Shown here one piece after another: positions 1 through 64,000 of a stretch of DNA of 64,000 nt. Position numbers and translations under genes: made by a program. Position 1 is the stretch's first letter. The number at the start of each line of letters is the position of its first letter. The notes under the pieces were generated by a model, which had not been told where the DNA came from, ran no database searches, and worked only from the letters and a program-made list of their open reading frames with translations. This DNA comes from Squalus acanthias (lineage: Eukaryota), in assembly GCA_030390025.1 (NCBI GenBank), contig CM059432.1:45634001-45698000 (forward strand). The letters are read 5' to 3'.

Positions 1-279
1 AAGCTCGCCTGTGAAGGCAAGGCGAGAGCTCAGCAGCCATTGTGCGAGTTCATTAATTGACAGCTGGAAAAAGCACATAAATACTCACACCTTACACATG
101 CTTCCTTGCCGAAGGGAAAGGCTCTGGCTGACACCATTTGGTGCAGAGATTTTGCTTTAGGAGTTTGCAGGTGATATCTACAGTTTCGGAAGTTACTCTC
201 CCTACATTGGACGTCACTCTCATTACATTGGAGGACTGTGCCTCTGATCTTCATTTTAACTGGCATCTATCAGATCATC

Positions 280-1920
280 ATGGGTGCTACTTATGCTGTT
301 TCACCTTGGACCTCAGATATGGACCAAGATGAGCCCCAGCACCAACACCAGCAACAACACCAGCAGCCTTCTCCTCACTGACCTGATGCTCCACAGGAGA
401 GAGGGGATCAGTACAGGGGTGCACCTCGCCGGAGGCAATACCCCCAACACAGGGTATACAGGCAGAGGATGAGCTTCCCGGACATGACTGAACAGCAGTG
501 CTTCAGGAGGCTCAGGCTATCGTGTCAGGTCATTTCAGACATTTGTAGCTTGCTGTAAGAAGACCTGCTGTCCAGAGGACCTGGTGGACACGCCTTACCA
601 GTGGCTGTCAAAGTCACCATTGCCCTCAACTTCTTCGCCTTAGGCTCCTTCCAGGGATCTGTAGCAGTCATTTGCAGGATCTTGCAGTCGGACGCCCAGA
701 AATGCATCACCCAGGTGACCGATACCATGTTTCACAAGTTAGCCACTTATGTACACTTTGCCACTGATAAAGCCAGTGTTACTGAGCGGGCGCTTGGCTT
801 TGCGGCTCTGGCTGAATTCCCACAAGTGCAGGGCATCATTGATTGCACACATTTGACCATCAAGTCACCCCCATATCACCCAGGAGTGTTCCTGAACTGG
901 AAGGGCTTCTACTTCCTCAATGTGCAATTTGTCTGCAACCATAAAAGAGCATCATGCATGTGTGTGCCAGATTCCCAGGGAGCTGTCATGACTCTTTTGT
1001 CCTGCACCAGTCCACCCTCCCACAGCAATTTGCATCTCCAAACAGACATACCGGCTGGCTGCTTGGAGACAAGGGCTATCCACTGAAGTTGTGGATGATG
1101 ACATAAACATAGAAACATAGAATCTAGGAGCAGGAGTAGGCCATTCGGCCCGTCGAGCCTGCTCCGCCATTCAATACGATCATGGCTGATCATCCAAATC
1201 CAGTACCCTGTCCCTGCTTTAATCCCCACAGTACACATATCCCACCCTACCCCCGTAACCCCACGTATTTAATTCCCCCTAACATATCCCATCCTATCCC
1301 CATAACCCCACATATTTAATCCCCCCTAACACTAAGGGTCAATTTATCATAGCCAAATCAACCTAACCCACACATTTTTGGACTGTGGGAGGAAACCGGA
1401 GCACCCGGAGGAAACCCACGCAGACACGGGGAGAATGTGCAAACTCCACACAGACAGTCACCCGAGGTCAGATTCGAACCCGGGTCTCTGGCGCTGTGAG
1501 GCACCAGTGCTAACCACTATGCCACCGTGTTGCCCACTCATGACACTCTTGAGGAGGCCAAGCAATGAGGCCGAGGAGCGCTATAATCAAAGCCACATGA
1601 TGACCAGATGTGTCACAGAGCAAGCAATCAGAATGCTGAAGATGCACACCAGATGCCTGGACAGATCTGGAGGAGCCCTTCAGTACGCACCATCCAGGGT
1701 CTCCAGAATGATCATCGTATGCTGCGCGCTGCACAACAAAGCGCAGCAGTGAAGATTGGAGCTGCAGAAAGAGCAAGGCGCAGAGCGCACAGTCTCTTTC
1801 GAGGAGCAGGTGGAACACGAGGAGGAGGAGGAGGACCCTGAGGTGGAGATGGCACCAGCAGCAGCACACATTGCTGCCCAGGAGGCCTGGGATGGCCTCA
1901 TAATGGCACGATTTAGTTAA
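280..1920 (+). pseudogene. Harbinger/HARBI1-family DDE transposase pseudogene interrupted by a SINE
   Basis: Motifs VKVTIALNFFALGSFQG, GIIDCTH, GDKGY (shifted frame) and [11 protein letters not shown]; stops, frameshifts and an insertion at 1104-1535. Confidence 0.9.
1104..1535 (-). mobile_element. HE1-type tRNA-derived V-SINE with CR1/HER1 3' tail
   Basis: Minus strand starts GGGCAACACGGTGGCATAGTGGTTAGCACTGG (A box), then GGGTTCGAATC (B box), V-domain GTGGAGTTTGCACATTCTCCCCGTGTCTGCGTGGGTTTCC and a CR1-like tail with CTATGTTT repeats; ATGACA occurs on both sides (1098-1103, 1540-1545). Confidence 0.9.
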
Positions 1921-2234
1921 GTTGCACCAGTGCACCGATCTGGCTCCAAGATGCTGAACCAACTTCCCCACCCACCTCCACCAACACCACAAAGCAGTCC
2001 TAAAATGTCCAAACCACTCCTGTCACGCACACACACACACACACACCCATTGCTCAAGTTTACATAATGTCTCACCATTCACTCCAATTGACAAGGCCAC
2101 TTCCCAAGTAGCAGGCAAAAGACGGGAAAGTGGTACAAAGAAATACATTTATGTGGGTCATAAATAGAGCTGAAACTTAACACTAACATTTTGGCAAACA
2201 CCCATGTGCATACCCGTGTGCATCTACGATTGTG

Positions 2235-3421
2235 TCATTTTTCTTTTCTGAGTGCTTCTACAGGATGCACCCCCTGTGGCTTCAGCAGAAGTAGAGACAG
2301 GCTGCTCACTTCTCTGTTCTGACTGCTTAGACACTTTGGCGGACGTCCTCTGGGTTTTGGAGCCTGTGAGGGCCCCGCCAAAAACTGCTCCTCTTGCAAC
2401 TGTGCAGGGGTAGACTCGGCCATCGGGATCCGAGGAAGCATGTGGGGCTCTGACTGAATGGGAGGCAATGGGGGAGAAGTGGGAGCGCTTTGTGCAGAAC
2501 CTCCACTTCCATGTCCCCTCTCACCATCATCCCTCTCATGGGTCACCCGCACTTCCCTGCTAGCAAGGATCTGGAGAGCACCTTGCTGCACCTCAGTGGG
2601 GCGATGAATGTCCAAGTCTACTTTGGTATCCCTCCTAGAGATGAGTCTAATAAGAGTCTGCAATCTGTTGTTCACAGCAGGCATGTTCTCGTTTGACTGG
2701 CGCATTAGCTGCTCCATGCAGGTGGCTATCCTTTCCATGGAAGAGCACATCGTCGCCATCACCTGTAACATGGTGCTGCTCATGTTGGAGATGGACTTCT
2801 CTATTCTCTCTACAATCACGCATATTGCGGTTGGAAAAGCTGCCAGAGCCTTGCGCATTTGTTGCTGCTCCTCCAAGATTAACTTCTTTGTCGACAGCCC
2901 CCAAAGTTCAGCATCTGCATCCAGCAGAGCTTGGAGCATCCTGCGCCCTCCGGCGAGGAGTCTCCACTGCTGTCCCTGTATCCACCATCTGCTCTTGCTC
3001 ACTTGTGATGTGTGAGACACCAGATGACAACACTACTCTATGTTTCGCAGGACCCACTGACGTGTACGTATCTGCGCTGGTGCTGGGTGCGCATGGGTCA
3101 TGTGACGGTGCACCCTCAGAAACTGCAGCTTCCTCTGAGCCTGGCGCTAATTTTTTCAACTTTTAAAAGTTAGCACCTCAAACGGGGAGATACCGATTTT
3201 CTCCCCCTAAATCTCTTGCTACACTGCATCCAGGAGTGGCTGACAGCACCCCTACTGCTCACTTTGTGTGTGATCTCCAACCATGTCCTCTTTGTTTCAC
3301 TGGCTGGCCTCTTCCTGCTGTCCCCAGGGACCTCCTTCCTTGCTCTCGATCCCTGGAGCAGGATGTCCAGGGAAGAATCTGAAAACTTGGACACAGCCTT
3401 CTGGCGCTGAGATTGCATCAT
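2235..3421 (-). pseudogene. Harbinger Myb/SANT-like DNA-binding gene remnant (exon 2 deleted)
   Basis: FSDSSLDILLQG...WLEITHKVSS...WMQCSKRF SANT/trihelix motif followed by a coiled-coil/low-complexity exon; frameshifted. Confidence 0.8.
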
Positions 3422-3945
3422 TGGCTATAAATGATTGAAATTCAGGAATGTGGACTAATCTGTCAGCAACTATGGTGAGACCTGGATACTCCAAAACTTA
3501 AAAATGTATAACTAAGATTTTGGGATGGCCTTTTGGGAGTGGAGCCTTCGTCCAGCCCTTCCAAGGCTATTAACATAAGGGTGTCATGACCGAGTGCAGG
3601 GACACTGAACGCTGGGGCTTCTGTGCCCAGGGCTACTTAAGAGCTCAGTGTATGGTTGGTGTTGGGGATTACGGGCCTCACCTAGGATCCAGGCCAGGAT
3701 TGTGGCCTCCTCCCCTACAAATCAAGCATTCGAAACTGACAACCAAATATGGTTTGCAACTTATCCTTTTATTGTGTTCAACCATTCTTTGACACGCGCA
3801 ATGTCTCTAATTACAGTCTTCTAAAGTAACTGGTAGAAGGATTAGAGGGGAGTTGAGAACTTCTCACCCAGAGGGTGGTGGGGGTCTGGAACTCACTGCC
3901 TGAAAGGGTGGTAGAGGCAGAACATCTCATTGCATTTTTTAAAAA

Positions 3946-4531
3946 TGAGAAGTCGCACAACACCAGGTTATAGTCCAACAGTTTTATTTGAAATCACGAG
4001 CTTTCGGAGCGCTGCTCCTTCGTCAGGTAAAGTGAAGGAATACAAATCAGCAAAGCATATATAGACAGAGAACAATGTGTAGCGTACAATGTCAGACGAC
4101 TACAGTAAATCTTTCTGACTGCTCTCCATCACACCTCGGCAGAGATACAATCATGCCAGTCAGGAAGGCATTACATCAAAGACACAGCAAAATACAGCTA
4201 AGACAATGAGGTGGGGTCACAGGGGGTCCAACGTGTCAAATGCTGCAGTCTGTATGGTTAAGCTTTTTACTTTTTTTTAAAACTGGAAATCACATCTGTG
4301 AACAAGCCAACGACGACTCGACTCTGGATGACTCTACGTCATGTAGCGTGACATGAAACCAAGATCCCGGTTGAGGCCGTCCTCATGGGTGCAGAACTTG
4401 GCTATCAGTTTCTGCTTGATGATTTTGCGTTGTCGTGTGTCTCGAAGGCCGCCTTGGAGAACGCTAACCCGCAGATCCAAGGCTGAATGTCCTTGACTGC
4501 TGAAGTGTTCAACACCGGCATCTCCGCATCA
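3946..4531 (-). mobile_element. Penelope-like element fragment (GIY-YIG C-terminus plus pseudo-LTR, with a short plus-strand tail)
   Basis: Minus strand encodes EHFSSQGHSALDLRVSVLQGGLRDTRQRKII, matching ORF 63689-63940; same ends as 47250-47469. Confidence 0.85.
3994..4030 (-). ncRNA. Putative minimal type I hammerhead ribozyme in a Penelope pseudo-LTR
   Basis: UUAC-CUGACGA-A-GGAGC-AGC-GCUCC-GAAA-GC-UC-GUGA: catalytic core, stem II, stem I and a CUC cleavage triplet. Confidence 0.7.
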
Positions 4532-4789
4532 TGCATTTAAAAAGTACTTGGTTATGCACTTGGAGTGCCGTAACCTACAGGGCTACGGACCAAGAACTGG
4601 AAAGTGGAATTAGGTTGGATAGCTCTTTTGGCCGGCACAGATATGATGGGCCGAATGGCCTCCTTCTGTGCCATAAATTTCTATGATTCTATGATTCTGC
4701 AGTTTTTTTTTAAGATTTATAGTACAAGGGCCACTGAGGCAGCTAAAGAATTATTCTGGGGAATTTCAATTGATCCAGCGTTGCCCATT

Positions 4790-5680
4790 ATGGGTAAAGT
4801 TATGGAAATTCTGATTAAGGATAAAATCAATGAGCATATGGGTAGAAATAAAATCATAAAAGATATGGGTTAATGAAAGGGAGGTCTTGCCAATCTAACT
4901 TACAGGTTATCTTTGAGTGTGTGACAAAGGAGCTTGATGGGGTAAGGCAGCAGATGTGGTGCACTTGAATGTCAGTAAGGCCTTTGACACAGTTCTTCTG
5001 GAAAGGCCGGTACTGAAAATAAAGAAAGCGGGAATCAGTGGAATTATTTTACAATGATATATGTAATTGGGTGACTGGTAGAATCAATAGAACTGATAGA
5101 GGATGGTGGTACAGGGGTTGTCATCACCCTGGGTGAATGTCACCAGTTGGGTCCCACAGGGGTCTGTTTTGTTTAATAGCTTCATAAATGATCTGGAACT
5201 AGAAGTCACAACCACAGTGGCTAAATCTGCAGGTGAAACAAAACTAACTAAGGTGAAAGACCCAAAAGCTGCATAGAATTAGCTACAGGAGGATTTGAAT
5301 ATACTTGGGAATTGAGCGGACAGGTGAAAGAAAGAAAGAAATAACTTGCATTTATATAGCGCCTTCATGATCTCAGGACGTCCCAAAGTGCTTTACAGCC
5401 AATTAAATGTTCTCACTGTTGTAATGTAGAAAACGCGGCAGCAAAGTCCCACAAACAGAAATGAGACAATGACCAGATAATCTGTTTTTATTGATGTTTA
5501 GTCGCTGATGAAATGCAAAGTGCTTCACATTGGGACAAAAAATCCAGGAAGGGACTATTACTTTAATGGAAAGAAAATAATGTGGATGGAAAATGAAAGA
5601 GATCTGGGGGTCCTGATTGACAATAAATTGAAGCTATCGCAACAATGCTTGGTGGCAGTGAGGGAAGCAAGTCAGATGCT
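4790..5680 (+). mobile_element. Old CR1 LINE RT-region fragment (continues at about 9340-9565)
   Basis: Degenerate SKAFDTV, GVPQGSV and KCKVLHIG motifs; resumes with PHLDYIQFWSP after the nested insertions. Confidence 0.75.
5326..5500 (-). mobile_element. SINE 3' fragment with L2-type tail (SacSINE1/Deu-SINE-like)
   Basis: Minus strand TTTGGGACGTCCTGAG...AAGGCGCTATATAAATGCAAG followed by TTTC repeats; tail resembles the L2 end at 22620-22680. Confidence 0.65.
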
Positions 5681-6589
5681 GGGTGGGAATGTAAGTTGTG
5701 AGGAGGATGCAAGGAGGCTTCAAGGGGATATAGACAGGCAAAGTGAGTGGGCAAGAAAATGGCAAATGGAATATAATGTGGAGAAATGTGAAGTTATCCA
5801 CTTTGGTGGGAAAAATATGAAAAACATATTTTTTAAATGGTGAGAGATTGGGAAATGTTGGTGTTCAGAGGGACTTGGGTGTCCTTGTACACGAATCACT
5901 GAAAGTTAACATGCAGGTACAGCAAGCAATTAGGAAAACAAATGGTATGTTGGCCTTTATTACAAGAGGATTTGAGTATAAGAGTAAAGAAATCTTACTG
6001 CAATTATATAGGTCCCTGGTGAGACCACACATGGAGTATTGTGTGCAGTTTTGGTCTCCTTACCTAAGGAAGGATATATTTTCCATAGAGGGAGTGCAAC
6101 AAAGGATCACCAGACTGGTTCCTGGGATGGGGGGATTGTCCTATGAGGAGAGATTGAGTAGACTAGGCCTATATTCTCTGGAGTTTAGAAGAATGAGAGG
6201 TGATCTCATTGAAACATACAAAATTCTTACAGGGCTTGACAGGGTAGATGCAGGGAGGATGTTTCCCCTGGCTGGAGAGTATAGAACCAGGGGTCACAGT
6301 CTCAGAATAAGGGGACGGCCATTTAGGACTGAGATGAGGAGAAATTTCTTCACTCAGAGGGTGGTGAATCTTTGGAATTCTCTACCCCAGAGGGCTGTGG
6401 AGGCTCAGTCATTGAGAATATTCAAGACAGAGATCGATAGATTTTTGAATATTAAGGGAATCAAGGGATATGGGGATAGTGCAGGTAAGTGCAGATGAGG
6501 TAGAAGATCAGCCATGATCTTATTGAATGGCGGAGCAGGCTCAAAGGGCCAAATGGCCTACTCCTGCTCCTATTTCTTATGTTCTTATG
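5680..6589 (+). mobile_element. CR1 (HER1-like) LINE, 5'-truncated
   Basis: ORF 5848-6498 has LVRPHMEYCVQFWSP and RRMRGDLIE; 3' UTR ends in TTCTTATG repeats. Confidence 0.92.
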
Positions 6590-7607
6590 AATGTTACTTG
6601 CCACTTATCAGCCCAAGCCTGAATGTCGTCCAGGTCTTGTTGCATGCGGGCATGGACTGCTTCATTATCTGAGTAGTTGCGAATGGTACTGAACACTGTG
6701 CAGTCATCAGCGAATATCCCCACTTCTGACCTTATGATGGAGGGAAGGTCTTTGATGAAGCAGATGAAGATGGTTGGGCCTAGGACACTGCCCTGAGGAA
6801 CTCCTGCAGCTATGTCCTGGGGCTGTGATGATTGACTTCCAACCACCACAGCCACCTTCCTTTGTGCTAGGTATGACTCCATTCAGTGGAGAGTTTTCCC
6901 CCCGATTCCCATTGACTTCAGTTTTGCTAGAGATCCTTGATGCCACACTCAGTCAAATGCTGCCTTGATGTCAAGGGCAGTCACTTTCACCTGACCTCTG
7001 GAATTCAGCTCTTTTGTCCATGTTTGGACCAAGGCTGTAATGAGGTCTGGAGCTGAGTGGTCCTGGCAGAACCCAAACTGGGCATCAGTGAGCAGGTTAT
7101 TGGTGAGTAAGTGCTGCTTGATAGCACTGTCGCCGACACCTTCCATCACTTTGCTGATGATTGAGAATAGACTGATGGGGCGGTAATTGGCCAGATTGGA
7201 TTTGTCCTGCTTTTTGTGGACAGGACATACCTGGGCAGTTTTCCACATTTTCGGGGCCCACAGCTTTTGCTGTATCCAGTGCACTCAGCCGTTTCTTGAT
7301 ATCACGTGGAGTGAATCGAATTGGCTGAAGTCTGGCTTATGTGGTGGTGGGGATCTCAGGAGGAGGCCGATATGGATCATCCATTTGCCACTTCTGGCTG
7401 AAGATGGTTGCAAATGCTTCAGCTTTGTTTTTTGCAATTCCCTGCTGGGCTCCGCCATCATTGAGGATGGGGATGTTCATGGAGCCTCCTCCTCCCGTTA
7501 GTTGTTTAATGGTCCACCATTGTTCACGATTGGATGTGGCAGGACTGCAGAGCTTTGATCTGATCCGTTGATTGTGAGATCGCTTAGCTCTGTCTATAGC
7601 ATGCTGC
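6590..7607 (-). mobile_element. CR1-Zenon-like LINE fragment (continues at 9291-9340 after the LTR)
   Basis: RT motifs [26 protein letters not shown] and FADD in ORFs 6949-7284 and 6577-6882. Confidence 0.85.
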
Positions 7608-9286
7608 TGTAGGGGGTGGTGTGGGGGTCAGCTTCACCTCTGACTTCAGTGAGCGGTTCGAATCGCTCCCACTCCCCTGGTTCTAGACCTTGGACTTATT
7701 TAGGGGTCGTGAACAAAGGTGCAGTAGACAACAGGTTTTGATGAAAGAACTTTGACTTTTATTCAAGAAAAGGTAAATACAACACAAAGAATCTTAAAAC
7801 ATACTTAATAGTTAAACACAGGTTGGGGAACACACGGTACAGGCGAGGGAGAATTACAGTATACAAAACCCCTTACCCCCTCCCAATCCCACTACCTAGC
7901 TAGGTTTGATTCCAGAGGACCAGGGATAATGCTCACCAAATGACAGTTCTTGACAGTTGAGGTATTTCGCGATTTCGGGGTTCACTGGGGTTTTTGGTTG
8001 TTGGGACCTGCCGTACCCCGGACGTGGTGGAAGACTTCAGCTGCACTCCAGGTCAGTTTGGGTCTGTCCGCTGATGCGGTAAGGTGCGTATTGGATTATA
8101 TCAGGTGAGTATCCAATTTTCCTTCGTTAGAGGTAGGGTTTAGAGATTTTTAAGGGAAAATCAGGAGTGAGTCAGGAATAGTTTGTAGCGTGGAAACTTG
8201 CGTGTCTTCGGTTTTTTCCTGGTGTTGGTCTTTCGGTGGTCGCGGCGGCCCAATTCTCACCTGGTTGGTCGGTGATGTTTTGTTGGTTGGTTCATGGGGC
8301 CTCGGTTACCGCGAGGTGTCGGGAACCCTTTTCCCAGCCTGGCCCGTCGATGGCCTTCTGTTGTGGCGTGTTGTCCTTGCGTGCTTTAATTGTTACTAAC
8401 CAAAACTGCCTCTCTGGACAGCCTTGAACTAACTTTTAGTACTGTAACGAATTGCACTGTCTAAACGAACACCACCACGAGGTCTCTTGGGTTCCTTGTT
8501 GCCGCCACCGGTTCCTTGGGTCTGGCCTGTAGGAGTTTCTTTTGCTTCGCTTCCATGTGGCTCTCTTTCTTCACTTTAGGCCTGCCATTCTCGGGGGAAT
8601 AGGCCTCCAATTATACTGTTCCGGTCTATTGTGTTTTTCGCGCCAAAACTGCTTTACTAATCGATTTCGTGTTAAAGTGATTTAGGTTTCAGTTGAGGCC
8701 TATTTATCTTCACGCCAAATCTCGCTTCTTTTGTCTTAGGTTTTGGCGGGCTCGTTAAACTGTTCCTGTCGATACTTGGCTAATTGGTTTTTGATGGGAT
8801 GATGGGCTATGAAACTGTGTACTGGAAGTTTTATTGTTAGGAATTGTTTTCAGACTTCCAGCATCCTGTCTGGACCTGGGGATTTCAAAAGGGGTCTTGG
8901 TTTATTCATTTTTGAATGTGTTTGTGATGTTTTGGATGAGGCTCTTCCTCTTTGGTTGGATTGCAGTGCAAACATCTCCCAGACAGCTTGACTTGGTCCC
9001 AAAACCAAAAGCTTTCCACTGCCTCACCACACCCCTTCCCGCAGCCTGTGTTTCTGTGACTGCAGGTTTACCCAATGGCCTTTTTTTAAAAAGGTATCTT
9101 ATCATCCAAAGTCATTTTCCTCAGGGTTTTTTTCTTCCTTGATCCTTTCAAAATGTACTTCAAAACTGAGGTTTTGACCTCAAATTCCTTCATTTCGGTC
9201 CCACCATTCCAAATTTGTGTTAAGATCCAAAAATCACCCCCTTTAGGGTTCTATTCGAGTTTCTGGGGGATTTTGCGAAGCCTACA
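7608..9286 (-). mobile_element. Solo LTR (1679 bp) of an ERV or LTR retrotransposon
   Basis: TGTAGG...CCTACA ends, 4-bp TSD CTGC (7604-7607, 9287-9290), minus-strand AATAAA near 7760; terminal region homologous to 18726-20142. Confidence 0.88.
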
Positions 9287-9855
9287 CTGCTTCTGCTTTT
9301 TAGCATGCATGTAGTCCTGTTTTGCAGCTTCCCCAGGTTGGTACCGCATTTAGATTACATACAGTTCTGGTCGCCAAAGTATAAAAAGGATAGTTCAGCT
9401 AAGGAAAGGATGTCGAAGAGAGTAACCAGAATGATTGAGGGGATGGAGGGTTTGGATTATGAGAAACGCTTATGTAAATGGAGCATGTTCTCACTGGAAA
9501 AGAGAAAGTTGAGAGGTGATTCTGCTGTTTTTAGAATTCTGAAGGGACTAAATAATGTAGACTGACGAGCTGTATCACTTTTAGGCTGGTCATCATTGTC
9601 AATTTGGTTATTGTAAAAAGAATGCCCATAAGATGTCTATAATGCAATGAGATGACCAGCTGCTTCACAATTTCAGTGGCAGCACAAACCGCATTAGGCA
9701 GAATGTAATTTAGAGCACAAAGTCTGCGTTTTCTAAGAATAAGGGCATATATTTTGATTAACATCTAAATCTGTTGCATTTGCAAAAAAATCCCAGAGGC
9801 GGCCAAATCCACTCATTTCAGATAGTTAACCACTTGTCTCATTTAGAAACTATAA

Positions 9856-10534
9856 GGGGAACATTAACCCTCCCCGATCGGCAGGAAAGGAGTGGGGAGT
9901 AGTTAAAATGGAGCAGCTTCATTTCCTGCTGCATTCCCACCAATTTCCCATTTTAACGCCGCTGATTTTGGCGGCAGGTGAGGTTCCCACTGGACTCATG
10001 CAAATTGTGGTCTCATGACCTACATGGGACCCCGCTGGCATTTTCCCCACTGCTCAGCGGGGTGCCTGCCGCGGCCACCTTGCCAGGTAAAGCTGTCGGG
10101 AAACCAGCGAGGCCCTCTAAGGTAAGTAAAAAGAACTTCCCTTATTGCGGCCAAGAGGAGCTGCCTCCGAGGCCCACGAGTAAAGTCCGGTCCATTGCTG
10201 CCCCGGTCTCCACCACACCCCCCCGCCCCCCTCCCCCTCCCCAGCCATGACACCCTGGCAACACCCCACTCCCAGACTTACTTTGCTGCTGGCAGTCTTC
10301 TTTTGGTGCCAGTGGGTGGCCTACGGGCAACTCGATCTTCCTCCTTCCCATCTTCCCCTCCCTCTCCAACCCTGCTGGCCAGCTGACGCTTTCCTCACAG
10401 AACCAAGGGAGCCGCTGACCAGCGGCGTTCAGGTGAGGCCCGGCAATGAAAAACTGCCGGGCCTTCGACAGAGACTCACGCTCGGCATTGCCGTCCACTC
10501 CTATTGGGTTCTCACAGGGAATTAAAATCGGCCG
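9856..10534. mobile_element. Probable Harbinger-type MITE
   Basis: GC-rich island with imperfect inverted ends (GGGGAACATTAA / TTAAAATCGGCC) resembling other MITE ends here. Confidence 0.5.
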
Positions 10535-11608
10535 TTATGTCCTGGATTCAGTAGTCGACAAACTTCAATTTCCCTACCGATTCTACTGACTTAGGGCTTG
10601 TAAGATGGAGGTGGATGAAACTGTGATAAGAAGCAAGTTAATTTGTAACTGGAGTGAATGAGGATTTGCGACTGAGTCAGCATAGACTGTTATTGTGTAA
10701 CTCGGTTAAATGATAACAATGTCAGGGATGTATTGTTGTTTTTCATTTTAAATGTATATATATATATTAGCTTAGTGCATTGCAGAACATGTACCACCCT
10801 TGTTACTCTGAACTGCTTGACCCTGGTCTCAGTACATGATCAGTGCAGTAAGTCAAATTTTATTTGCTTGAAAATTATATTATGAACGCAAAAAACAGAA
10901 CATTCGGAGAAAGAATGGGATTAGAGTACCATGACTGATACTAAATTTAGAGAGTTTGTGCCATCCCTAAATAGTAACAAGATGCCTCCGGTAGATGAAC
11001 ATTCAAAGTCTGGAGCATTTTCCTCTCTCATTCATCCTGAAATCTGTTACTACAATAAAGGCCGGAATTTTCTGGCGTTTGTGCGGGTGGGAGTGGAGGC
11101 GGGTCGGTAGTGAAAGTTGAAATAACTTGGAGCGGGTTGGAAACCCGCCGTCATCCCGCCCCCATGCGCCTTTCCCTCGGGCGCACTTGCCAGTGCGGCA
11201 GTGACCCCAACGGCAGAGGCGGCTGAGCTAATTTAGATGATTATTAGGTACTTGTCAGGCCCTTAAGAGTCTTTTTAACCCTACCTTTCAAATTTCCCTG
11301 GATGATCACGGGAATCACACAGCTCGGGAACCACGACTGTGAACCTGAGGCAGAAGTTGAGTGGCCATTGATCCAGCTCATTAGTACACAGCATGGAAAG
11401 CACAATAAATATTCCCACCTGACAGCTGGTCACTTTCCTAAAGCAGATGCTGTTGCTGAGTGCATTGTCAGCACAGATTTAGCTTTCTAGAGGTTGCAAG
11501 TGTTTCCAGCAAAGTCGGGATCCACTGTCACCTCATTGGTAGAACCTATCACACCATTGACAGATTGCTTCTGTCATCTCTACTTGACCTGCCATCTATT
11601 ACATCAGC

Positions 11609-12847
11609 ATGAATGCCGTTTATACTGTCTCACCTTGGTCCTCAGAATCGGACCACGATGAGCCCCAACACCAGCAACACCAGGCACACCAGCAGCACCA
11701 ACATCAACACCACCAACCTTCTTCGCAATCACCTGATGCTGCACAGGACAGAGGGCATCAGCGCAGGGCTGCACCACGACGGAGGTGATTCCCCCAACAC
11801 AGGGTATACAGGCAGAGGATGAGCTTCCTCAACATGACAGAGCAGCAGTGCCAAAGGAGGCTCAGGCTATCACGTTAGGTCATCGCAGACATTTGCAGAT
11901 TGCTGGAGCAAGACCTGCAGCCCAGAGTAGTGGGTGGACATGCCTTACCAGTGGCTGTCAAAGTCACCAGTGCCCTCAACTTCTTCGCCTCAGGATCCTT
12001 CCAGGGATCTGCAGCAGATATTTGCAGCATCTCACAGTCGGCCACCCACAGATGCATCACACAGGTCACCGATGCCCTGTTTGACAAGTCAGCCAATTAT
12101 ATCAACTTTGCCACTGATGAAGCCAGTGTTACTGAGCAAGTGTTCGGCTTTGCGGCTCTGGCTGGCTTCCCAAGGGTGCAAGGCACCATCGACTGCACAC
12201 ATGTGGCCATCAGGACACCCCATCATCACCCAGGAGTGTGTGTGAACAGCAAGGGCTTCCACTCCCTCAATGTGCTGCTCATCTCCAACCATAGGAAGAT
12301 CATCATGCACGTATGTGTCAAATTCCCTGGCAACTGCCATGACTCTTTCGTCCTGTGCCAGTCCACCCTCCCTCAGCTCTTCACTCCTCCAAACAGACTT
12401 ACTGGATGGCTGCTTGGAGACAAGGGCTATCCACTGAAGACGTGGCTCATGACACCCTTGAGGAGGCCAAGTACTGTGGCCAAGGAGAGATATAATGAAA
12501 GCCACGTTTCCACCAGATGTGTCATTGAGCAGACAATAGGCATGCTGAAAATGCGCTTCAGATGCCTTGACAGATCTGGAGGAGCCCTTCAGTACACACC
12601 AGCCAGGGTCTCCAGAATTGTCGTGGTCTGCTGCACCCTGCACAACATAGCGCAGCAACGAGGATTACCGTTGCATGAGGATCAAGACTCAGAGTGCAAA
12701 GCCTCTTCGGAGGAGCAGGAGGAACAAGCGGTCCAGATCCCACCAGCACCCGAGCACATTGCTGCCCGGGAGGCCACATCATGGCCAGATTTACTTAACT
12801 TCACGCATTACACCCATATGCTGCCATATGCTATGCCAGGTTCCTAA
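11609..12847 (+). pseudogene. Harbinger/HARBI1-family DDE transposase with premature stops
   Basis: ORF 11900-12847 has GTIDCTH, HDSF, LLGDKGY and IEQTIG; two in-frame stops between ATG 11609 and 11900, plus a probable C-terminal frameshift. Confidence 0.92.
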
Positions 12848-13099
12848 CACCCCACAGCAACACTATAAAGCATTCCTACAATGACCAGTCCATTCCTTTC
12901 ACACTGACCTCTATTGCTGGAGGTAACGTTATGTCTCATCCTTCACTCCAACTCACTCAGCCAGTTCCAAAGTTGCAGACAGAATTGGCCATGACTGCAA
13001 AGTGGTGAAAATAATAATTTTTATCTGTGACATCAGATTAATGGAAACTTCACACAAACAGCTATTAAAACACCCAAATGCTTACCCTTATGCCTCTAC

Positions 13100-15107
13100 T
13101 TGTATGCCATCTTTCTCTTACGCATGCTTCTATGAGGTGCTACCCCTGTGGCTTCAGCAGAGGTAGAGGCAGCCTGCTCACTTCCCTGCTGCAACTGCAT
13201 AGACACTCTTGGCGGATGCCCTCTGGGTCTTGGAGCCTGTGATGGCTCCGCCAAAGTCTGCTCCTCCTGTGACTGTGCAGGGGGCAGACTTGGCCATCGT
13301 GATCCGAGGAGCTATCTGGGGTTCTGACTGAGGGGGAGGCAAGGGGGGAAAAGTGTGAGTGCTTTGAGAGGAGCCCCCACTTCCATGTCCCCTCTCACCG
13401 TCATCCCTCTCCTGGGCCACCCACACTTCCCTGCTAGCAAGGAGGTGGAGAGCACCTTGCTGCACAGCAGTTGGGCCAGGAGGACCCATGTCTACTTTTA
13501 CATCCCTCCTAGAAAGGAGGTCTATGAGCATCTGCCATCTATTCTCCATAAATTCCATGTGCTCCTGTGAGTGGCGCATTAGCTGCTCCATGCAGGTGGC
13601 CATCCTTTCCCTGGAAGAGCCTACAGTTACCATCGCCTGCGACACGGTGGTGCTCATGTTGCAGATGGACTCCTCCATTCTCTGAAGATTTGCAGACATC
13701 GCGGTGGCAAAACCTGTCACAGCCTCCTGCATTTTTGCTGCACCTCCAGGATCGCCCTCTTTCTGGATGGCCCCTGAGGCTCAGCATCTGCATGCAAGTG
13801 AGCAGAGCTGGGTGCATCCTGCACCCTCCGGCAAGGAGTCTACACTGCTGTCCCTGTCTCCACCATCTCCTCTTGCTCACTTGTGACTTGTGACACACCA
13901 GGCGACAACACTACTCTATCTCGTGAGGGACCCACCAAGGTGTGCGTATCTGCGCTGTGCTGGGTGCGCTTACGTCTAGTGACGGTGCGCCCTCAGAGGT
14001 TGGAGGCTCCCCTGAGGAGTCATCTTCCTCTTCCTCCTGGACAGTGGCAGGGGGCTCTTGATAGACCTATGGGAGAGTAAAGAGATGATTTAGAAATGTC
14101 ATATCAAGACTGGGTAACAATACTATTATGCACATGATAAACATTCGCTGGCTGCTGACATCAGTCCCCATAAAGAGTCATAGAGTCATAACGGCACAGA
14201 AGGAGGCCATTCAGCCCATCAAGTCCATGCCAGCTCTCTGTAGAGCAATCCAGTCAGTCCCATTCCCCCATGCTATCCCCGTAGCCCTGCAAGTTTATTT
14301 CCCGCAAGTGCCTATCCAGTGACTGCTGTTTGCCATGTGGTTCTATGAGATGTAATTCTTTCACCAGGTTGCTGAGATGTCCCCCTCTCTCTGTCTCCCA
14401 TCGCCAGGTGCTCGGCCACTCCTGAGACTTCCAGGACGAACTCTTCTGCTGCAGTTAAGGTGGCCAATGATGGAGGGCCACCTACGGTTCTCTGTCTCTC
14501 CCTCTTACTGTGGGCTTTCTTCTCCTGTAAGGAGGGAAAGAAGAGAAGTTTGAGTGAGAGTGATGGAATGAGTCTAATGAATGGATGGGTTACATCTTTA
14601 GAGGGTCACTATGATGGAGTGGGGTGCCAAAACCGAATTGCCTCCTTGTATGTTGTTAGTTGGTATGATTGCATTAGGATGAGGGTGAGCGTGAGGGGTG
14701 GCTAGTCAGATGGGGATGTGATAATGTAGATAGAGAGAGAGAGGGATGGGTGGACGTGCAAGGTATGTTGGTGTGAGTAATGATGTGCAGGAGCAGGCTT
14801 GGGAAAGCAGAGTGATGGGGATGTGATGAGAGGCACAACAGGATGAAGGTGAGTGTTACTTTGCACTCACCTTTCCTGATCTAATGAGATAATTGAAGTG
14901 TTTCCGGTACTGCACCCAGGTCCTCCTGACAACATCCCTGCTGTTCACCTCCTCTGCAATCTCCAACCAGGCTCCTTTGGTCTGCTGGGGCGGTCTCTTC
15001 CGCCCATCAGAAGGGAAGAGGACCTCCCTGCGTGCTCTCACTCCCTCCACTAGCATATGGGGGAAGTCATCTGGGAACCTGGGAGCCCTCTGCCTCTGTG
15101 CAGTCAT
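13100..15107 (-). pseudogene. Three-exon Myb/SANT-like gene of element 2 (exons 15107-14871, about 14524-14365, about 14065-13100)
   Basis: RAPRFPDD...WLEIAEEVNS...RTWVQYRKHF SANT motif; GT/AG splice sites; exon 3 frameshifted. Confidence 0.85.
14170..14320 (-). mobile_element. Short CR1 3' end inserted in a Myb intron
   Basis: GAAGGAGGCCATTCAGCCCATC and CATAGAGT repeats are the reverse complement of a CR1 3' UTR. Confidence 0.75.
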
Positions 15108-15549
15108 GTTTCCAAGTGTTTGGAACGCTCAAATGCTGCAGTATAGTGCCTGCACAATCCTACAAATGCAATGTGGCCATGGCTCCTTTAAATATACTGG
15201 CTGAAAACGCGTCATCGATGACGTCATCAGACCTGCACTATTTAATAGGGCCGGGTAACGCACAGGGCTGCCTTAAGAGGCGCCATTAAGGGAAAGTCAA
15301 TCTCAGGAGCGGAATGAAATGAGGAACGGGGTCGCGACCCGCCACGGCGACCGCCCGCACCCGACCCTCCCAGGTACAGAAAATTCCGGCCAACATGTCT
15401 AAACTGTGACTTCCCAATCAGCAGTGTCATAAACCTGACCCATCCAAGAATGGCATGTGTACCAAGTCCAGTTTGGCTGCACGTGCACTATATTCAGTTT
15501 AAACTGATAGCCGACTCTTTCGACCATTCAATCATTACTTAAGAAATAA

Positions 15550-15757
15550 TTATGATCTGGAATGCACTTCCTGAAAGGGTGGTGGAAGCAGATTCAATAG
15601 TAACTTTCAAAAGGAAATTGGATATATATTTGAAAAGGAAAAATTTGAAGGACTATGGGGAAAGAGAAGGGGAGAGGGATTAATTTATTATCTCCTTCAA
15701 AGAGCCGGCACAGGCACAATGGGCTAGATGGCCTCCTTCTTTGCTGTATGATTCTAT
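15550..15757 (+). mobile_element. CR1 3' fragment whose tail is split by a Harbinger
   Basis: WNALPERVVEA remnant and TATGATTC tail that resumes at 16638. Confidence 0.8.
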
Positions 15758-16637
15758 GGGGAAAAATTCAGTTGGTTAGCACCTCCCATTAGCGCCTGCA
15801 GAGGGCGATAATGGGGCGCTGATGCAGTTACGCCGGGGCGAGGCAAATCCAGTGGCTCATGGCAAATCCGGACCCCCCGTTGCGCCACCTGTATGAGGTA
15901 CCGCCGGGGACTTCAACGCCAGGCAGATTGTGACATTAGTGAGCGTGCAACGCTCACTGGGTACCCGATCTGCAAAATTCATTCTGGCCACTTACCTTTG
16001 CGCCTCGACCAGACAGCGACAGGGAGAGCAGGCACACAGCTGCAGGACGCAGGCTCCAGGGACATTATTTAAAGGCATCAGCATTAATCACTCGCAGATG
16101 TCAGAGCAGGTTAGTTTCAGTGGTTTCTTTTCAGTTTCAACTAGTGGATTACTTTGTATGAATAATTTCAAGGTTTTTTTATCAGCAGTGTTCTGGCAAG
16201 TGCAAAGTGCCTACATTTATTGTTCAAAGATTCAAACTGCTCTACTTGGCAACATTAATAGGGGCTGTACTGGCATGCCACCTCACCCTCCAGGATCTAC
16301 GGCAGAGAGAGTGTAGGCAGCCAGAAATACGGGAACATGTGCACAGAGGGATGAGGAGGGACATCGGGGCTCTCACCAGGAGGCCTTACCCTCCGAGGCT
16401 ATTCTGACAGCACCTCTTCTACCTTCAATTAAGCGAGGAGCAGCGTATTACAAAGCTCTGCATCACCAAGGTGTTGGTCACAGAACAGGCCTTTAAGACT
16501 TGATTTAGCGCCCCAATCATTTCTTTGAGCAGTGAGAATGAATTTTGCGTGCAGTCTAAAGCATTAGCGCCTAGCGTTAATTCGCAAACTTTTCTAAAGA
16601 TACCGCCTATTCCTGGGCTATAATGAATTTCTAGCCC
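15758..16637. mobile_element. Internally deleted non-autonomous Harbinger
   Basis: Ends GGGGAAAAATTC / GAATTTCTAGCCC, TSD TAT; retains a transposase N-terminal remnant (RPYPPRLF...LSEEQ) at about 16380-16485. Confidence 0.85.
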
Positions 16638-16649
16638 TATGATTCTATA

Positions 16650-17965
16650 AAAACATAGGAATGTACAAGACTGGATTGTACAGAACTGCAAAACACCATT
16701 GCAATCCACCTTACCAGTCCCAGTGTCTCGGAAACAACATATCCCTGGATACCGCTCATATCCCATTGTCACATTTTTAGCCAGGTACTTCTCCAACTTC
16801 ACTGCTACAATCAGCCCCACTGCTTCTCTTGACAATCCATTCCATACCTGCACCACTCTCTGCTTAAAGTAATCCCACCAAAGTTTCAGCGAGAGTTCAA
16901 GAGAACTCTTGTAGAATTTCATGGCCTCTGTGACTAAGTTAAATGTATTGACGTTTATAAACAAAAAGCAAAAAACTATAGATGCTGCAAGTCTGAAACA
17001 AAAACAGGAACACTCAGTAGGTCTCACAGCATCTGTGGAGAGAACAGAGGAGTTAACATTTCAAGTGTTCCTTTTAAATGTTCGGTTCCTTTTTAAATGC
17101 TGCTCATCTCTAATATCTTCCAGTTTTGACAAAGGGTCTACACCCAAAACATTAAATCCTCTATTCTCTCCACCTATTGACATTTATCTTGTCTATACCA
17201 TTTAGGATCTTGAATACTTCAATAAGGTCATACCTGAGTCTTCTCTTCTCCAATGTAAACATTATCAGTATTCACAGCTTCTCTTAGCAACTCCTAGGTA
17301 TTAATTTTATTGCCCTTCACTGCACCATCTCCAGTGCCTGGATGTTGTTCTCATAATACAATGGCTAAAATTGTCACAGTAGTCCAGGTGAAACTGGACC
17401 AGCACTCTTTACAAACTCAGAATCACTTCTTGAGCTTTATGCTCTATTCCTCTGGCTATACCACCTAAGATCCTATTTACTCTCTTTACTGCTGCTGTAC
17501 CCTCTGCTAATGGCTTCAGCGATCAATTCGCCAGAACCCTAAATCCCACTCCTGTATTACACCATGTGGAAAAATACTATTTAGCTTATACTGCCACTGT
17601 TTATTATCCTTTCCCAGTCTCATAACTTTACATTAGCCCACATTAAATGACATCTGCGACTCGTCAGCCCAGCTCCCAATCTATCCAAGTCCTCCTGTTG
17701 CTGTTGTCTGTTGCTTGCATTCCGTCCCAAAAGGATATCATCTGAAAACCTGGAAAAGGTTGTTTCAAGTCACTTATTTACACTTGTTAAAAGCAACGGC
17801 CCCAGCACTGATCCCAGAAACACCCCACTAATTACCTCCATCCACACCAATCCAGCTGCATGTACAACCATCCATTTCTTTCTCTGCTTCAGACAATTTT
17901 TGATCAGAAGATGTGCCTTTTAACCTTGTTTACCAATTTCCTATGTGGCACTGTGCCAAAAGCTT
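16650..17965 (-). mobile_element. Old CR1 LINE fragment with a nested Penelope-derived inverted segment (about 16960-17175)
   Basis: Minus-strand FKQRVVQVWNGL and KAFGTVPH remnants. Confidence 0.7.
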
Positions 17966-18006
17966 TGATGAAATATGAATAAACCTTCATTCATCACTTC
18001 CCCATT

Positions 18007-20543
18007 CTTGGCAGGGGCATGGCTGAGCCTTTGGCCAGCGACGGGGCAGAATGTATACAAGATGCTGGTATCCTCATACGTTATCCTCCTTCTCGCATGC
18101 ACCTCTCGCTTTCCTGGTCTCCCCTCACCACAACTCTACCCTTGTGCCTTCCTCATTTCACACTCCCAAGAAATGCAGCCTGCCCAGCCAGTGGTTGACC
18201 AAGAAGAGGGAGAGGAGAGAGAAGAAGAAGAAGAAACACTGTCACTCGATTTCACACTCTCAGCCACCAGCTCCTCAAGGTCAACCTGCAAGACCATTTG
18301 CAGTGTCCCCCACTGAAAGTCAGTAGCCTTCCACCAGCCATGCTGCAGCCACTGGGGTAGCACTGCGTGACATCAGTAGGATAGGCAAAGGTGAAAACAA
18401 TACAGTCACTAAGGGAATGCATAAGGGTGATGAGTTGATCTTTTGATGTCATATTGGATGGATAGATGTATAAAGTTGGATTGGAAATTTTGCTTTGTGG
18501 TGGCTTTTATTTCAGCATCGTGGCCAAGAGGACGCTGTGATGGTCAGTAACAGAGGGAAGGTAAGGTGTGGGGCTAATGTTGAAAGGGGAATTGCGATTG
18601 TGGTCACTGGGACCACAGGCGGATGGCTCCATCCCGAATGTCCCAGCCAGAAAGCGGCTGTCTGAGTTGCATCCTTCCTCCTGCTTCCTCCTCTTCGGCT
18701 TCCTCCCCTTCGGCTTCCTTCTCTTTGTAAGATTCTTAAAATTCACAGATCCCCCAAAGCTAGAAGAAAACCCTAAGGAAAATGACTTTGGACTCTTTCT
18801 AACAAGCTTCAGGATGATAAAATACGTATTGGGCCTAACAGAGGGAGATTCAAGGTCGGAAACCAAGATTTGGCATTTTTAAAAGGCATGCTGGGCCTGT
18901 AAAGGGAGAAAAGGCTGCAACAGGGAATGGGATCAACCTCTGTTAAGACAGTTTGGGTATTGGAGTAAATCAAATTGTCTGGGGAATTGTGTGACCTCAC
19001 TCAGCCCCTGTCAGACATTAACATCCTAACAATCGACCCACGGAGGAGCAGTCCTCACCCAAAACACAGGACCCATCCAAAACATGCATAATGCAAATCA
19101 CCTCGCCAACCTACATAGAAATCTTGGGCTCAGACAGGATACTCGAAACCTGAGTATAGCTATGACAATTAACTAGGAGCTCAACAGCTCATTGAATAAT
19201 CAGTACAGCATCCCAAAACCATTTTACACATTTCTAATCAAGTTACCATTAACGAGCCCACCCAAATCAAACAATAAACCAGGACTGATTTGGCGCGCAG
19301 ATTAGAAGGCCCCTCAAAGTATAATTGAAGGCCTGTTTTCTCAAGAAGTCAGTTCTCTCTGGAAGCAACACACAAGAAGAAACCGGAGCATCGAGACGGG
19401 GCAGCATTCTACCGTACACCCAAGGTCAACAGCTTCAGTGACCCAGGACATCATCGGACACATCGCGGCAACAAGAGCCTTACGAAACTACCAACAAAAT
19501 ATTACCACCAACCAACCTGGTAATATCGAGCCACCGCGACCAAAGAAAAACAACTCAGGAGAAAACCGAAGATTCGAAAGTTTTCCACTCTGCAATCTAT
19601 TCCTGACTTACCCCCGGGTAAGATTTTTACTTAAAAGGAACTCTGAACCCTATCTCTACAGAAGGAAAGTGGGTACTCACCCCATAAATCCAAAACGTAC
19701 CCTACCGCATCAGCGGACTCGCGAAGACTGACCAGCAGTCAAAGTCCTCTACCACGTCCGGGGTACGGCAGATGTACCAACACATCCAGCAAACCCCGAA
19801 ACCGCGAACCAGCTCAACTGTCAAGGATTCGTTTGGTGAGCATTATCCCTGGTCCTCTAGAGTTCAACTTCGCTAGGAAGTGGGATCGGGAGGGGTGAGG
19901 TATGTTCTACTGTATTTCCCTCGTATGTATTAAAATGTTCCCCATTTTTATTAGAGTATAAGATTGTTGTGTTGTATTTTCTTTCTTGAATAAAGATCAA
20001 AGTTTCTTGCACCAAAACCAGTTGTCTGCTGCACTTTTGTCACAACCCCCAAATAAGCCCAAGGTCTAGAATCAAGGGAGTGGGAGCGATTCGAACCGCT
20101 CATAAGTCAGTGGTGAGGCTGACCCACACACCACCCCCTACATCTTTGGCTTCCTCCCCTTCGGTTTCCTCCTCTGCTGTTTCTTCCGTTTCTGTGTCTT
20201 CCTCTTCCCTCTGTGAGCGGATGCTGTAAATCTGAAATGACAGCATAAAATGCTGGAAATACTCAGCAGGCCAGGCAGCATCTGGGTTTACCTGGCGTGG
20301 TTATGACCTAGCGCCGCGCTAGGGTCAAAGTTCGCCGTGGTGATGTTAATTCGGCATTTAATGCCAACTGATGTCACCACTACGTCTTTGCAGGGCGATA
20401 ATACTTAACAGCAGCACTAGTGGGCCTGGGAAAATGGAGTACACCGCGGAACCCACCACCAGCTGGTGGAAGAGTGACCGCTGCCGCTTTCTCGACATTA
20501 CACCGCGTTAACGGGTGGCACAAACCACGCGAATATCTAGGCC
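18007..20543. mobile_element. Truncated inverted copy of the non-autonomous Harbinger at 30710-32915, split by a solo LTR
   Basis: 18007-18720 and 20143-20543 match the reverse complement of about 32060-31340 and 31380-30710; right end GAATATCTAGGCC. Confidence 0.8.
18726..20142 (+). mobile_element. Solo LTR (1417 bp)
   Basis: TGT...ACA ends, TSD TCTT (18722-18725, 20143-20146), TATAAT near 19320, AATAAA near 19990. Confidence 0.88.
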
Positions 20544-20885
20544 TTTACCCCTTAAATTATAAAAATTAGGGCAAACACACCCATCCAGGATTATTTCTTA
20601 GTTTGTAGAAGGATTGGGCCTTTTCTGGGGCCTCCAAAGAACTCATGGCAACTCTCAGCCGGTGACAGTTCTGTTGAGGCCTAACGCAACCTGGGTGGAA
20701 TTTTGTACACTGAGCCTTTAAAATATACTACAGTAAAAATTCTGCTTCTAAGATCTCTGCAGCACTATTGCAGTCATGATGAGCTTCACAATGTATGTAT
20801 GTAGACGCGAGAGGCACAGAATTCTCTAGGGATACCAATGCTAGAAGAGTTAACAACTAGTAAAATTCCAAGACAAAAATACATT

Positions 20886-21629
20886 GGCCCAAAAATTTGT
20901 GTTGATACGCGAGAGTACGCACTGTGTACTCTCGCGTATTCTGTCTCCAATTGCCGGTTTTCTGCATGCACTGCGCATGCGCTGAAAACCGGCACTTGGT
21001 GAATGGAAAAGGGGGCGGTTCCTAGGTGAACCGCGTGCGCGCTACAGGCTGTGCGCATGCAGTGCACTTAGTGGTTTCAACGCGCAGGTAAGTATGGAAG
21101 ATTTTGCACATAAATAAAGGAGGAGTAAGACCCACTTTTAACAAGGTAAGTAGTGAATTAAGTATTATTTTGAATTTTTTTTAACAGGTATATCTTTTTT
21201 AGAGACTTTAAAGACAGGTAAGTTTATTTTTATAACTTTTTAAAAGATTTTAAATTTTTTCAAAAATTTAATTTTTTATTTAAAATGGTTAATTTATTTA
21301 ACTATACATATTTTATTAATGTGATGGTTTTTTTTAAAAATTTAATTGAGGTTTAGCTGGTCTTTTGGGGGGCTATAGTATTCATAGCTTTCACAGCACT
21401 TATGTGAAAGTTATGAATGGAAGATGGTGTGCTGCCATTGGCTCTAACTGAGTCACGTGATCCCACAGCTCGCACGAATTAACTGCGCCTGTGGGATACG
21501 CAAGCCCAGCACAGCAGCTGTCCAGAACATCAAGTTCGTGCGAGCTGGGAATGAAAAAGCCAGCGCACAGTGAGAGATCGCGGGGAAGCCTTACCCTCGC
21601 ACGAAGGCTTCCTCATGAATATTTGGGCC
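20886..21629. mobile_element. Harbinger/Tourist-type MITE
   Basis: TIR GGCCCAAA(A/T)ATT, 3-bp TSD ATT, GC-rich subtermini and AT-rich core. Confidence 0.8.
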
Positions 21630-21881
21630 ATTTTATTCGATAGTGCTACGGGGAGGTAATGACACTGAATAAAATATTTATTATATTAATGCCTATTGTG
21701 TTTCTGTTCCAAAACCACTGATTTTATAAAAAAAAGTGGCAAGAAGGAAGTGTGTCACACAATGCCAGACGTTTTGTCATCTTAGTACAGTACTAAATGT
21801 AACTCCTTGGTCTCTCACAGTTATTGATAAATAATATCAATATTCTGACAATCACAAAACCCTGTAACAGGCATTGCTCAC

Positions 21882-21908
21882 CTTCACTCTGTCGCCACTT
21901 TTAATTGG
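21882..21908 (-). CDS. Candidate 27-nt coding exon of an unidentified host gene (PIKSGDRVK)
   Basis: Acceptor TATTTAG, donor AAG|GTGAGC, phase 0-0, in non-repeat sequence. Confidence 0.3.
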
Positions 21909-22224
21909 CTAAATATTAGTTTAGAAGATTACATTTGAACTTTAAAACAAAATTCTGGGCATGGTCCAGTCTGACCACACTGAGTAAGCAGTCAGCAGTT
22001 TTCTAACCGGTTGAATCAGCATTCACTCTCCCAGACAAATTACAACACTTGCCTTCTCACCCACATATGACAGCATACACATTTGCATACTGTTGTCCCT
22101 ATTTCCAAAACTATTTTCAGATTGACTTTTATTCAGGTTGTACTCACAAGGGGTAATTTTACAAATTTGCTCCCCGTGGTGGAGCCTCGCCTATATGGAA
22201 AATTGCGTGGAGTAAGTGCTCCAA

Positions 22225-22680
22225 GTCCCGTTCGCTCATCACCCCTGTGCTCGCTGACCTACATTGGCTCCCGGTTAAGCAGCGCTTCGATTTCAAAATT
22301 CTCATCCTTGTTTTCAAATCCCTCCATGGCCTCGCCCCTTCCTATCTCCTTCAGCCCCACAACCCCCAAGATATCTAATTCTGCCCTCTTGAGGATCCCT
22401 GATTATGATCGCTCAACCTTTGGTGGCCGTGCCTTCTGTTGCCTAGGCCCTAAGCTCTGGAATTCCCTGCCTAAACCTCACCGCCTCGCTACCTCTCTTT
22501 CCTCCTTTAAGACGCTCCTGTAAACCTACCTCTTTGACCAAGCTTTTGGTCACCTGCCCTAATTTATCCTCAAGTGGATCGGTGTCAAATTTGTTGTCTT
22601 AAAATACTCTTGTGCAGCCTCTTGGGACGTTTTACTATGTTAAAGGCGCTATATAAATACAAGTTGTTGTTGCTGTTGTT
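22225..22680 (+). mobile_element. L2 LINE 3' fragment
   Basis: ITPVLADLHWLPVKQRFDFKILIL and KLWNSLP motifs; tail GGCGCTATATAAAT plus GTT repeats. Confidence 0.88.
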
Positions 22681-23198
22681 GAGTGCCTGACATAAATGCC
22701 CAGCATGCACAGCTCCATTCATGAGTTTTGAGGTGCACAATATTACCAAAATATTTGTGAATGAAAATGGACACTGAATGCAATTTCCCTTGTAAAGGAT
22801 GTCTCACTGATCGTTATAAATGAATTTAATCTCACAGATAAATATAGGTTACTGCTTTGAAAAGCTCCAATTGATCATTACAAATGAATTATCACTGCAA
22901 GCAGAGATCACTAAAACTGAGTTCCTGTGTATTGAGGCAATGAGCTCCATGCAGGCACGGCACCCAATACTCTCCCCTCCTTTCCTGAAGGCAACAACTC
23001 ATGTTGAGATATTTTACCACAGGCATGGGCAGCCCTCCAATATTTTACCAAAGTGCTCCAAGACAGAATGAGTAATTTTAACCTATCCCACCCGGCGGGA
23101 ACGGAGCGGGCTCAGGTCGGACACCCGTTTTACACCCGGCCTGATTTTGCGCTCCATTGACTTCAATAGGGCCAGAGTCAAACAGAAGCCTTTTTTAC

Positions 23199-23287
23199 CG
23201 TAAATAACTCACTGAAGAACTCTTTTGTGTTTGCCTCGTCCTCCAATAGCAGAAGAATAAAGGACGTATCAGACTGCGCGACTATAG
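23199..23287 (-). CDS. Candidate 89-nt coding exon of an unidentified host gene (IVAQSDTSFILLLLEDEANTKEFFSELFT)
   Basis: Pyrimidine-rich acceptor ending TATTTTATAG, donor ACG|GTAAAA, open in phase 1-0, CpG retained in an AT-rich context. Confidence 0.45.
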
Positions 23288-23856
23288 CTATAAAATACAG
23301 ATTTATTAAAAGGAAAAAGTAAACTGTAGCAAAAAACAGACTTCACTTGATTACAGAACTTTTGATTGATACCTCCTTGGATATGTGAAGATAATAAAAC
23401 GTAACAGTTTGCTAACTCTCTTCATAAAACTAAACCTGGACCAGTGCCAGTTACATAACTTATATGTGAGGTTTTGCTCACCAACACAAAATCTCCAATC
23501 TTTGCCTCAATTGGCTCGGAAAGAATTGATGAACTGGGAGAAGGCTGTCACATTTATACACTGAATTGGCAGCTCTTGGTTACAGAGCTACCAATCAAGT
23601 GGACTTCCAAGGATCAGGACCCTGTCGCCTCAGAAAACTGTCTTAAGTCTTTTATCCATCCCCCGGACAAAGCCAAGCTATGTTATCCTTGTTAGCAAGT
23701 ACACTGATATGACAAACAATCAGAATTAATCTAGCTTCATCTAGGTAAGCAAAATTAAGTGATTTTGTCATTTATGTGAACTTAGCAAATAACCCTCAGT
23801 AAGTCATCAATCAGGATAGCAGTGATCGTCTGCTTTTGAAGTGACATCTTACATAC

Positions 23857-23876
23857 CAGACAGCAGTGTGTATCCT
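23857..23876 (-). CDS. Candidate 20-nt micro-exon
   Basis: Acceptor TTTTCTCCCTCCATATTTAG, donor CTG|GTATGT. Confidence 0.3.
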
Positions 23877-25016
23877 CTAAATATGGAGGGAGAAAATCAT
23901 CAGAAAGACCCAGACAGCGAACTGAGCGCAGGGAATGGTTACGTTGAATAGGCCTCTTTTACATCAGACCAGCGAGCTGCAGACAACTGCTGGCCGTCTC
24001 CAGGCATGTCGCCGGTGAAATCGATTTGAATTTTGCGCCGCTTTGTTGCTGGCTACGGTCCACAGGTAGGTCTTAGTAGAGAGGGGGAAGCAATTGGGAG
24101 GGTGGGAGCGATCGGGAGAAGGAGGGAGGCAGCAATGGGGTGGAAGGCAATGGAGAGGGTGGAAGCCGTGGCTGGCAATGGCCTGTGGTTTAGACGTGCA
24201 GTCGGGAGGAGCAGTTCTGCAACTCCTGGCTGCCCAATCAGGTTAAGTATTTTTTTAAAAAACGTGCCTTTTTTGTGGTGGCCTGCAGCGGTCCCTTAAA
24301 GACTACTGGTTAGGCTGCATGTAGACCTGGTTTTCTTGAACACAGCTAGCCCAATTTTACAAAGGGGGTCTCAGACAGGCATTATTCCCCTTTTTGAATA
24401 CGCAAGTGTCTAACGCCTCTTTCAGGCATGGGCTCTAGTCGCCTATTTGACGCCTATACCAATATGGCTGTTGGCGCACTTCTGGCTTAGAATGTGCCAT
24501 ATTGGATGGTTTCATGGCTGTTTTATGCTTGCAAAATGGGCACAGCATCATCGAACTTCTCGGCCTCTTTCTCAGCATGCAGTCAGCAAATTTAAATTAA
24601 CTAACAACATCTCATAAGTAAATGTTAAGAATATATAGACTTTCTTTTACAATTAGAAGCACAATAGAACGACCTATCTGTTGTGGTCATGATTTCTGGA
24701 TTTCTTTCATTAACACTAATGAATTTCTACTGCATAAAGGCATCGGCCGGGAAATTGGATGTGGCCCAAAAATAGGTGGTGTCACAGGCCAGCGCTATTT
24801 GCCTGCGCTCGTTCAAAGTGGTGCAGGCAGCATGCAGAATTTGTGCGGCCTGCTCATTACAATGATTGGAGCGCTGCTGATAGGCTTAGCGCTCAACGGG
24901 GGTGCTAATATCGGGTGCAGTCTAATGGCCAGTAATGTTTGGCCTAGGTTTTCTGTACTACTTAAAGGGGAGGTGCTTTGTTGCAGAAGCACCTCATTGT
25001 CAGTGTGGATGAAGAC

Positions 25017-26869
25017 ATGGCAAGCAACCAAGGGAGTGAGCACGAAGGTTCTCAGATACTACACTGGAGGCCTTGGCCGTGGCTGTGCAAGGAAGGCAGG
25101 TTGCAGGGGTGGCAGGAGGCCATCCAAAGCCATTTGCCGAAAGCTGTGGGAGGAGATAACTGACTCTGTCATGGCCACCAGTGTGGTCTCAAGGACCTGG
25201 ATCCAGTGCTGAGAAAGTTTAATAATCTCACACAGCAGGTCAAGGTGAGTGAAGACTTCAGCAAATGCCATTTCCCACTACCTGCACCACAAGCCTGACA
25301 CACTGCTCAATGCACCACATTCCCATCACTCACCTCCCAGCAATCTCTAACTATCACCACTCATACCTCACAATCATGGCTTCACTTCACCACCTTACCA
25401 CTGCTGCAACACTCACACCCACATCTCACACCTTGCACACACTGATAACTATTCAACTATGACCAGCACATCCCCCAAACACATTGCACCACACTCACTC
25501 ACACACTTCCCTTTCTCTTGCAGGCAAAGTTGGCACATAACAGGACGGATCAACAGCAGACCGGAGACAGTCAAGCCGCAATACAGAACCTCACCGACCT
25601 GGAGGAATAGTTGCTTGACATTATTGGAGGGGCAGTGACGGAGTCCGTGGCCACCGGAGAAGTTGAAGCCGTTGCAGATAATGATGGTATGGTCATTCCT
25701 AATCTTTCTTTCACATCCCACTTCCCCATCATCCCACAATCACTTCTCACTTACAAGCTGCTGATGGTGTATGCATGGATATCTTGATTACCCCACTCCC
25801 CTCATCACAACACGACCCTTGTGCCTTTCTGCTTTCAAATACCCAAAACTGCCAGGAGGCCAGTCTGTCCCTGAACTTGTGGAGGAGAGTGAAGGAGGAG
25901 ATGAAGACACATCGGCACGGCATCTGACACTTGCAGACACCAGCTCAGAAAATGGCACTGTGTGCAATTTAGAGGGTATCTGCACATGGTGAGGCACCGG
26001 GCACGAGTGGGCTGCAGCCAGGCCTGGGAGAAAGGGTAGCTCGAGTGCCAACTCCCCGGAGGGCGAGTTCGCACAGGAGTTCTGCTACACAGGACTCAGA
26101 GGGTGACCTTGATGGGGCAGCCTTCAGAAGAAGGGTGATGGGCATGCACACGGAAATGCTAGGTGCAATGGCAAGCCTGCCAGAGAGCCTCTTGTCAGTG
26201 TCAAGGAGCATGGAGGAGTTCAGCTCCAACATTGGGCGGGGCTTTGCACAGAGCTTGGAGCCCATGATTTCCAGGGTGGAAATGATGGACAACTCCAAGA
26301 GAGACCTTGTGGACTCAGCCATGATGTTGTGTGTGATGGGCGATGTCACGGCTTCCATTGCAGCACAGGCGGAAGCGACCCAATGTCTCACTGCTGCAGT
26401 GGAAGCTCAGACTGCTGCCATCATTGCTGGGTTTACGAGTCTCAAAAGGGGCTTGCAGGGTGTCGCAGCAGGCCAACAATCTGTCCTCCAACAGACTGCT
26501 AGGAATGCTGAGGCGCTGCCCCGGGATAGTGGCAGTGAGTCTGTGGAGCAAGAACCTGCTGTCCTCTCTCAGGATGACAATATTCCTACTCCCAACACTG
26601 TCACTCCACCATTGCCCTTGCCGCTACCTATCAGCCAGCCAGCCCAGACTGCTGCCGCCCAAGCCGAGATGGTGCAGTCTACAGCCGGGTCTTCTAGGCC
26701 CACAGCTGGTCGAGGTCATTCTGCAAGGCCATCTGTAGTCTCCCCCACTGAAAGCCAGCAGCCTTCCACCAGCCATGCTGCGGCCACTGGGGGAGCACTG
26801 CGTAGGAGCACTAGAGTAGGTAAAGGCACACAAACGACAGGCACTAAGGGAATGCACAAGGGTGATTAG
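25017..26869 (+). pseudogene. Three-exon Myb/SANT-like gene of element 3 (25017-25244, 25524-25686, about 25840-26869)
   Basis: LWEEITDSV...SRTWIQC*ESF motif, AKLAHNR exon 2, 274-aa exon-3 ORF; stops and frameshifts. Confidence 0.85.
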
Positions 26870-27042
26870 TTGATATTGTAATGATGATTGGAGTCAGATA
26901 AACTTATGATTTTTGTTTGGAATGTGTGTTTTATTGTGGCTCTCATTTCAGCTTTGTGCCCAGTAGGACGCTGTGATATTCCGTGATAGAGGGATCGTAT
27001 GATGGGGAACTGGTGAGCAATGGGGATCTGGGGTTTCATTCA

Positions 27043-28192
27043 CTAGAATCAAAGTTTGATGAGGCGTTCATGGACAGCCCGTCTGGAACTGGGATTTACT
27101 GCCTGCCTCCTCCCTCCCTCCTTTTCCTCGCCCTCTTCCTTGTCCTCTTCATCTTCTTAGTCCTCCTCTCCCTCCTCCTCCTCCTCCTGAGGTGGTTCCG
27201 CAATCCCTGGTGGCAAGGGCTGCACCCTCATGATGGCCAAATTGTGGAGCATGCAGCAAACCACCACAAAATGGGACACCTGCTCCACCAAGTCCTGGAG
27301 GGCTCCTCACCAGCAGTCAAGGCAATGGAACCATTGCCTGAGCACCCCGATGGTCTGCTCGATGGTGTTCCTGGTGGCAGCATGGCGGTCATTATTTGAG
27401 TGCTGTGCACGAGTGTTGGGGTTGTGGAGGGAAGTCATCAGCCAGGTGCAGAGTGGATAGCCCTTGTCTCCGAGCAGCCACCCTCAGGTTTGACACGGTG
27501 GCTGGAAGATTGCTGGCACAACGGACTGGCACAGGATGAAGGCATCATGACTACTGCCAGGATAGCGGGTATTCACCATCAGGACGTGGTCACACAACTG
27601 CACATTAAGTGACTGGTAGCCTTTGTGGTTACGGAACATTCTCAGGCTTGGTACACGTTGCTCACAAAGCCACGTGTGTGCGGTCTATGGCGCCCTGCAC
27701 CATGGGGAAGCCCACTATCCTGGTAAAGCCACATGCATGCTCGTCCTGCTTCTCTCTCTTCAGAAAGAAGACAAAGTAGTCCCCGTCTCCTGGAGTAGAG
27801 AACCTCTGTGACCTGGATGCAGCAATGGATGGCTGACTGGGAGATGTTAGCTATGTGTCCTGCTGCAGACTAGAAGGATCCACTGGCGAAGAAATTGAGG
27901 GCCACGGTGACCTTGAGGGCCACTGGGAGAGCCGTGGACACCCTGCTCTGAGGCTGCAGGTCTGTTTGCAGGAGATGGCAGAGTTCTGTGACCACCTCCT
28001 TGGTGAAGCGGAGCTAAGGTGGAGGTAAGAGAAGTGCTGTCGGAAGACACTACGTGGGCACGGCCCCTGGTTGAGAGCCCTCCTGGCCCTCCTTCGCCTC
28101 CCTCTGTGAGCATCTTCTCCTCTTCTTCGTTGCCTCCGCTTCCTCTCCCGAAGATAGTCGAGCACGAGGGGGACTGCAAGTAGAACCCCCAT
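27043..28192 (-). pseudogene. Harbinger DDE transposase pseudogene of element 3
   Basis: Fragments FRQHFSYLHLS, GAIDRTH, LLGDKGY and an acidic tail; multiple frameshifts. Confidence 0.88.
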
Positions 28193-28676
28193 GACTGTGA
28201 GCAAGTGGTGTGAGCAGAAGCCTTCAAATGAGAATGAAGGCTTTCTCCACTTGCACCAACACTTCATGTGACCTCAGGAGCTTTAAACGAGTTTAGAAAG
28301 CTGCTAGAGTTGCAGAAACTGAGAAACCATGTCAGCTGCAAGTTATTGTTAATGATCCCTTTAAATAGCACTGCTGGGGGCTCCTTCCTGCTGCTGAATG
28401 CTTGGTCAGCTGGTTGTGATTAAGAGAGGGTGGTGACTGGAGCAGTGACGTTGAAAATGGCAGATCGTGTGTTAAATGAGCGTAGCACGCTCATTGATGT
28501 CATTATCTGCCTCATTTCCATTTCTGCAGCAGCTGCTGGCAATGGCAGCGCTGCCGACCTGCCAAAAATGGCAGCCACTGCAGGACCCATCGGAAGCAGG
28601 CGGAAGTGAGTCGGCCGCCATTTTTTCTTCAAAATGGGCCTTAATGGCTGGCGCTAAACCCACGAATTTCTTGGCT

Positions 28677-29052
28677 GAGGGGGGACCTGATTGATGTATA
28701 CAAAATTATGAGGGGCATAGATAGGGTAGATAGAAAGGAACTTTTCCCCTTAATAGAGGGGTCAATAACCAGGGGGCATAGTTTCAAGGTAAGGGGCAGG
28801 AGGTTTAGAGGGGATTTGAGGAAAAACTTTTTCACCCAGAGGGTGGTTGAAATCTGGAACTAACTGCCTGAAAGGCTGGTAGAGGCAGGAACCCTCACAA
28901 CATTCAAGAAGCATTTAGATGAGCACTTGAAACACCATAGCATACAAGGCTACGGACCAAGTGCTGGAAAATGGGATTAGAATAGACAGGGCTTGATGGC
29001 CAGTGCGGACACGATGGGCCAAAGGGCCTCTTTCTGTGCTGTATAACTCTAT
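28677..29052 (+). mobile_element. CR1 3' fragment whose tail is split by a MITE
   Basis: RGDLIDVYKIMRG...FFTQRVV; tail ACTCTATG resumes at 29686. Confidence 0.85.
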
Positions 29053-29053
29053 G

Positions 29054-29685
29054 GGTTAGATTTTGATACTGGGGCGGGTTGGGGTCGTGTTATCCACTTT
29101 TCGTGTTATCCACCCGACTGCAATTGGATGTGGGAGATTGATGCGATTTTCACCTAATTGGGCAATTGAGTTCCAGCATGTGGGAACCCATGAACCAATT
29201 AGTGTTTTCAGTCTGAAAGTCGCCTCTGATGATGTCATCATTGCTGCTGCATTGAAGGTCTTCAGAGACTGCCTGGCCTTTGCTGTGAGAGGACCTGAAG
29301 GCAAAATGAGCAGCAGCAGCCCTAGGTCTGCTCCCAGATATTTTTCCTCCTACTACTTCTCTGTTGTAATAGTGGACCTGCAGCTGATAGTCAGCTTTCG
29401 AAATGTGCTCCCGCCAGGTTTCACATTCATGGTTCAGAACAGGCGTGCTTCACGTAGAACAAGGGTTAAAATCACAAAGGCCTTTCAAAATGGCATTATA
29501 GAGCCAATTTAGTGCTTGTTAAGGCCCTTAACAGCCTAACCCGCCTCTTAAAGGCGGGACGGAGTCCGGACCAGCAGACACGATTTAATGAAAATTGCGT
29601 GGAGGCAGGATGGAGGCAGTTTTCGCAATTTTAACCCCCCACACGCCTCCAAACCCGCCTCCACGGGTCAATGAAAATCCAGCCC
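29054..29685. mobile_element. Harbinger-type MITE
   Basis: Ends GGTTAGATTTT / AAAATCCAGCCC, with ATG on both sides. Confidence 0.75.
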
Positions 29686-29694
29686 ATGACTCTA

Positions 29695-29970
29695 TCCCTA
29701 ATTGCCCTTGAGAAGGTGGTGGTGAGCCGCCTTCTTGAACCGCTGCAGTCCATGTGGTGAAGGTTCTCCCATAGTACTGTTAGGGAGGGAGTTCCAGGAT
29801 TTTGACCCAGCGACAATGAAGGAACAGCGATATATTTCCATGTCAGGATGGTGTGTGACTTGGAGGGGAATTTGGAGGTGGTGGTGTTCCCTTGTGCCTG
29901 CTGCCCTTGTCCTTCTAGGTGGTAGAGGTCACAGGTTTGGGAGGTGCTGTTGAAGAAGCCTTGGCGAGTT
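29695..29970 (-). mobile_element. CR1-Zenon-like LINE 3' fragment
   Basis: Matches 51685-51930 and 57440-57710. Confidence 0.85.
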
Positions 29971-30709
29971 TTTGGGTGCAGAGTGGGTGCTGTGCTCAGA
30001 GAGTGCATCTGATCACATGGACGCAACTAAGATCCAAAATTGGTCCCATGACTATTTTAAATAGAATAGGTAGGCTGCCAGTACTAACTGCATTGTTTCA
30101 TGGCAGCTCGCCTAATGGAGGAGATTCATATTCCGCAATGCTGATTCCATTTAAAGGCAGCCTGCACCTCTTAAAGGGGAGGTGCACTTTGGCTGCAGGG
30201 TACTGTGACTGACGATTGTCTATAATGCTAGGCACAGGAGAAGTTGCATGGCCGCCCTGTTTTGCTGATGCTGCGTTGGAGGTATTGGTAGAGGAGGTTG
30301 ACAGGAAACTTAAATTTTCATACTTAAAGAAGAAATGTATGTGTGGGTTCAGTGCTTTCCTTGGGCTCTGATTGTTTATGCAGATTTATGCCCATTTTAT
30401 GTTTGGGCATATTCTAATGAGATTGGGACTATGCTTAGGTGTAACTTGATATTGGCAAAATTAACGCAACATTGGGTGTATTCTTGGGTCCAACTTTCGG
30501 AAAGTCCAAGCCAATATATTAGGGGACAGGGTGCCAATATGTTTATTAGATGTTGTGGTATGTTAGAAATTCTTATAAAACGTAATTATTGTGTAAATAT
30601 AAAATAAAAAACACAGTTCAGAAATGACATATTCTGCCAGTGTCTTTATAGCAATTTGTATATATAATGGAGACTCAAAAAAGCCCGACGTCTCCAGTTC
30701 ACAGTGTTA

Positions 30710-32915
30710 GGGCGAAAAATTCAGGGGCTTTACGCCACTCGTTACCATCAAAAAATGGCGAAAGAGCGGCAGTGGCCGCTGGTGGCAGGTCCCGTGGCAT
30801 CCTCCATTTTGGACCTCCCCTTAGCACTGCCGGTAAGTATTAGTGCCCTGCAAAAAAAAATGGCGGATTGGTGATGTCAGTCAGCATGCAACCCCCACTT
30901 AACGTCACCACGGCCAACTTTGACCCGAGTGCTGAGTTCAGCGCTGGGTCATAACCACGCCAGGCAAACCCAGCGTGCAAAGAGACTGACAGAGGAGCTG
31001 TCAGCACCTCTTAAAGGGACACACACATCTTCCAGGTAAGTTTGCATTTAAACTCTTGGACTGGGATTTTTGACTTTATTGAAGTAGTGGCTTCCTGCAA
31101 TTGATGTTAAAAGATTTTTAAGTGTGTAGGGAGTGCTGCTGGATGCTTGCAAGCCTCGGAGGGTAAATGAAGGCCTCTGAGAAAACAGAAAATGCTGCAA
31201 ATATTCAACAGGTCAGGCAACATCCATGGAGAGAGAAACAGAGTTCACATCTCAGGTCAAGATGCAGCCTTACCTGCTGAGTATTTCCAGTATTTTATGC
31301 TGGCATTTCAGATTTACAGCATCCGCTCGCAGAGGGAAGAGGAAGTCACAGAAGAGGAGAAAGCTGAAGAGGAGGAAGCAGACGGAAGGATGTAACCCAG
31401 ACAGCCTTTTGTGGCCGTGATATCCGGGATGGAATCATCCGCCCGCGGTACCAGTGACCACAACCCCAATTCCCCTTTCAACATTTGTCCCACACCTTAC
31501 CTTCCCTCTGTTACTGACCATCACAACATCCTCTTGGCCACAATGCTGAAATAAAAGCCACCACAAAGCAAACTTTTCAATCCAACTTTATACATCTATC
31601 CATCCAACATGACATCAAGAAATCAACTCATCACCCTTATGCATTCTCTTAGTGACTGTCTTGTGTGTGCCCTTGCCTATCCTAGTGATGTCACACAGTG
31701 CTGCCCTCAGTGGCTGCAGCATGGCTGGTGGAAGGCTGCTGACTTTCAGTGGGGGACACTGCAAATGGCCTTGCTGGTCGACCTTGAGGAGCTGGTGGCT
31801 GGGAGTGTCAAATCAATCGTCTTCCTCTTGTTCTTCTTCACTCTTCTCTCTCTCTTCTTGGTCACCCACTGGCTGGGCAGGCTGCATTTCTTGGGTGTGT
31901 GAAATGAGGAAGGCACAAGGGTGAAGTTGTGGTGAGGGGAGGGCGGGAAAGCATGAGGTGCATGCAAGAAGTAGGATAACGTATGACGATAGCAGCATTT
32001 TGTATCCTTTCAGCCTCGCTGCTGGACAAGGGTTCAGCCATGCCCCTGCCAAGAATGGCCTGCACCGTCTCCTCCAAGGGGGTGAGGTGAGGCTAGGAAT
32101 GGGATGTGCCTCGTGATTGGTGCAGATTGTTGGTAGGTGAGTGATTGGGGGTCGTGTATTGAGCAGTGTGTGATGCTAGTGGTGCAGTTGGTAGGAGACA
32201 GCTTTTGAAGATGCATTCACTGACCTTGACTGGTGGGCTGAGGTCATGAAGCGTTTTTGGGCACTGGAGCCAGGTGGTGGGGGCGACACTGGTGGAAGTG
32301 ACGGCCTCGGTGATCTGGTCCCACATTGTTCTTTCTGGAGAGCCTCCTTGCCCCTGTGGGTAGAGGACCTCTCTTGCAGTGTTGACCCCCTGCACAAAGC
32401 TGGAGTGCTGCGTGCGAGACCTTGGGTGCCCCTTCCCTGGCTTGCTGAGCGATTTGTGTTCGTGCTAAAGCACTTTTCCAAATTTTTGAGGTTTGGAAGG
32501 GAATTCAGCTTTAAGTGCTGAAGAATCCCTTTAGGGACTTCTTTTTAATGGTAATTTTTTTATTGAAAGGCAGTAAGGGGTGAAAGCTGCATTTTTTCAC
32601 TGCATTGTAATTTTTATTAGTTCTGAATGCATTGTCCCTTTAATTCATAGCCCCTTTAATTGCCCACAATGCCTTGCGAACTCCACAGCCTCGCTCCCGC
32701 AGGCAGTAAGAAGCAGCAGCGCCGACTGTGGACGGGAACTTCGGGTTGGAAGCCTCCATTAACGCCACCAGGAGGGCGTTGCACGGTAAGTTAGCGCTGC
32801 GCTTCACATCGCCAACCCCCAGCGTGAATTTTTCAACGGTAGTGTTGCGGCTATTTTCAGCAGCCGCTAACTTGAGTTGCCAGTGACACATTTGGTGTAC
32901 ACGAATTTTTGCCCC
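30710..32915. mobile_element. Non-autonomous Harbinger with a degenerate Myb gene (-), transposase tail and internal Penelope fragment
   Basis: TIR GGGCGAAAAATTC / GAATTTTTGCCCC, TSD TTA; WDQITEAVTS...TWLQCPK motif at about 32225-32400. Confidence 0.88.
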
Positions 32916-33391
32916 TTAGATTCTAAAATCTGTACTTGTTCTTCTGATTCCATAATTCAGAAAATGTCTTCAAAGGTGGAAAATTACTGTTCAGTGACCT
33001 TTTAAATTAACTAGGAAACTGAGTCAGACTGCAAGTGCCACCGATATGTAATTGCAAAATAATGGCACAACCAAAGAGAAAAGAGGTAACACTCCTTATT
33101 TTAAAACATTAATATTATTTCACAACTGCTCATGGCAGCATTGCTATATTTAGGTTTGTACTGCAAGTAAAGATAAATTAAAAGATCCAACTTCTTTACT
33201 AAGGTGCTGTGCTATTAACTGCTGTCTCCCATACCATTTCACGGTAGTGTTCCCTTTATGACGCAATCATTACATGTAGATTGTATTACTGCTTAGATTA
33301 GTGCTGTTAAGGTTAGCTGAATAATTATGAAATGTATCTGGCTCAAGGAGTTTATGACTAGTTAGCGGTGGTATTGATTTCCTGTGCATAC

Positions 33392-33429
33392 TTGCAAACT
33401 GAAGACATCAGCATCAGCACTGAGACAGC
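33392..33429 (-). CDS. Candidate 38-nt coding exon of an unidentified host gene
   Basis: Strong acceptor TTTTATCCTTTTTGTTCCAG and donor CAA|GTATGC; open in two phases. Confidence 0.4.
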
Positions 33430-35137
33430 CTGGAACAAAAAGGATAAAATACAAGAATTTTTTTGGGCACTGTATTTCATCTTAATGATTGCTGTCCTGA
33501 AGGATAAACATTGTAGCCTTCAGTTTATATAAGCCACCAGGATTAGTGCATACATGCTACAGTGCAACTAAACCTGAATTTTTCTGAGCATTGCCATTTC
33601 TATTAATACATCACTGTAACCATTATGTCACTTTGAGTATTGGACATAAAAAGGCATAAGATCTGAATAACAACTATTAAATCTGTCCGTAAAACTTGGC
33701 TGAGATATTTTCCAGTTCCCACGACTTTACAACAAGTTCTGTTCAGTCACAAAAACTTTTTTTATCTGGGTACTTCTACCCAGACAATGCTGGGGCAATT
33801 ATGTGCTGCAAATTAGTTTTTTTTTAAAAGCTAATGGAAGATTGAAAATTCTCAAGAAAGCTCTTGAAAGCCCCAATTAATCCAACACCCACAGCTTTTT
33901 GGAAGAGAAAGTTCAAAATTTGTACTATCCGTTGTGTGAAAAAGTGCTTCCTGATTTCATTCCTAAATGGCTAGGCTCTGATTTTAAGATTATGTCCCCT
34001 ATTTCTTGATTCCCCACCAGAGGAAATAGTTTCTCCATAACTACCCTATCTCAGTATAATTCAACAGAATGTAGACCAGGATACCATGCCAGAGTCTTTC
34101 TTCTACAATATTGTAGAGGCATGGCCAGATTCTCTTCAGGTCCATGACTGTAGCAGCACCAAAAGTTCAGAGACTCATACAGCATAGAAGGAGGCCATTT
34201 GGCCCATCGTGCCTGAGCACTTAAACCGGAGCCCTATGTTTATGCCAGGAGCAAAAGAGTAAATACACCGCAGCATTCTGTATAGATCCAAAAATCCATT
34301 CAGAATACTAAAGGTTAATCTCTGAACATCACCAGGTGTGGAACCCCTCCTATGCCAATTTTCCTGTCTGGAATTCTTCATTATTTGAAGAAATTCAAAT
34401 GCTGTTAACCATCACTTGCTGAACTAGGGTCATTGAGGCATACGTTAGACATTGGGAAAGTTTGGGAATTTTTTAAAGTTGATATAATAATCTTTATGCA
34501 GAGAAATTATACATAATACAGCTTGACACTGAGATTCCTATCACCACACTCCCACAGTAAGTCCAGTTGGAGTATGGCAGTGGGCCCAGGAATTGCATGG
34601 GGATTCAGAAATGCTGGCTTCCTTCTCTACTTTTTACGAATCCAACCTTCTCATCTAGTTTCTACGATACCTTATTTGAGGCAGAATCACTCTCTGCCCC
34701 AAATAAAGTTGTCTCTTCAGAAAGTGCATAGCCGGGCCTGGAGACACCAAAGGTCAGGAATTTCATTGTCTTTAGTCTGGTGAAACTGCAGTGGCCAGCA
34801 CATCTAGTTGAAGGAGGTGCCCTGCCTTCTGGTTCTCACCAAGCTTATTGAAGCCAGAAGAGATAGTCCTTTCCACCTTGAAACTCATCAGGCGGAGCAT
34901 TAATGTGAGATGGCTGACTGGTCTTAGGACCTCTGGCATTGGGAGCTCCACTACAGATATCCATGGAGTCTCCACACATTCCATGGTGAACTGCTGTGTT
35001 GCAAAGCCATCATGCAAGGCTGCCCACATGTGGCTAGTGGACTCCTCTACCTGAGTTGGCATCTCTTGCATGTTACTGGAAAAGGTCCTCAATGATTCCA
35101 TCAACACAGAAAGCTCAGAAAGAATTCTTCTTTTAAA

Positions 35138-36645
35138 AACATAACAACATAGGAACAGGAGTAGGCCATTCAGCCCCTCGAGCCTGTTCCGCCATTCAAT
35201 GAGATCATGGCTGATCTGCGACCTAACTCTATATACCCACCTTTGGCCCATATCCCTTAATACCTTTGGTTAACAAAAAGCTATCAATCTCAGATTTAAA
35301 GTTAACAATTGATTAGCATCAATTGCCGTTTGCGTAGAAGTGTTTCCTAATTTCACTCCTGAAAGGTCTGGCTCTAATTGTTAGACTATGCCCCCTAGTC
35401 CTAGAATCCCCAACCAGCGAAAATAGTTTCCCTCTATCTACCCTATCTGTTCCCCTTAATATCCTGAAAACGTCGATCAGATCACCCCTTAACCTTCTAA
35501 ATTCTAGGGAAAACAACCCTAATTTGTGCAATCTCGCCTTGTAACTTAACCCTTGAAGTCCGGGTAGCATTCTGGTAAACCTACGCTGCACTCCCTCCAA
35601 GGCCAATATATCCTTCCTAAGGTGTGGTGCCCAGAACTGCTCACAGTACTCCACGTGTGGTCTAACCAGGGTTTTGTACAGCTGCAGCATAACTTCTACC
35701 CCCTTGTATTCTAGTCCTCTAGATATAAGGCCAGCATTCCAATGGTCTTTTTGATTATTTTCTGTACCTGTTCATGACATTTTAATGATAAATGTACCTG
35801 AACACCCAAGTCTCTTTGGACATCCACTGTTTTTAGCTTTTCACCATTTAGAAAGTACCCTGTTCTATCCTTTTTAGGTCCAAAGTGGATGGCCTCACAT
35901 TTGCCTACTTTGAAATCCATTTGCCAAAGTTTTGCCAATTCACTCAATCTATCGATATCCCTTTGTAATTCTATGCTTTCATCTACATTGCCTACAATAC
36001 CGCCTATCTTTGTGTCATCAGCAAATTTGGATATATGACTTTCTATGCCATCATCTAAGTCGTTAATAAATATTGTGAATAGTTGAGGCCCCAAACCAGA
36101 TCCCTGCGGGACACCATAGTCACATCCTGCCAATTTGAGTACCTACCCATTATCCCTACTCTCTGTCTCCTGCCGCTCAGCCAATTTCCTAACCAGGTCA
36201 ATAATTTGCCCTCAATTCCATGGGCTTCTACCTTAGATAACAATCTCTTATGAGGGACTTTATCGAATGCCTTCTGGAAGTTCATATAAATAACATCCAT
36301 AGACATTCCCCTGTACACTACTTTAGTCATCTCTTCAAAAAGTTCAATCAGGTTTGTCAGGCATGACCTACCTTTCCCAAATCCATGCTAGCTCTCTCTG
36401 ATCAGCTGAAAATTTTTGAGGTGTTCCATCACCCTATCCTTAATTATAGACTTGAACAATTTCCCGACAACAGATGTTAGGCTAACTGGTCTATAATTCC
36501 CTGGTTTCCCTCTTTTGCCATTCTTAAAAAGTGGGGTGACATGTGCAATTTTCCAATCTAAAGGCACAGTTCCTGAATCCGAGAACTTTGGAAGATTATA
36601 GTTAGGGCATCTGCAATGTGCTCACCTACTTCCTTTAAAACCCAG
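35138..36645 (-). mobile_element. CR1 LINE, 5'-truncated, degenerate RT; inserted in an old Harbinger Myb exon-3 remnant (about 34770-35130)
   Basis: [20 protein letters not shown] and LVRPHVEYC across frameshifted ORFs. Confidence 0.9.
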
Positions 36646-37565
36646 GTTCTGTGAACTTCAGCTCCTTGGGCTCAATTGCAAGGTGTAGACTCCCATACTT
36701 CTGGGGGGTACCACTTCAAGCATTGTGCATAAGCAATGCCCTTTTGCACACATTTGCGCAATATGCCTGAAGTGCAAGATGCACTTTCCTTATGGTGGAG
36801 ATAGCAGTCTACAAGCAGATGCTGAGGCTCCCAGGACACAGTGCTCTGCTGCTATGGGCTTTGCCAGTGGCGTCATCAACAATGGATGCTGCGTATGCCA
36901 AATACGTCCTTTTAAGTCTATTCTTGTTCTTTGTCTAGTGCTACCTCAGTGGCAGGATAGATTTCTTCCCATCTCCAATGATCTCTCTCTTTGGCATAGA
37001 ATGCACCACGGGAGAAAACTGGCTCCCCTGAAAGGGAGAGGGTTTCTTTAGGATTCTCACAGAAAAGGTGGGTACTGATAATACGGTCCTACGGAACCAT
37101 TCACAGAGGCACTCGGGAAATCTCACGATTTCCCATATGGCCAGTCTGCCCTTGATGCTCCACTAATCTGAGGTGACCATAGCAGGAGAGCTTATCAACT
37201 GAACATAAAAACTTTGTACATCATTTGAGAATTAAATTTGAATCCAGCATCCCAGCAATCTACCTCCAGAACCATTCCAGCTACTTTTTTCTCTTGGACT
37301 TTGAAATGAATGGAATGATCTCTGTAGTGTAAATTTTGTGAGACTGGCTCCTGGTGTAGTGATTCAATTGATGGGAGCTTGGATCAGAGAATCATGGGGA
37401 AGAGGTCGCCAGGCCTCATTCAAGGCTCCAGCCATGATTTTATATCTGTTACAATTAATGAAGAGCGAATCATGGGGAGTGTGCCTGCAATTTTTCAACG
37501 TTCCCTCCCATTAGGAAAAGTTCCCTGTGGGAGTGCACACAGAAAAAGAACAACATTCTTTTTAT

Positions 37566-39190
37566 TGTAAGGGGTGACGTGCGGCTCTGTGCTTAGCCTG
37601 GGTGCTAGTGCGGGGTTAGGCCTTGTTGCCTGTTCTGGTCTCCAGCCAGCCTGGTAACACTAGACACCTGTGAGTGGTTCGACCCACTCGCCCTTACGGT
37701 TCTGACACTGGACTTAGGTGCGAGAGCAATAATGCAGAGAAAACTCAGGTAGACCCGGTTGAATAGTGCGAAATGGAAAATCTTTATTGCATATTATTCA
37801 AGATTACGAGATACATGTCATAAGCACAGATTAATGACAGTACAATCTTACACACAGTTATGAAACTAATTTTAGGGAAACGAGGAGCGCACGACACATC
37901 GTAAAAGGGGACACACATTATAATTATCCTTAAAACTTAAACCCTCCCCTATCAATACCTGTCCTAATCTAGATTTGTAGGATCGAGACTCATGCTCACC
38001 ACTTGTGATAACTCGGAGAATTCCGAAACTCTGCTCGGATGTTTTTACCGCAGCACCTGACTATCCACGTGTTGATCAGGGGTCTCTGTACCCCACTTGT
38101 TTACTCGTTTCTGCTCCGGCTAGCAGGCTGGACCGTCTGCTGTCATGAAGATCTGTGTTGCCCTCGGAGTTCTGATACTACTCAAAAAAGAGTCTTCCTG
38201 TGCCCTACACCGGTTCGATAGAACTTGAAGAAAGGTCTTCCTGGGCCAGTTGTGGAGTAGCCGATAGAATTCAAAGAAGTGTTTATTCGACTTACAGGCG
38301 CGGTCGGGGCTTACTGACCGTGGCGATGCGTATTGTCGTCTTCTTCTCTTCTCATCTCATCTCATCTCCTCTCGGGCCTTCGGTTCCAACACCGTTTACC
38401 GACCCCTCGGGATGGTGCGCCCGCTTCCAGGCCTCACAGCCCAGTTCTCCACAGATCTTCGCGGCAAGCCATGAGGTTGATCCTAGCGGATCAGAGTCCA
38501 GAGCCGTCAGGCAAGAGAATAAAAGTTCAGCAGTCTTCCAGCGAGTCAAAGCAGCAAGAGAAAGATGGACGGTTGTACTTTACTGTTATAGTGCTGTAAT
38601 TCCTCTTTTCCCGCCCAATCTTAATGTCTATCTTTTGTCAGGGTTTTGGCGCTCAAACTTCTTGTATGGGGTGATCTCAGTCTTTAATGGGTTTCGGTGA
38701 CACTTGTAACTGTCTGAGTACCCGTTAATATTTCTCCCATTGTGGAACCGGCTAGTAGTCTCCCTGGAGGGGTTTTGGGGCTTCCAAATGCTTGCTGTGA
38801 GTACCCGCAAACGGCTCTCTCATCGTAGAGTCGTGGGGATTTTGCATATTAATGTCTTTGGATGGGTCCTTGATCGCTCAGTACAATAGCCCTTGTTTGC
38901 ACCTGGGAGACCGATTTCAGTATTCATGTTTAAAGTGTAAACCCATCGCGTTTTGTCATTATCTCATCATGTTGGATCTTTTCGATCTTGCACAAATGTT
39001 TATTGGAACGCCATCTTGTCTGCCTACTGAAAGTCTAGAACTTTCTACCACGAGGCGTGGCGGCCATTTTACAGGCTGTTTGTGTCCGTTTTGAAACCTG
39101 ACAGCATTCTGCTGAAATAAAGCTGTTTATACGAAACTATATGTCTCCTTCTTATTTTTATAAAATCGCGATAATTTTGCGAATTCTACA
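37566..39190 (-). mobile_element. Solo LTR (1625 bp), third family
   Basis: TGT...ACA ends, TSD TTAT (37562-37565, 39191-39194), minus-strand AATAAA near 37785. Confidence 0.85.
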
Positions 39191-40223
39191 TTATCTCCCC
39201 ACAGAATGAATCATTTTATAATTGTTTAATTCAAACTACCAACATTATCTTCTTCAGCATCACTTTCAGGAATGAGCTGTACACACCCTTTTATCACAAA
39301 ACAAACACCTTGCAACACATTTATGTCACATCTGAACTCATATGATTTATTGATGCTGTGATTTTGGGAGCATACTGGATTATTGCTTTCTTTGCTGTCT
39401 TTCCTTGAATGTGTTTAAAATATAAGCAAGATTTTTTTCCTGAAACAATCAATTATTTGGTTACTATGTTGGGGTTATTTGCTTGTTGGCAGGACCACTT
39501 CAATTATAAAAGAGGGCTGATTTTTGTCTCTCTTCTCCTCAGAATGTTCAGTTCCCAGTTTCAAAGGAGAGCTAGAAATTCATTATAGCCCAGGAATGGG
39601 CGGTATCAGTAGAAAAGTTGGAGAATTAGCGGCAGGCGTAAATGCTTTAGACAGCATGCAAAATTCGTGCTCAGTGATCAAAAAAGTGATTGGAGTCCTA
39701 ATTCAAGACTTAGGGGTAAAAATTCACTTGGTTGCGCCTCCCGTTAGCGCCTTAAGAGGGCGCTAATGGGGCGTTAAGCCGCTAACGCCCGGGCGCAGCG
39801 CTGTTTGCGCCGCTCGAGAACTTAACTTGAGATTGTGCGGCGGCGCTAAAACTTACCGCTGCGACCACCTGCGCGCGCAGATTGTGACGTCATTCCATGG
39901 TGCAACGCCCTTGGGGCGCCCCGGAGCGGAAATTGAGTGGCGCCCCCTGCCTTACCGCCTGGCGCTTCCAACGACCGGAAGACTGGAACGTTATCAATCG
40001 GTGTGGGGCTGGGGGGGGCGCTATTTAAAGGGGGCCTCTTCCTGTCTTTTTCTGTGGTCGACATTTATGCACCACTCGTTCTGAGAGAGAGAGAGAGATT
40101 CGGGAAGAGAGAGAGAGAGACTTCTACATTGACTCAACGCTTTGTGAGGTAGTTTTGCCTATTCATCCTAACTTTGTTGCTACTTTAGTTGCTGTACCTC
40201 ATTACTTTTCTGGCAAAGAGAAT

Positions 40224-41384
40224 ATGGGGGCTGCAATGATTGGGGGCGTCGTCCTGCTCCAGCTGAATCGGAGGATACAGAGACGCAGACAGAGAGTGGC
40301 AATGATGGCCAGACGGAGGAGGGCCATCAGGCGCATGTACAGGAGAGCTTACCCTCCCAGGGTATATCGTGAACAGCTCTCCTACATCCATATGTCCGAG
40401 GAGCTGTGTTTGCGGAGGCTGCGATTCAGCAAGGAGGTGGTCACTGAGCTCTGCCACCTGCTGCAGCCAGATCTGCAGCCTCAGCTGAGGTCCAGGACGT
40501 CTCTGTCGGTGGCAGTGAAGGTCACAGTGGCTTTGAACTTCTACGCCACTGGCTCATTCCAAGCTGCTGCTGGGGACCTCGCCAATATCTCCCAGTTTGC
40601 GGTGCATCGCTGCATCCGGCAGGTCACCAATGCCCTCTTCAGAAGGAGACGAGACTTCATCTCTTTCCCTATGACCCCAGACAAGCAGCGTGACCGTGCT
40701 CTGGGCTTTGCGAGGGTAGCGGGCTTCCCCATGGTGCAGAGCGCCATTGACTGCACGCATGTGGCTTTGCGTGCTCCGCGAGAGAATGCAGAGGAATTCA
40801 GGAACAGGAAGGGGTTCCATTTCTTGAATGTGCAGTTGGTCTGTGACCACAGACAGCTGATACTCGCTGTCAATGCCCACTATCCGGGCAGCTGCCACGA
40901 TGCTTTCATCCTGCGCCAGACTACTGTGGCAGAAGTTTTCGAGGCACCGCATCAGCCAGTTGGTTGGCTTCTGGGGGACAAGGGGTATGCATTGAGCACC
41001 TGGCTGATGACACCGCTCCGTACGCCAAACACCCCTGCTGAGCTGCGGTACAATGAAAGCCATCAAGCAACCAGGAACATTATTGAGCGCACAATCGGCG
41101 TGCTGAAACAACGGTTCCGCTGTCTGGACCATTCCGGAGGAGCCCTGCAGTACTCGCCTGAGCAAGTTTCGAACTTCGTAGTCGTGTGCTGCATGTTGCA
41201 CAACATGGCAATCCTCAGGACCCAGCCAATGCCACCAGGCCTTGTAGCACCACCAGAGGAGGAGGAGGAAGAGGAGGAAGAGGACGAGGACGATGATCAT
41301 CAGCAGCACCAAGGCGGGAGGGCGGCCCACAATGGTCAAACTGCAAGGGCCGTCCGTCAACGACTAATAGCAAGCCGCTTCTAG
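40224..41384 (+). CDS. Harbinger/HARBI1-family DDE transposase, 386 aa from the first ATG
   Basis: Uninterrupted ORF with AIDCTH, HDAF, LLGDKGY and IIERTIG catalytic motifs, an N-terminal HTH-like region and an acidic tail. Confidence 0.93.
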   Translation: MGAAMIGGVVLLQLNRRIQRRRQRVAMMARRRRAIRRMYRRAYPPRVYREQLSYIHMSEELCLRRLRFSKEVVTELCHLLQPDLQPQLRSRTSLSVAVKVTVALNFYATGSFQAAAGDLANISQFAVHRCIRQVTNALFRRRRDFISFPMTPDKQRDRALGFARVAGFPMVQSAIDCTHVALRAPRENAEEFRNRKGFHFLNVQLVCDHRQLILAVNAHYPGSCHDAFILRQTTVAEVFEAPHQPVGWLLGDKGYALSTWLMTPLRTPNTPAELRYNESHQATRNIIERTIGVLKQRFRCLDHSGGALQYSPEQVSNFVVVCCMLHNMAILRTQPMPPGLVAPPEEEEEEEEEDEDDDHQQHQGGRAAHNGQTARAVRQRLIASRF

Positions 41385-41678
41385 GGCCCCTGCCATTGCT
41401 ACAAACACTAATCAACCCAGCACGCAACCCCTAAGCCGGCCAAGGCACCAATAATTCCAAGCACCAGCCATGTATATTTTGAAAACAGAAACTTATTTAT
41501 TTTACAAACTCTGTGTGTGTCAATTCCTCATGACAAACTCATAGAAATAAACACAAAAAAACAGTCAATAACATAACTGGTTCTCACAACCTGGAGATAA
41601 TGTCCAAAACACTAAACAAAAGTTGGACCACGACCCTCGGCCTTTAATAAAAAAATGACCAGCATTTTGGCACACCTC

Positions 41679-43663
41679 CTACTTTTTGCCCTTCGAGGGT
41701 GATCTCCTTCCCTTGCGCACTTCCCCCCTTCCAACCCTACTGCTCCTCCGTAATGGTACCTCAGTGGCTGCAGCAAGGCTGGTGGAAGGCTGCTGCTCGT
41801 CAGACCCTGACACTGCAGATGCCCCTGAAGGACGGCCTCGACCACTTCTGGGCCTGGAGGGCCCGGCTGCAGACTGCACCAACTCTGCATGGGCGGCAGC
41901 AGTCTGTCCTACAGGCGGTGGCAAGTGCAGTGGAGAAGTGACAGTGTTGGCAGCAGGAATGCTGTCATCGTGAGAGAGGACAGCAACTCCCTGCTCGCCC
42001 GACACACTGGCACTCCCACGGGGCAGCACTTCAGCATCCGGAGCAATCTGCCGGAGAACAGATTGCTGGCCTGCTGCGGCGCGGTGACAGCCCCGGGGAC
42101 ATGTGCACGAACCATCGAGGTTGGCAGCAGTCTGTGCTCGCGTGGCCTCCATCTGAGTCTGTATGAGAGCAGTCAGAGGTGGGATCACGGCAGCCAGTGA
42201 CTGAATTGCAGCACTAAGCATTAGTGTGGCATCCGCCTGTGCTACAGCGAAGTGCTCCACACTCCTTGCCAGTGACTCAATGCATTCGGGCACCCTTCCC
42301 ACTGCACCCATGAGCTCAGTGTGCATGCCCACCGCCTGGGTGTTCATTTCTGCGATCAGCCGCTCCTCCTCTGCGTCCATTGCAGTAGGAGTGTCTGGCA
42401 TACTCTCCCTCTGGGGAGAAGGCCCCCGTTCTTCCCTACCCCCCCCATGGCGTTGCTGCAGCCCGCTGGGTCCTGGAGCTTCACCATCATCAGCCCCTTC
42501 CCCCCTGCTCCCCTCCGGGGAAGGCGTGTTCCCAGTGTGGGCATGGGCTTCCTCGGGAGAGGGTGGCACTGATGCTCCGGCTTCCTCTTCCTCCTCGGCT
42601 GCAGCATCACTCCCAGTGGCAGCTTGAGGGCCCGTCTCCTCAGCTGGTGAATCACCATCTGAAAGCAGGGAGGTACAAGAGTGGCTTTAGCGTGAGGACA
42701 GGGTGGCAGTAAGGGAGGAATAAGTGCAGCGAGTTAGCAAGTTGGATTGAAAGTGTCAAAGGCTGGTATTGTGAGGGACAAGTGGAAGGACAGAGGACAA
42801 AAAGGTGATGACCTTACCATTGCTGTCCACAACGGGGTCGGCGTCTCCAGTGGCGACGGGACCGATCACCCGGCTTGCCACAATCCTGTGGACGCGCTCC
42901 TCCAGATCGCTGAGGGGTTGCAGCTGAAGCCGCCCTCCACCCGTCCGTTGCTGCTGTCTCCGATTATGAGCCAGCTTAGCCTGCAAGAAAAAGGACAGCA
43001 TCTGAGTCAATATACTGCCATGGTCTTGCCTGATGTGCCTCCCATAGGTGAATAGCCCTTACAATATACAGCCATGGTCTTGCCTGATGTGCCTCCCATA
43101 GGTGAATAGCCCTTACAATATACAGCCATGGTCTTGCCTGATGTGCCTCCCATAGGTGAATAGCCCTTACAATATACAGCCATGGTCTTGCCTGATGTGC
43201 CTCCCATAGGTGAATAGCCCTTACAATATACAGCCATGGTCTTGCCTGATGTGCCTCCCATAGGTGAAGAGCCCTTACTGTATGCAAAGTGTAGAATGTG
43301 TGTGTGTGTTTGATGAAAGGGCCATAGGTGTTGGATGAGTGTTGTGCATTGGGGTTTTAAGACCCTCTGGCCATAGAGTGAGGTTGAGATGGAGGGATGG
43401 AGAGGTATTGAGAAAAAGCCACTCACCCTGACGACCCGAGTGAGGTCGCTGAACTTTTTGCAGCATTGAACATGGGTCCTGGGCACCATGCTCCTGGAGG
43501 AGACGCTCTGAGCCACCTCCCTCCACACTCTTCTGAACTCGCGTGGCAAAGGCCTCCTGCCACTCTCCGGGAACAGCATACATCGTCTGCGCTCCACTGC
43601 GTCAACCAGAGCATCCAAGGCCCGCTCGGTGAAGCGATGAGCGCGTTCTCTCACCCTCTCCAT
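41679..43663 (-). CDS. Myb/SANT-like DNA-binding protein of element 4; exons 43663-43427, 42980-42818, 42658-41679; 459 aa
   Basis: RFTERALDAL...WREVAQSV...RTHVQCCKKF motif; GT-AG introns with matching phases (0, 1) give a 1380-nt open frame. Confidence 0.85.
43009..43278. repeat. Minisatellite, 5 x 54 bp, in intron 1 of the Myb gene
   Basis: Unit AATATACAGCCATGGTCTTGCCTGATGTGCCTCCCATAGGTGAATAGCCCTTAC, near-identical copies. Confidence 0.97.
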
Positions 43664-44240
43664 GCTTGGCAGCAAAATGGATTACAGGTCTCTCCAGGCC
43701 GAGATTCAAGGCTGCAATGAGCAGGGTGTGGCTGGGGAGCAAGTGGCCCCCCCCCCGCTTTAAGAAGTGGCCGGCGCCAGTGTGTCTGTGTTCCCTCGCT
43801 AACTGGCAGCAGCTGCGCTGCGCTCGTGCGCTGAGTTAGCGCCTCACTCCTAGGCCTTTGCGCCTTAAGACAGGTGTGCCGTGCCTGCTTTAGCGCTCCA
43901 CTCACCTCCCGGGGCGGTAAAAGTGAAGTTTCCTGTCAGTGCCGATAATTAGCGCCAGGCGCTAATATTTGCGTCCGGACGATATTTGCGCCCCAAATGG
44001 GGCGCGACCTAATTTCTACCCCTTAAAGCCCAAGCTCATTGGCGTTACACTCAAAGGGTGGACCAATATCGGGTGCAGTCTAATCGCAAGTCATGATTGC
44101 CACAGGCTTTTTTCAGTACTTAAAGGGGAGGTTCTTTGATGCTGCAGAACCTCATTCTCAGCATTGCTGGCTGTGCAGCTGCCTCAGCAAGCAGGAGCTG
44201 AACAATGAGAAGGAGCCAGAGGACTGAAGCAGCTGTACGC

Positions 44241-44873
44241 ATGGCAGATCCATGCCCCAGGGAGAGAGCCCGTAGATTCTGCGATCAAGCGTTGGAGGTG
44301 CTGGTGTTCGCTGTGGAGAGACGGAGGGCGGTGCTCTACCCGGCAAGTGGCAGGAGACCCTCGCTGCAAGTCTTCCGAACCATGTGGAGAGAGGTAGTGC
44401 AGCAGGTCTTGGGCAGCACTGTGGTCCCAAGGACCCACACACAGTGCAGGAAAAAATTTTACGACCTCACTCGGGTGGTCAGGGTGACTGAATGCTTCAA
44501 CAAATGCTACATATCACCATCTGTACCACAATCTTCACACACTGCCCAAAGCACCACACTCCCAGCACTCGCCCTCCAACAATCTCTACATAGCAACACT
44601 CACACCCTCATCTCACACCTTGCACACAATGCCAGCTATTCAACTATGGCAGGCACATCATCCAAACACATTGCTCCACACTCACTCACACACATTCCTC
44701 TCTCTTGCAGGCTAAGGTGGCTCACAACAGGAGGGAGCAGGAGCGCACAGGCGGGGGACAAACCGACACCCAACCACTGTCTGCGCTGGAGAATCGAGTG
44801 CTGCAGATTATTGGGCGCCAGGTGGTGGGCGCTGTGGCCACCAGTGATGTTGACCCCCTGAGGGACAACAATG
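44241..44873 (+). pseudogene. Myb/SANT exons 1-2 of the host Harbinger; exon 3 mostly deleted
   Basis: MADPCPRERARRFCDQALEVL...QCRKKFYDLTRVVR, an intron, then AKVAHNRREQERTGGG. Confidence 0.85.
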
Positions 44874-46441
44874 GTATGTTCATCCCTACTCCTTCTTCTC
44901 ACATCCCACTTCCACCAGCCCTGCTGCAGCCACTGGGCCAACACTTCAAAGGTTATTTTAATCTTTGGCTCAGAACAGCCGGGGGGCACCTTAGGTGGAG
45001 CAGTTGTGGGTGGCACCGCTGGAAGTCTGCCTCAATCATGCAAAATTACCCAGTCCTCCCAATTTAGGATGGGATTTGGATCTATGGCCTACTGCAAATG
45101 CAAAGAGAGGTTCCACTCCGTTACTCTTCTGCTGGCATAGCAGTCCTAAGTGAAAAAGAAAATGTCAATTGCAAGCACCATTTCACGTTAAATTAGAGAA
45201 ACAAAATAAGAGGAACTACCTGCAAACTGGTGGAACGTAAGTTCAGGACAGATGTCAGGAAGCTCTTCTTCATGCAAAGAGTGTGTAATACCTGGAATGG
45301 TGTTCTGGATTGGGTAGTGGAGGCAGAAACTCTGGAAATCATTCAACGCGCTAGGGGAACTGTAGATTTCTGTTTAAGGATGAGCTAGATGGGCCAACTG
45401 CTCTCTTTCATCTGTACTTTGTCACCTTTGTGAAAACAGTATCAACTGCATTTGTGTAAATGTGTGCATATCCAAATATTTAAAAACCGCATTCTCTGGC
45501 CATGGACCTTCTCAACTAGCTGTGGAATATCGTTGCAGTGGAGCAATGTGAAGACTGTATTGTTGGCCTGTATGGGTGCCAGCTGCTGGATAAAATGCCA
45601 GCCATTTTCAAAGCTACGTCGGCCATTTACTTTCCTGGAACACTTCTGCAGCTGCCTCCAGTGTGAAACAAACACCGCCAGAGCTGGTACTTCTTGCCAC
45701 CAGAGGAAGACGTGTTATCTGTTTCACCTTAGAGCCATGTTGAAAAAAATCAGGGCTGCTGGTGGCATGAGCCGTAAGGTAAATGCAACATAAGATTTAC
45801 AAAATAGTGAATGAACCAATAAATAAAGGACACTTATTTGATTACGGTTATATGGAGCAATTTGCAATTTACAAGAATAAACATTAATCGTTTATTGAAC
45901 ATATCATAGATAAGAGGTAGATAAAATGATATTACTTGACAATTAATGTGTTAAATCACTCAAACTTTACTCTTGTGGTTTCTCAGACTGCTTGACGTCA
46001 CATAATTTATTGCTGTGTTGTAACTCCATCTTGTCTGTATGCATTAATTCTATCTTTAGCATGCGGTTTTCGTGGCTTGTGACTATATTTCGCTCAGTCA
46101 GTTTGGAAATGCAAATAGCTTGCATGTTACCTTTTCACTCAAGAAGCTTTCAGTGTGAGTTCAGTCGTTACCAACATCAAGTAAAGAGGTGAGGGTGAAG
46201 AGCTGTGCTCGAAGAGCGATAGGGCTCTGGCACTGTACCACTGAATTTTCCGACCTGTTCTCCCTACAAGCTTGGAGGGTAGAATCAGAGAATTTACCCG
46301 ATGATTTTTGTTACTAGTACAAAGTTCTAATTTACAACAAATGCAATGTTGAAACTGTTACAGAAATGGTTCCTGAAATGTAGAAAATGCTGTGCCACAA
46401 ACTGGTAGAATGTAGTTTTGTGATCATGGTTCCTCACACCA

Positions 46442-46880
46442 GGGGGTAGTTTTCCGAATTTGGCATTCTGTAAACGCATATTAGAAATTTGGGCATGCTA
46501 ACACCTCTGCCACAGCATATGTTTGTTTCACACTGGAGGCAGCTGCATAAGTGTTCCAGGACTGTAAATGGCCGTCTGTAGCCTTGAAAATGGCTGCCAA
46601 TTTTGTTCCAGCTGCCAGCAGCCATAATGGCCAACAATACAGTTTTCACATTGCTTCCCTGCAAAGATCTTGCACAGCCAGATGGGAAGGCCCACAGCCA
46701 GAGAGTGGAGATTGCAAGTGTTATTTTTAAACTTCTGGATATTTAAATGTTTTCCATTTAAATTAACAGTCAGAGAATTGTGCGTATAACGTGTCCAAAT
46801 TTCCGGTCTGCACTCCCAGCAGGAGAGCCTCGCCGCAAGTATGGCTCCCTGCCGGAAGTGCAAAGTTGAAGAATTGCTCC
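46442..46880. mobile_element. Old MITE-like element; inverted partial copy at about 45460-45675
   Basis: Imperfect inverted ends GGGGTAGTTTTCCGAATTTGGCA / TGCAAAGTTGAAGAATTGCTCC; interior matches 45460-45675 in reverse. Confidence 0.55.
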
Positions 46881-46927
46881 TGTGTCTTCCTTTAACTGGG
46901 AGTGTGAGACAGTCAGTGAACTAAGGT

Positions 46928-47064
46928 TACAAAAAGAAAATACTGCAGATGCTGGAAATCTGAAATAAAAACAGAAAATGCTGGAGACACTCAGCAGGTC
47001 AGGCAGCATCTGTGAAGAGAGAAACAGAGTTAACGTTTCAGGTCGATGACCTTTCGTCTAACTA
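46928..47064 (-). mobile_element. Penelope-derived pseudo-LTR fragment (second family) with a degenerate hammerhead motif
   Basis: Minus strand AGUU-AGACGA-A-AGGUC-AUC-GACCU-GAAA-CG-UU-AACU; related fragments at about 16960, 20220, 31180, 48060 and 56160. Confidence 0.65.
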
Positions 47065-47249
47065 AGGTTATTGGCCTTCCCAAAGGGAGTAGGGTTGCCA
47101 ACACTGGTTGGACATATTCCCGTAAGTGTCATCACATGATCTCCTGCCTTGAACCGCCCCCAAACTCCTGCCATTGATCACCCAACATGCCCATAATTCC
47201 CATGCCAATTGAAAGTTAATAGACTCATTACCTGATTGGATGATTCTTG

Positions 47250-47469
47250 TGAGAAGTCGCACAACACCAGGTTATAGTCCAACAGTTTTATTTGAAATCA
47301 CAAACTTTCGGAGCTGCTGCTCCTTCGTCAGGTGAAGTTCACCTTCACCTGACGAAGGAGCAGTGCTCCGAAAGCTTGTGATTTCAAATAAAACTGTTGG
47401 ACTATAACCTGGTGTTGTGCGACTTCTCACTTTTGTCCACCCCAGTCCAACACCGGCATCTCCGCATCA
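47250..47469 (+). mobile_element. Penelope-like insertion: inverted pseudo-LTR pair plus 3' tail
   Basis: About 87-bp inverted arms (47250-47337 / 47343-47429), 40-nt tail, 13-bp TSD TGGATGATTCTTG. Confidence 0.88.
47345..47381 (+). ncRNA. Putative minimal type I hammerhead ribozyme
   Basis: UCAC-CUGACGA-A-GGAGC-AGU-GCUCC-GAAA-GC-UU-GUGA, with a palindromic AAGCUU in place of stem III. Confidence 0.72.
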
Positions 47470-48121
47470 TGGATGATTCTTGACTGCCAGTCAAACAGCC
47501 TTTTTTCCCATCTCCAATATTTTTATAACTAATAAACAAAAATGTAAACAGAAATGTTTTAAAACCCACGGCCCTATGATTTTCCTCCCTGGTTGCTCAC
47601 AGCAGTGTCTTAGAGATTAATCTTGAATTCCTGGAGACAGGAATTGCCAACCCTCCAGGATAACGAGTAGAGGAAGCTGAGTTAACTCTCAGCTTGTTCT
47701 GGACAGTTCAGAGTGCCAAAGGCAGCATTTGGAAATAGGTTACTTACTCACTGCCTTTTAGGAATTAAGTGGAGTGAACAATGTTCATGTGTTTTTGTTA
47801 ACATGACCATTGGAAATTCCCCAGAGCCCCACGCTGGAAATGACACAATAGCTGTTTGTAACTGTATCAAGTGGAGAATAGTTTTATCTTGTGCAAGAAA
47901 AAACAGCAAATTTAATCATTAGGCTTTTATATAGCTCTAAAAGTTGTTATTGTGACAAAAATGAACCCATTCTGCCTTGTTTTAGCTTTGTGGAGCTTCC
48001 TTTAATTCAGCACCAGTCACAGGGGTTTAAAGAAACAACTACAGCAGATAAAATAAAATGGCAAAACTATAAATGCTGGAAATCTGAAATAAAAGGATAG
48101 TATTAGATTAAAAGAGGCTTA

Positions 48122-48847
48122 GGGGGAAAATTGAGTCGCGCACCCTTTGGGGCGCTAACTTCGCCGGGGCACTACTTTCCTGAAAGAATTAGCGCCCCCG
48201 TGGCCGAAATTCTTCGGTAGCACCCCAAGAGGGAAGCGGGGCTCTACTGGAAGCGCCCCGCCTCCCTCTTGTGGCGCTGCGAGGGAATATCGTGGCGCTA
48301 CGTGCTGCAGGCCTTCCTCCCCTTCTTAAAGGGGAGCGGCCTTGCGCAGCGCGACCCGGGGCCCAGCTGGGCCATCAGGGATCGGAGTGCCGGCAAAAGA
48401 GCCCGGCACTCAAGAGAAGTGCCGGGCTCACGGAGCGCAGCCAGCACTCCGGAGGGGGGCTGGTCAGGAGGCCGGGGATGGCAACGGGGGCAGGTGCTGG
48501 CAGGCGGCCAGCAACAAAAATGACCTCCCGGCACCTCGCCTTTAATTAGCGCCACCCCGGCTGCAGGTAGGCCCCCCTGACCCCATCGGACATAGCGTCC
48601 GGCGGTAAGTCAGGGGGCGCTACCGAAGATCGCGGCTGGGGCGCGAGCGGGGCGCTGCGCACGGTGATGACATCATCGCCGGCGGCGCAGCACCACGGGG
48701 CGCTAACGGTTACTGCCACCGCTAACCTCCTGCTGAATTTCGCGGGAAGCGTTGGCGGCACTGCGCCCGGGCGCTAGTTGCTTTGCGCCCCGTTAGTGCC
48801 CTCTTAGGGTGCTAACGGGAGGCGCAAAGCAACCGAATTTTTAGGCC
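48122..48847. mobile_element. Harbinger MITE related to element 4, inserted in CR1
   Basis: TSD TTA (48119-48121, 48848-48850); both subtermini align with the ends of 39713-44022. Confidence 0.88.
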
Positions 48848-48850
48848 TTA

Positions 48851-50525
48851 TAACATTGTGAAGAATATTAGTAAGCTTGAGGATTGGGAGAGCTTTAGAA
48901 ACCAGCAAAGGATGACAAAAGAAATTGATAAAAAGGGAGAAAATAGAATGAGAGTGAACTAGCAAAAAATATAAAACAGATTGTAAGAGCTTCTACAAAT
49001 ATGTAAAAGGAAGAGAGTAGCAAAAGTAAGCATTGGTCCCTTAGAGGCTGAAACAGGTGAAATTATAAAGGGTTATAAGGAAATGGCAGAGACTTTAAAC
49101 TAATATTTTGTATCTGTCTTCACAGTAGAAGACACAAATAGCATGCCACAAATAGTGGGGAACCAAGGGGCTAATAAGAGTGAGGAACTTAAAGTAATTC
49201 ATATCAGTAGAGAAAAAGTACTTGAGAAACTAATGGGACTAAAAGCTGGCAAATCCCAGGGACCTGATGGCCTACATCCTAGGGTTCTAAAAGAGGTGGC
49301 TGCAGAGATAGTGGATGCATTGGTTGTGATCTTCCAAAATTCCCTAGATTCTAGAATGGTCCCAGCGGATTGGAAGGTAGCAAATGCAACCCCGCTATTC
49401 AAGAAAGGAGGGAGAGAAAACAAGGATCTACAGGCCAGTTAGCCTGACATCAGTCATTGGGAAATGCTGGAATCCATTATCAAGGAAGTGGTAACAGGGC
49501 ACTTAGAAAATCATAATATGATTAGGCAGAGTCAACATGGTTTTATGAAAGGGAAATCGTGTTTGACAAATTTATTAGAGTTTTTGAGGATGTAACTAAC
49601 AGGGTAGATAAAGGGGAACCAGTGGATGTAATATATTTGGATTTGCAAAAGGCATTCGATAAGGTGCCACATAAAAGGTTGTTATGCATGATAAGGGCTC
49701 ATGGGGTTGGGGGTAATATATTAGCATGGATAGAGGATTGGTTAATGGACAGAAAACAGAGAGTAGGGATAAATGGGTCATTTTCTGGTTGGCAGGCTAT
49801 AACTAGTGGGGTGCCGCAAGGATCAGTGCTTGGGCCTCAGCTATTTACAATCTATATTAATGACTTAGATTAAGGGACTGAGTGCAATGTATCCATGTTT
49901 GCTGATGATACAAAGTCAGGTGGGAAAGTAAGCTGTGAGGAGGACACAAAAAGCCTGCAAAGGGATATAGACAGGTTAAGTGAGTGCGCAATAAGGTGGC
50001 AAAGGAGTATAACGGGAAATGTAAGGTTATTCAATTTGGTAGGAAGAATAGAAAAACAAAATATTTTTAAAATGGTGACAAACTATTAAATGTTGGTGTT
50101 CAGAGAGATTTAGGTGTCCTCGTACAGGAAACTCAGAAAGTTAGCATGCAGGTACAGCAAACAATTAGGAAGGCAAATGGTATGCTGGCCTTTATTGCAA
50201 GGGGGTTGGAGTATAAGAGTAAGGAAGTCTTGCTACAATTGTACAGGGCTTTGGTGAGACCACACCTGGAGTACTGTGCACAGTTTTGGTCTCCTTATCT
50301 GAGGAAGGACATACTTGCCTTAGAGGCGGTGCAACGAAGGTTCACTAGATTGATCTTTGGGATGAGAAGGTTGTCCTATGAGGAGAGATTGAGTAGATTG
50401 GGCCTATACTCTCTGGAGTTTAGAAGAATGAGAGGTGATCTCATTGAAACATATAAGATTCTGAGGGGATTAACAGGGTAGATGCTGAAAGGTTGTTTTC
50501 CCTGGCTGGAGAGTCTAGAACTAGG
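48851..50525 (+). mobile_element. Degenerate CR1 LINE ORF2
   Basis: [31 protein letters not shown] and FADD across frameshifted ORFs. Confidence 0.9.
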
Positions 50526-51617
50526 TGAATTAATAATGGGAAACTGGGAAATGGCAGAGATTTTGAACAAATATTTTGTAGCAGTCTTAATGGTAGAAGA
50601 CACTAAAAGCATCCTAATAATAGATAATCAAGGGGTTATAGGGAGGGGGGAACTTAAAAGAATCACTATCACTAGAGAAAAAGTACTCGGTAAAATAATG
50701 GGACTAAAGGTGGTCAAGTCCCCATGACCTGATGGTCTGCATCCTAGGGTCTTAAAAGAAGTGGCTGCAGAGATAGTGGATGCATTGGTTGCAATATACC
50801 AAAATTCCCTGGATTCTGGAGAGGTTCCAGCGGATTGGAAAACCGCAAATGTAACGCCCCTATTTAAGAAAGGAGGGAGACAGAAAGCAGGAAACTATAG
50901 ACCAGTTAGCCTAACATCTGTCATTGGGAAAATGCTGGAATCCATTATTAAGGAAGTAATAGCAGGACATTTAGAAAATCATAATACAGTCAAGCAGGGT
51001 CAGCATGGTTTTATGAAAGGGAAATCATGTTTGACAAATTTGCTAGAGTTCTTTGAGGATGTAACGAGCAGGGTGGATAAAGGGCAACTAGTAGATGTAT
51101 TGTATTTGGATTTCCAGAAGGCATTCAATAAGGTGCCACATAAAAGGTTACTGCACAAGATAAGAACTCACGGGGTTGGGTAATATATTAGCATGGAAAG
51201 AGGATTGGCTAACTAACAGAAAACAGGGAGTCAGGATAAATGGGTCATTTTCCAGTTGGCAAATTTTAACTAGTGGGTGCCACAGAGATCAGTGCTGGGG
51301 CCTCAACTATTTACAATCTATATTAATGACTTGGATGAAGGGACCGAGTGTAATGTAGCCAAATTTGCTGATGATACAAAGATAGGTGGGGAAGCAATTT
51401 GTGAAGGGGACACAAAGAATCTGCAAAGGGATATAGATAGGCTAAGTGAGTGGGCAAAAATTTGGCAGATGGAGTAAAATGTGGGAAAATGTGAGGTTAT
51501 CCACTTTGGTAGGAAAAATAAAAAAGCAAATTATTATTTAAATGGAGAGAGATTACAAAATGCTGCAGTAAAGAGGGATCTGGGGGTTCTTGTACATGAA
51601 AAAGTTAGCATGCAGGT

Positions 51618-53444
51618 TTTTAAAAATTCATTTATGGGATGTAGGCATCGCTGGCAAGGCCAGCATTTATTACCCATCCCTAATTGCCCTTGAGAAGGTG
51701 GCGGTGAGCCGCCTTCTTGAACTATGGTGAAGGTACTCCCACAGGTAGGGAGGGAGTTCCAGGATTTTGTCCCAGTGACGATGAAGGATCGAAGATATAC
51801 TTCTAAGTCAGGATGGTGTGTGACTTGGAGGGGAACTTGGAGGTGGTGGTGTTCCCATGCGCCTGCTGCCCTTGTCCTTCTAAGTGGAAGAGGTCGCAGG
51901 TTTGGGAGATGCTGTCGAGGAAGGCTTGACGAGTTGCTGCAGTGCATCTTGTAGATGGTACACACTGCAGCCACGGTATGCCGGTGGTGGAAGGTGTGAA
52001 TGTTTAAGGTGGTGGATGGGGTGCCAATGAAGCGGGATGCTTTGTCCTGGATGGTGTTGAGCTTCTTGAGTGTTGTTGAAGCTGCACTTATCCAGGCAAG
52101 TGGAGAGTATTCCATCACACTCCTTACTTGTGCCTTGTAGATGGTGGAAAGGCTTTGGGGAGTCAGGAGGTGAGACACTCGCCGCAGAATACCTAGCCTC
52201 TGGCCTGCTCTTGTTGCCACAGTATTTATGTGGTTGGTCCAGTTAAGTTTCTGGTCAATGGTGTCCCCCAGGATGTTGATGGTGGGGGATTTGACGATGG
52301 TAATGCCGTTGAATGTCAAGGGGAGGTGGTTAGACTCTCGCTTGTTGGAGATAGTCATTGCCTGGCACTTCTGTGGCACGAATGTTACCTGCCACTTATC
52401 AGCCCAAGCCTGAACATCGTCCAGGTCTTGTTGCATGCTGGCATGGACTGCTTCATTATCTGAGGAATTGTGAATGGCGCTGAACACTGTGCAGTCATCA
52501 GCGAACATCCCCATTTCTGACCTTATGTTGGAGGGAAGGTCATTGATGAAGCAGCTGAAGATGATTGGGCCTAGGACACTGCCCTGAGGAACTCCTGCAG
52601 CGATATCCTGGGGCTGTGATGATTGACCTTCAACCACCACAACCATCTTCCTTTGTGTTAGGTATGACTCCAGCCAGTGGAGAGTTATCCCCCTGATTCC
52701 CATTGACTTCAGTTTTACTAGGGCTCCTTGGTGCCACACTCGGTCAAATGTCAAGGGCAGTCACTCTCACCTCACGTCTGGAATTCAGCTCCTTTGTCCA
52801 TGTTTGGACCAAGGCTGTAACGAGGTTGGGAGCTGAGTGGTCTTGGCGGAACCCAAACTGCGCATCAGTGAGCAGGTTATTGCTGAGTAAGTACCGCTTG
52901 ATAGCACTGTTGATGACACCTTCCATCACTTTGCTGATGATTGAGAGTAGACTGATGGGGCATTAATTGCCCAGGTTTGGATTTGTCCTGCTTTTTGTGG
53001 ACAGGACATACCTGGGGAGTTTTCCACATTATCGGATAGATGCCAGTGTTGTAGCTGTACTGGAATAGCTTGGCTCGAGGCGCGGCTAGTTCTGGAGCAC
53101 AACTCTTCAGCATGATAGCAGGGATGTTGTTGGGGCCCATAGCGTTTGCTGTATCCAGTGCGCGCAGCCGTTTCTTGATATCACGTGGAGTGAATCGAAT
53201 TGGCTGAAGACTGGCTTCTGTGATGGTGGGGACTCAGGAGTAGGCCGATATGGATCATCCACTTGAACCTTCTGGCTGAAGATGGATGCGAACCCTTCAG
53301 CCTTGTCTTTTGCACTCATGTGCTGGGCTCCACCATCATTGAGGATGGTGATATTCATGGAGCCTCCTCCTCCCGTTAGTTGTTTAATGGTCCATCACTA
53401 TTCATGACTGGATGTGGCAGGGCTGCAGAGCTTTGATCTGATCC
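51618..53444 (-). mobile_element. CR1-Zenon-like LINE, 5'-truncated, with 3' end
   Basis: 406-aa ORF with [24 protein letters not shown] and QVRSVMEY. Confidence 0.9.
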
Positions 53445-53560
53445 ATACAACAAGTAATTAGGAAGGCAAATGGAATGTTGGCCTTATTGCAAGGAGGAAT
53501 TAGTATAAAAGTAGGGAAGTCCTGCTACAACTGTACAGGGTATTGGTGAGACCACACCTG

Positions 53561-55602
53561 GCTAACAAGGGAAATCAGGGATAGTATTAAAACCAAGGAA
53601 GTTGCATACAAATTGGCCAGAAGTAGCAGCAAACCCGGGGACTGGGAGAACTTCAAAACTCAGCAGAGGAGGACGAAGGGTTTGATTAGGGCAGGGAAAA
53701 TAAAATATGAAAGGAAGCTTGCAGAGAACATTAAAATGGACTGCAAAAGCTTCTATAAATATGTAAAAAGAAAGAGGTTAGTAAAAACAAACGTAGGTCC
53801 CCTGCAGTCGGAAACAGGGGAAGTCGTAATGGGGAACAAGGAAATGGCAGATCAATTGAACAAGTACTTTGGTTCGGTGTTTACTGTGGAGGACACACAC
53901 AACCTGCCGGAAATAAAAGGGGTCAGAGGATCTGGAAAGAGGGAGGAGCTGAGGGAAATCCTTATTAGTCGGGAAAAGGTATTGGGGAAATTGATGGGAC
54001 TGAAGGCTGAAAAATCCCCGGGGCCTGATGGTCTGCATCCCAGAGTACTTAAGGAGGTGGCCTTGGAAATAGTGGATGCATTGACGATCATTTTCCAACA
54101 TTCCTTAGACTCTGGATCAGTTCCGAAGGAGTGGAGGGTGGCCAATGTAACCCCTCTTTTTAAAAAAGGAGGGAGGGAGAAAGCAGGGAATTATAGACCG
54201 GTCAGCCTGACATCGGTCGTGGGTAAAATGATGGAAGCAATTATTAAAGATGTCATAACAGACCATTTGGAAAGTGGCGACATGATAGGTCCAAGTCAGC
54301 ATGGATTTGTGAAAGGGAAATCATGCTTGACAAATCTTCTGGAATTTTTTGAGGATGTTTCCAATAGGGTGGACAGGGGGGAACCAGTAGATGTGGTGTA
54401 TTTGGACTTTCAGAAGGCCTTCGACAAGGTCCCACACAAGAGATTGGTGAGCAAAGTTAAAGCACATGGGATTGGGGGTAATGTGTTGACGTGGATTGAG
54501 AACTGGTTGGCACACAGGAAACAAAGAGTAGGAGTAAATGGGTACTTTTCAGAATGGCAGGCAGTGACCAGCGGGGTACCGCAGGGTTCGGTGCTGGGAC
54601 CCCAGCTGTTTACATTATATATTAATGATTTGGACGAAGGGATTAAATGTAATATCTCCAAATTTGCGGATGACACTAAATTGGGAGGCAGTGTGAACAA
54701 TGAGGAGGATGCTAGGAGGCTACAGAGTGACTTGGACAGGTTGGGTGGATGGGCAAATGTATGGCAGATGAAGTACAATGTGGATAAATGTGAGGTTATC
54801 CACTTTGGTGGTAAAAATAGAGAGGCGGACTATTACCTGAATGGTGGCAGATTAGGGAAAGGGGACGTGCAACGAGACCTGGGCGTCATGGTACATCAGT
54901 CACTGAAGGTGGGAATGCAAGTGCAGCAGGCAGTCAAGAAAGCAAATGGAATGATGGCCTTCATAGCAAGGGGCTTTGAGTACAGGAGTAGGGAGGTGAT
55001 GCTACAGTTGTACAGGGCCTTGGTGAGGCCACACCTGGAGTATTGTGCGCAGTTTTGGTCTCCTAACTTAAGGAAGGACATTCTTGCTATTGAGGGAGTG
55101 CAGCGAAGGTTCACTAGATTGATTCCTGGGATGGCCGGACTGACATATCAAGAAAGATTGGGTCAACTGAACTTGTATCCTCTGGAGTTCAGAAGAATGA
55201 GGGGGGATCTTATAGAGACATTTAAAATCCTGACTGGTTTAGACAAATTAGATGCGGGCAGAATGTTCCCAATGGTAGGGAAAACTAGAACCAGGGGTCA
55301 CAGTCTAAGGATTAAGGGGAAGCCATTTAGGACTGAGCTGAGGAGGAACTTCTTCACCCAGAGAGTGGTGAATCTATGGAATTCTCTTCCACAGAAGGTT
55401 GTTGAGGCCAGTTCGCTAAATATATTCAAAAGGGAGTTAGATATAACACTCACAACTAAGGGGATCAAGGGGTATGGCGAGAAAGCAGGAATGGGGTACT
55501 GAGGTAGCATGTTCAGCCATGAACGCATTGAATGGCGGTGCAGGCTCGAAGGACCGAATGGTCTACTCCTGTACCTATTTTCTATGTTTCTATGTTTCTA
55601 TG
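53561..55602 (+). mobile_element. Young 5'-truncated CR1 LINE
   Basis: Uninterrupted reading frame to 55502; clean TTTCTATG tail. Confidence 0.95.
53613..55502 (+). CDS. CR1 ORF2 reverse transcriptase, 629-aa open fragment lacking the endonuclease
   Basis: [31 protein letters not shown] and FADD all present with no stops. Confidence 0.9.
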   Translation: MARSSSKPGDWENFKTQQRRTKGLIRAGKIKYERKLAENIKMDCKSFYKYVKRKRLVKTNVGPLQSETGEVVMGNKEMADQLNKYFGSVFTVEDTHNLPEIKGVRGSGKREELREILISREKVLGKLMGLKAEKSPGPDGLHPRVLKEVALEIVDALTIIFQHSLDSGSVPKEWRVANVTPLFKKGGREKAGNYRPVSLTSVVGKMMEAIIKDVITDHLESGDMIGPSQHGFVKGKSCLTNLLEFFEDVSNRVDRGEPVDVVYLDFQKAFDKVPHKRLVSKVKAHGIGGNVLTWIENWLAHRKQRVGVNGYFSEWQAVTSGVPQGSVLGPQLFTLYINDLDEGIKCNISKFADDTKLGGSVNNEEDARRLQSDLDRLGGWANVWQMKYNVDKCEVIHFGGKNREADYYLNGGRLGKGDVQRDLGVMVHQSLKVGMQVQQAVKKANGMMAFIARGFEYRSREVMLQLYRALVRPHLEYCAQFWSPNLRKDILAIEGVQRRFTRLIPGMAGLTYQERLGQLNLYPLEFRRMRGDLIETFKILTGLDKLDAGRMFPMVGKTRTRGHSLRIKGKPFRTELRRNFFTQRVVNLWNSLPQKVVEASSLNIFKRELDITLTTKGIKGYGEKAGMGY

Positions 55603-57377
55603 TACTGCGTACATTTTTTGTCTCCTTATTTAAGGAGGGATATACTTGCATTGGAGGCAGTTCAGAGAAGGTTCACCAGGTTGATTCCTGAGATGAAGGC
55701 ATTGTCTTATAAATAAAGGTTGAGCAGGTTGGGCCTAATATCATTGGAGTTTAGAAGAATGAGAGGTGATCTTATTGAAACATATAAGATGCTGAGGGGG
55801 CTTGACAAGGTAGATGCAGAGAGGATGTTTCCCCTCGTGGGGGAATCTAGAACTAGGGGGCATAGTTTCAGAATAAGAAGTTGCCCATTTAAAATGGAGA
55901 TGAGGAGGAATTTCTTCTCTCAGAGGGTCGTGAATCTGTGGAATTCTCTGCCCCAGAGAGCTGTGGAGGCTGGGTCATTGAATATATTTAAGGTGGAGAT
56001 AGACAGATTTTTGAACGATAAGAGAGTCAAGGGTTATGGGGAGTGGGCAGGGAGGTTGAGTTGATGCCAAGATCAAATCAGCCATGATCTTATTGAATGG
56101 CGGAGCAGGCTCGAGGGGCCAAATGGCCTACTCCTGCTCCTAATTCCTATGTTAGTATGTAAAACCAGGAAATGCTGGAAATACACAGCAGGTCAGTCAG
56201 CATGCGTAACTATGTTTTCGGTGTGCACTCTTCCTCAGAACCCTGTCACAAGCTTGAGGGAGGAGTCAAGCTACTTTCAAACAAACGCAGACTGTGTGAC
56301 TTGTTCAATTAAATATATGACAGCCACTTTGATTGTGGTCGACAGTTATTCAAATCCAGGAAGTATTTGCCAACTGTTTTTGCCGATAATGAAGAAGCTG
56401 TAACTTTTTCTTCGGTCAGTTTGGAACTTCCAAGATAAAGTTCAGACTGGCACAGATTCTGCAGTAATTAGAAACACATGAAGGGAAACACTGAATTTAT
56501 AAAAGTTATCTGCAAAAGAATAACTTAAAATTTAGAATGTGACCTGTTAATTGTTTTCTTTTTGAAGAGCTGGATATAAGTATTTCTACTATAAATATAT
56601 CAACTTATTATATTATTGTTAAGTTATTTACTTGTTCATCACGTAAGTTTGTTAAATTTTTTGTTGAATAAATTTATAACTTTTGTTAAATAAATTCACT
56701 TCATAGTTTAAACTAACATGATGTTCTACCAATAATTGCAGATAAGAGGTAGAGTCTATGGAGGCATAGAGAAATTCAAGCTAAAATAATTGAGAAAAAT
56801 TATTCTGTCTGTTATCATTGGCATATTACTGAAAGCTTATCAAGATATAGATGCTAGTGCAGATACTCTTAAAAGGAATTGGGATTCACCTACCACGGAA
56901 ATGGGAGCCAAAAAATGCAGAGTAAGAAGAATGGAAGAAACCTAAAACTGGAACTGTTACAACACAGATTTGAGATGCATTATATTCCCTTGAAATTAAA
57001 ACTAGAATTCTACAGTCATCAGAGACTGGCTGGAATGTCAGTTTCCCTTTGTGTTCTGTTTAATTTGATGTGCTTTTAAATTTGCTACTTGTTCAGTATG
57101 ATGTCTGTGCACTGGCTGTCTGGGCCTACATTTCTAAAACTGGTTCCCTTGTCCTGATAGTAGATCTATAAATAGATATTTTCATGATGTTAGGATAAAG
57201 GAGCTGATTTTAGCAATATAAATTCAGGGAGCCAGCACATGAACATTGATATCCTGCAATCCAAACTACACAGGTACCACTTGATCAATGATTTCTAATT
57301 GATATCTACTCAAGTGCAAAAGCCATTGTCACTTTTTGATAGAACATTGTCTGCATGGGTAAATGCTTATGATGAAT

Positions 57378-58797
57378 ATTTTTATTATTCGTTCCAGGGA
57401 TGTGGGTGTCACTGGCAAGGCCAGCATTTATTGCCCATCACTAGTTGCCCTTGAGAAGGTGGTGGTGAGCTGCCTTCTTGAACAGCTGCAGTCCATGTGG
57501 TGAAGGTACTCCCACAGTGCTGTTAGGTAGGGAGTTCCAGGATTTTAACCCAGCGATGATGAAGGATCAGCGATATACTTCCAAGTCAGGATGGTGTGTA
57601 ACTTGGAGGGGAACTTGCAGGTGGTGGTGTTCCCATGCGTCTGCTGCCCTTGTCCTTCTAGGTGGTAGAGGTCGTGGGTTTGGGAGGTGCTGTCGAAGAA
57701 GCCTTGGCAAGTTGCTGCAGTGCATCTTGTAGATGGTACACACTGCAGCCACGGTGCAACGGTGGTGGAGGGAATGAATGTTTAAGGTGGTGGATGGGGT
57801 GCTAATCAAGTGAGCTGCTTTGTCTTGGATGGTGTCGAGCTTCTTGAGTGTTGTTGGAGCTGCACTCATCCAGGCAAGTGGAGAGTATTCCATTACACTC
57901 CTGACTTGTGCCTTGTAGATGGTGGAAAGGCTTTGGGGAGTCAGGGGGTGAGACACTCACCACAGAATACCTAGTCTCTGAACTGCTCTTGTTGCCACAG
58001 TATTTATGTGGCTGGTCCAGTTAAGTTTCTGGTCAATGGTGACCCCCAGGATGTTGATGGTGGGGGATTTGACGATGGTAATGCCGTTGAATGTCAAGGG
58101 CCAGTGGTTAGAGTTTCTCTTGTTGGAGATAGTCATTGCCTGACACTTGCGCGAATGTTACTTGCCATTTATCAGCCCAAGCCTGAATGTCGTCCAGGTC
58201 TTGCTGTATGCAGGCATGGACTGCTTCATTTTCTGAGGAGTTGTGAATGGCGCTGAACACTGTGCAGTCATCAGCGAACATCCCAGGTCTGACCTTATGA
58301 TGGAGGGAAGGTTATTGATGAAGCAGCTGAAGATGGTTGGGCCTAGGACACTGCTCTGAGGAACTCCTGCAGCGATGTTCTGGGGATGTGATGATTGGCC
58401 TCCAACGACCACAACCATCTTCCTTTGTGCTAGATATGACTCCAGCCATTGGAGAGTTTTCCTTCTGATTCCTATTGACTTCAATTTTACTAGGGCTCCT
58501 TGATGCCACACTCAGTCAAATGCTGCCTTGATGTCAAGGGCAGTCACTCTCACCTCACCTCTGGAATTCAGCATTTTTGTCCATGTTTGGACCAAGGCTG
58601 TAAGGAGGTCTGGAGCCGAGTGGTCTTGGTGGAAACCAAACTGAGCATCGATGAGCAGTTAATTGATGAGTAAGTGGCACTTGATAGCACTGTCGATGAC
58701 CCCTTCCATCACTTTGCTGAAGATTGAGAGTATACTGATGGGGTGGTAATTGGCCAGTTTGGTTTTGTCCTGCTTTTTGTGGACAGGACATACCTGT
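57378..58797 (-). mobile_element. CR1-Zenon-like LINE, 5'-truncated
   Basis: Colinear with 51618-53010; frameshifted RT. Confidence 0.9.
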
Positions 58798-59726
58798 CTA
58801 GGTCCTTCATTAATTATATCTTGTAATCATAACAAATGTAATCTCAGCAAATGTTGGCTGCTCACTCAATAGCTCGTTGCGAGAGTTTCTAAAGGTTAGC
58901 CTCATCACTCTACTCAATGCTGATCACCTATACAATGTCAAAGAAGCAGAAATACTTACATTTATAGAGTACCATTATCACATTAAAATGTCTCAACGTG
59001 TTTCACACAATAAATTCCTTTTAGAGTGCAGTGATTGTTGTTAAGAAGACAAACATAACATTTATTTTGGCAGTTAATCTTATCTGGGCTTGTTTGGAAG
59101 TTTATCTTCAAAGTGAAATATCCTTAGTAAATTAGAAGATTTTGCTGTTGAGTTAATAGCAGGTCTACAATAAATGATGGTGTTCCTTATAGTCCACCAC
59201 ACTCACATTCTTGTGAAGCCAATAATAGTGAATAATCATTGCCGTGTGACCAATGTATGTGCATTCCTGAAGATATGAATGAACCTGTCAGCCTTCTGGG
59301 ATAACTTCCTAAACACAAGAACTGGACATGGTACCTGACTTATACCAGCAAAATTATTCTTTGGTATCTAGAATGAGCCCACGGCTCAAAAGTGATAATT
59401 GTTGCAAATTTTACGTCTCGACTGCGCATTAGGAGTAACTCAGGACCTCTCTAAATTAGGTGCCATCATTTGACACAGTTTAGTTATTGCCTCCCTACTG
59501 GGCCTGAGCCCCCAAAAACACTATTCCTCTGACATATCCCGATAATTGAGATATAATCAGCATGCACTTTCATGGGGGTAATGGCCTGGTCCAGGCTCTT
59601 CTCTTATTATTGTTACATTATCCTTTCATTCTCCTCCTCTACTACAAAGGCAGTTGCCATAAAATCATTGTCACATCAAACCAGCAAACTTTAGTCCAAC
59701 AGCAGTATTAACTCCTGGTGTTGTTA

Positions 59727-60141
59727 TCTTTTATTCATTCTTGGGATGTGGGCGTCGCTGACAAGTCCAGCATTTAATGCCCATCCCTAGATGCCATAGT
59801 GATTTGATACCTCTACGTGGTTTGTTGGGCCACTTCAGAGGGCAGTTAACCACATTGGTGCAGGACTGGAGTCACATATATCAGGTAAGGATGGCAAGTT
59901 ACCTTCCCTGAAGGTCATTGGTGAATCAGTTGGATTTTTACAAGAATCTGACAGCTTCATGGTACCAGCTTTTCATTCCAGATTTTTTTTAAACTGAATT
60001 CCAATTCTCAAACTGCCATGGTGGGATGTGCACTCACATTCTCTGGATTATTAGTGCAGGCCTCTGGATTACTACAACATCAATTTGCATTGATATACTG
60101 AATTACTAGTCCAGTAACATAACCACTACACTACTGTACCC
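59727..60141 (-). mobile_element. tRNA-derived SINE sharing its 3' tail with the Zenon-like LINE
   Basis: Minus strand begins GGGTACAGTAGTGTAGTGGTTA (A-box-like) and ends GGGATGGGCATTAAATGCTGG...GCCCACATCCCAAGAATGAATAA, like 57378-57445. Confidence 0.7.
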
Positions 60142-60859
60142 AGTGTCCAAATAAACACTCAGGTAGTGCGGTAATGTAATGTGGATTTTATTTCAAACTC
60201 TCTGGAACATTCTAGATATAATTTAAAAAATACAAGAGAAGACCCTGGAGTGCAATTGCTGCAGTATGCTTGCTCCCATCAGGGATTTCTCTAATGTTCA
60301 ATTTACAATATGCAAATATAATGCATATCTGGCGTGAGTGTAACTTTATAGCGACAGTGGCGTGAAGGCTTAGCAGTGTCAAAAAGTGATGCCTTAACGT
60401 ATTTGGATTTGCTCCCCATTAATAGGCTCAATGTGTGTTTTTAATCCACTGGGAATAAGCACTTACTGCTGAATTACATTCATATCAGAAAATGGCATTA
60501 ATACTGCCTAACTGGAACACTGAGGCCAAGTCTGACATATTTTGCATGAAACTCAAGTCAGTGTTAAATTTATCAAGACTCAGAAAAAGTCAGGTCTTCA
60601 GAGATAGCCATTTTGTGTTGTAATACTGCTGAGTTTTATATTTTGTTTTTGTCAATATCCTTCTGCTTTCACTTCCTTTGATTCACTAAACATGAACTCT
60701 GCCACAGAGCAGAAAGTGGATTCATTAACACAGATATGATAGTTGTAGAGGATAAGGACATCGAGGAAGTGCTAAATGAATATTTTACTTTCATCTTTAT
60801 ACTGGAGAAGGAGGATACAATAACAGAGGTACAGGGGAGACTAGATTAGTGAAGCATCG

Positions 60860-61170
60860 ATTTCCTTGACAGCACCTCATAAACCCACGGCCTCCACCAC
60901 AACCTAGAAGTCAAGGGAAGCAGGTGCATGGGAACATCACCACCTCCAATTTCCCCTCCATATCACACACCATCCCGACTTGGACATATATCATCATTCC
61001 TTCATCTTCGCTGGATCAAAATCCTTACAGCACTGTGGGAGAACCTTCACCACATGAACTGCAGAGATTCAAGGCGGTGGCTCACCACCACCTTCTCAAG
61101 GGCAACTAGGGATGGGCAATAAATGCTGGTCTTTCTAGTGACGCCCATATCCCCAGAATTAATTATTTAA
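60860..61170 (+). mobile_element. CR1-Zenon-like 3' fragment inside an old CR1 remnant (about 60750-61450)
   Basis: RFKAVAHHHLLKGN end and AATAAATGCTGG tail. Confidence 0.8.
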
Positions 61171-61509
61171 AAAAAATTAATATAAACAAAGGTTGTAATG
61201 AATAAAAGAATGGGATTGAAGCCAGCCAAGTCTCTAGGCCCAAATGATTTGCACTCAGTGGTATTAAAACAACCTAGGAAAGAAGTTTGCCATTAGAGTC
61301 TTCCAAAGCTTTAATAATTGCACTGGAAGTTTGGAAGCTACCAAGCATTAAAAATTATTTAAGGAAGGGGAAGAGACTAACCAGATAACTGGAGGGCAGT
61401 GAGTTTAATGTCAGCAGTGTGAAATTACTAGAGTCCATTATCACAGATAGCACAAGTAAAACTGCTTGTCCAAAATGGGAAGAGCATCATTTCCTCCAGT
61501 TAAATATCC

Positions 61510-63285
61510 CGGTGCTACATGCTAGTGAGTATAGGAATAGGAGGATAGAGCAGTTGAATGTGCGGCTAAAGAGTTGGTGCAGGAGGGAGGGCTTTAGTTT
61601 CCTGGATCACTGGGTCTGCTTCTGGGGAAGGTGGGACCTGTACAAGTCGGACGGGTTGCACCTGAACCGGAACAGGACCAACATCCTTGCAGGGAGGTTT
61701 GCTAGTACTGTTGGGGGGGTTTAAACTAACTTGGCAGGGGGATGGGATACAGAGTGGAGCTATAGTAGGGGTTGATGCACAGCCAAATATAGAGGGAAAA
61801 ACAAGGCAGCCTGGAAGGCAGAGCAAATGTGTAACGGCACAAGGGAGTATGACAAGGTTGGATGCATTTATTTTAATGCAAGGAGTCTTGCGAGTAAGCC
61901 AGATGAATTGAAGATGTTGATGAACACATGGAAGTATGATATTGTTGCTATCACAGAGACATGGTTGAGGGAGGGGCAGGACTGGCAGCTCAATATTCCG
62001 GGGTATAGAATCTTCAGGCGAGACAGAGGGGGTGTAAAAGAGGAGGGGGTGTCGCAATATTAATCAAGGAGTCAATTACTGCTGTAAGGAGGGATGATAT
62101 CTTAGCAGGTTCCTCTAATGAGGCCATATGGGTAGAACTTAAAAACAAAAAGGGGGCAAGCACTTTGCTGGGAGTGTACTATAGGCCCCCAAACAGTCAG
62201 GGGGAGATAGAGGAACAGATATGCAGGCAAATCTCAGAGAAGTGTAGAAATAATAGGGTAATAATAGTAGGGGATTTCAACTTCCTCAATATTAACTGGG
62301 ATAGTCAGAGTGTGAAAGGCTTAGAGGGTGCGGAGTTCTTAAAGTGCATCCAGGAGAGCTTTTTGAGCCAGCATGTAAAAAGTCCTACAAGAGAGGGGGC
62401 GGTACTGGATCTAATTCTAGGGAATGTAGCCGGGCAAGTGGCAGAATTGTCAGTAGGAGAGCATTTTGGTGACAGTGACCATAATTCAGTGAGATTTAAG
62501 GTAGTCATGCAAAAGGACAAAGATGGACCGGAAATAAAGGTTCTAAATTGGGGGAAGGCCGATTTTAATATGACAAGGCAGGATCTGGCCTCTGGCCAAA
62601 GTGGACTGGGATCAGCTACTTGTAGGAAAATCCACATCAGAGCAGTGGAGTCTTTCAGAAAGGAAATAGAGAGAGTACAATGCCAACATGTTCCTGTAAA
62701 GGTCAAGGGTGGGACCAACAAGCCCAGGGAACCCTGGATGTCAAGGGATATACAAGAATGGATTAGGAAAAAAAGGGAGGCTTTTGGCAGATACAAAGGA
62801 CTAAAAACAGTGGAAGCCCTAGAGGAGTATAGGAAGTGCAGGGGTGTACTTAAAAAAGAAATTTGGAGAGCGAAGAGGGGGCATGAAAATACACTGGCGG
62901 GCAAAATAAAGGAAAATCCCAAGGTGTTTTATAAGTATATTAAGGGCAAGAGGATAACCAGGGAAAGAGTAGAGCCCATTGGAGACCAAAGTGGCAATCT
63001 GTGTGTAGAGCCGGAAGATGTAGTTGAGGTTTTAAATGAATATTTTGCATCTGTGTTCACTATGGAGAAGGACGATGTAGGCATAGAAATCAGGCAGGGG
63101 GATTGTGATATACTTGAACAAATTAGTATTGAGAGAGAGGAGGTACTAACGGTTTTAGCGGGCTTAAAAGTGGATAAATCCCCAGGCCCAGACGAGATGT
63201 ATCCCAGGCTGCTGTATGAGGCAAGGGAGGAGATTGCAGGGGTTCTGACACAAATTTTCAGAACCTGTCTGGCCACAGGGGAGGT
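61510..63285 (+). mobile_element. CR1 LINE 5' region: ORF1 esterase C-terminus plus ORF2 AP endonuclease
   Basis: DLYKSDGLHLN (SGNH DxxH motif); NARSL, AITETWL, YRPP, GDFN, LDL and SDH endonuclease motifs. Confidence 0.9.
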
Positions 63286-63291
63286 CAAAAT

Positions 63292-64000
63292 TGAGAGGTC
63301 GCACAACACCAGGTTATAGTCCAACAGTTTTATTTTAAATCACAAGCTTTCGGAGTTACAACTCCTTCGTCGGGTGAAGTGAGGAGATACAGAATCGTCA
63401 AAGCATATATAGATAGAGAACAATGCATGTGTAACTTACAATTGCAGACAACTGAATTCAATCATCCTGACTGTTTATCTGCCGAGGTGTGATAAAGTTA
63501 ATCAGGTCAGCCAGGAAGGTACCACATCAAAGACATAGCAAGATACAACTGAGACAATGAGGTGGAGTCGCATGGGGTCTAACGTGTCAAAAGCTGCCGT
63601 CTGTATGTAAAACGATTAACTTTTAAAATTTTTACTTTTTTACTGGGAATCACATCTGTGAACAAGCCAACGACGACTCGAGTCCGGATCACGTCATGTA
63701 TCGTGACATAAACCCAAGATCCCGATTGAGACCGTCTTCATGAGTGCGGAACTTGGCTATCAGTTTCTGCTCGATGATTTTGCGTTGTCGTGTTTTCCTA
63801 AGGCCGCCTTGGAGAATGCTTACCCGCAGATCCGAGGCTGAATGTCCTTGACTGCTGAAGTGTTCCCCGACTGGGAGGTAACAATCCTGCCTGGCGATTG
63901 TTGCGCGGTGCTCGTTCATACGTTGTCTCAGTGTCTGCATGGTCTCGCCGATGTACCATGCCGCGGTGCATTCTTTCCTGCAACGTATTAGGTAGACAAC
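63292..64000 (-). mobile_element. Penelope-like element 3' end (GIY-YIG endonuclease C-terminus, pseudo-LTR), running off the window
   Basis: VVYLIRC...WYIGETMQTLRQRMNEHR...HF...E...GLN GIY-YIG motifs. Confidence 0.9.

What the first reader, a model, noticed from the sequence alone, without database searches (positions are those of the whole stretch)
39713..44022. Coding-intact two-component Harbinger transposon
Seen: TIRs, an exact TTA TSD, an open 386-aa transposase with the DDE residues, and a three-exon Myb/SANT gene that splices into an open 459-aa frame the ORF track misses. Known: Harbinger transposition needs both proteins, and most vertebrate copies are decayed. Caveat: SAID and FHFLN differ from the G-x-ID and FHSLN seen in element 2 and could impair activity. 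It is a candidate recently active or easily revived system, with a cognate MITE 4 kb away.
Basis: partly seen in the sequence, partly recalled or inferred. Interest (0 to 1): 0.72.

Follow-up and report, generated by a model that had tools for sequence, protein, structure and literature searches.

The report
Slightly damaged young shark Harbinger transposon
This is a complete two-gene cut-and-paste transposon with both genes unbroken, one copy of a very abundant and likely young family in what is likely a shark genome, but it carries its own change next to the enzyme's cutting site, so it is likely an ordinary idle copy and not the family's active one.

Summary
The anatomy is confirmed: a 4,310-bp PIF/Harbinger element (39713-44022) with TTA duplications, 12-bp TIRs, a 386-aa DDE transposase and a three-exon Myb/SANT gene of 459 aa. 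Intron 2 is skipped exactly in contigs of two probable RNA runs. The family is very abundant in the host species (roughly thousands of copies, inferred). Its transposase variants are 23 synonymous to 6 non-synonymous, so the family likely multiplied under selection on the enzyme. This copy is a poor candidate for the active one. S173, three residues before catalytic D176, is G in 98-100% of family depth in four runs. F200 and a newly noticed Myb R68C (R in 42 of 50 homologs) are off-consensus and unresolved. The nearby MITE is only about 70% identical, so it is related but not cognate. Activity and insertion polymorphism were not shown. Intact vertebrate Harbingers are already in print (269 in a sea krait), and this scan reported the same kind of element many times elsewhere in this genome. 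Verdict: new member of a known kind; interest 0.3.

The parts
39710..39712 (.). Left target-site duplication TTA
39713..39724 (+). Left TIR, 12 bp, 11/12 match to right TIR
   Evidence: contigs from other insertion sites enter here
39713..40030 (+). Left subterminal region, GC-rich, CpG o/e 1.16, repeated GGCGC motifs (likely Myb-binding sites; inferred), TATA-like TATTTAA near 40022
40224..41384 (+). DDE transposase, 386 aa, single exon, D176/D252/E288
40740..40742 (+). Codon S173: private change of this copy; family reads G
   Evidence: (A>G in 98%, 100%, 100%, 100% of depth in X2, X9, X8, X10)
40821..40823 (+). Codon F200 (S in 104 of 112 homologs); private or family-wide not resolved
41385..41678 (.). 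Spacer between the convergent genes with AATAAA on both strands (+41546, +41646, -41496)
41679..42658 (-). Myb/SANT gene exon 3 (acidic low-complexity part, likely helical middle, basic tail)
42659..42817 (-). Intron 2, 159 nt, GT-AG; skipped exactly in contigs of X17 and X19
42818..42980 (-). Myb/SANT gene exon 2
42981..43426 (-). Intron 1, 446 nt, GT-AG, holding a 5 x 54-bp tandem array (43008-43278)
   Evidence: 45 of 50 homologs align across the junction; no joint listed
43427..43663 (-). Myb/SANT gene exon 1 (DNA-binding domain), ATG at 43663
43460..43462 (-). Codon C68 in the predicted recognition helix (R in 42 of 50 homologs); status in the family unresolved
44011..44022 (-). Right TIR
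44023..44025 (.). Right target-site duplication TTA
39569..39712 (+). Terminal arm of an older Harbinger into which the element inserted
   Evidence: 126/151 with paralog 16638-16488, running across the empty site
44026..44873 (+). Rest of the older host Harbinger, with Myb exons 1-2 (44241-44483, 44711-44873)
48122..48847 (-). 726-bp Tourist-type MITE with TTA duplication, about 70% identical to the element's ends; related family

Best explanation
This is a full-length PIF/Harbinger DNA transposon with both reading frames open, inserted at a TTA inside an older Harbinger; it belongs to a likely young, high-copy family of a likely shark genome, and this copy likely has a weakened or dead transposase because of its private G173S change, so it would move, if at all, with proteins from sister copies. 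Mechanism of the family (established for Harbinger3_DR and Ping/Pong, as described in PMC2836001 and PMC9179366; inferred here): the spliced Myb/SANT protein binds the ends, binds the transposase and brings it into the nucleus. The D176/D252/E288 RNase H-type core cuts at the TIRs and inserts at TWA, giving a 3-bp duplication. The same proteins likely mobilise internally deleted derivatives. Shown here: anatomy, nesting, splicing of intron 2 in family contigs of probable RNA runs, high abundance, synonymous excess among family variants, private S173. Inferred: protein functions, loss of activity through G173S, copy number, age.
For: Anatomy. Model pLDDT 89.9; D176 lies in strand 171-182 and E288 in helix 271-297; weak Foldseek matches (best E 4e-3) are mostly integrases and DDE transposases. 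The spliced Myb aligns end to end with sawshark protein P0123 (residues 5-456, 37%, E 5e-85), and 45 of 50 homologs span junction 1. Splice sites are conserved in two in-window paralogs. Intron-2 joint 42658>42818 appears in X17 and X19 but not in X11, which has an unspliced contig there. Abundance: in X2 summed depth is 2.1e5-7.4e5 over the coding bins against 5.87 on the unique flank; dividing by 31 for maximal contig overlap gives at least about 1,200-4,000 copies (my inference; the tool warns that depth is no copy number). The seven X11 contigs listed inside the element differ at 28 of 2,193 letters plus one gap. Of 29 listed transposase variants, 23 are synonymous and 6 not, pN/pS 0.08. 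S173 is G in 98-100% of depth in four runs, G in 94 of 116 homologs, and S in 0 of 51 homologs that keep the triad. CpG o/e is 0.58 in this transposase against 0.31-0.40 in three older in-window copies.
Against: No assay shows that G173S impairs catalysis. It is a small substitution, A occurs there in 7 of 116 homologs, and this copy matches 152 of 164 conserved columns, third best of 105 sequences. The RNA label of X17 and X19 is a guess, and no DNA run of those two organisms was laid on intron 2. No intron-1 joint was listed. The 16 listed Myb variants are 5 synonymous and 11 non-synonymous (exon 3: 1 of 8 synonymous), so there is no sign of selection there (only 40 of 224 rows were shown). 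Thirteen of the 29 transposase variants come from one alternative contig; the other 16 are 11 synonymous and 5 not. Youth is in sequence only: 2-4 private changes in about 985 nt would be millions of generations at the epaulette-shark rate of 7e-10 (PMC10587355), if that rate applied.
Confidence: 0.7

Rival explanations
1. This very copy is autonomous and still mobile: G173S, F200 and C68 are tolerated.
For: Both frames are open, the DDE triad is kept, TIRs and TSD are intact; 152 of 164 conserved columns match; several long contigs match with 0 differences over 157-225 nt; CpG depletion is mild.
Against: S173 is private and next to the catalytic Asp. F200 and C68 replace residues kept in 104/112 and 42/50 homologs, each by one transition. 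Open frames are expected by chance in 7-41% of copies at 0.5-1% divergence.
Confidence: 0.15
2. The whole family is long extinct and only looks young because sharks mutate slowly; it expanded before several species split.
For: Runs of seven organism labels hold 0.46-0.90 of the sampled words. The same pair of subfamily variants appears in X2, X8 and X9. Shark mutation and substitution rates are low (PMC10587355, PMC8455134). Contigs fall across the 99+, 95-99 and 90-95% classes.
Against: Depth is orders of magnitude higher in organism A than in the runs of C, D, E and F, which fits a lineage-specific burst, although coverage differs between runs. The element is younger than the Harbinger it interrupts. 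Spliced family contigs exist in probable RNA runs. This rival overlaps with the best explanation for this copy and differs only on the family's timing.
Confidence: 0.3
3. A domesticated gene pair like HARBI1/NAIF1 or MSANTD.
For: Both genes are intact; homologs are labelled 'putative nuclease HARBI1'; variants are mostly synonymous.
Against: Intact TIRs and TSD, nested insertion, very high copy depth, other flanks in other contigs, and a private non-synonymous change at a conserved site.
Confidence: 0.02
4. The family was horizontally transferred among distant hosts, which would explain about 98-99% identity in runs lacking the flank.
For: X8, X9 and X11 hold the element in long clean contigs but show no depth on the unique left flank.
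Against: Low coverage of related sharks or trace DNA gives the same picture. The same subfamily pair occurs in organism A and in those runs, and X10 and X11 hold traces of the host Harbinger family too. All top homologs are cartilaginous fishes. Organism names are coded, so host distance is unknown.
Confidence: 0.08

Closest known systems
PIF/Harbinger group of the PHIS superfamily (Han et al. 2015, PMC4482050; passages read)
   Same: TWA target duplication, two ORFs (DDE transposase plus Myb/SANT), short TIR starting with G, length near the stated 4.1-kb average.
   Different: Nothing in anatomy; this family is not shown to be catalogued (Repbase/Dfam could not be searched).
Harbinger3_DR / Harbinger3N_DR of zebrafish (Sinzelle et al. 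2008; not read, seen only as cited in PMC2836001, PMC9179366, PMC9392472)
   Same: Two-protein vertebrate system; the Myb protein binds ends and transposase; non-autonomous derivatives.
   Different: That system was rebuilt from consensus and shown to move in human cells; nothing is assayed here. The Myb protein here is 459 aa with a long low-complexity third exon.
Harbinger-Snek of sea kraits (PMC8437027; passages read)
   Same: A high-copy vertebrate Harbinger burst with intact two-gene copies (269 in Laticauda colubrina), RNA reads over both ORFs and deletion variants.
   Different: Attributed to horizontal transfer from a marine donor; the family here has many relatives across sharks and rays and several subfamilies.
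Sawshark and sevengill-shark 'putative nuclease HARBI1' and 'uncharacterized' gene models (P0001, P0002, P0123, P0130)
   Same: Same transposase and Myb lineages; the Myb proteins align across both splice junctions.
   Different: At most 66% (transposase) and 37% (Myb) identical, so a distinct family; the labels are automatic and do not mark them as transposon genes.
Rice Ping/Pong and mPing (PMC2836001; passages read)
   Same: Two proteins required; TWA target; MITE mobilisation; cross-mobilisation between related elements was shown.
   Different: Plant elements with demonstrated activity.

Membership tests
PIF/Harbinger (Han et al. 2015) | 3-bp TWA target-site duplication | tested here: met
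   TTA both sides; paralogous empty site has one copy
PIF/Harbinger (Han et al. 2015) | DDE transposase ORF | tested here: met
   PF13359 E 1e-38; D176, D252, E288
PIF/Harbinger (Han et al. 2015) | Separate Myb/SANT ORF | tested here: met
   PF13873 E 6e-8; spliced 459 aa aligns end to end with P0123
PIF/Harbinger (Han et al. 2015) | Short TIRs starting with A or G | tested here: met
   12 bp, 11/12, starts with G
PIF/Harbinger (Han et al. 2015) | Phylogenetic placement of the DDE domain in the PIF/Harbinger rather than the Nuwa cluster | not tested
NuwaI | CWG target duplication | tested here: not met
   TTA
NuwaII | C|TNA|G target | tested here: not met
   Target reads C-TTA-A; the MITE reads C-TTA-T
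Autonomous, currently active element | Coding sequence free of private changes at conserved sites | tested here: not met
   G173S private in four runs
Autonomous, currently active element | Spliced expression | tested here: inconclusive
   Intron-2 joint in two probable RNA runs, family level only; intron-1 joint not listed; no reads in raw RNA run X21 of another organism
Autonomous, currently active element | Insertion polymorphism at this locus | tested here: inconclusive
   Empty-site joints in X17 and X19 may come from paralogs of the repeated host element; no bridging contig was listed for X2
Autonomous, currently active element | Excision and integration | not testable with these tools
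   Needs a cell assay
Domesticated HARBI1/NAIF1/MSANTD genes | Single copy, no TIRs or TSD, syntenic | tested here: not met
   TIRs and TSD present; very high depth
Cognate MITE (deletion derivative of this family) | Ends near-identical to the autonomous element | tested here: not met
   212/304 and 219/315 identity; closer deletion derivatives appear as joints 40098>43683 and 40172>43749 in other runs

The most novel reading that the evidence does not exclude
The family, not this copy, is a still-transposing native vertebrate Harbinger that has persisted inside a shark lineage as successive subfamilies under strong purifying selection on the transposase (pN/pS about 0.08). It would give a natural two-protein, TWA-targeting vertebrate transposon that needs no deep reconstruction, and a case of long vertical persistence of a cut-and-paste element.
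Probability: 0.3. Interest if true: 0.55.

Novelty: new member of a known kind. Interest (0 to 1): 0.3.

Why it matters
As a single copy it matters little: it is one of likely thousands, and it carries its own lesion. The family matters somewhat more. Harbingers were reported as undetected in elephant shark (PMC9179366), and all DNA transposons together make up 1.58% of the grey reef shark genome (PMC12498223), whereas this genome is crowded with them (transposase or Myb remnants at eight or more places in 64 kb). My six literature searches (open-access library only) listed no paper devoted to a young shark Harbinger family. If the family-majority proteins move DNA in cells, they would add a vertebrate two-component transposon to the Harbinger3_DR and Ping/Pong systems.

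Tried and rejected
No whole genome is held, so copies could not be counted or aligned directly. No RNA holder was listed on record among the indexed runs. Raw RNA run X21 (organism F, about 12% of the run read) gave 9 partial reads on a GA microsatellite only; it is one sample of another organism and says little. Word-indexed protein searches with Myb exon 1 (longer proteins) and exon 3 found nothing at E<=0.001; the exhaustive search found 53. No solved structure is related by sequence (best E 0.042, low-complexity), and no Foldseek match reached E<=0.001. The TIR+TSD pair as stand-alone proof was rejected: shuffles give 0-2 such pairs. Empty-site joints 39707>44024 and 39708>44022 as proof of polymorphism were rejected, because the host element is itself a repeat (depth 3.6e4-4.2e4 in X2). 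Reading the missing row at 40822 as 'F200 is family-wide' was rejected. Rows are listed only where a contig shows the change away from its end, about 30 letters in the rows I checked (my reading of the table). 40802-40831 is a 30-letter overlap between contigs, and X9 record 29 has 5 differences of which 3 are listed, so two unlisted differences likely lie in the stretch that holds F200. A compensated frameshift in Myb residues 313-327 was considered; the DNA alignment with the 26-kb paralog does not favour it. Lack of flank depth in X8, X9 and X11 was not taken as evidence of absence. The look-up of earlier findings by sequence gave nothing. No complex prediction was run, since a pass would not change the verdict. 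Supplements of the papers were not opened; family lists in PMC4482050 or PMC9179366 could hold related elements.
Full report
Observation. The element runs from 39713 to 44022 with TTA on both sides and 12-bp TIRs matching at 11 of 12 positions. It is the only such pair among 84,652 TWA-flanked pairs 3-6 kb apart, but 20 local shuffles gave 7 such pairs in all, so this signal alone is not decisive. Two other results fix the ends. Removing the element and one TTA gives a sequence that aligns without gaps, 126 of 151, with a paralog at 16638-16488 across the junction. Contigs of other runs enter at 39712/39713 from other flanks. The target is the terminal arm of an older Harbinger that starts near 39569 and whose Myb exons lie at 44241-44873, so this is a nested insertion, younger than its host element.

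Genes. The transposase is 40224-41384, 386 aa, with D176, D252 and E288 and Pfam DDE_Tnp_4 at E 1e-38. The model has mean pLDDT 89.9, with D176 in strand 171-182 and E288 in helix 271-297. Foldseek gives only weak matches, mostly integrases and transposases, none at E<=0.001. The Myb gene splices over GT-AG introns of 446 and 159 nt to 459 aa without a stop. The splice sites sit at the same positions in two paralogs in the window. The spliced protein aligns from residue 5 to 456 with a sawshark gene model (37%, E 5e-85), and 45 of the 50 homologs that cover residue 68 run across junction 1. Intron 2 is skipped exactly (42658>42818) in contigs of X17 and X19, whose RNA label is a guess. X11 has an unspliced contig there and no joint; no intron-1 joint was listed. 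These contigs represent the family, not necessarily this copy.

Host and family. The search gave 330 transposase homologs, of which 120 were listed; the top ones are sharks and rays, the best 66% identical. The genome is therefore likely a shark's and the family is distinct from those in the protein collection. Twenty runs under seven organism labels hold 0.46-0.90 of the sampled words. In X2 the unique flank has depth 5.87 and the coding bins 2.1e5-7.4e5. Dividing by 31 for maximal contig overlap gives at least about 1,200-4,000 copies, half that if the flank contig is one haplotype; this is my inference, and the tool warns that depth is no copy number. Ends are deeper than the middle, and joints 40098>43683 and 40172>43749 show deletion derivatives at 90% likeness or better. 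The seven X11 contigs listed inside the element differ from it at 28 of 2,193 letters plus one gap. Of the 38 rows, 9 lie outside the coding region and were left out. The other 29 are 23 synonymous and 6 non-synonymous, pN/pS 0.08. Thirteen of them come from one alternative contig (12 synonymous), and the rest are 11 to 5. The sites are filtered by share and likeness and are not independent, but the excess indicates selection on the transposase while subfamilies diverged. The 16 listed Myb variants are 5 synonymous and 11 non-synonymous, with exon 3 at 1 of 8 synonymous, so no such signal is seen there (40 of 224 rows were shown).

This copy. Only two listed transposase differences are near-private in X2: a silent one at 40415 and 40740, which makes S173. 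The family letter gives G in 98% of depth in X2 and 100% in X9, X8 and X10. G stands there in 94 of 116 homologs and in 43 of 51 that keep the triad, none of which has S. F200 replaces an S kept in 104 of 112 homologs. Its codon lies in a 30-letter contig overlap where differences cannot be listed, and X9 record 29 has two unlisted differences that likely lie there, so its status is open. New here: Myb residue 68 is C where 42 of 50 homologs and the host element have R, one transition at a likely former CpG. It was not among the 40 rows shown although X17 record 16 spans it, which leans towards family-shared but does not settle it. A 3-nt in-frame insertion at 42439 is missing from all three contig runs. 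Against this reading, the transposase matches 152 of 164 conserved columns, third best among 105 sequences. Under neutral decay, both frames would stay open in 26-41% of copies at 0.5% divergence and 7-17% at 1% (assumed indel rates), so many open copies are expected in a family this large.

Age. CpG o/e is 0.58 in this transposase and 0.31-0.40 in three older copies in the window. Two to four private changes in about 985 nt is 0.2-0.4%. At 7e-10 per generation (epaulette shark, 95% CI 1.4-14.1e-10; PMC10587355, passages) that would be millions of generations; the host's rate is unknown, so this only warns that young in sequence need not mean recent in time. Polymorphism at this locus is unresolved. 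X2 holds the flank (39200-39597, no differing letter, one gap) but no bridging contig was listed, and the empty-site joints in X17 and X19 can come from paralogs of the repeated host element.

MITE. 48122-48847, 726 bp, TTA on both sides, about 70% identical to both ends of the element. It is a related family; cross-mobilisation is possible by analogy with Ping/Pong (PMC2836001) but untested.

Mechanism. The two-protein scheme is taken from the literature on Harbinger3_DR and Ping/Pong as described in PMC2836001 (passages), PMC9179366 (passages and Introduction) and PMC9392472 (passages). Sinzelle et al. 2008 was not read. Its application here is inference from anatomy. The most likely state of this copy is passive or weakened, complemented in trans by sister copies if the family is still active.

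Comparison and novelty. The element meets the PIF/Harbinger features listed in PMC4482050 (passages) and fails the NuwaI and NuwaII target rules; tree placement was not tested. Intact, transcribed vertebrate Harbingers are in print: 269 intact copies in Laticauda colubrina (PMC8437027, passages). Harbingers are noted in whale shark and grey reef shark (PMC8455134, PMC12498223; passages) and were undetected in elephant shark (PMC9179366). Six searches of the open-access library (listings seen) showed no paper devoted to a young shark Harbinger family; subscription papers and Repbase/Dfam were not searchable. This scan has 385 notes matching 'Harbinger' in the same genome, several on intact copies with private lesions; these are unchecked AI notes and are not counted as support. 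Final: new member of a known kind, interest 0.3.

Noticed in passing
window 430-1743, 3209-3418, 11801-12724, 14880-15095, 16249-16485, 18258-18416, 25111-28010, 31706-31804, 44259-44872, 59335-59550: Transposase or Myb remnants of many other Harbinger elements: at least eight places in 64 kb, several families.
   Followed up: partly
window 39569-39712 and 44026-44873: Older Harbinger interrupted by the element; it keeps Myb exons 1-2 open, and no exon 3 or transposase was detected next to it.
   Followed up: partly
window 43008-43278: Five copies of a 54-bp unit, 99% alike, inside Myb intron 1; the unit resembles a single-copy stretch of the host element's intron 1.
   Followed up: no
window 15758-15840: Isolated left end of a related Harbinger, 81% identical over 83 nt.
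   Followed up: no
window 37567-39190: A 1.6-kb stretch bounded by TG...CA, solo-LTR-like; observed only.
   Followed up: no
window 42078-42122 (minus strand; Myb residues 313-327): Short segment that departs from the 26-kb paralog and reads somewhat better in a shifted frame; a compensated frameshift is possible, but the DNA alignment does not favour it.
   Followed up: partly
window 43427-43663 against X17 record 16: Eight listed differences in Myb exon 1 (237 nt) against 2 in 244 and 5 in 230 nt in two transposase contigs of the same run; fits faster change of exon 1, but the contigs differ and numbers are small.
   Followed up: partly
runs X8, X9, X10, X11: The family is present at about 98-99% identity in runs under other organism labels at low depth and without the unique flank; related species at low coverage, trace DNA or transfer cannot be told apart.
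   Followed up: partly
window 45475-46722: Inverted arms of 121 nt, 77% complementary, 1 kb apart: possibly another MITE-like element.
   Followed up: no
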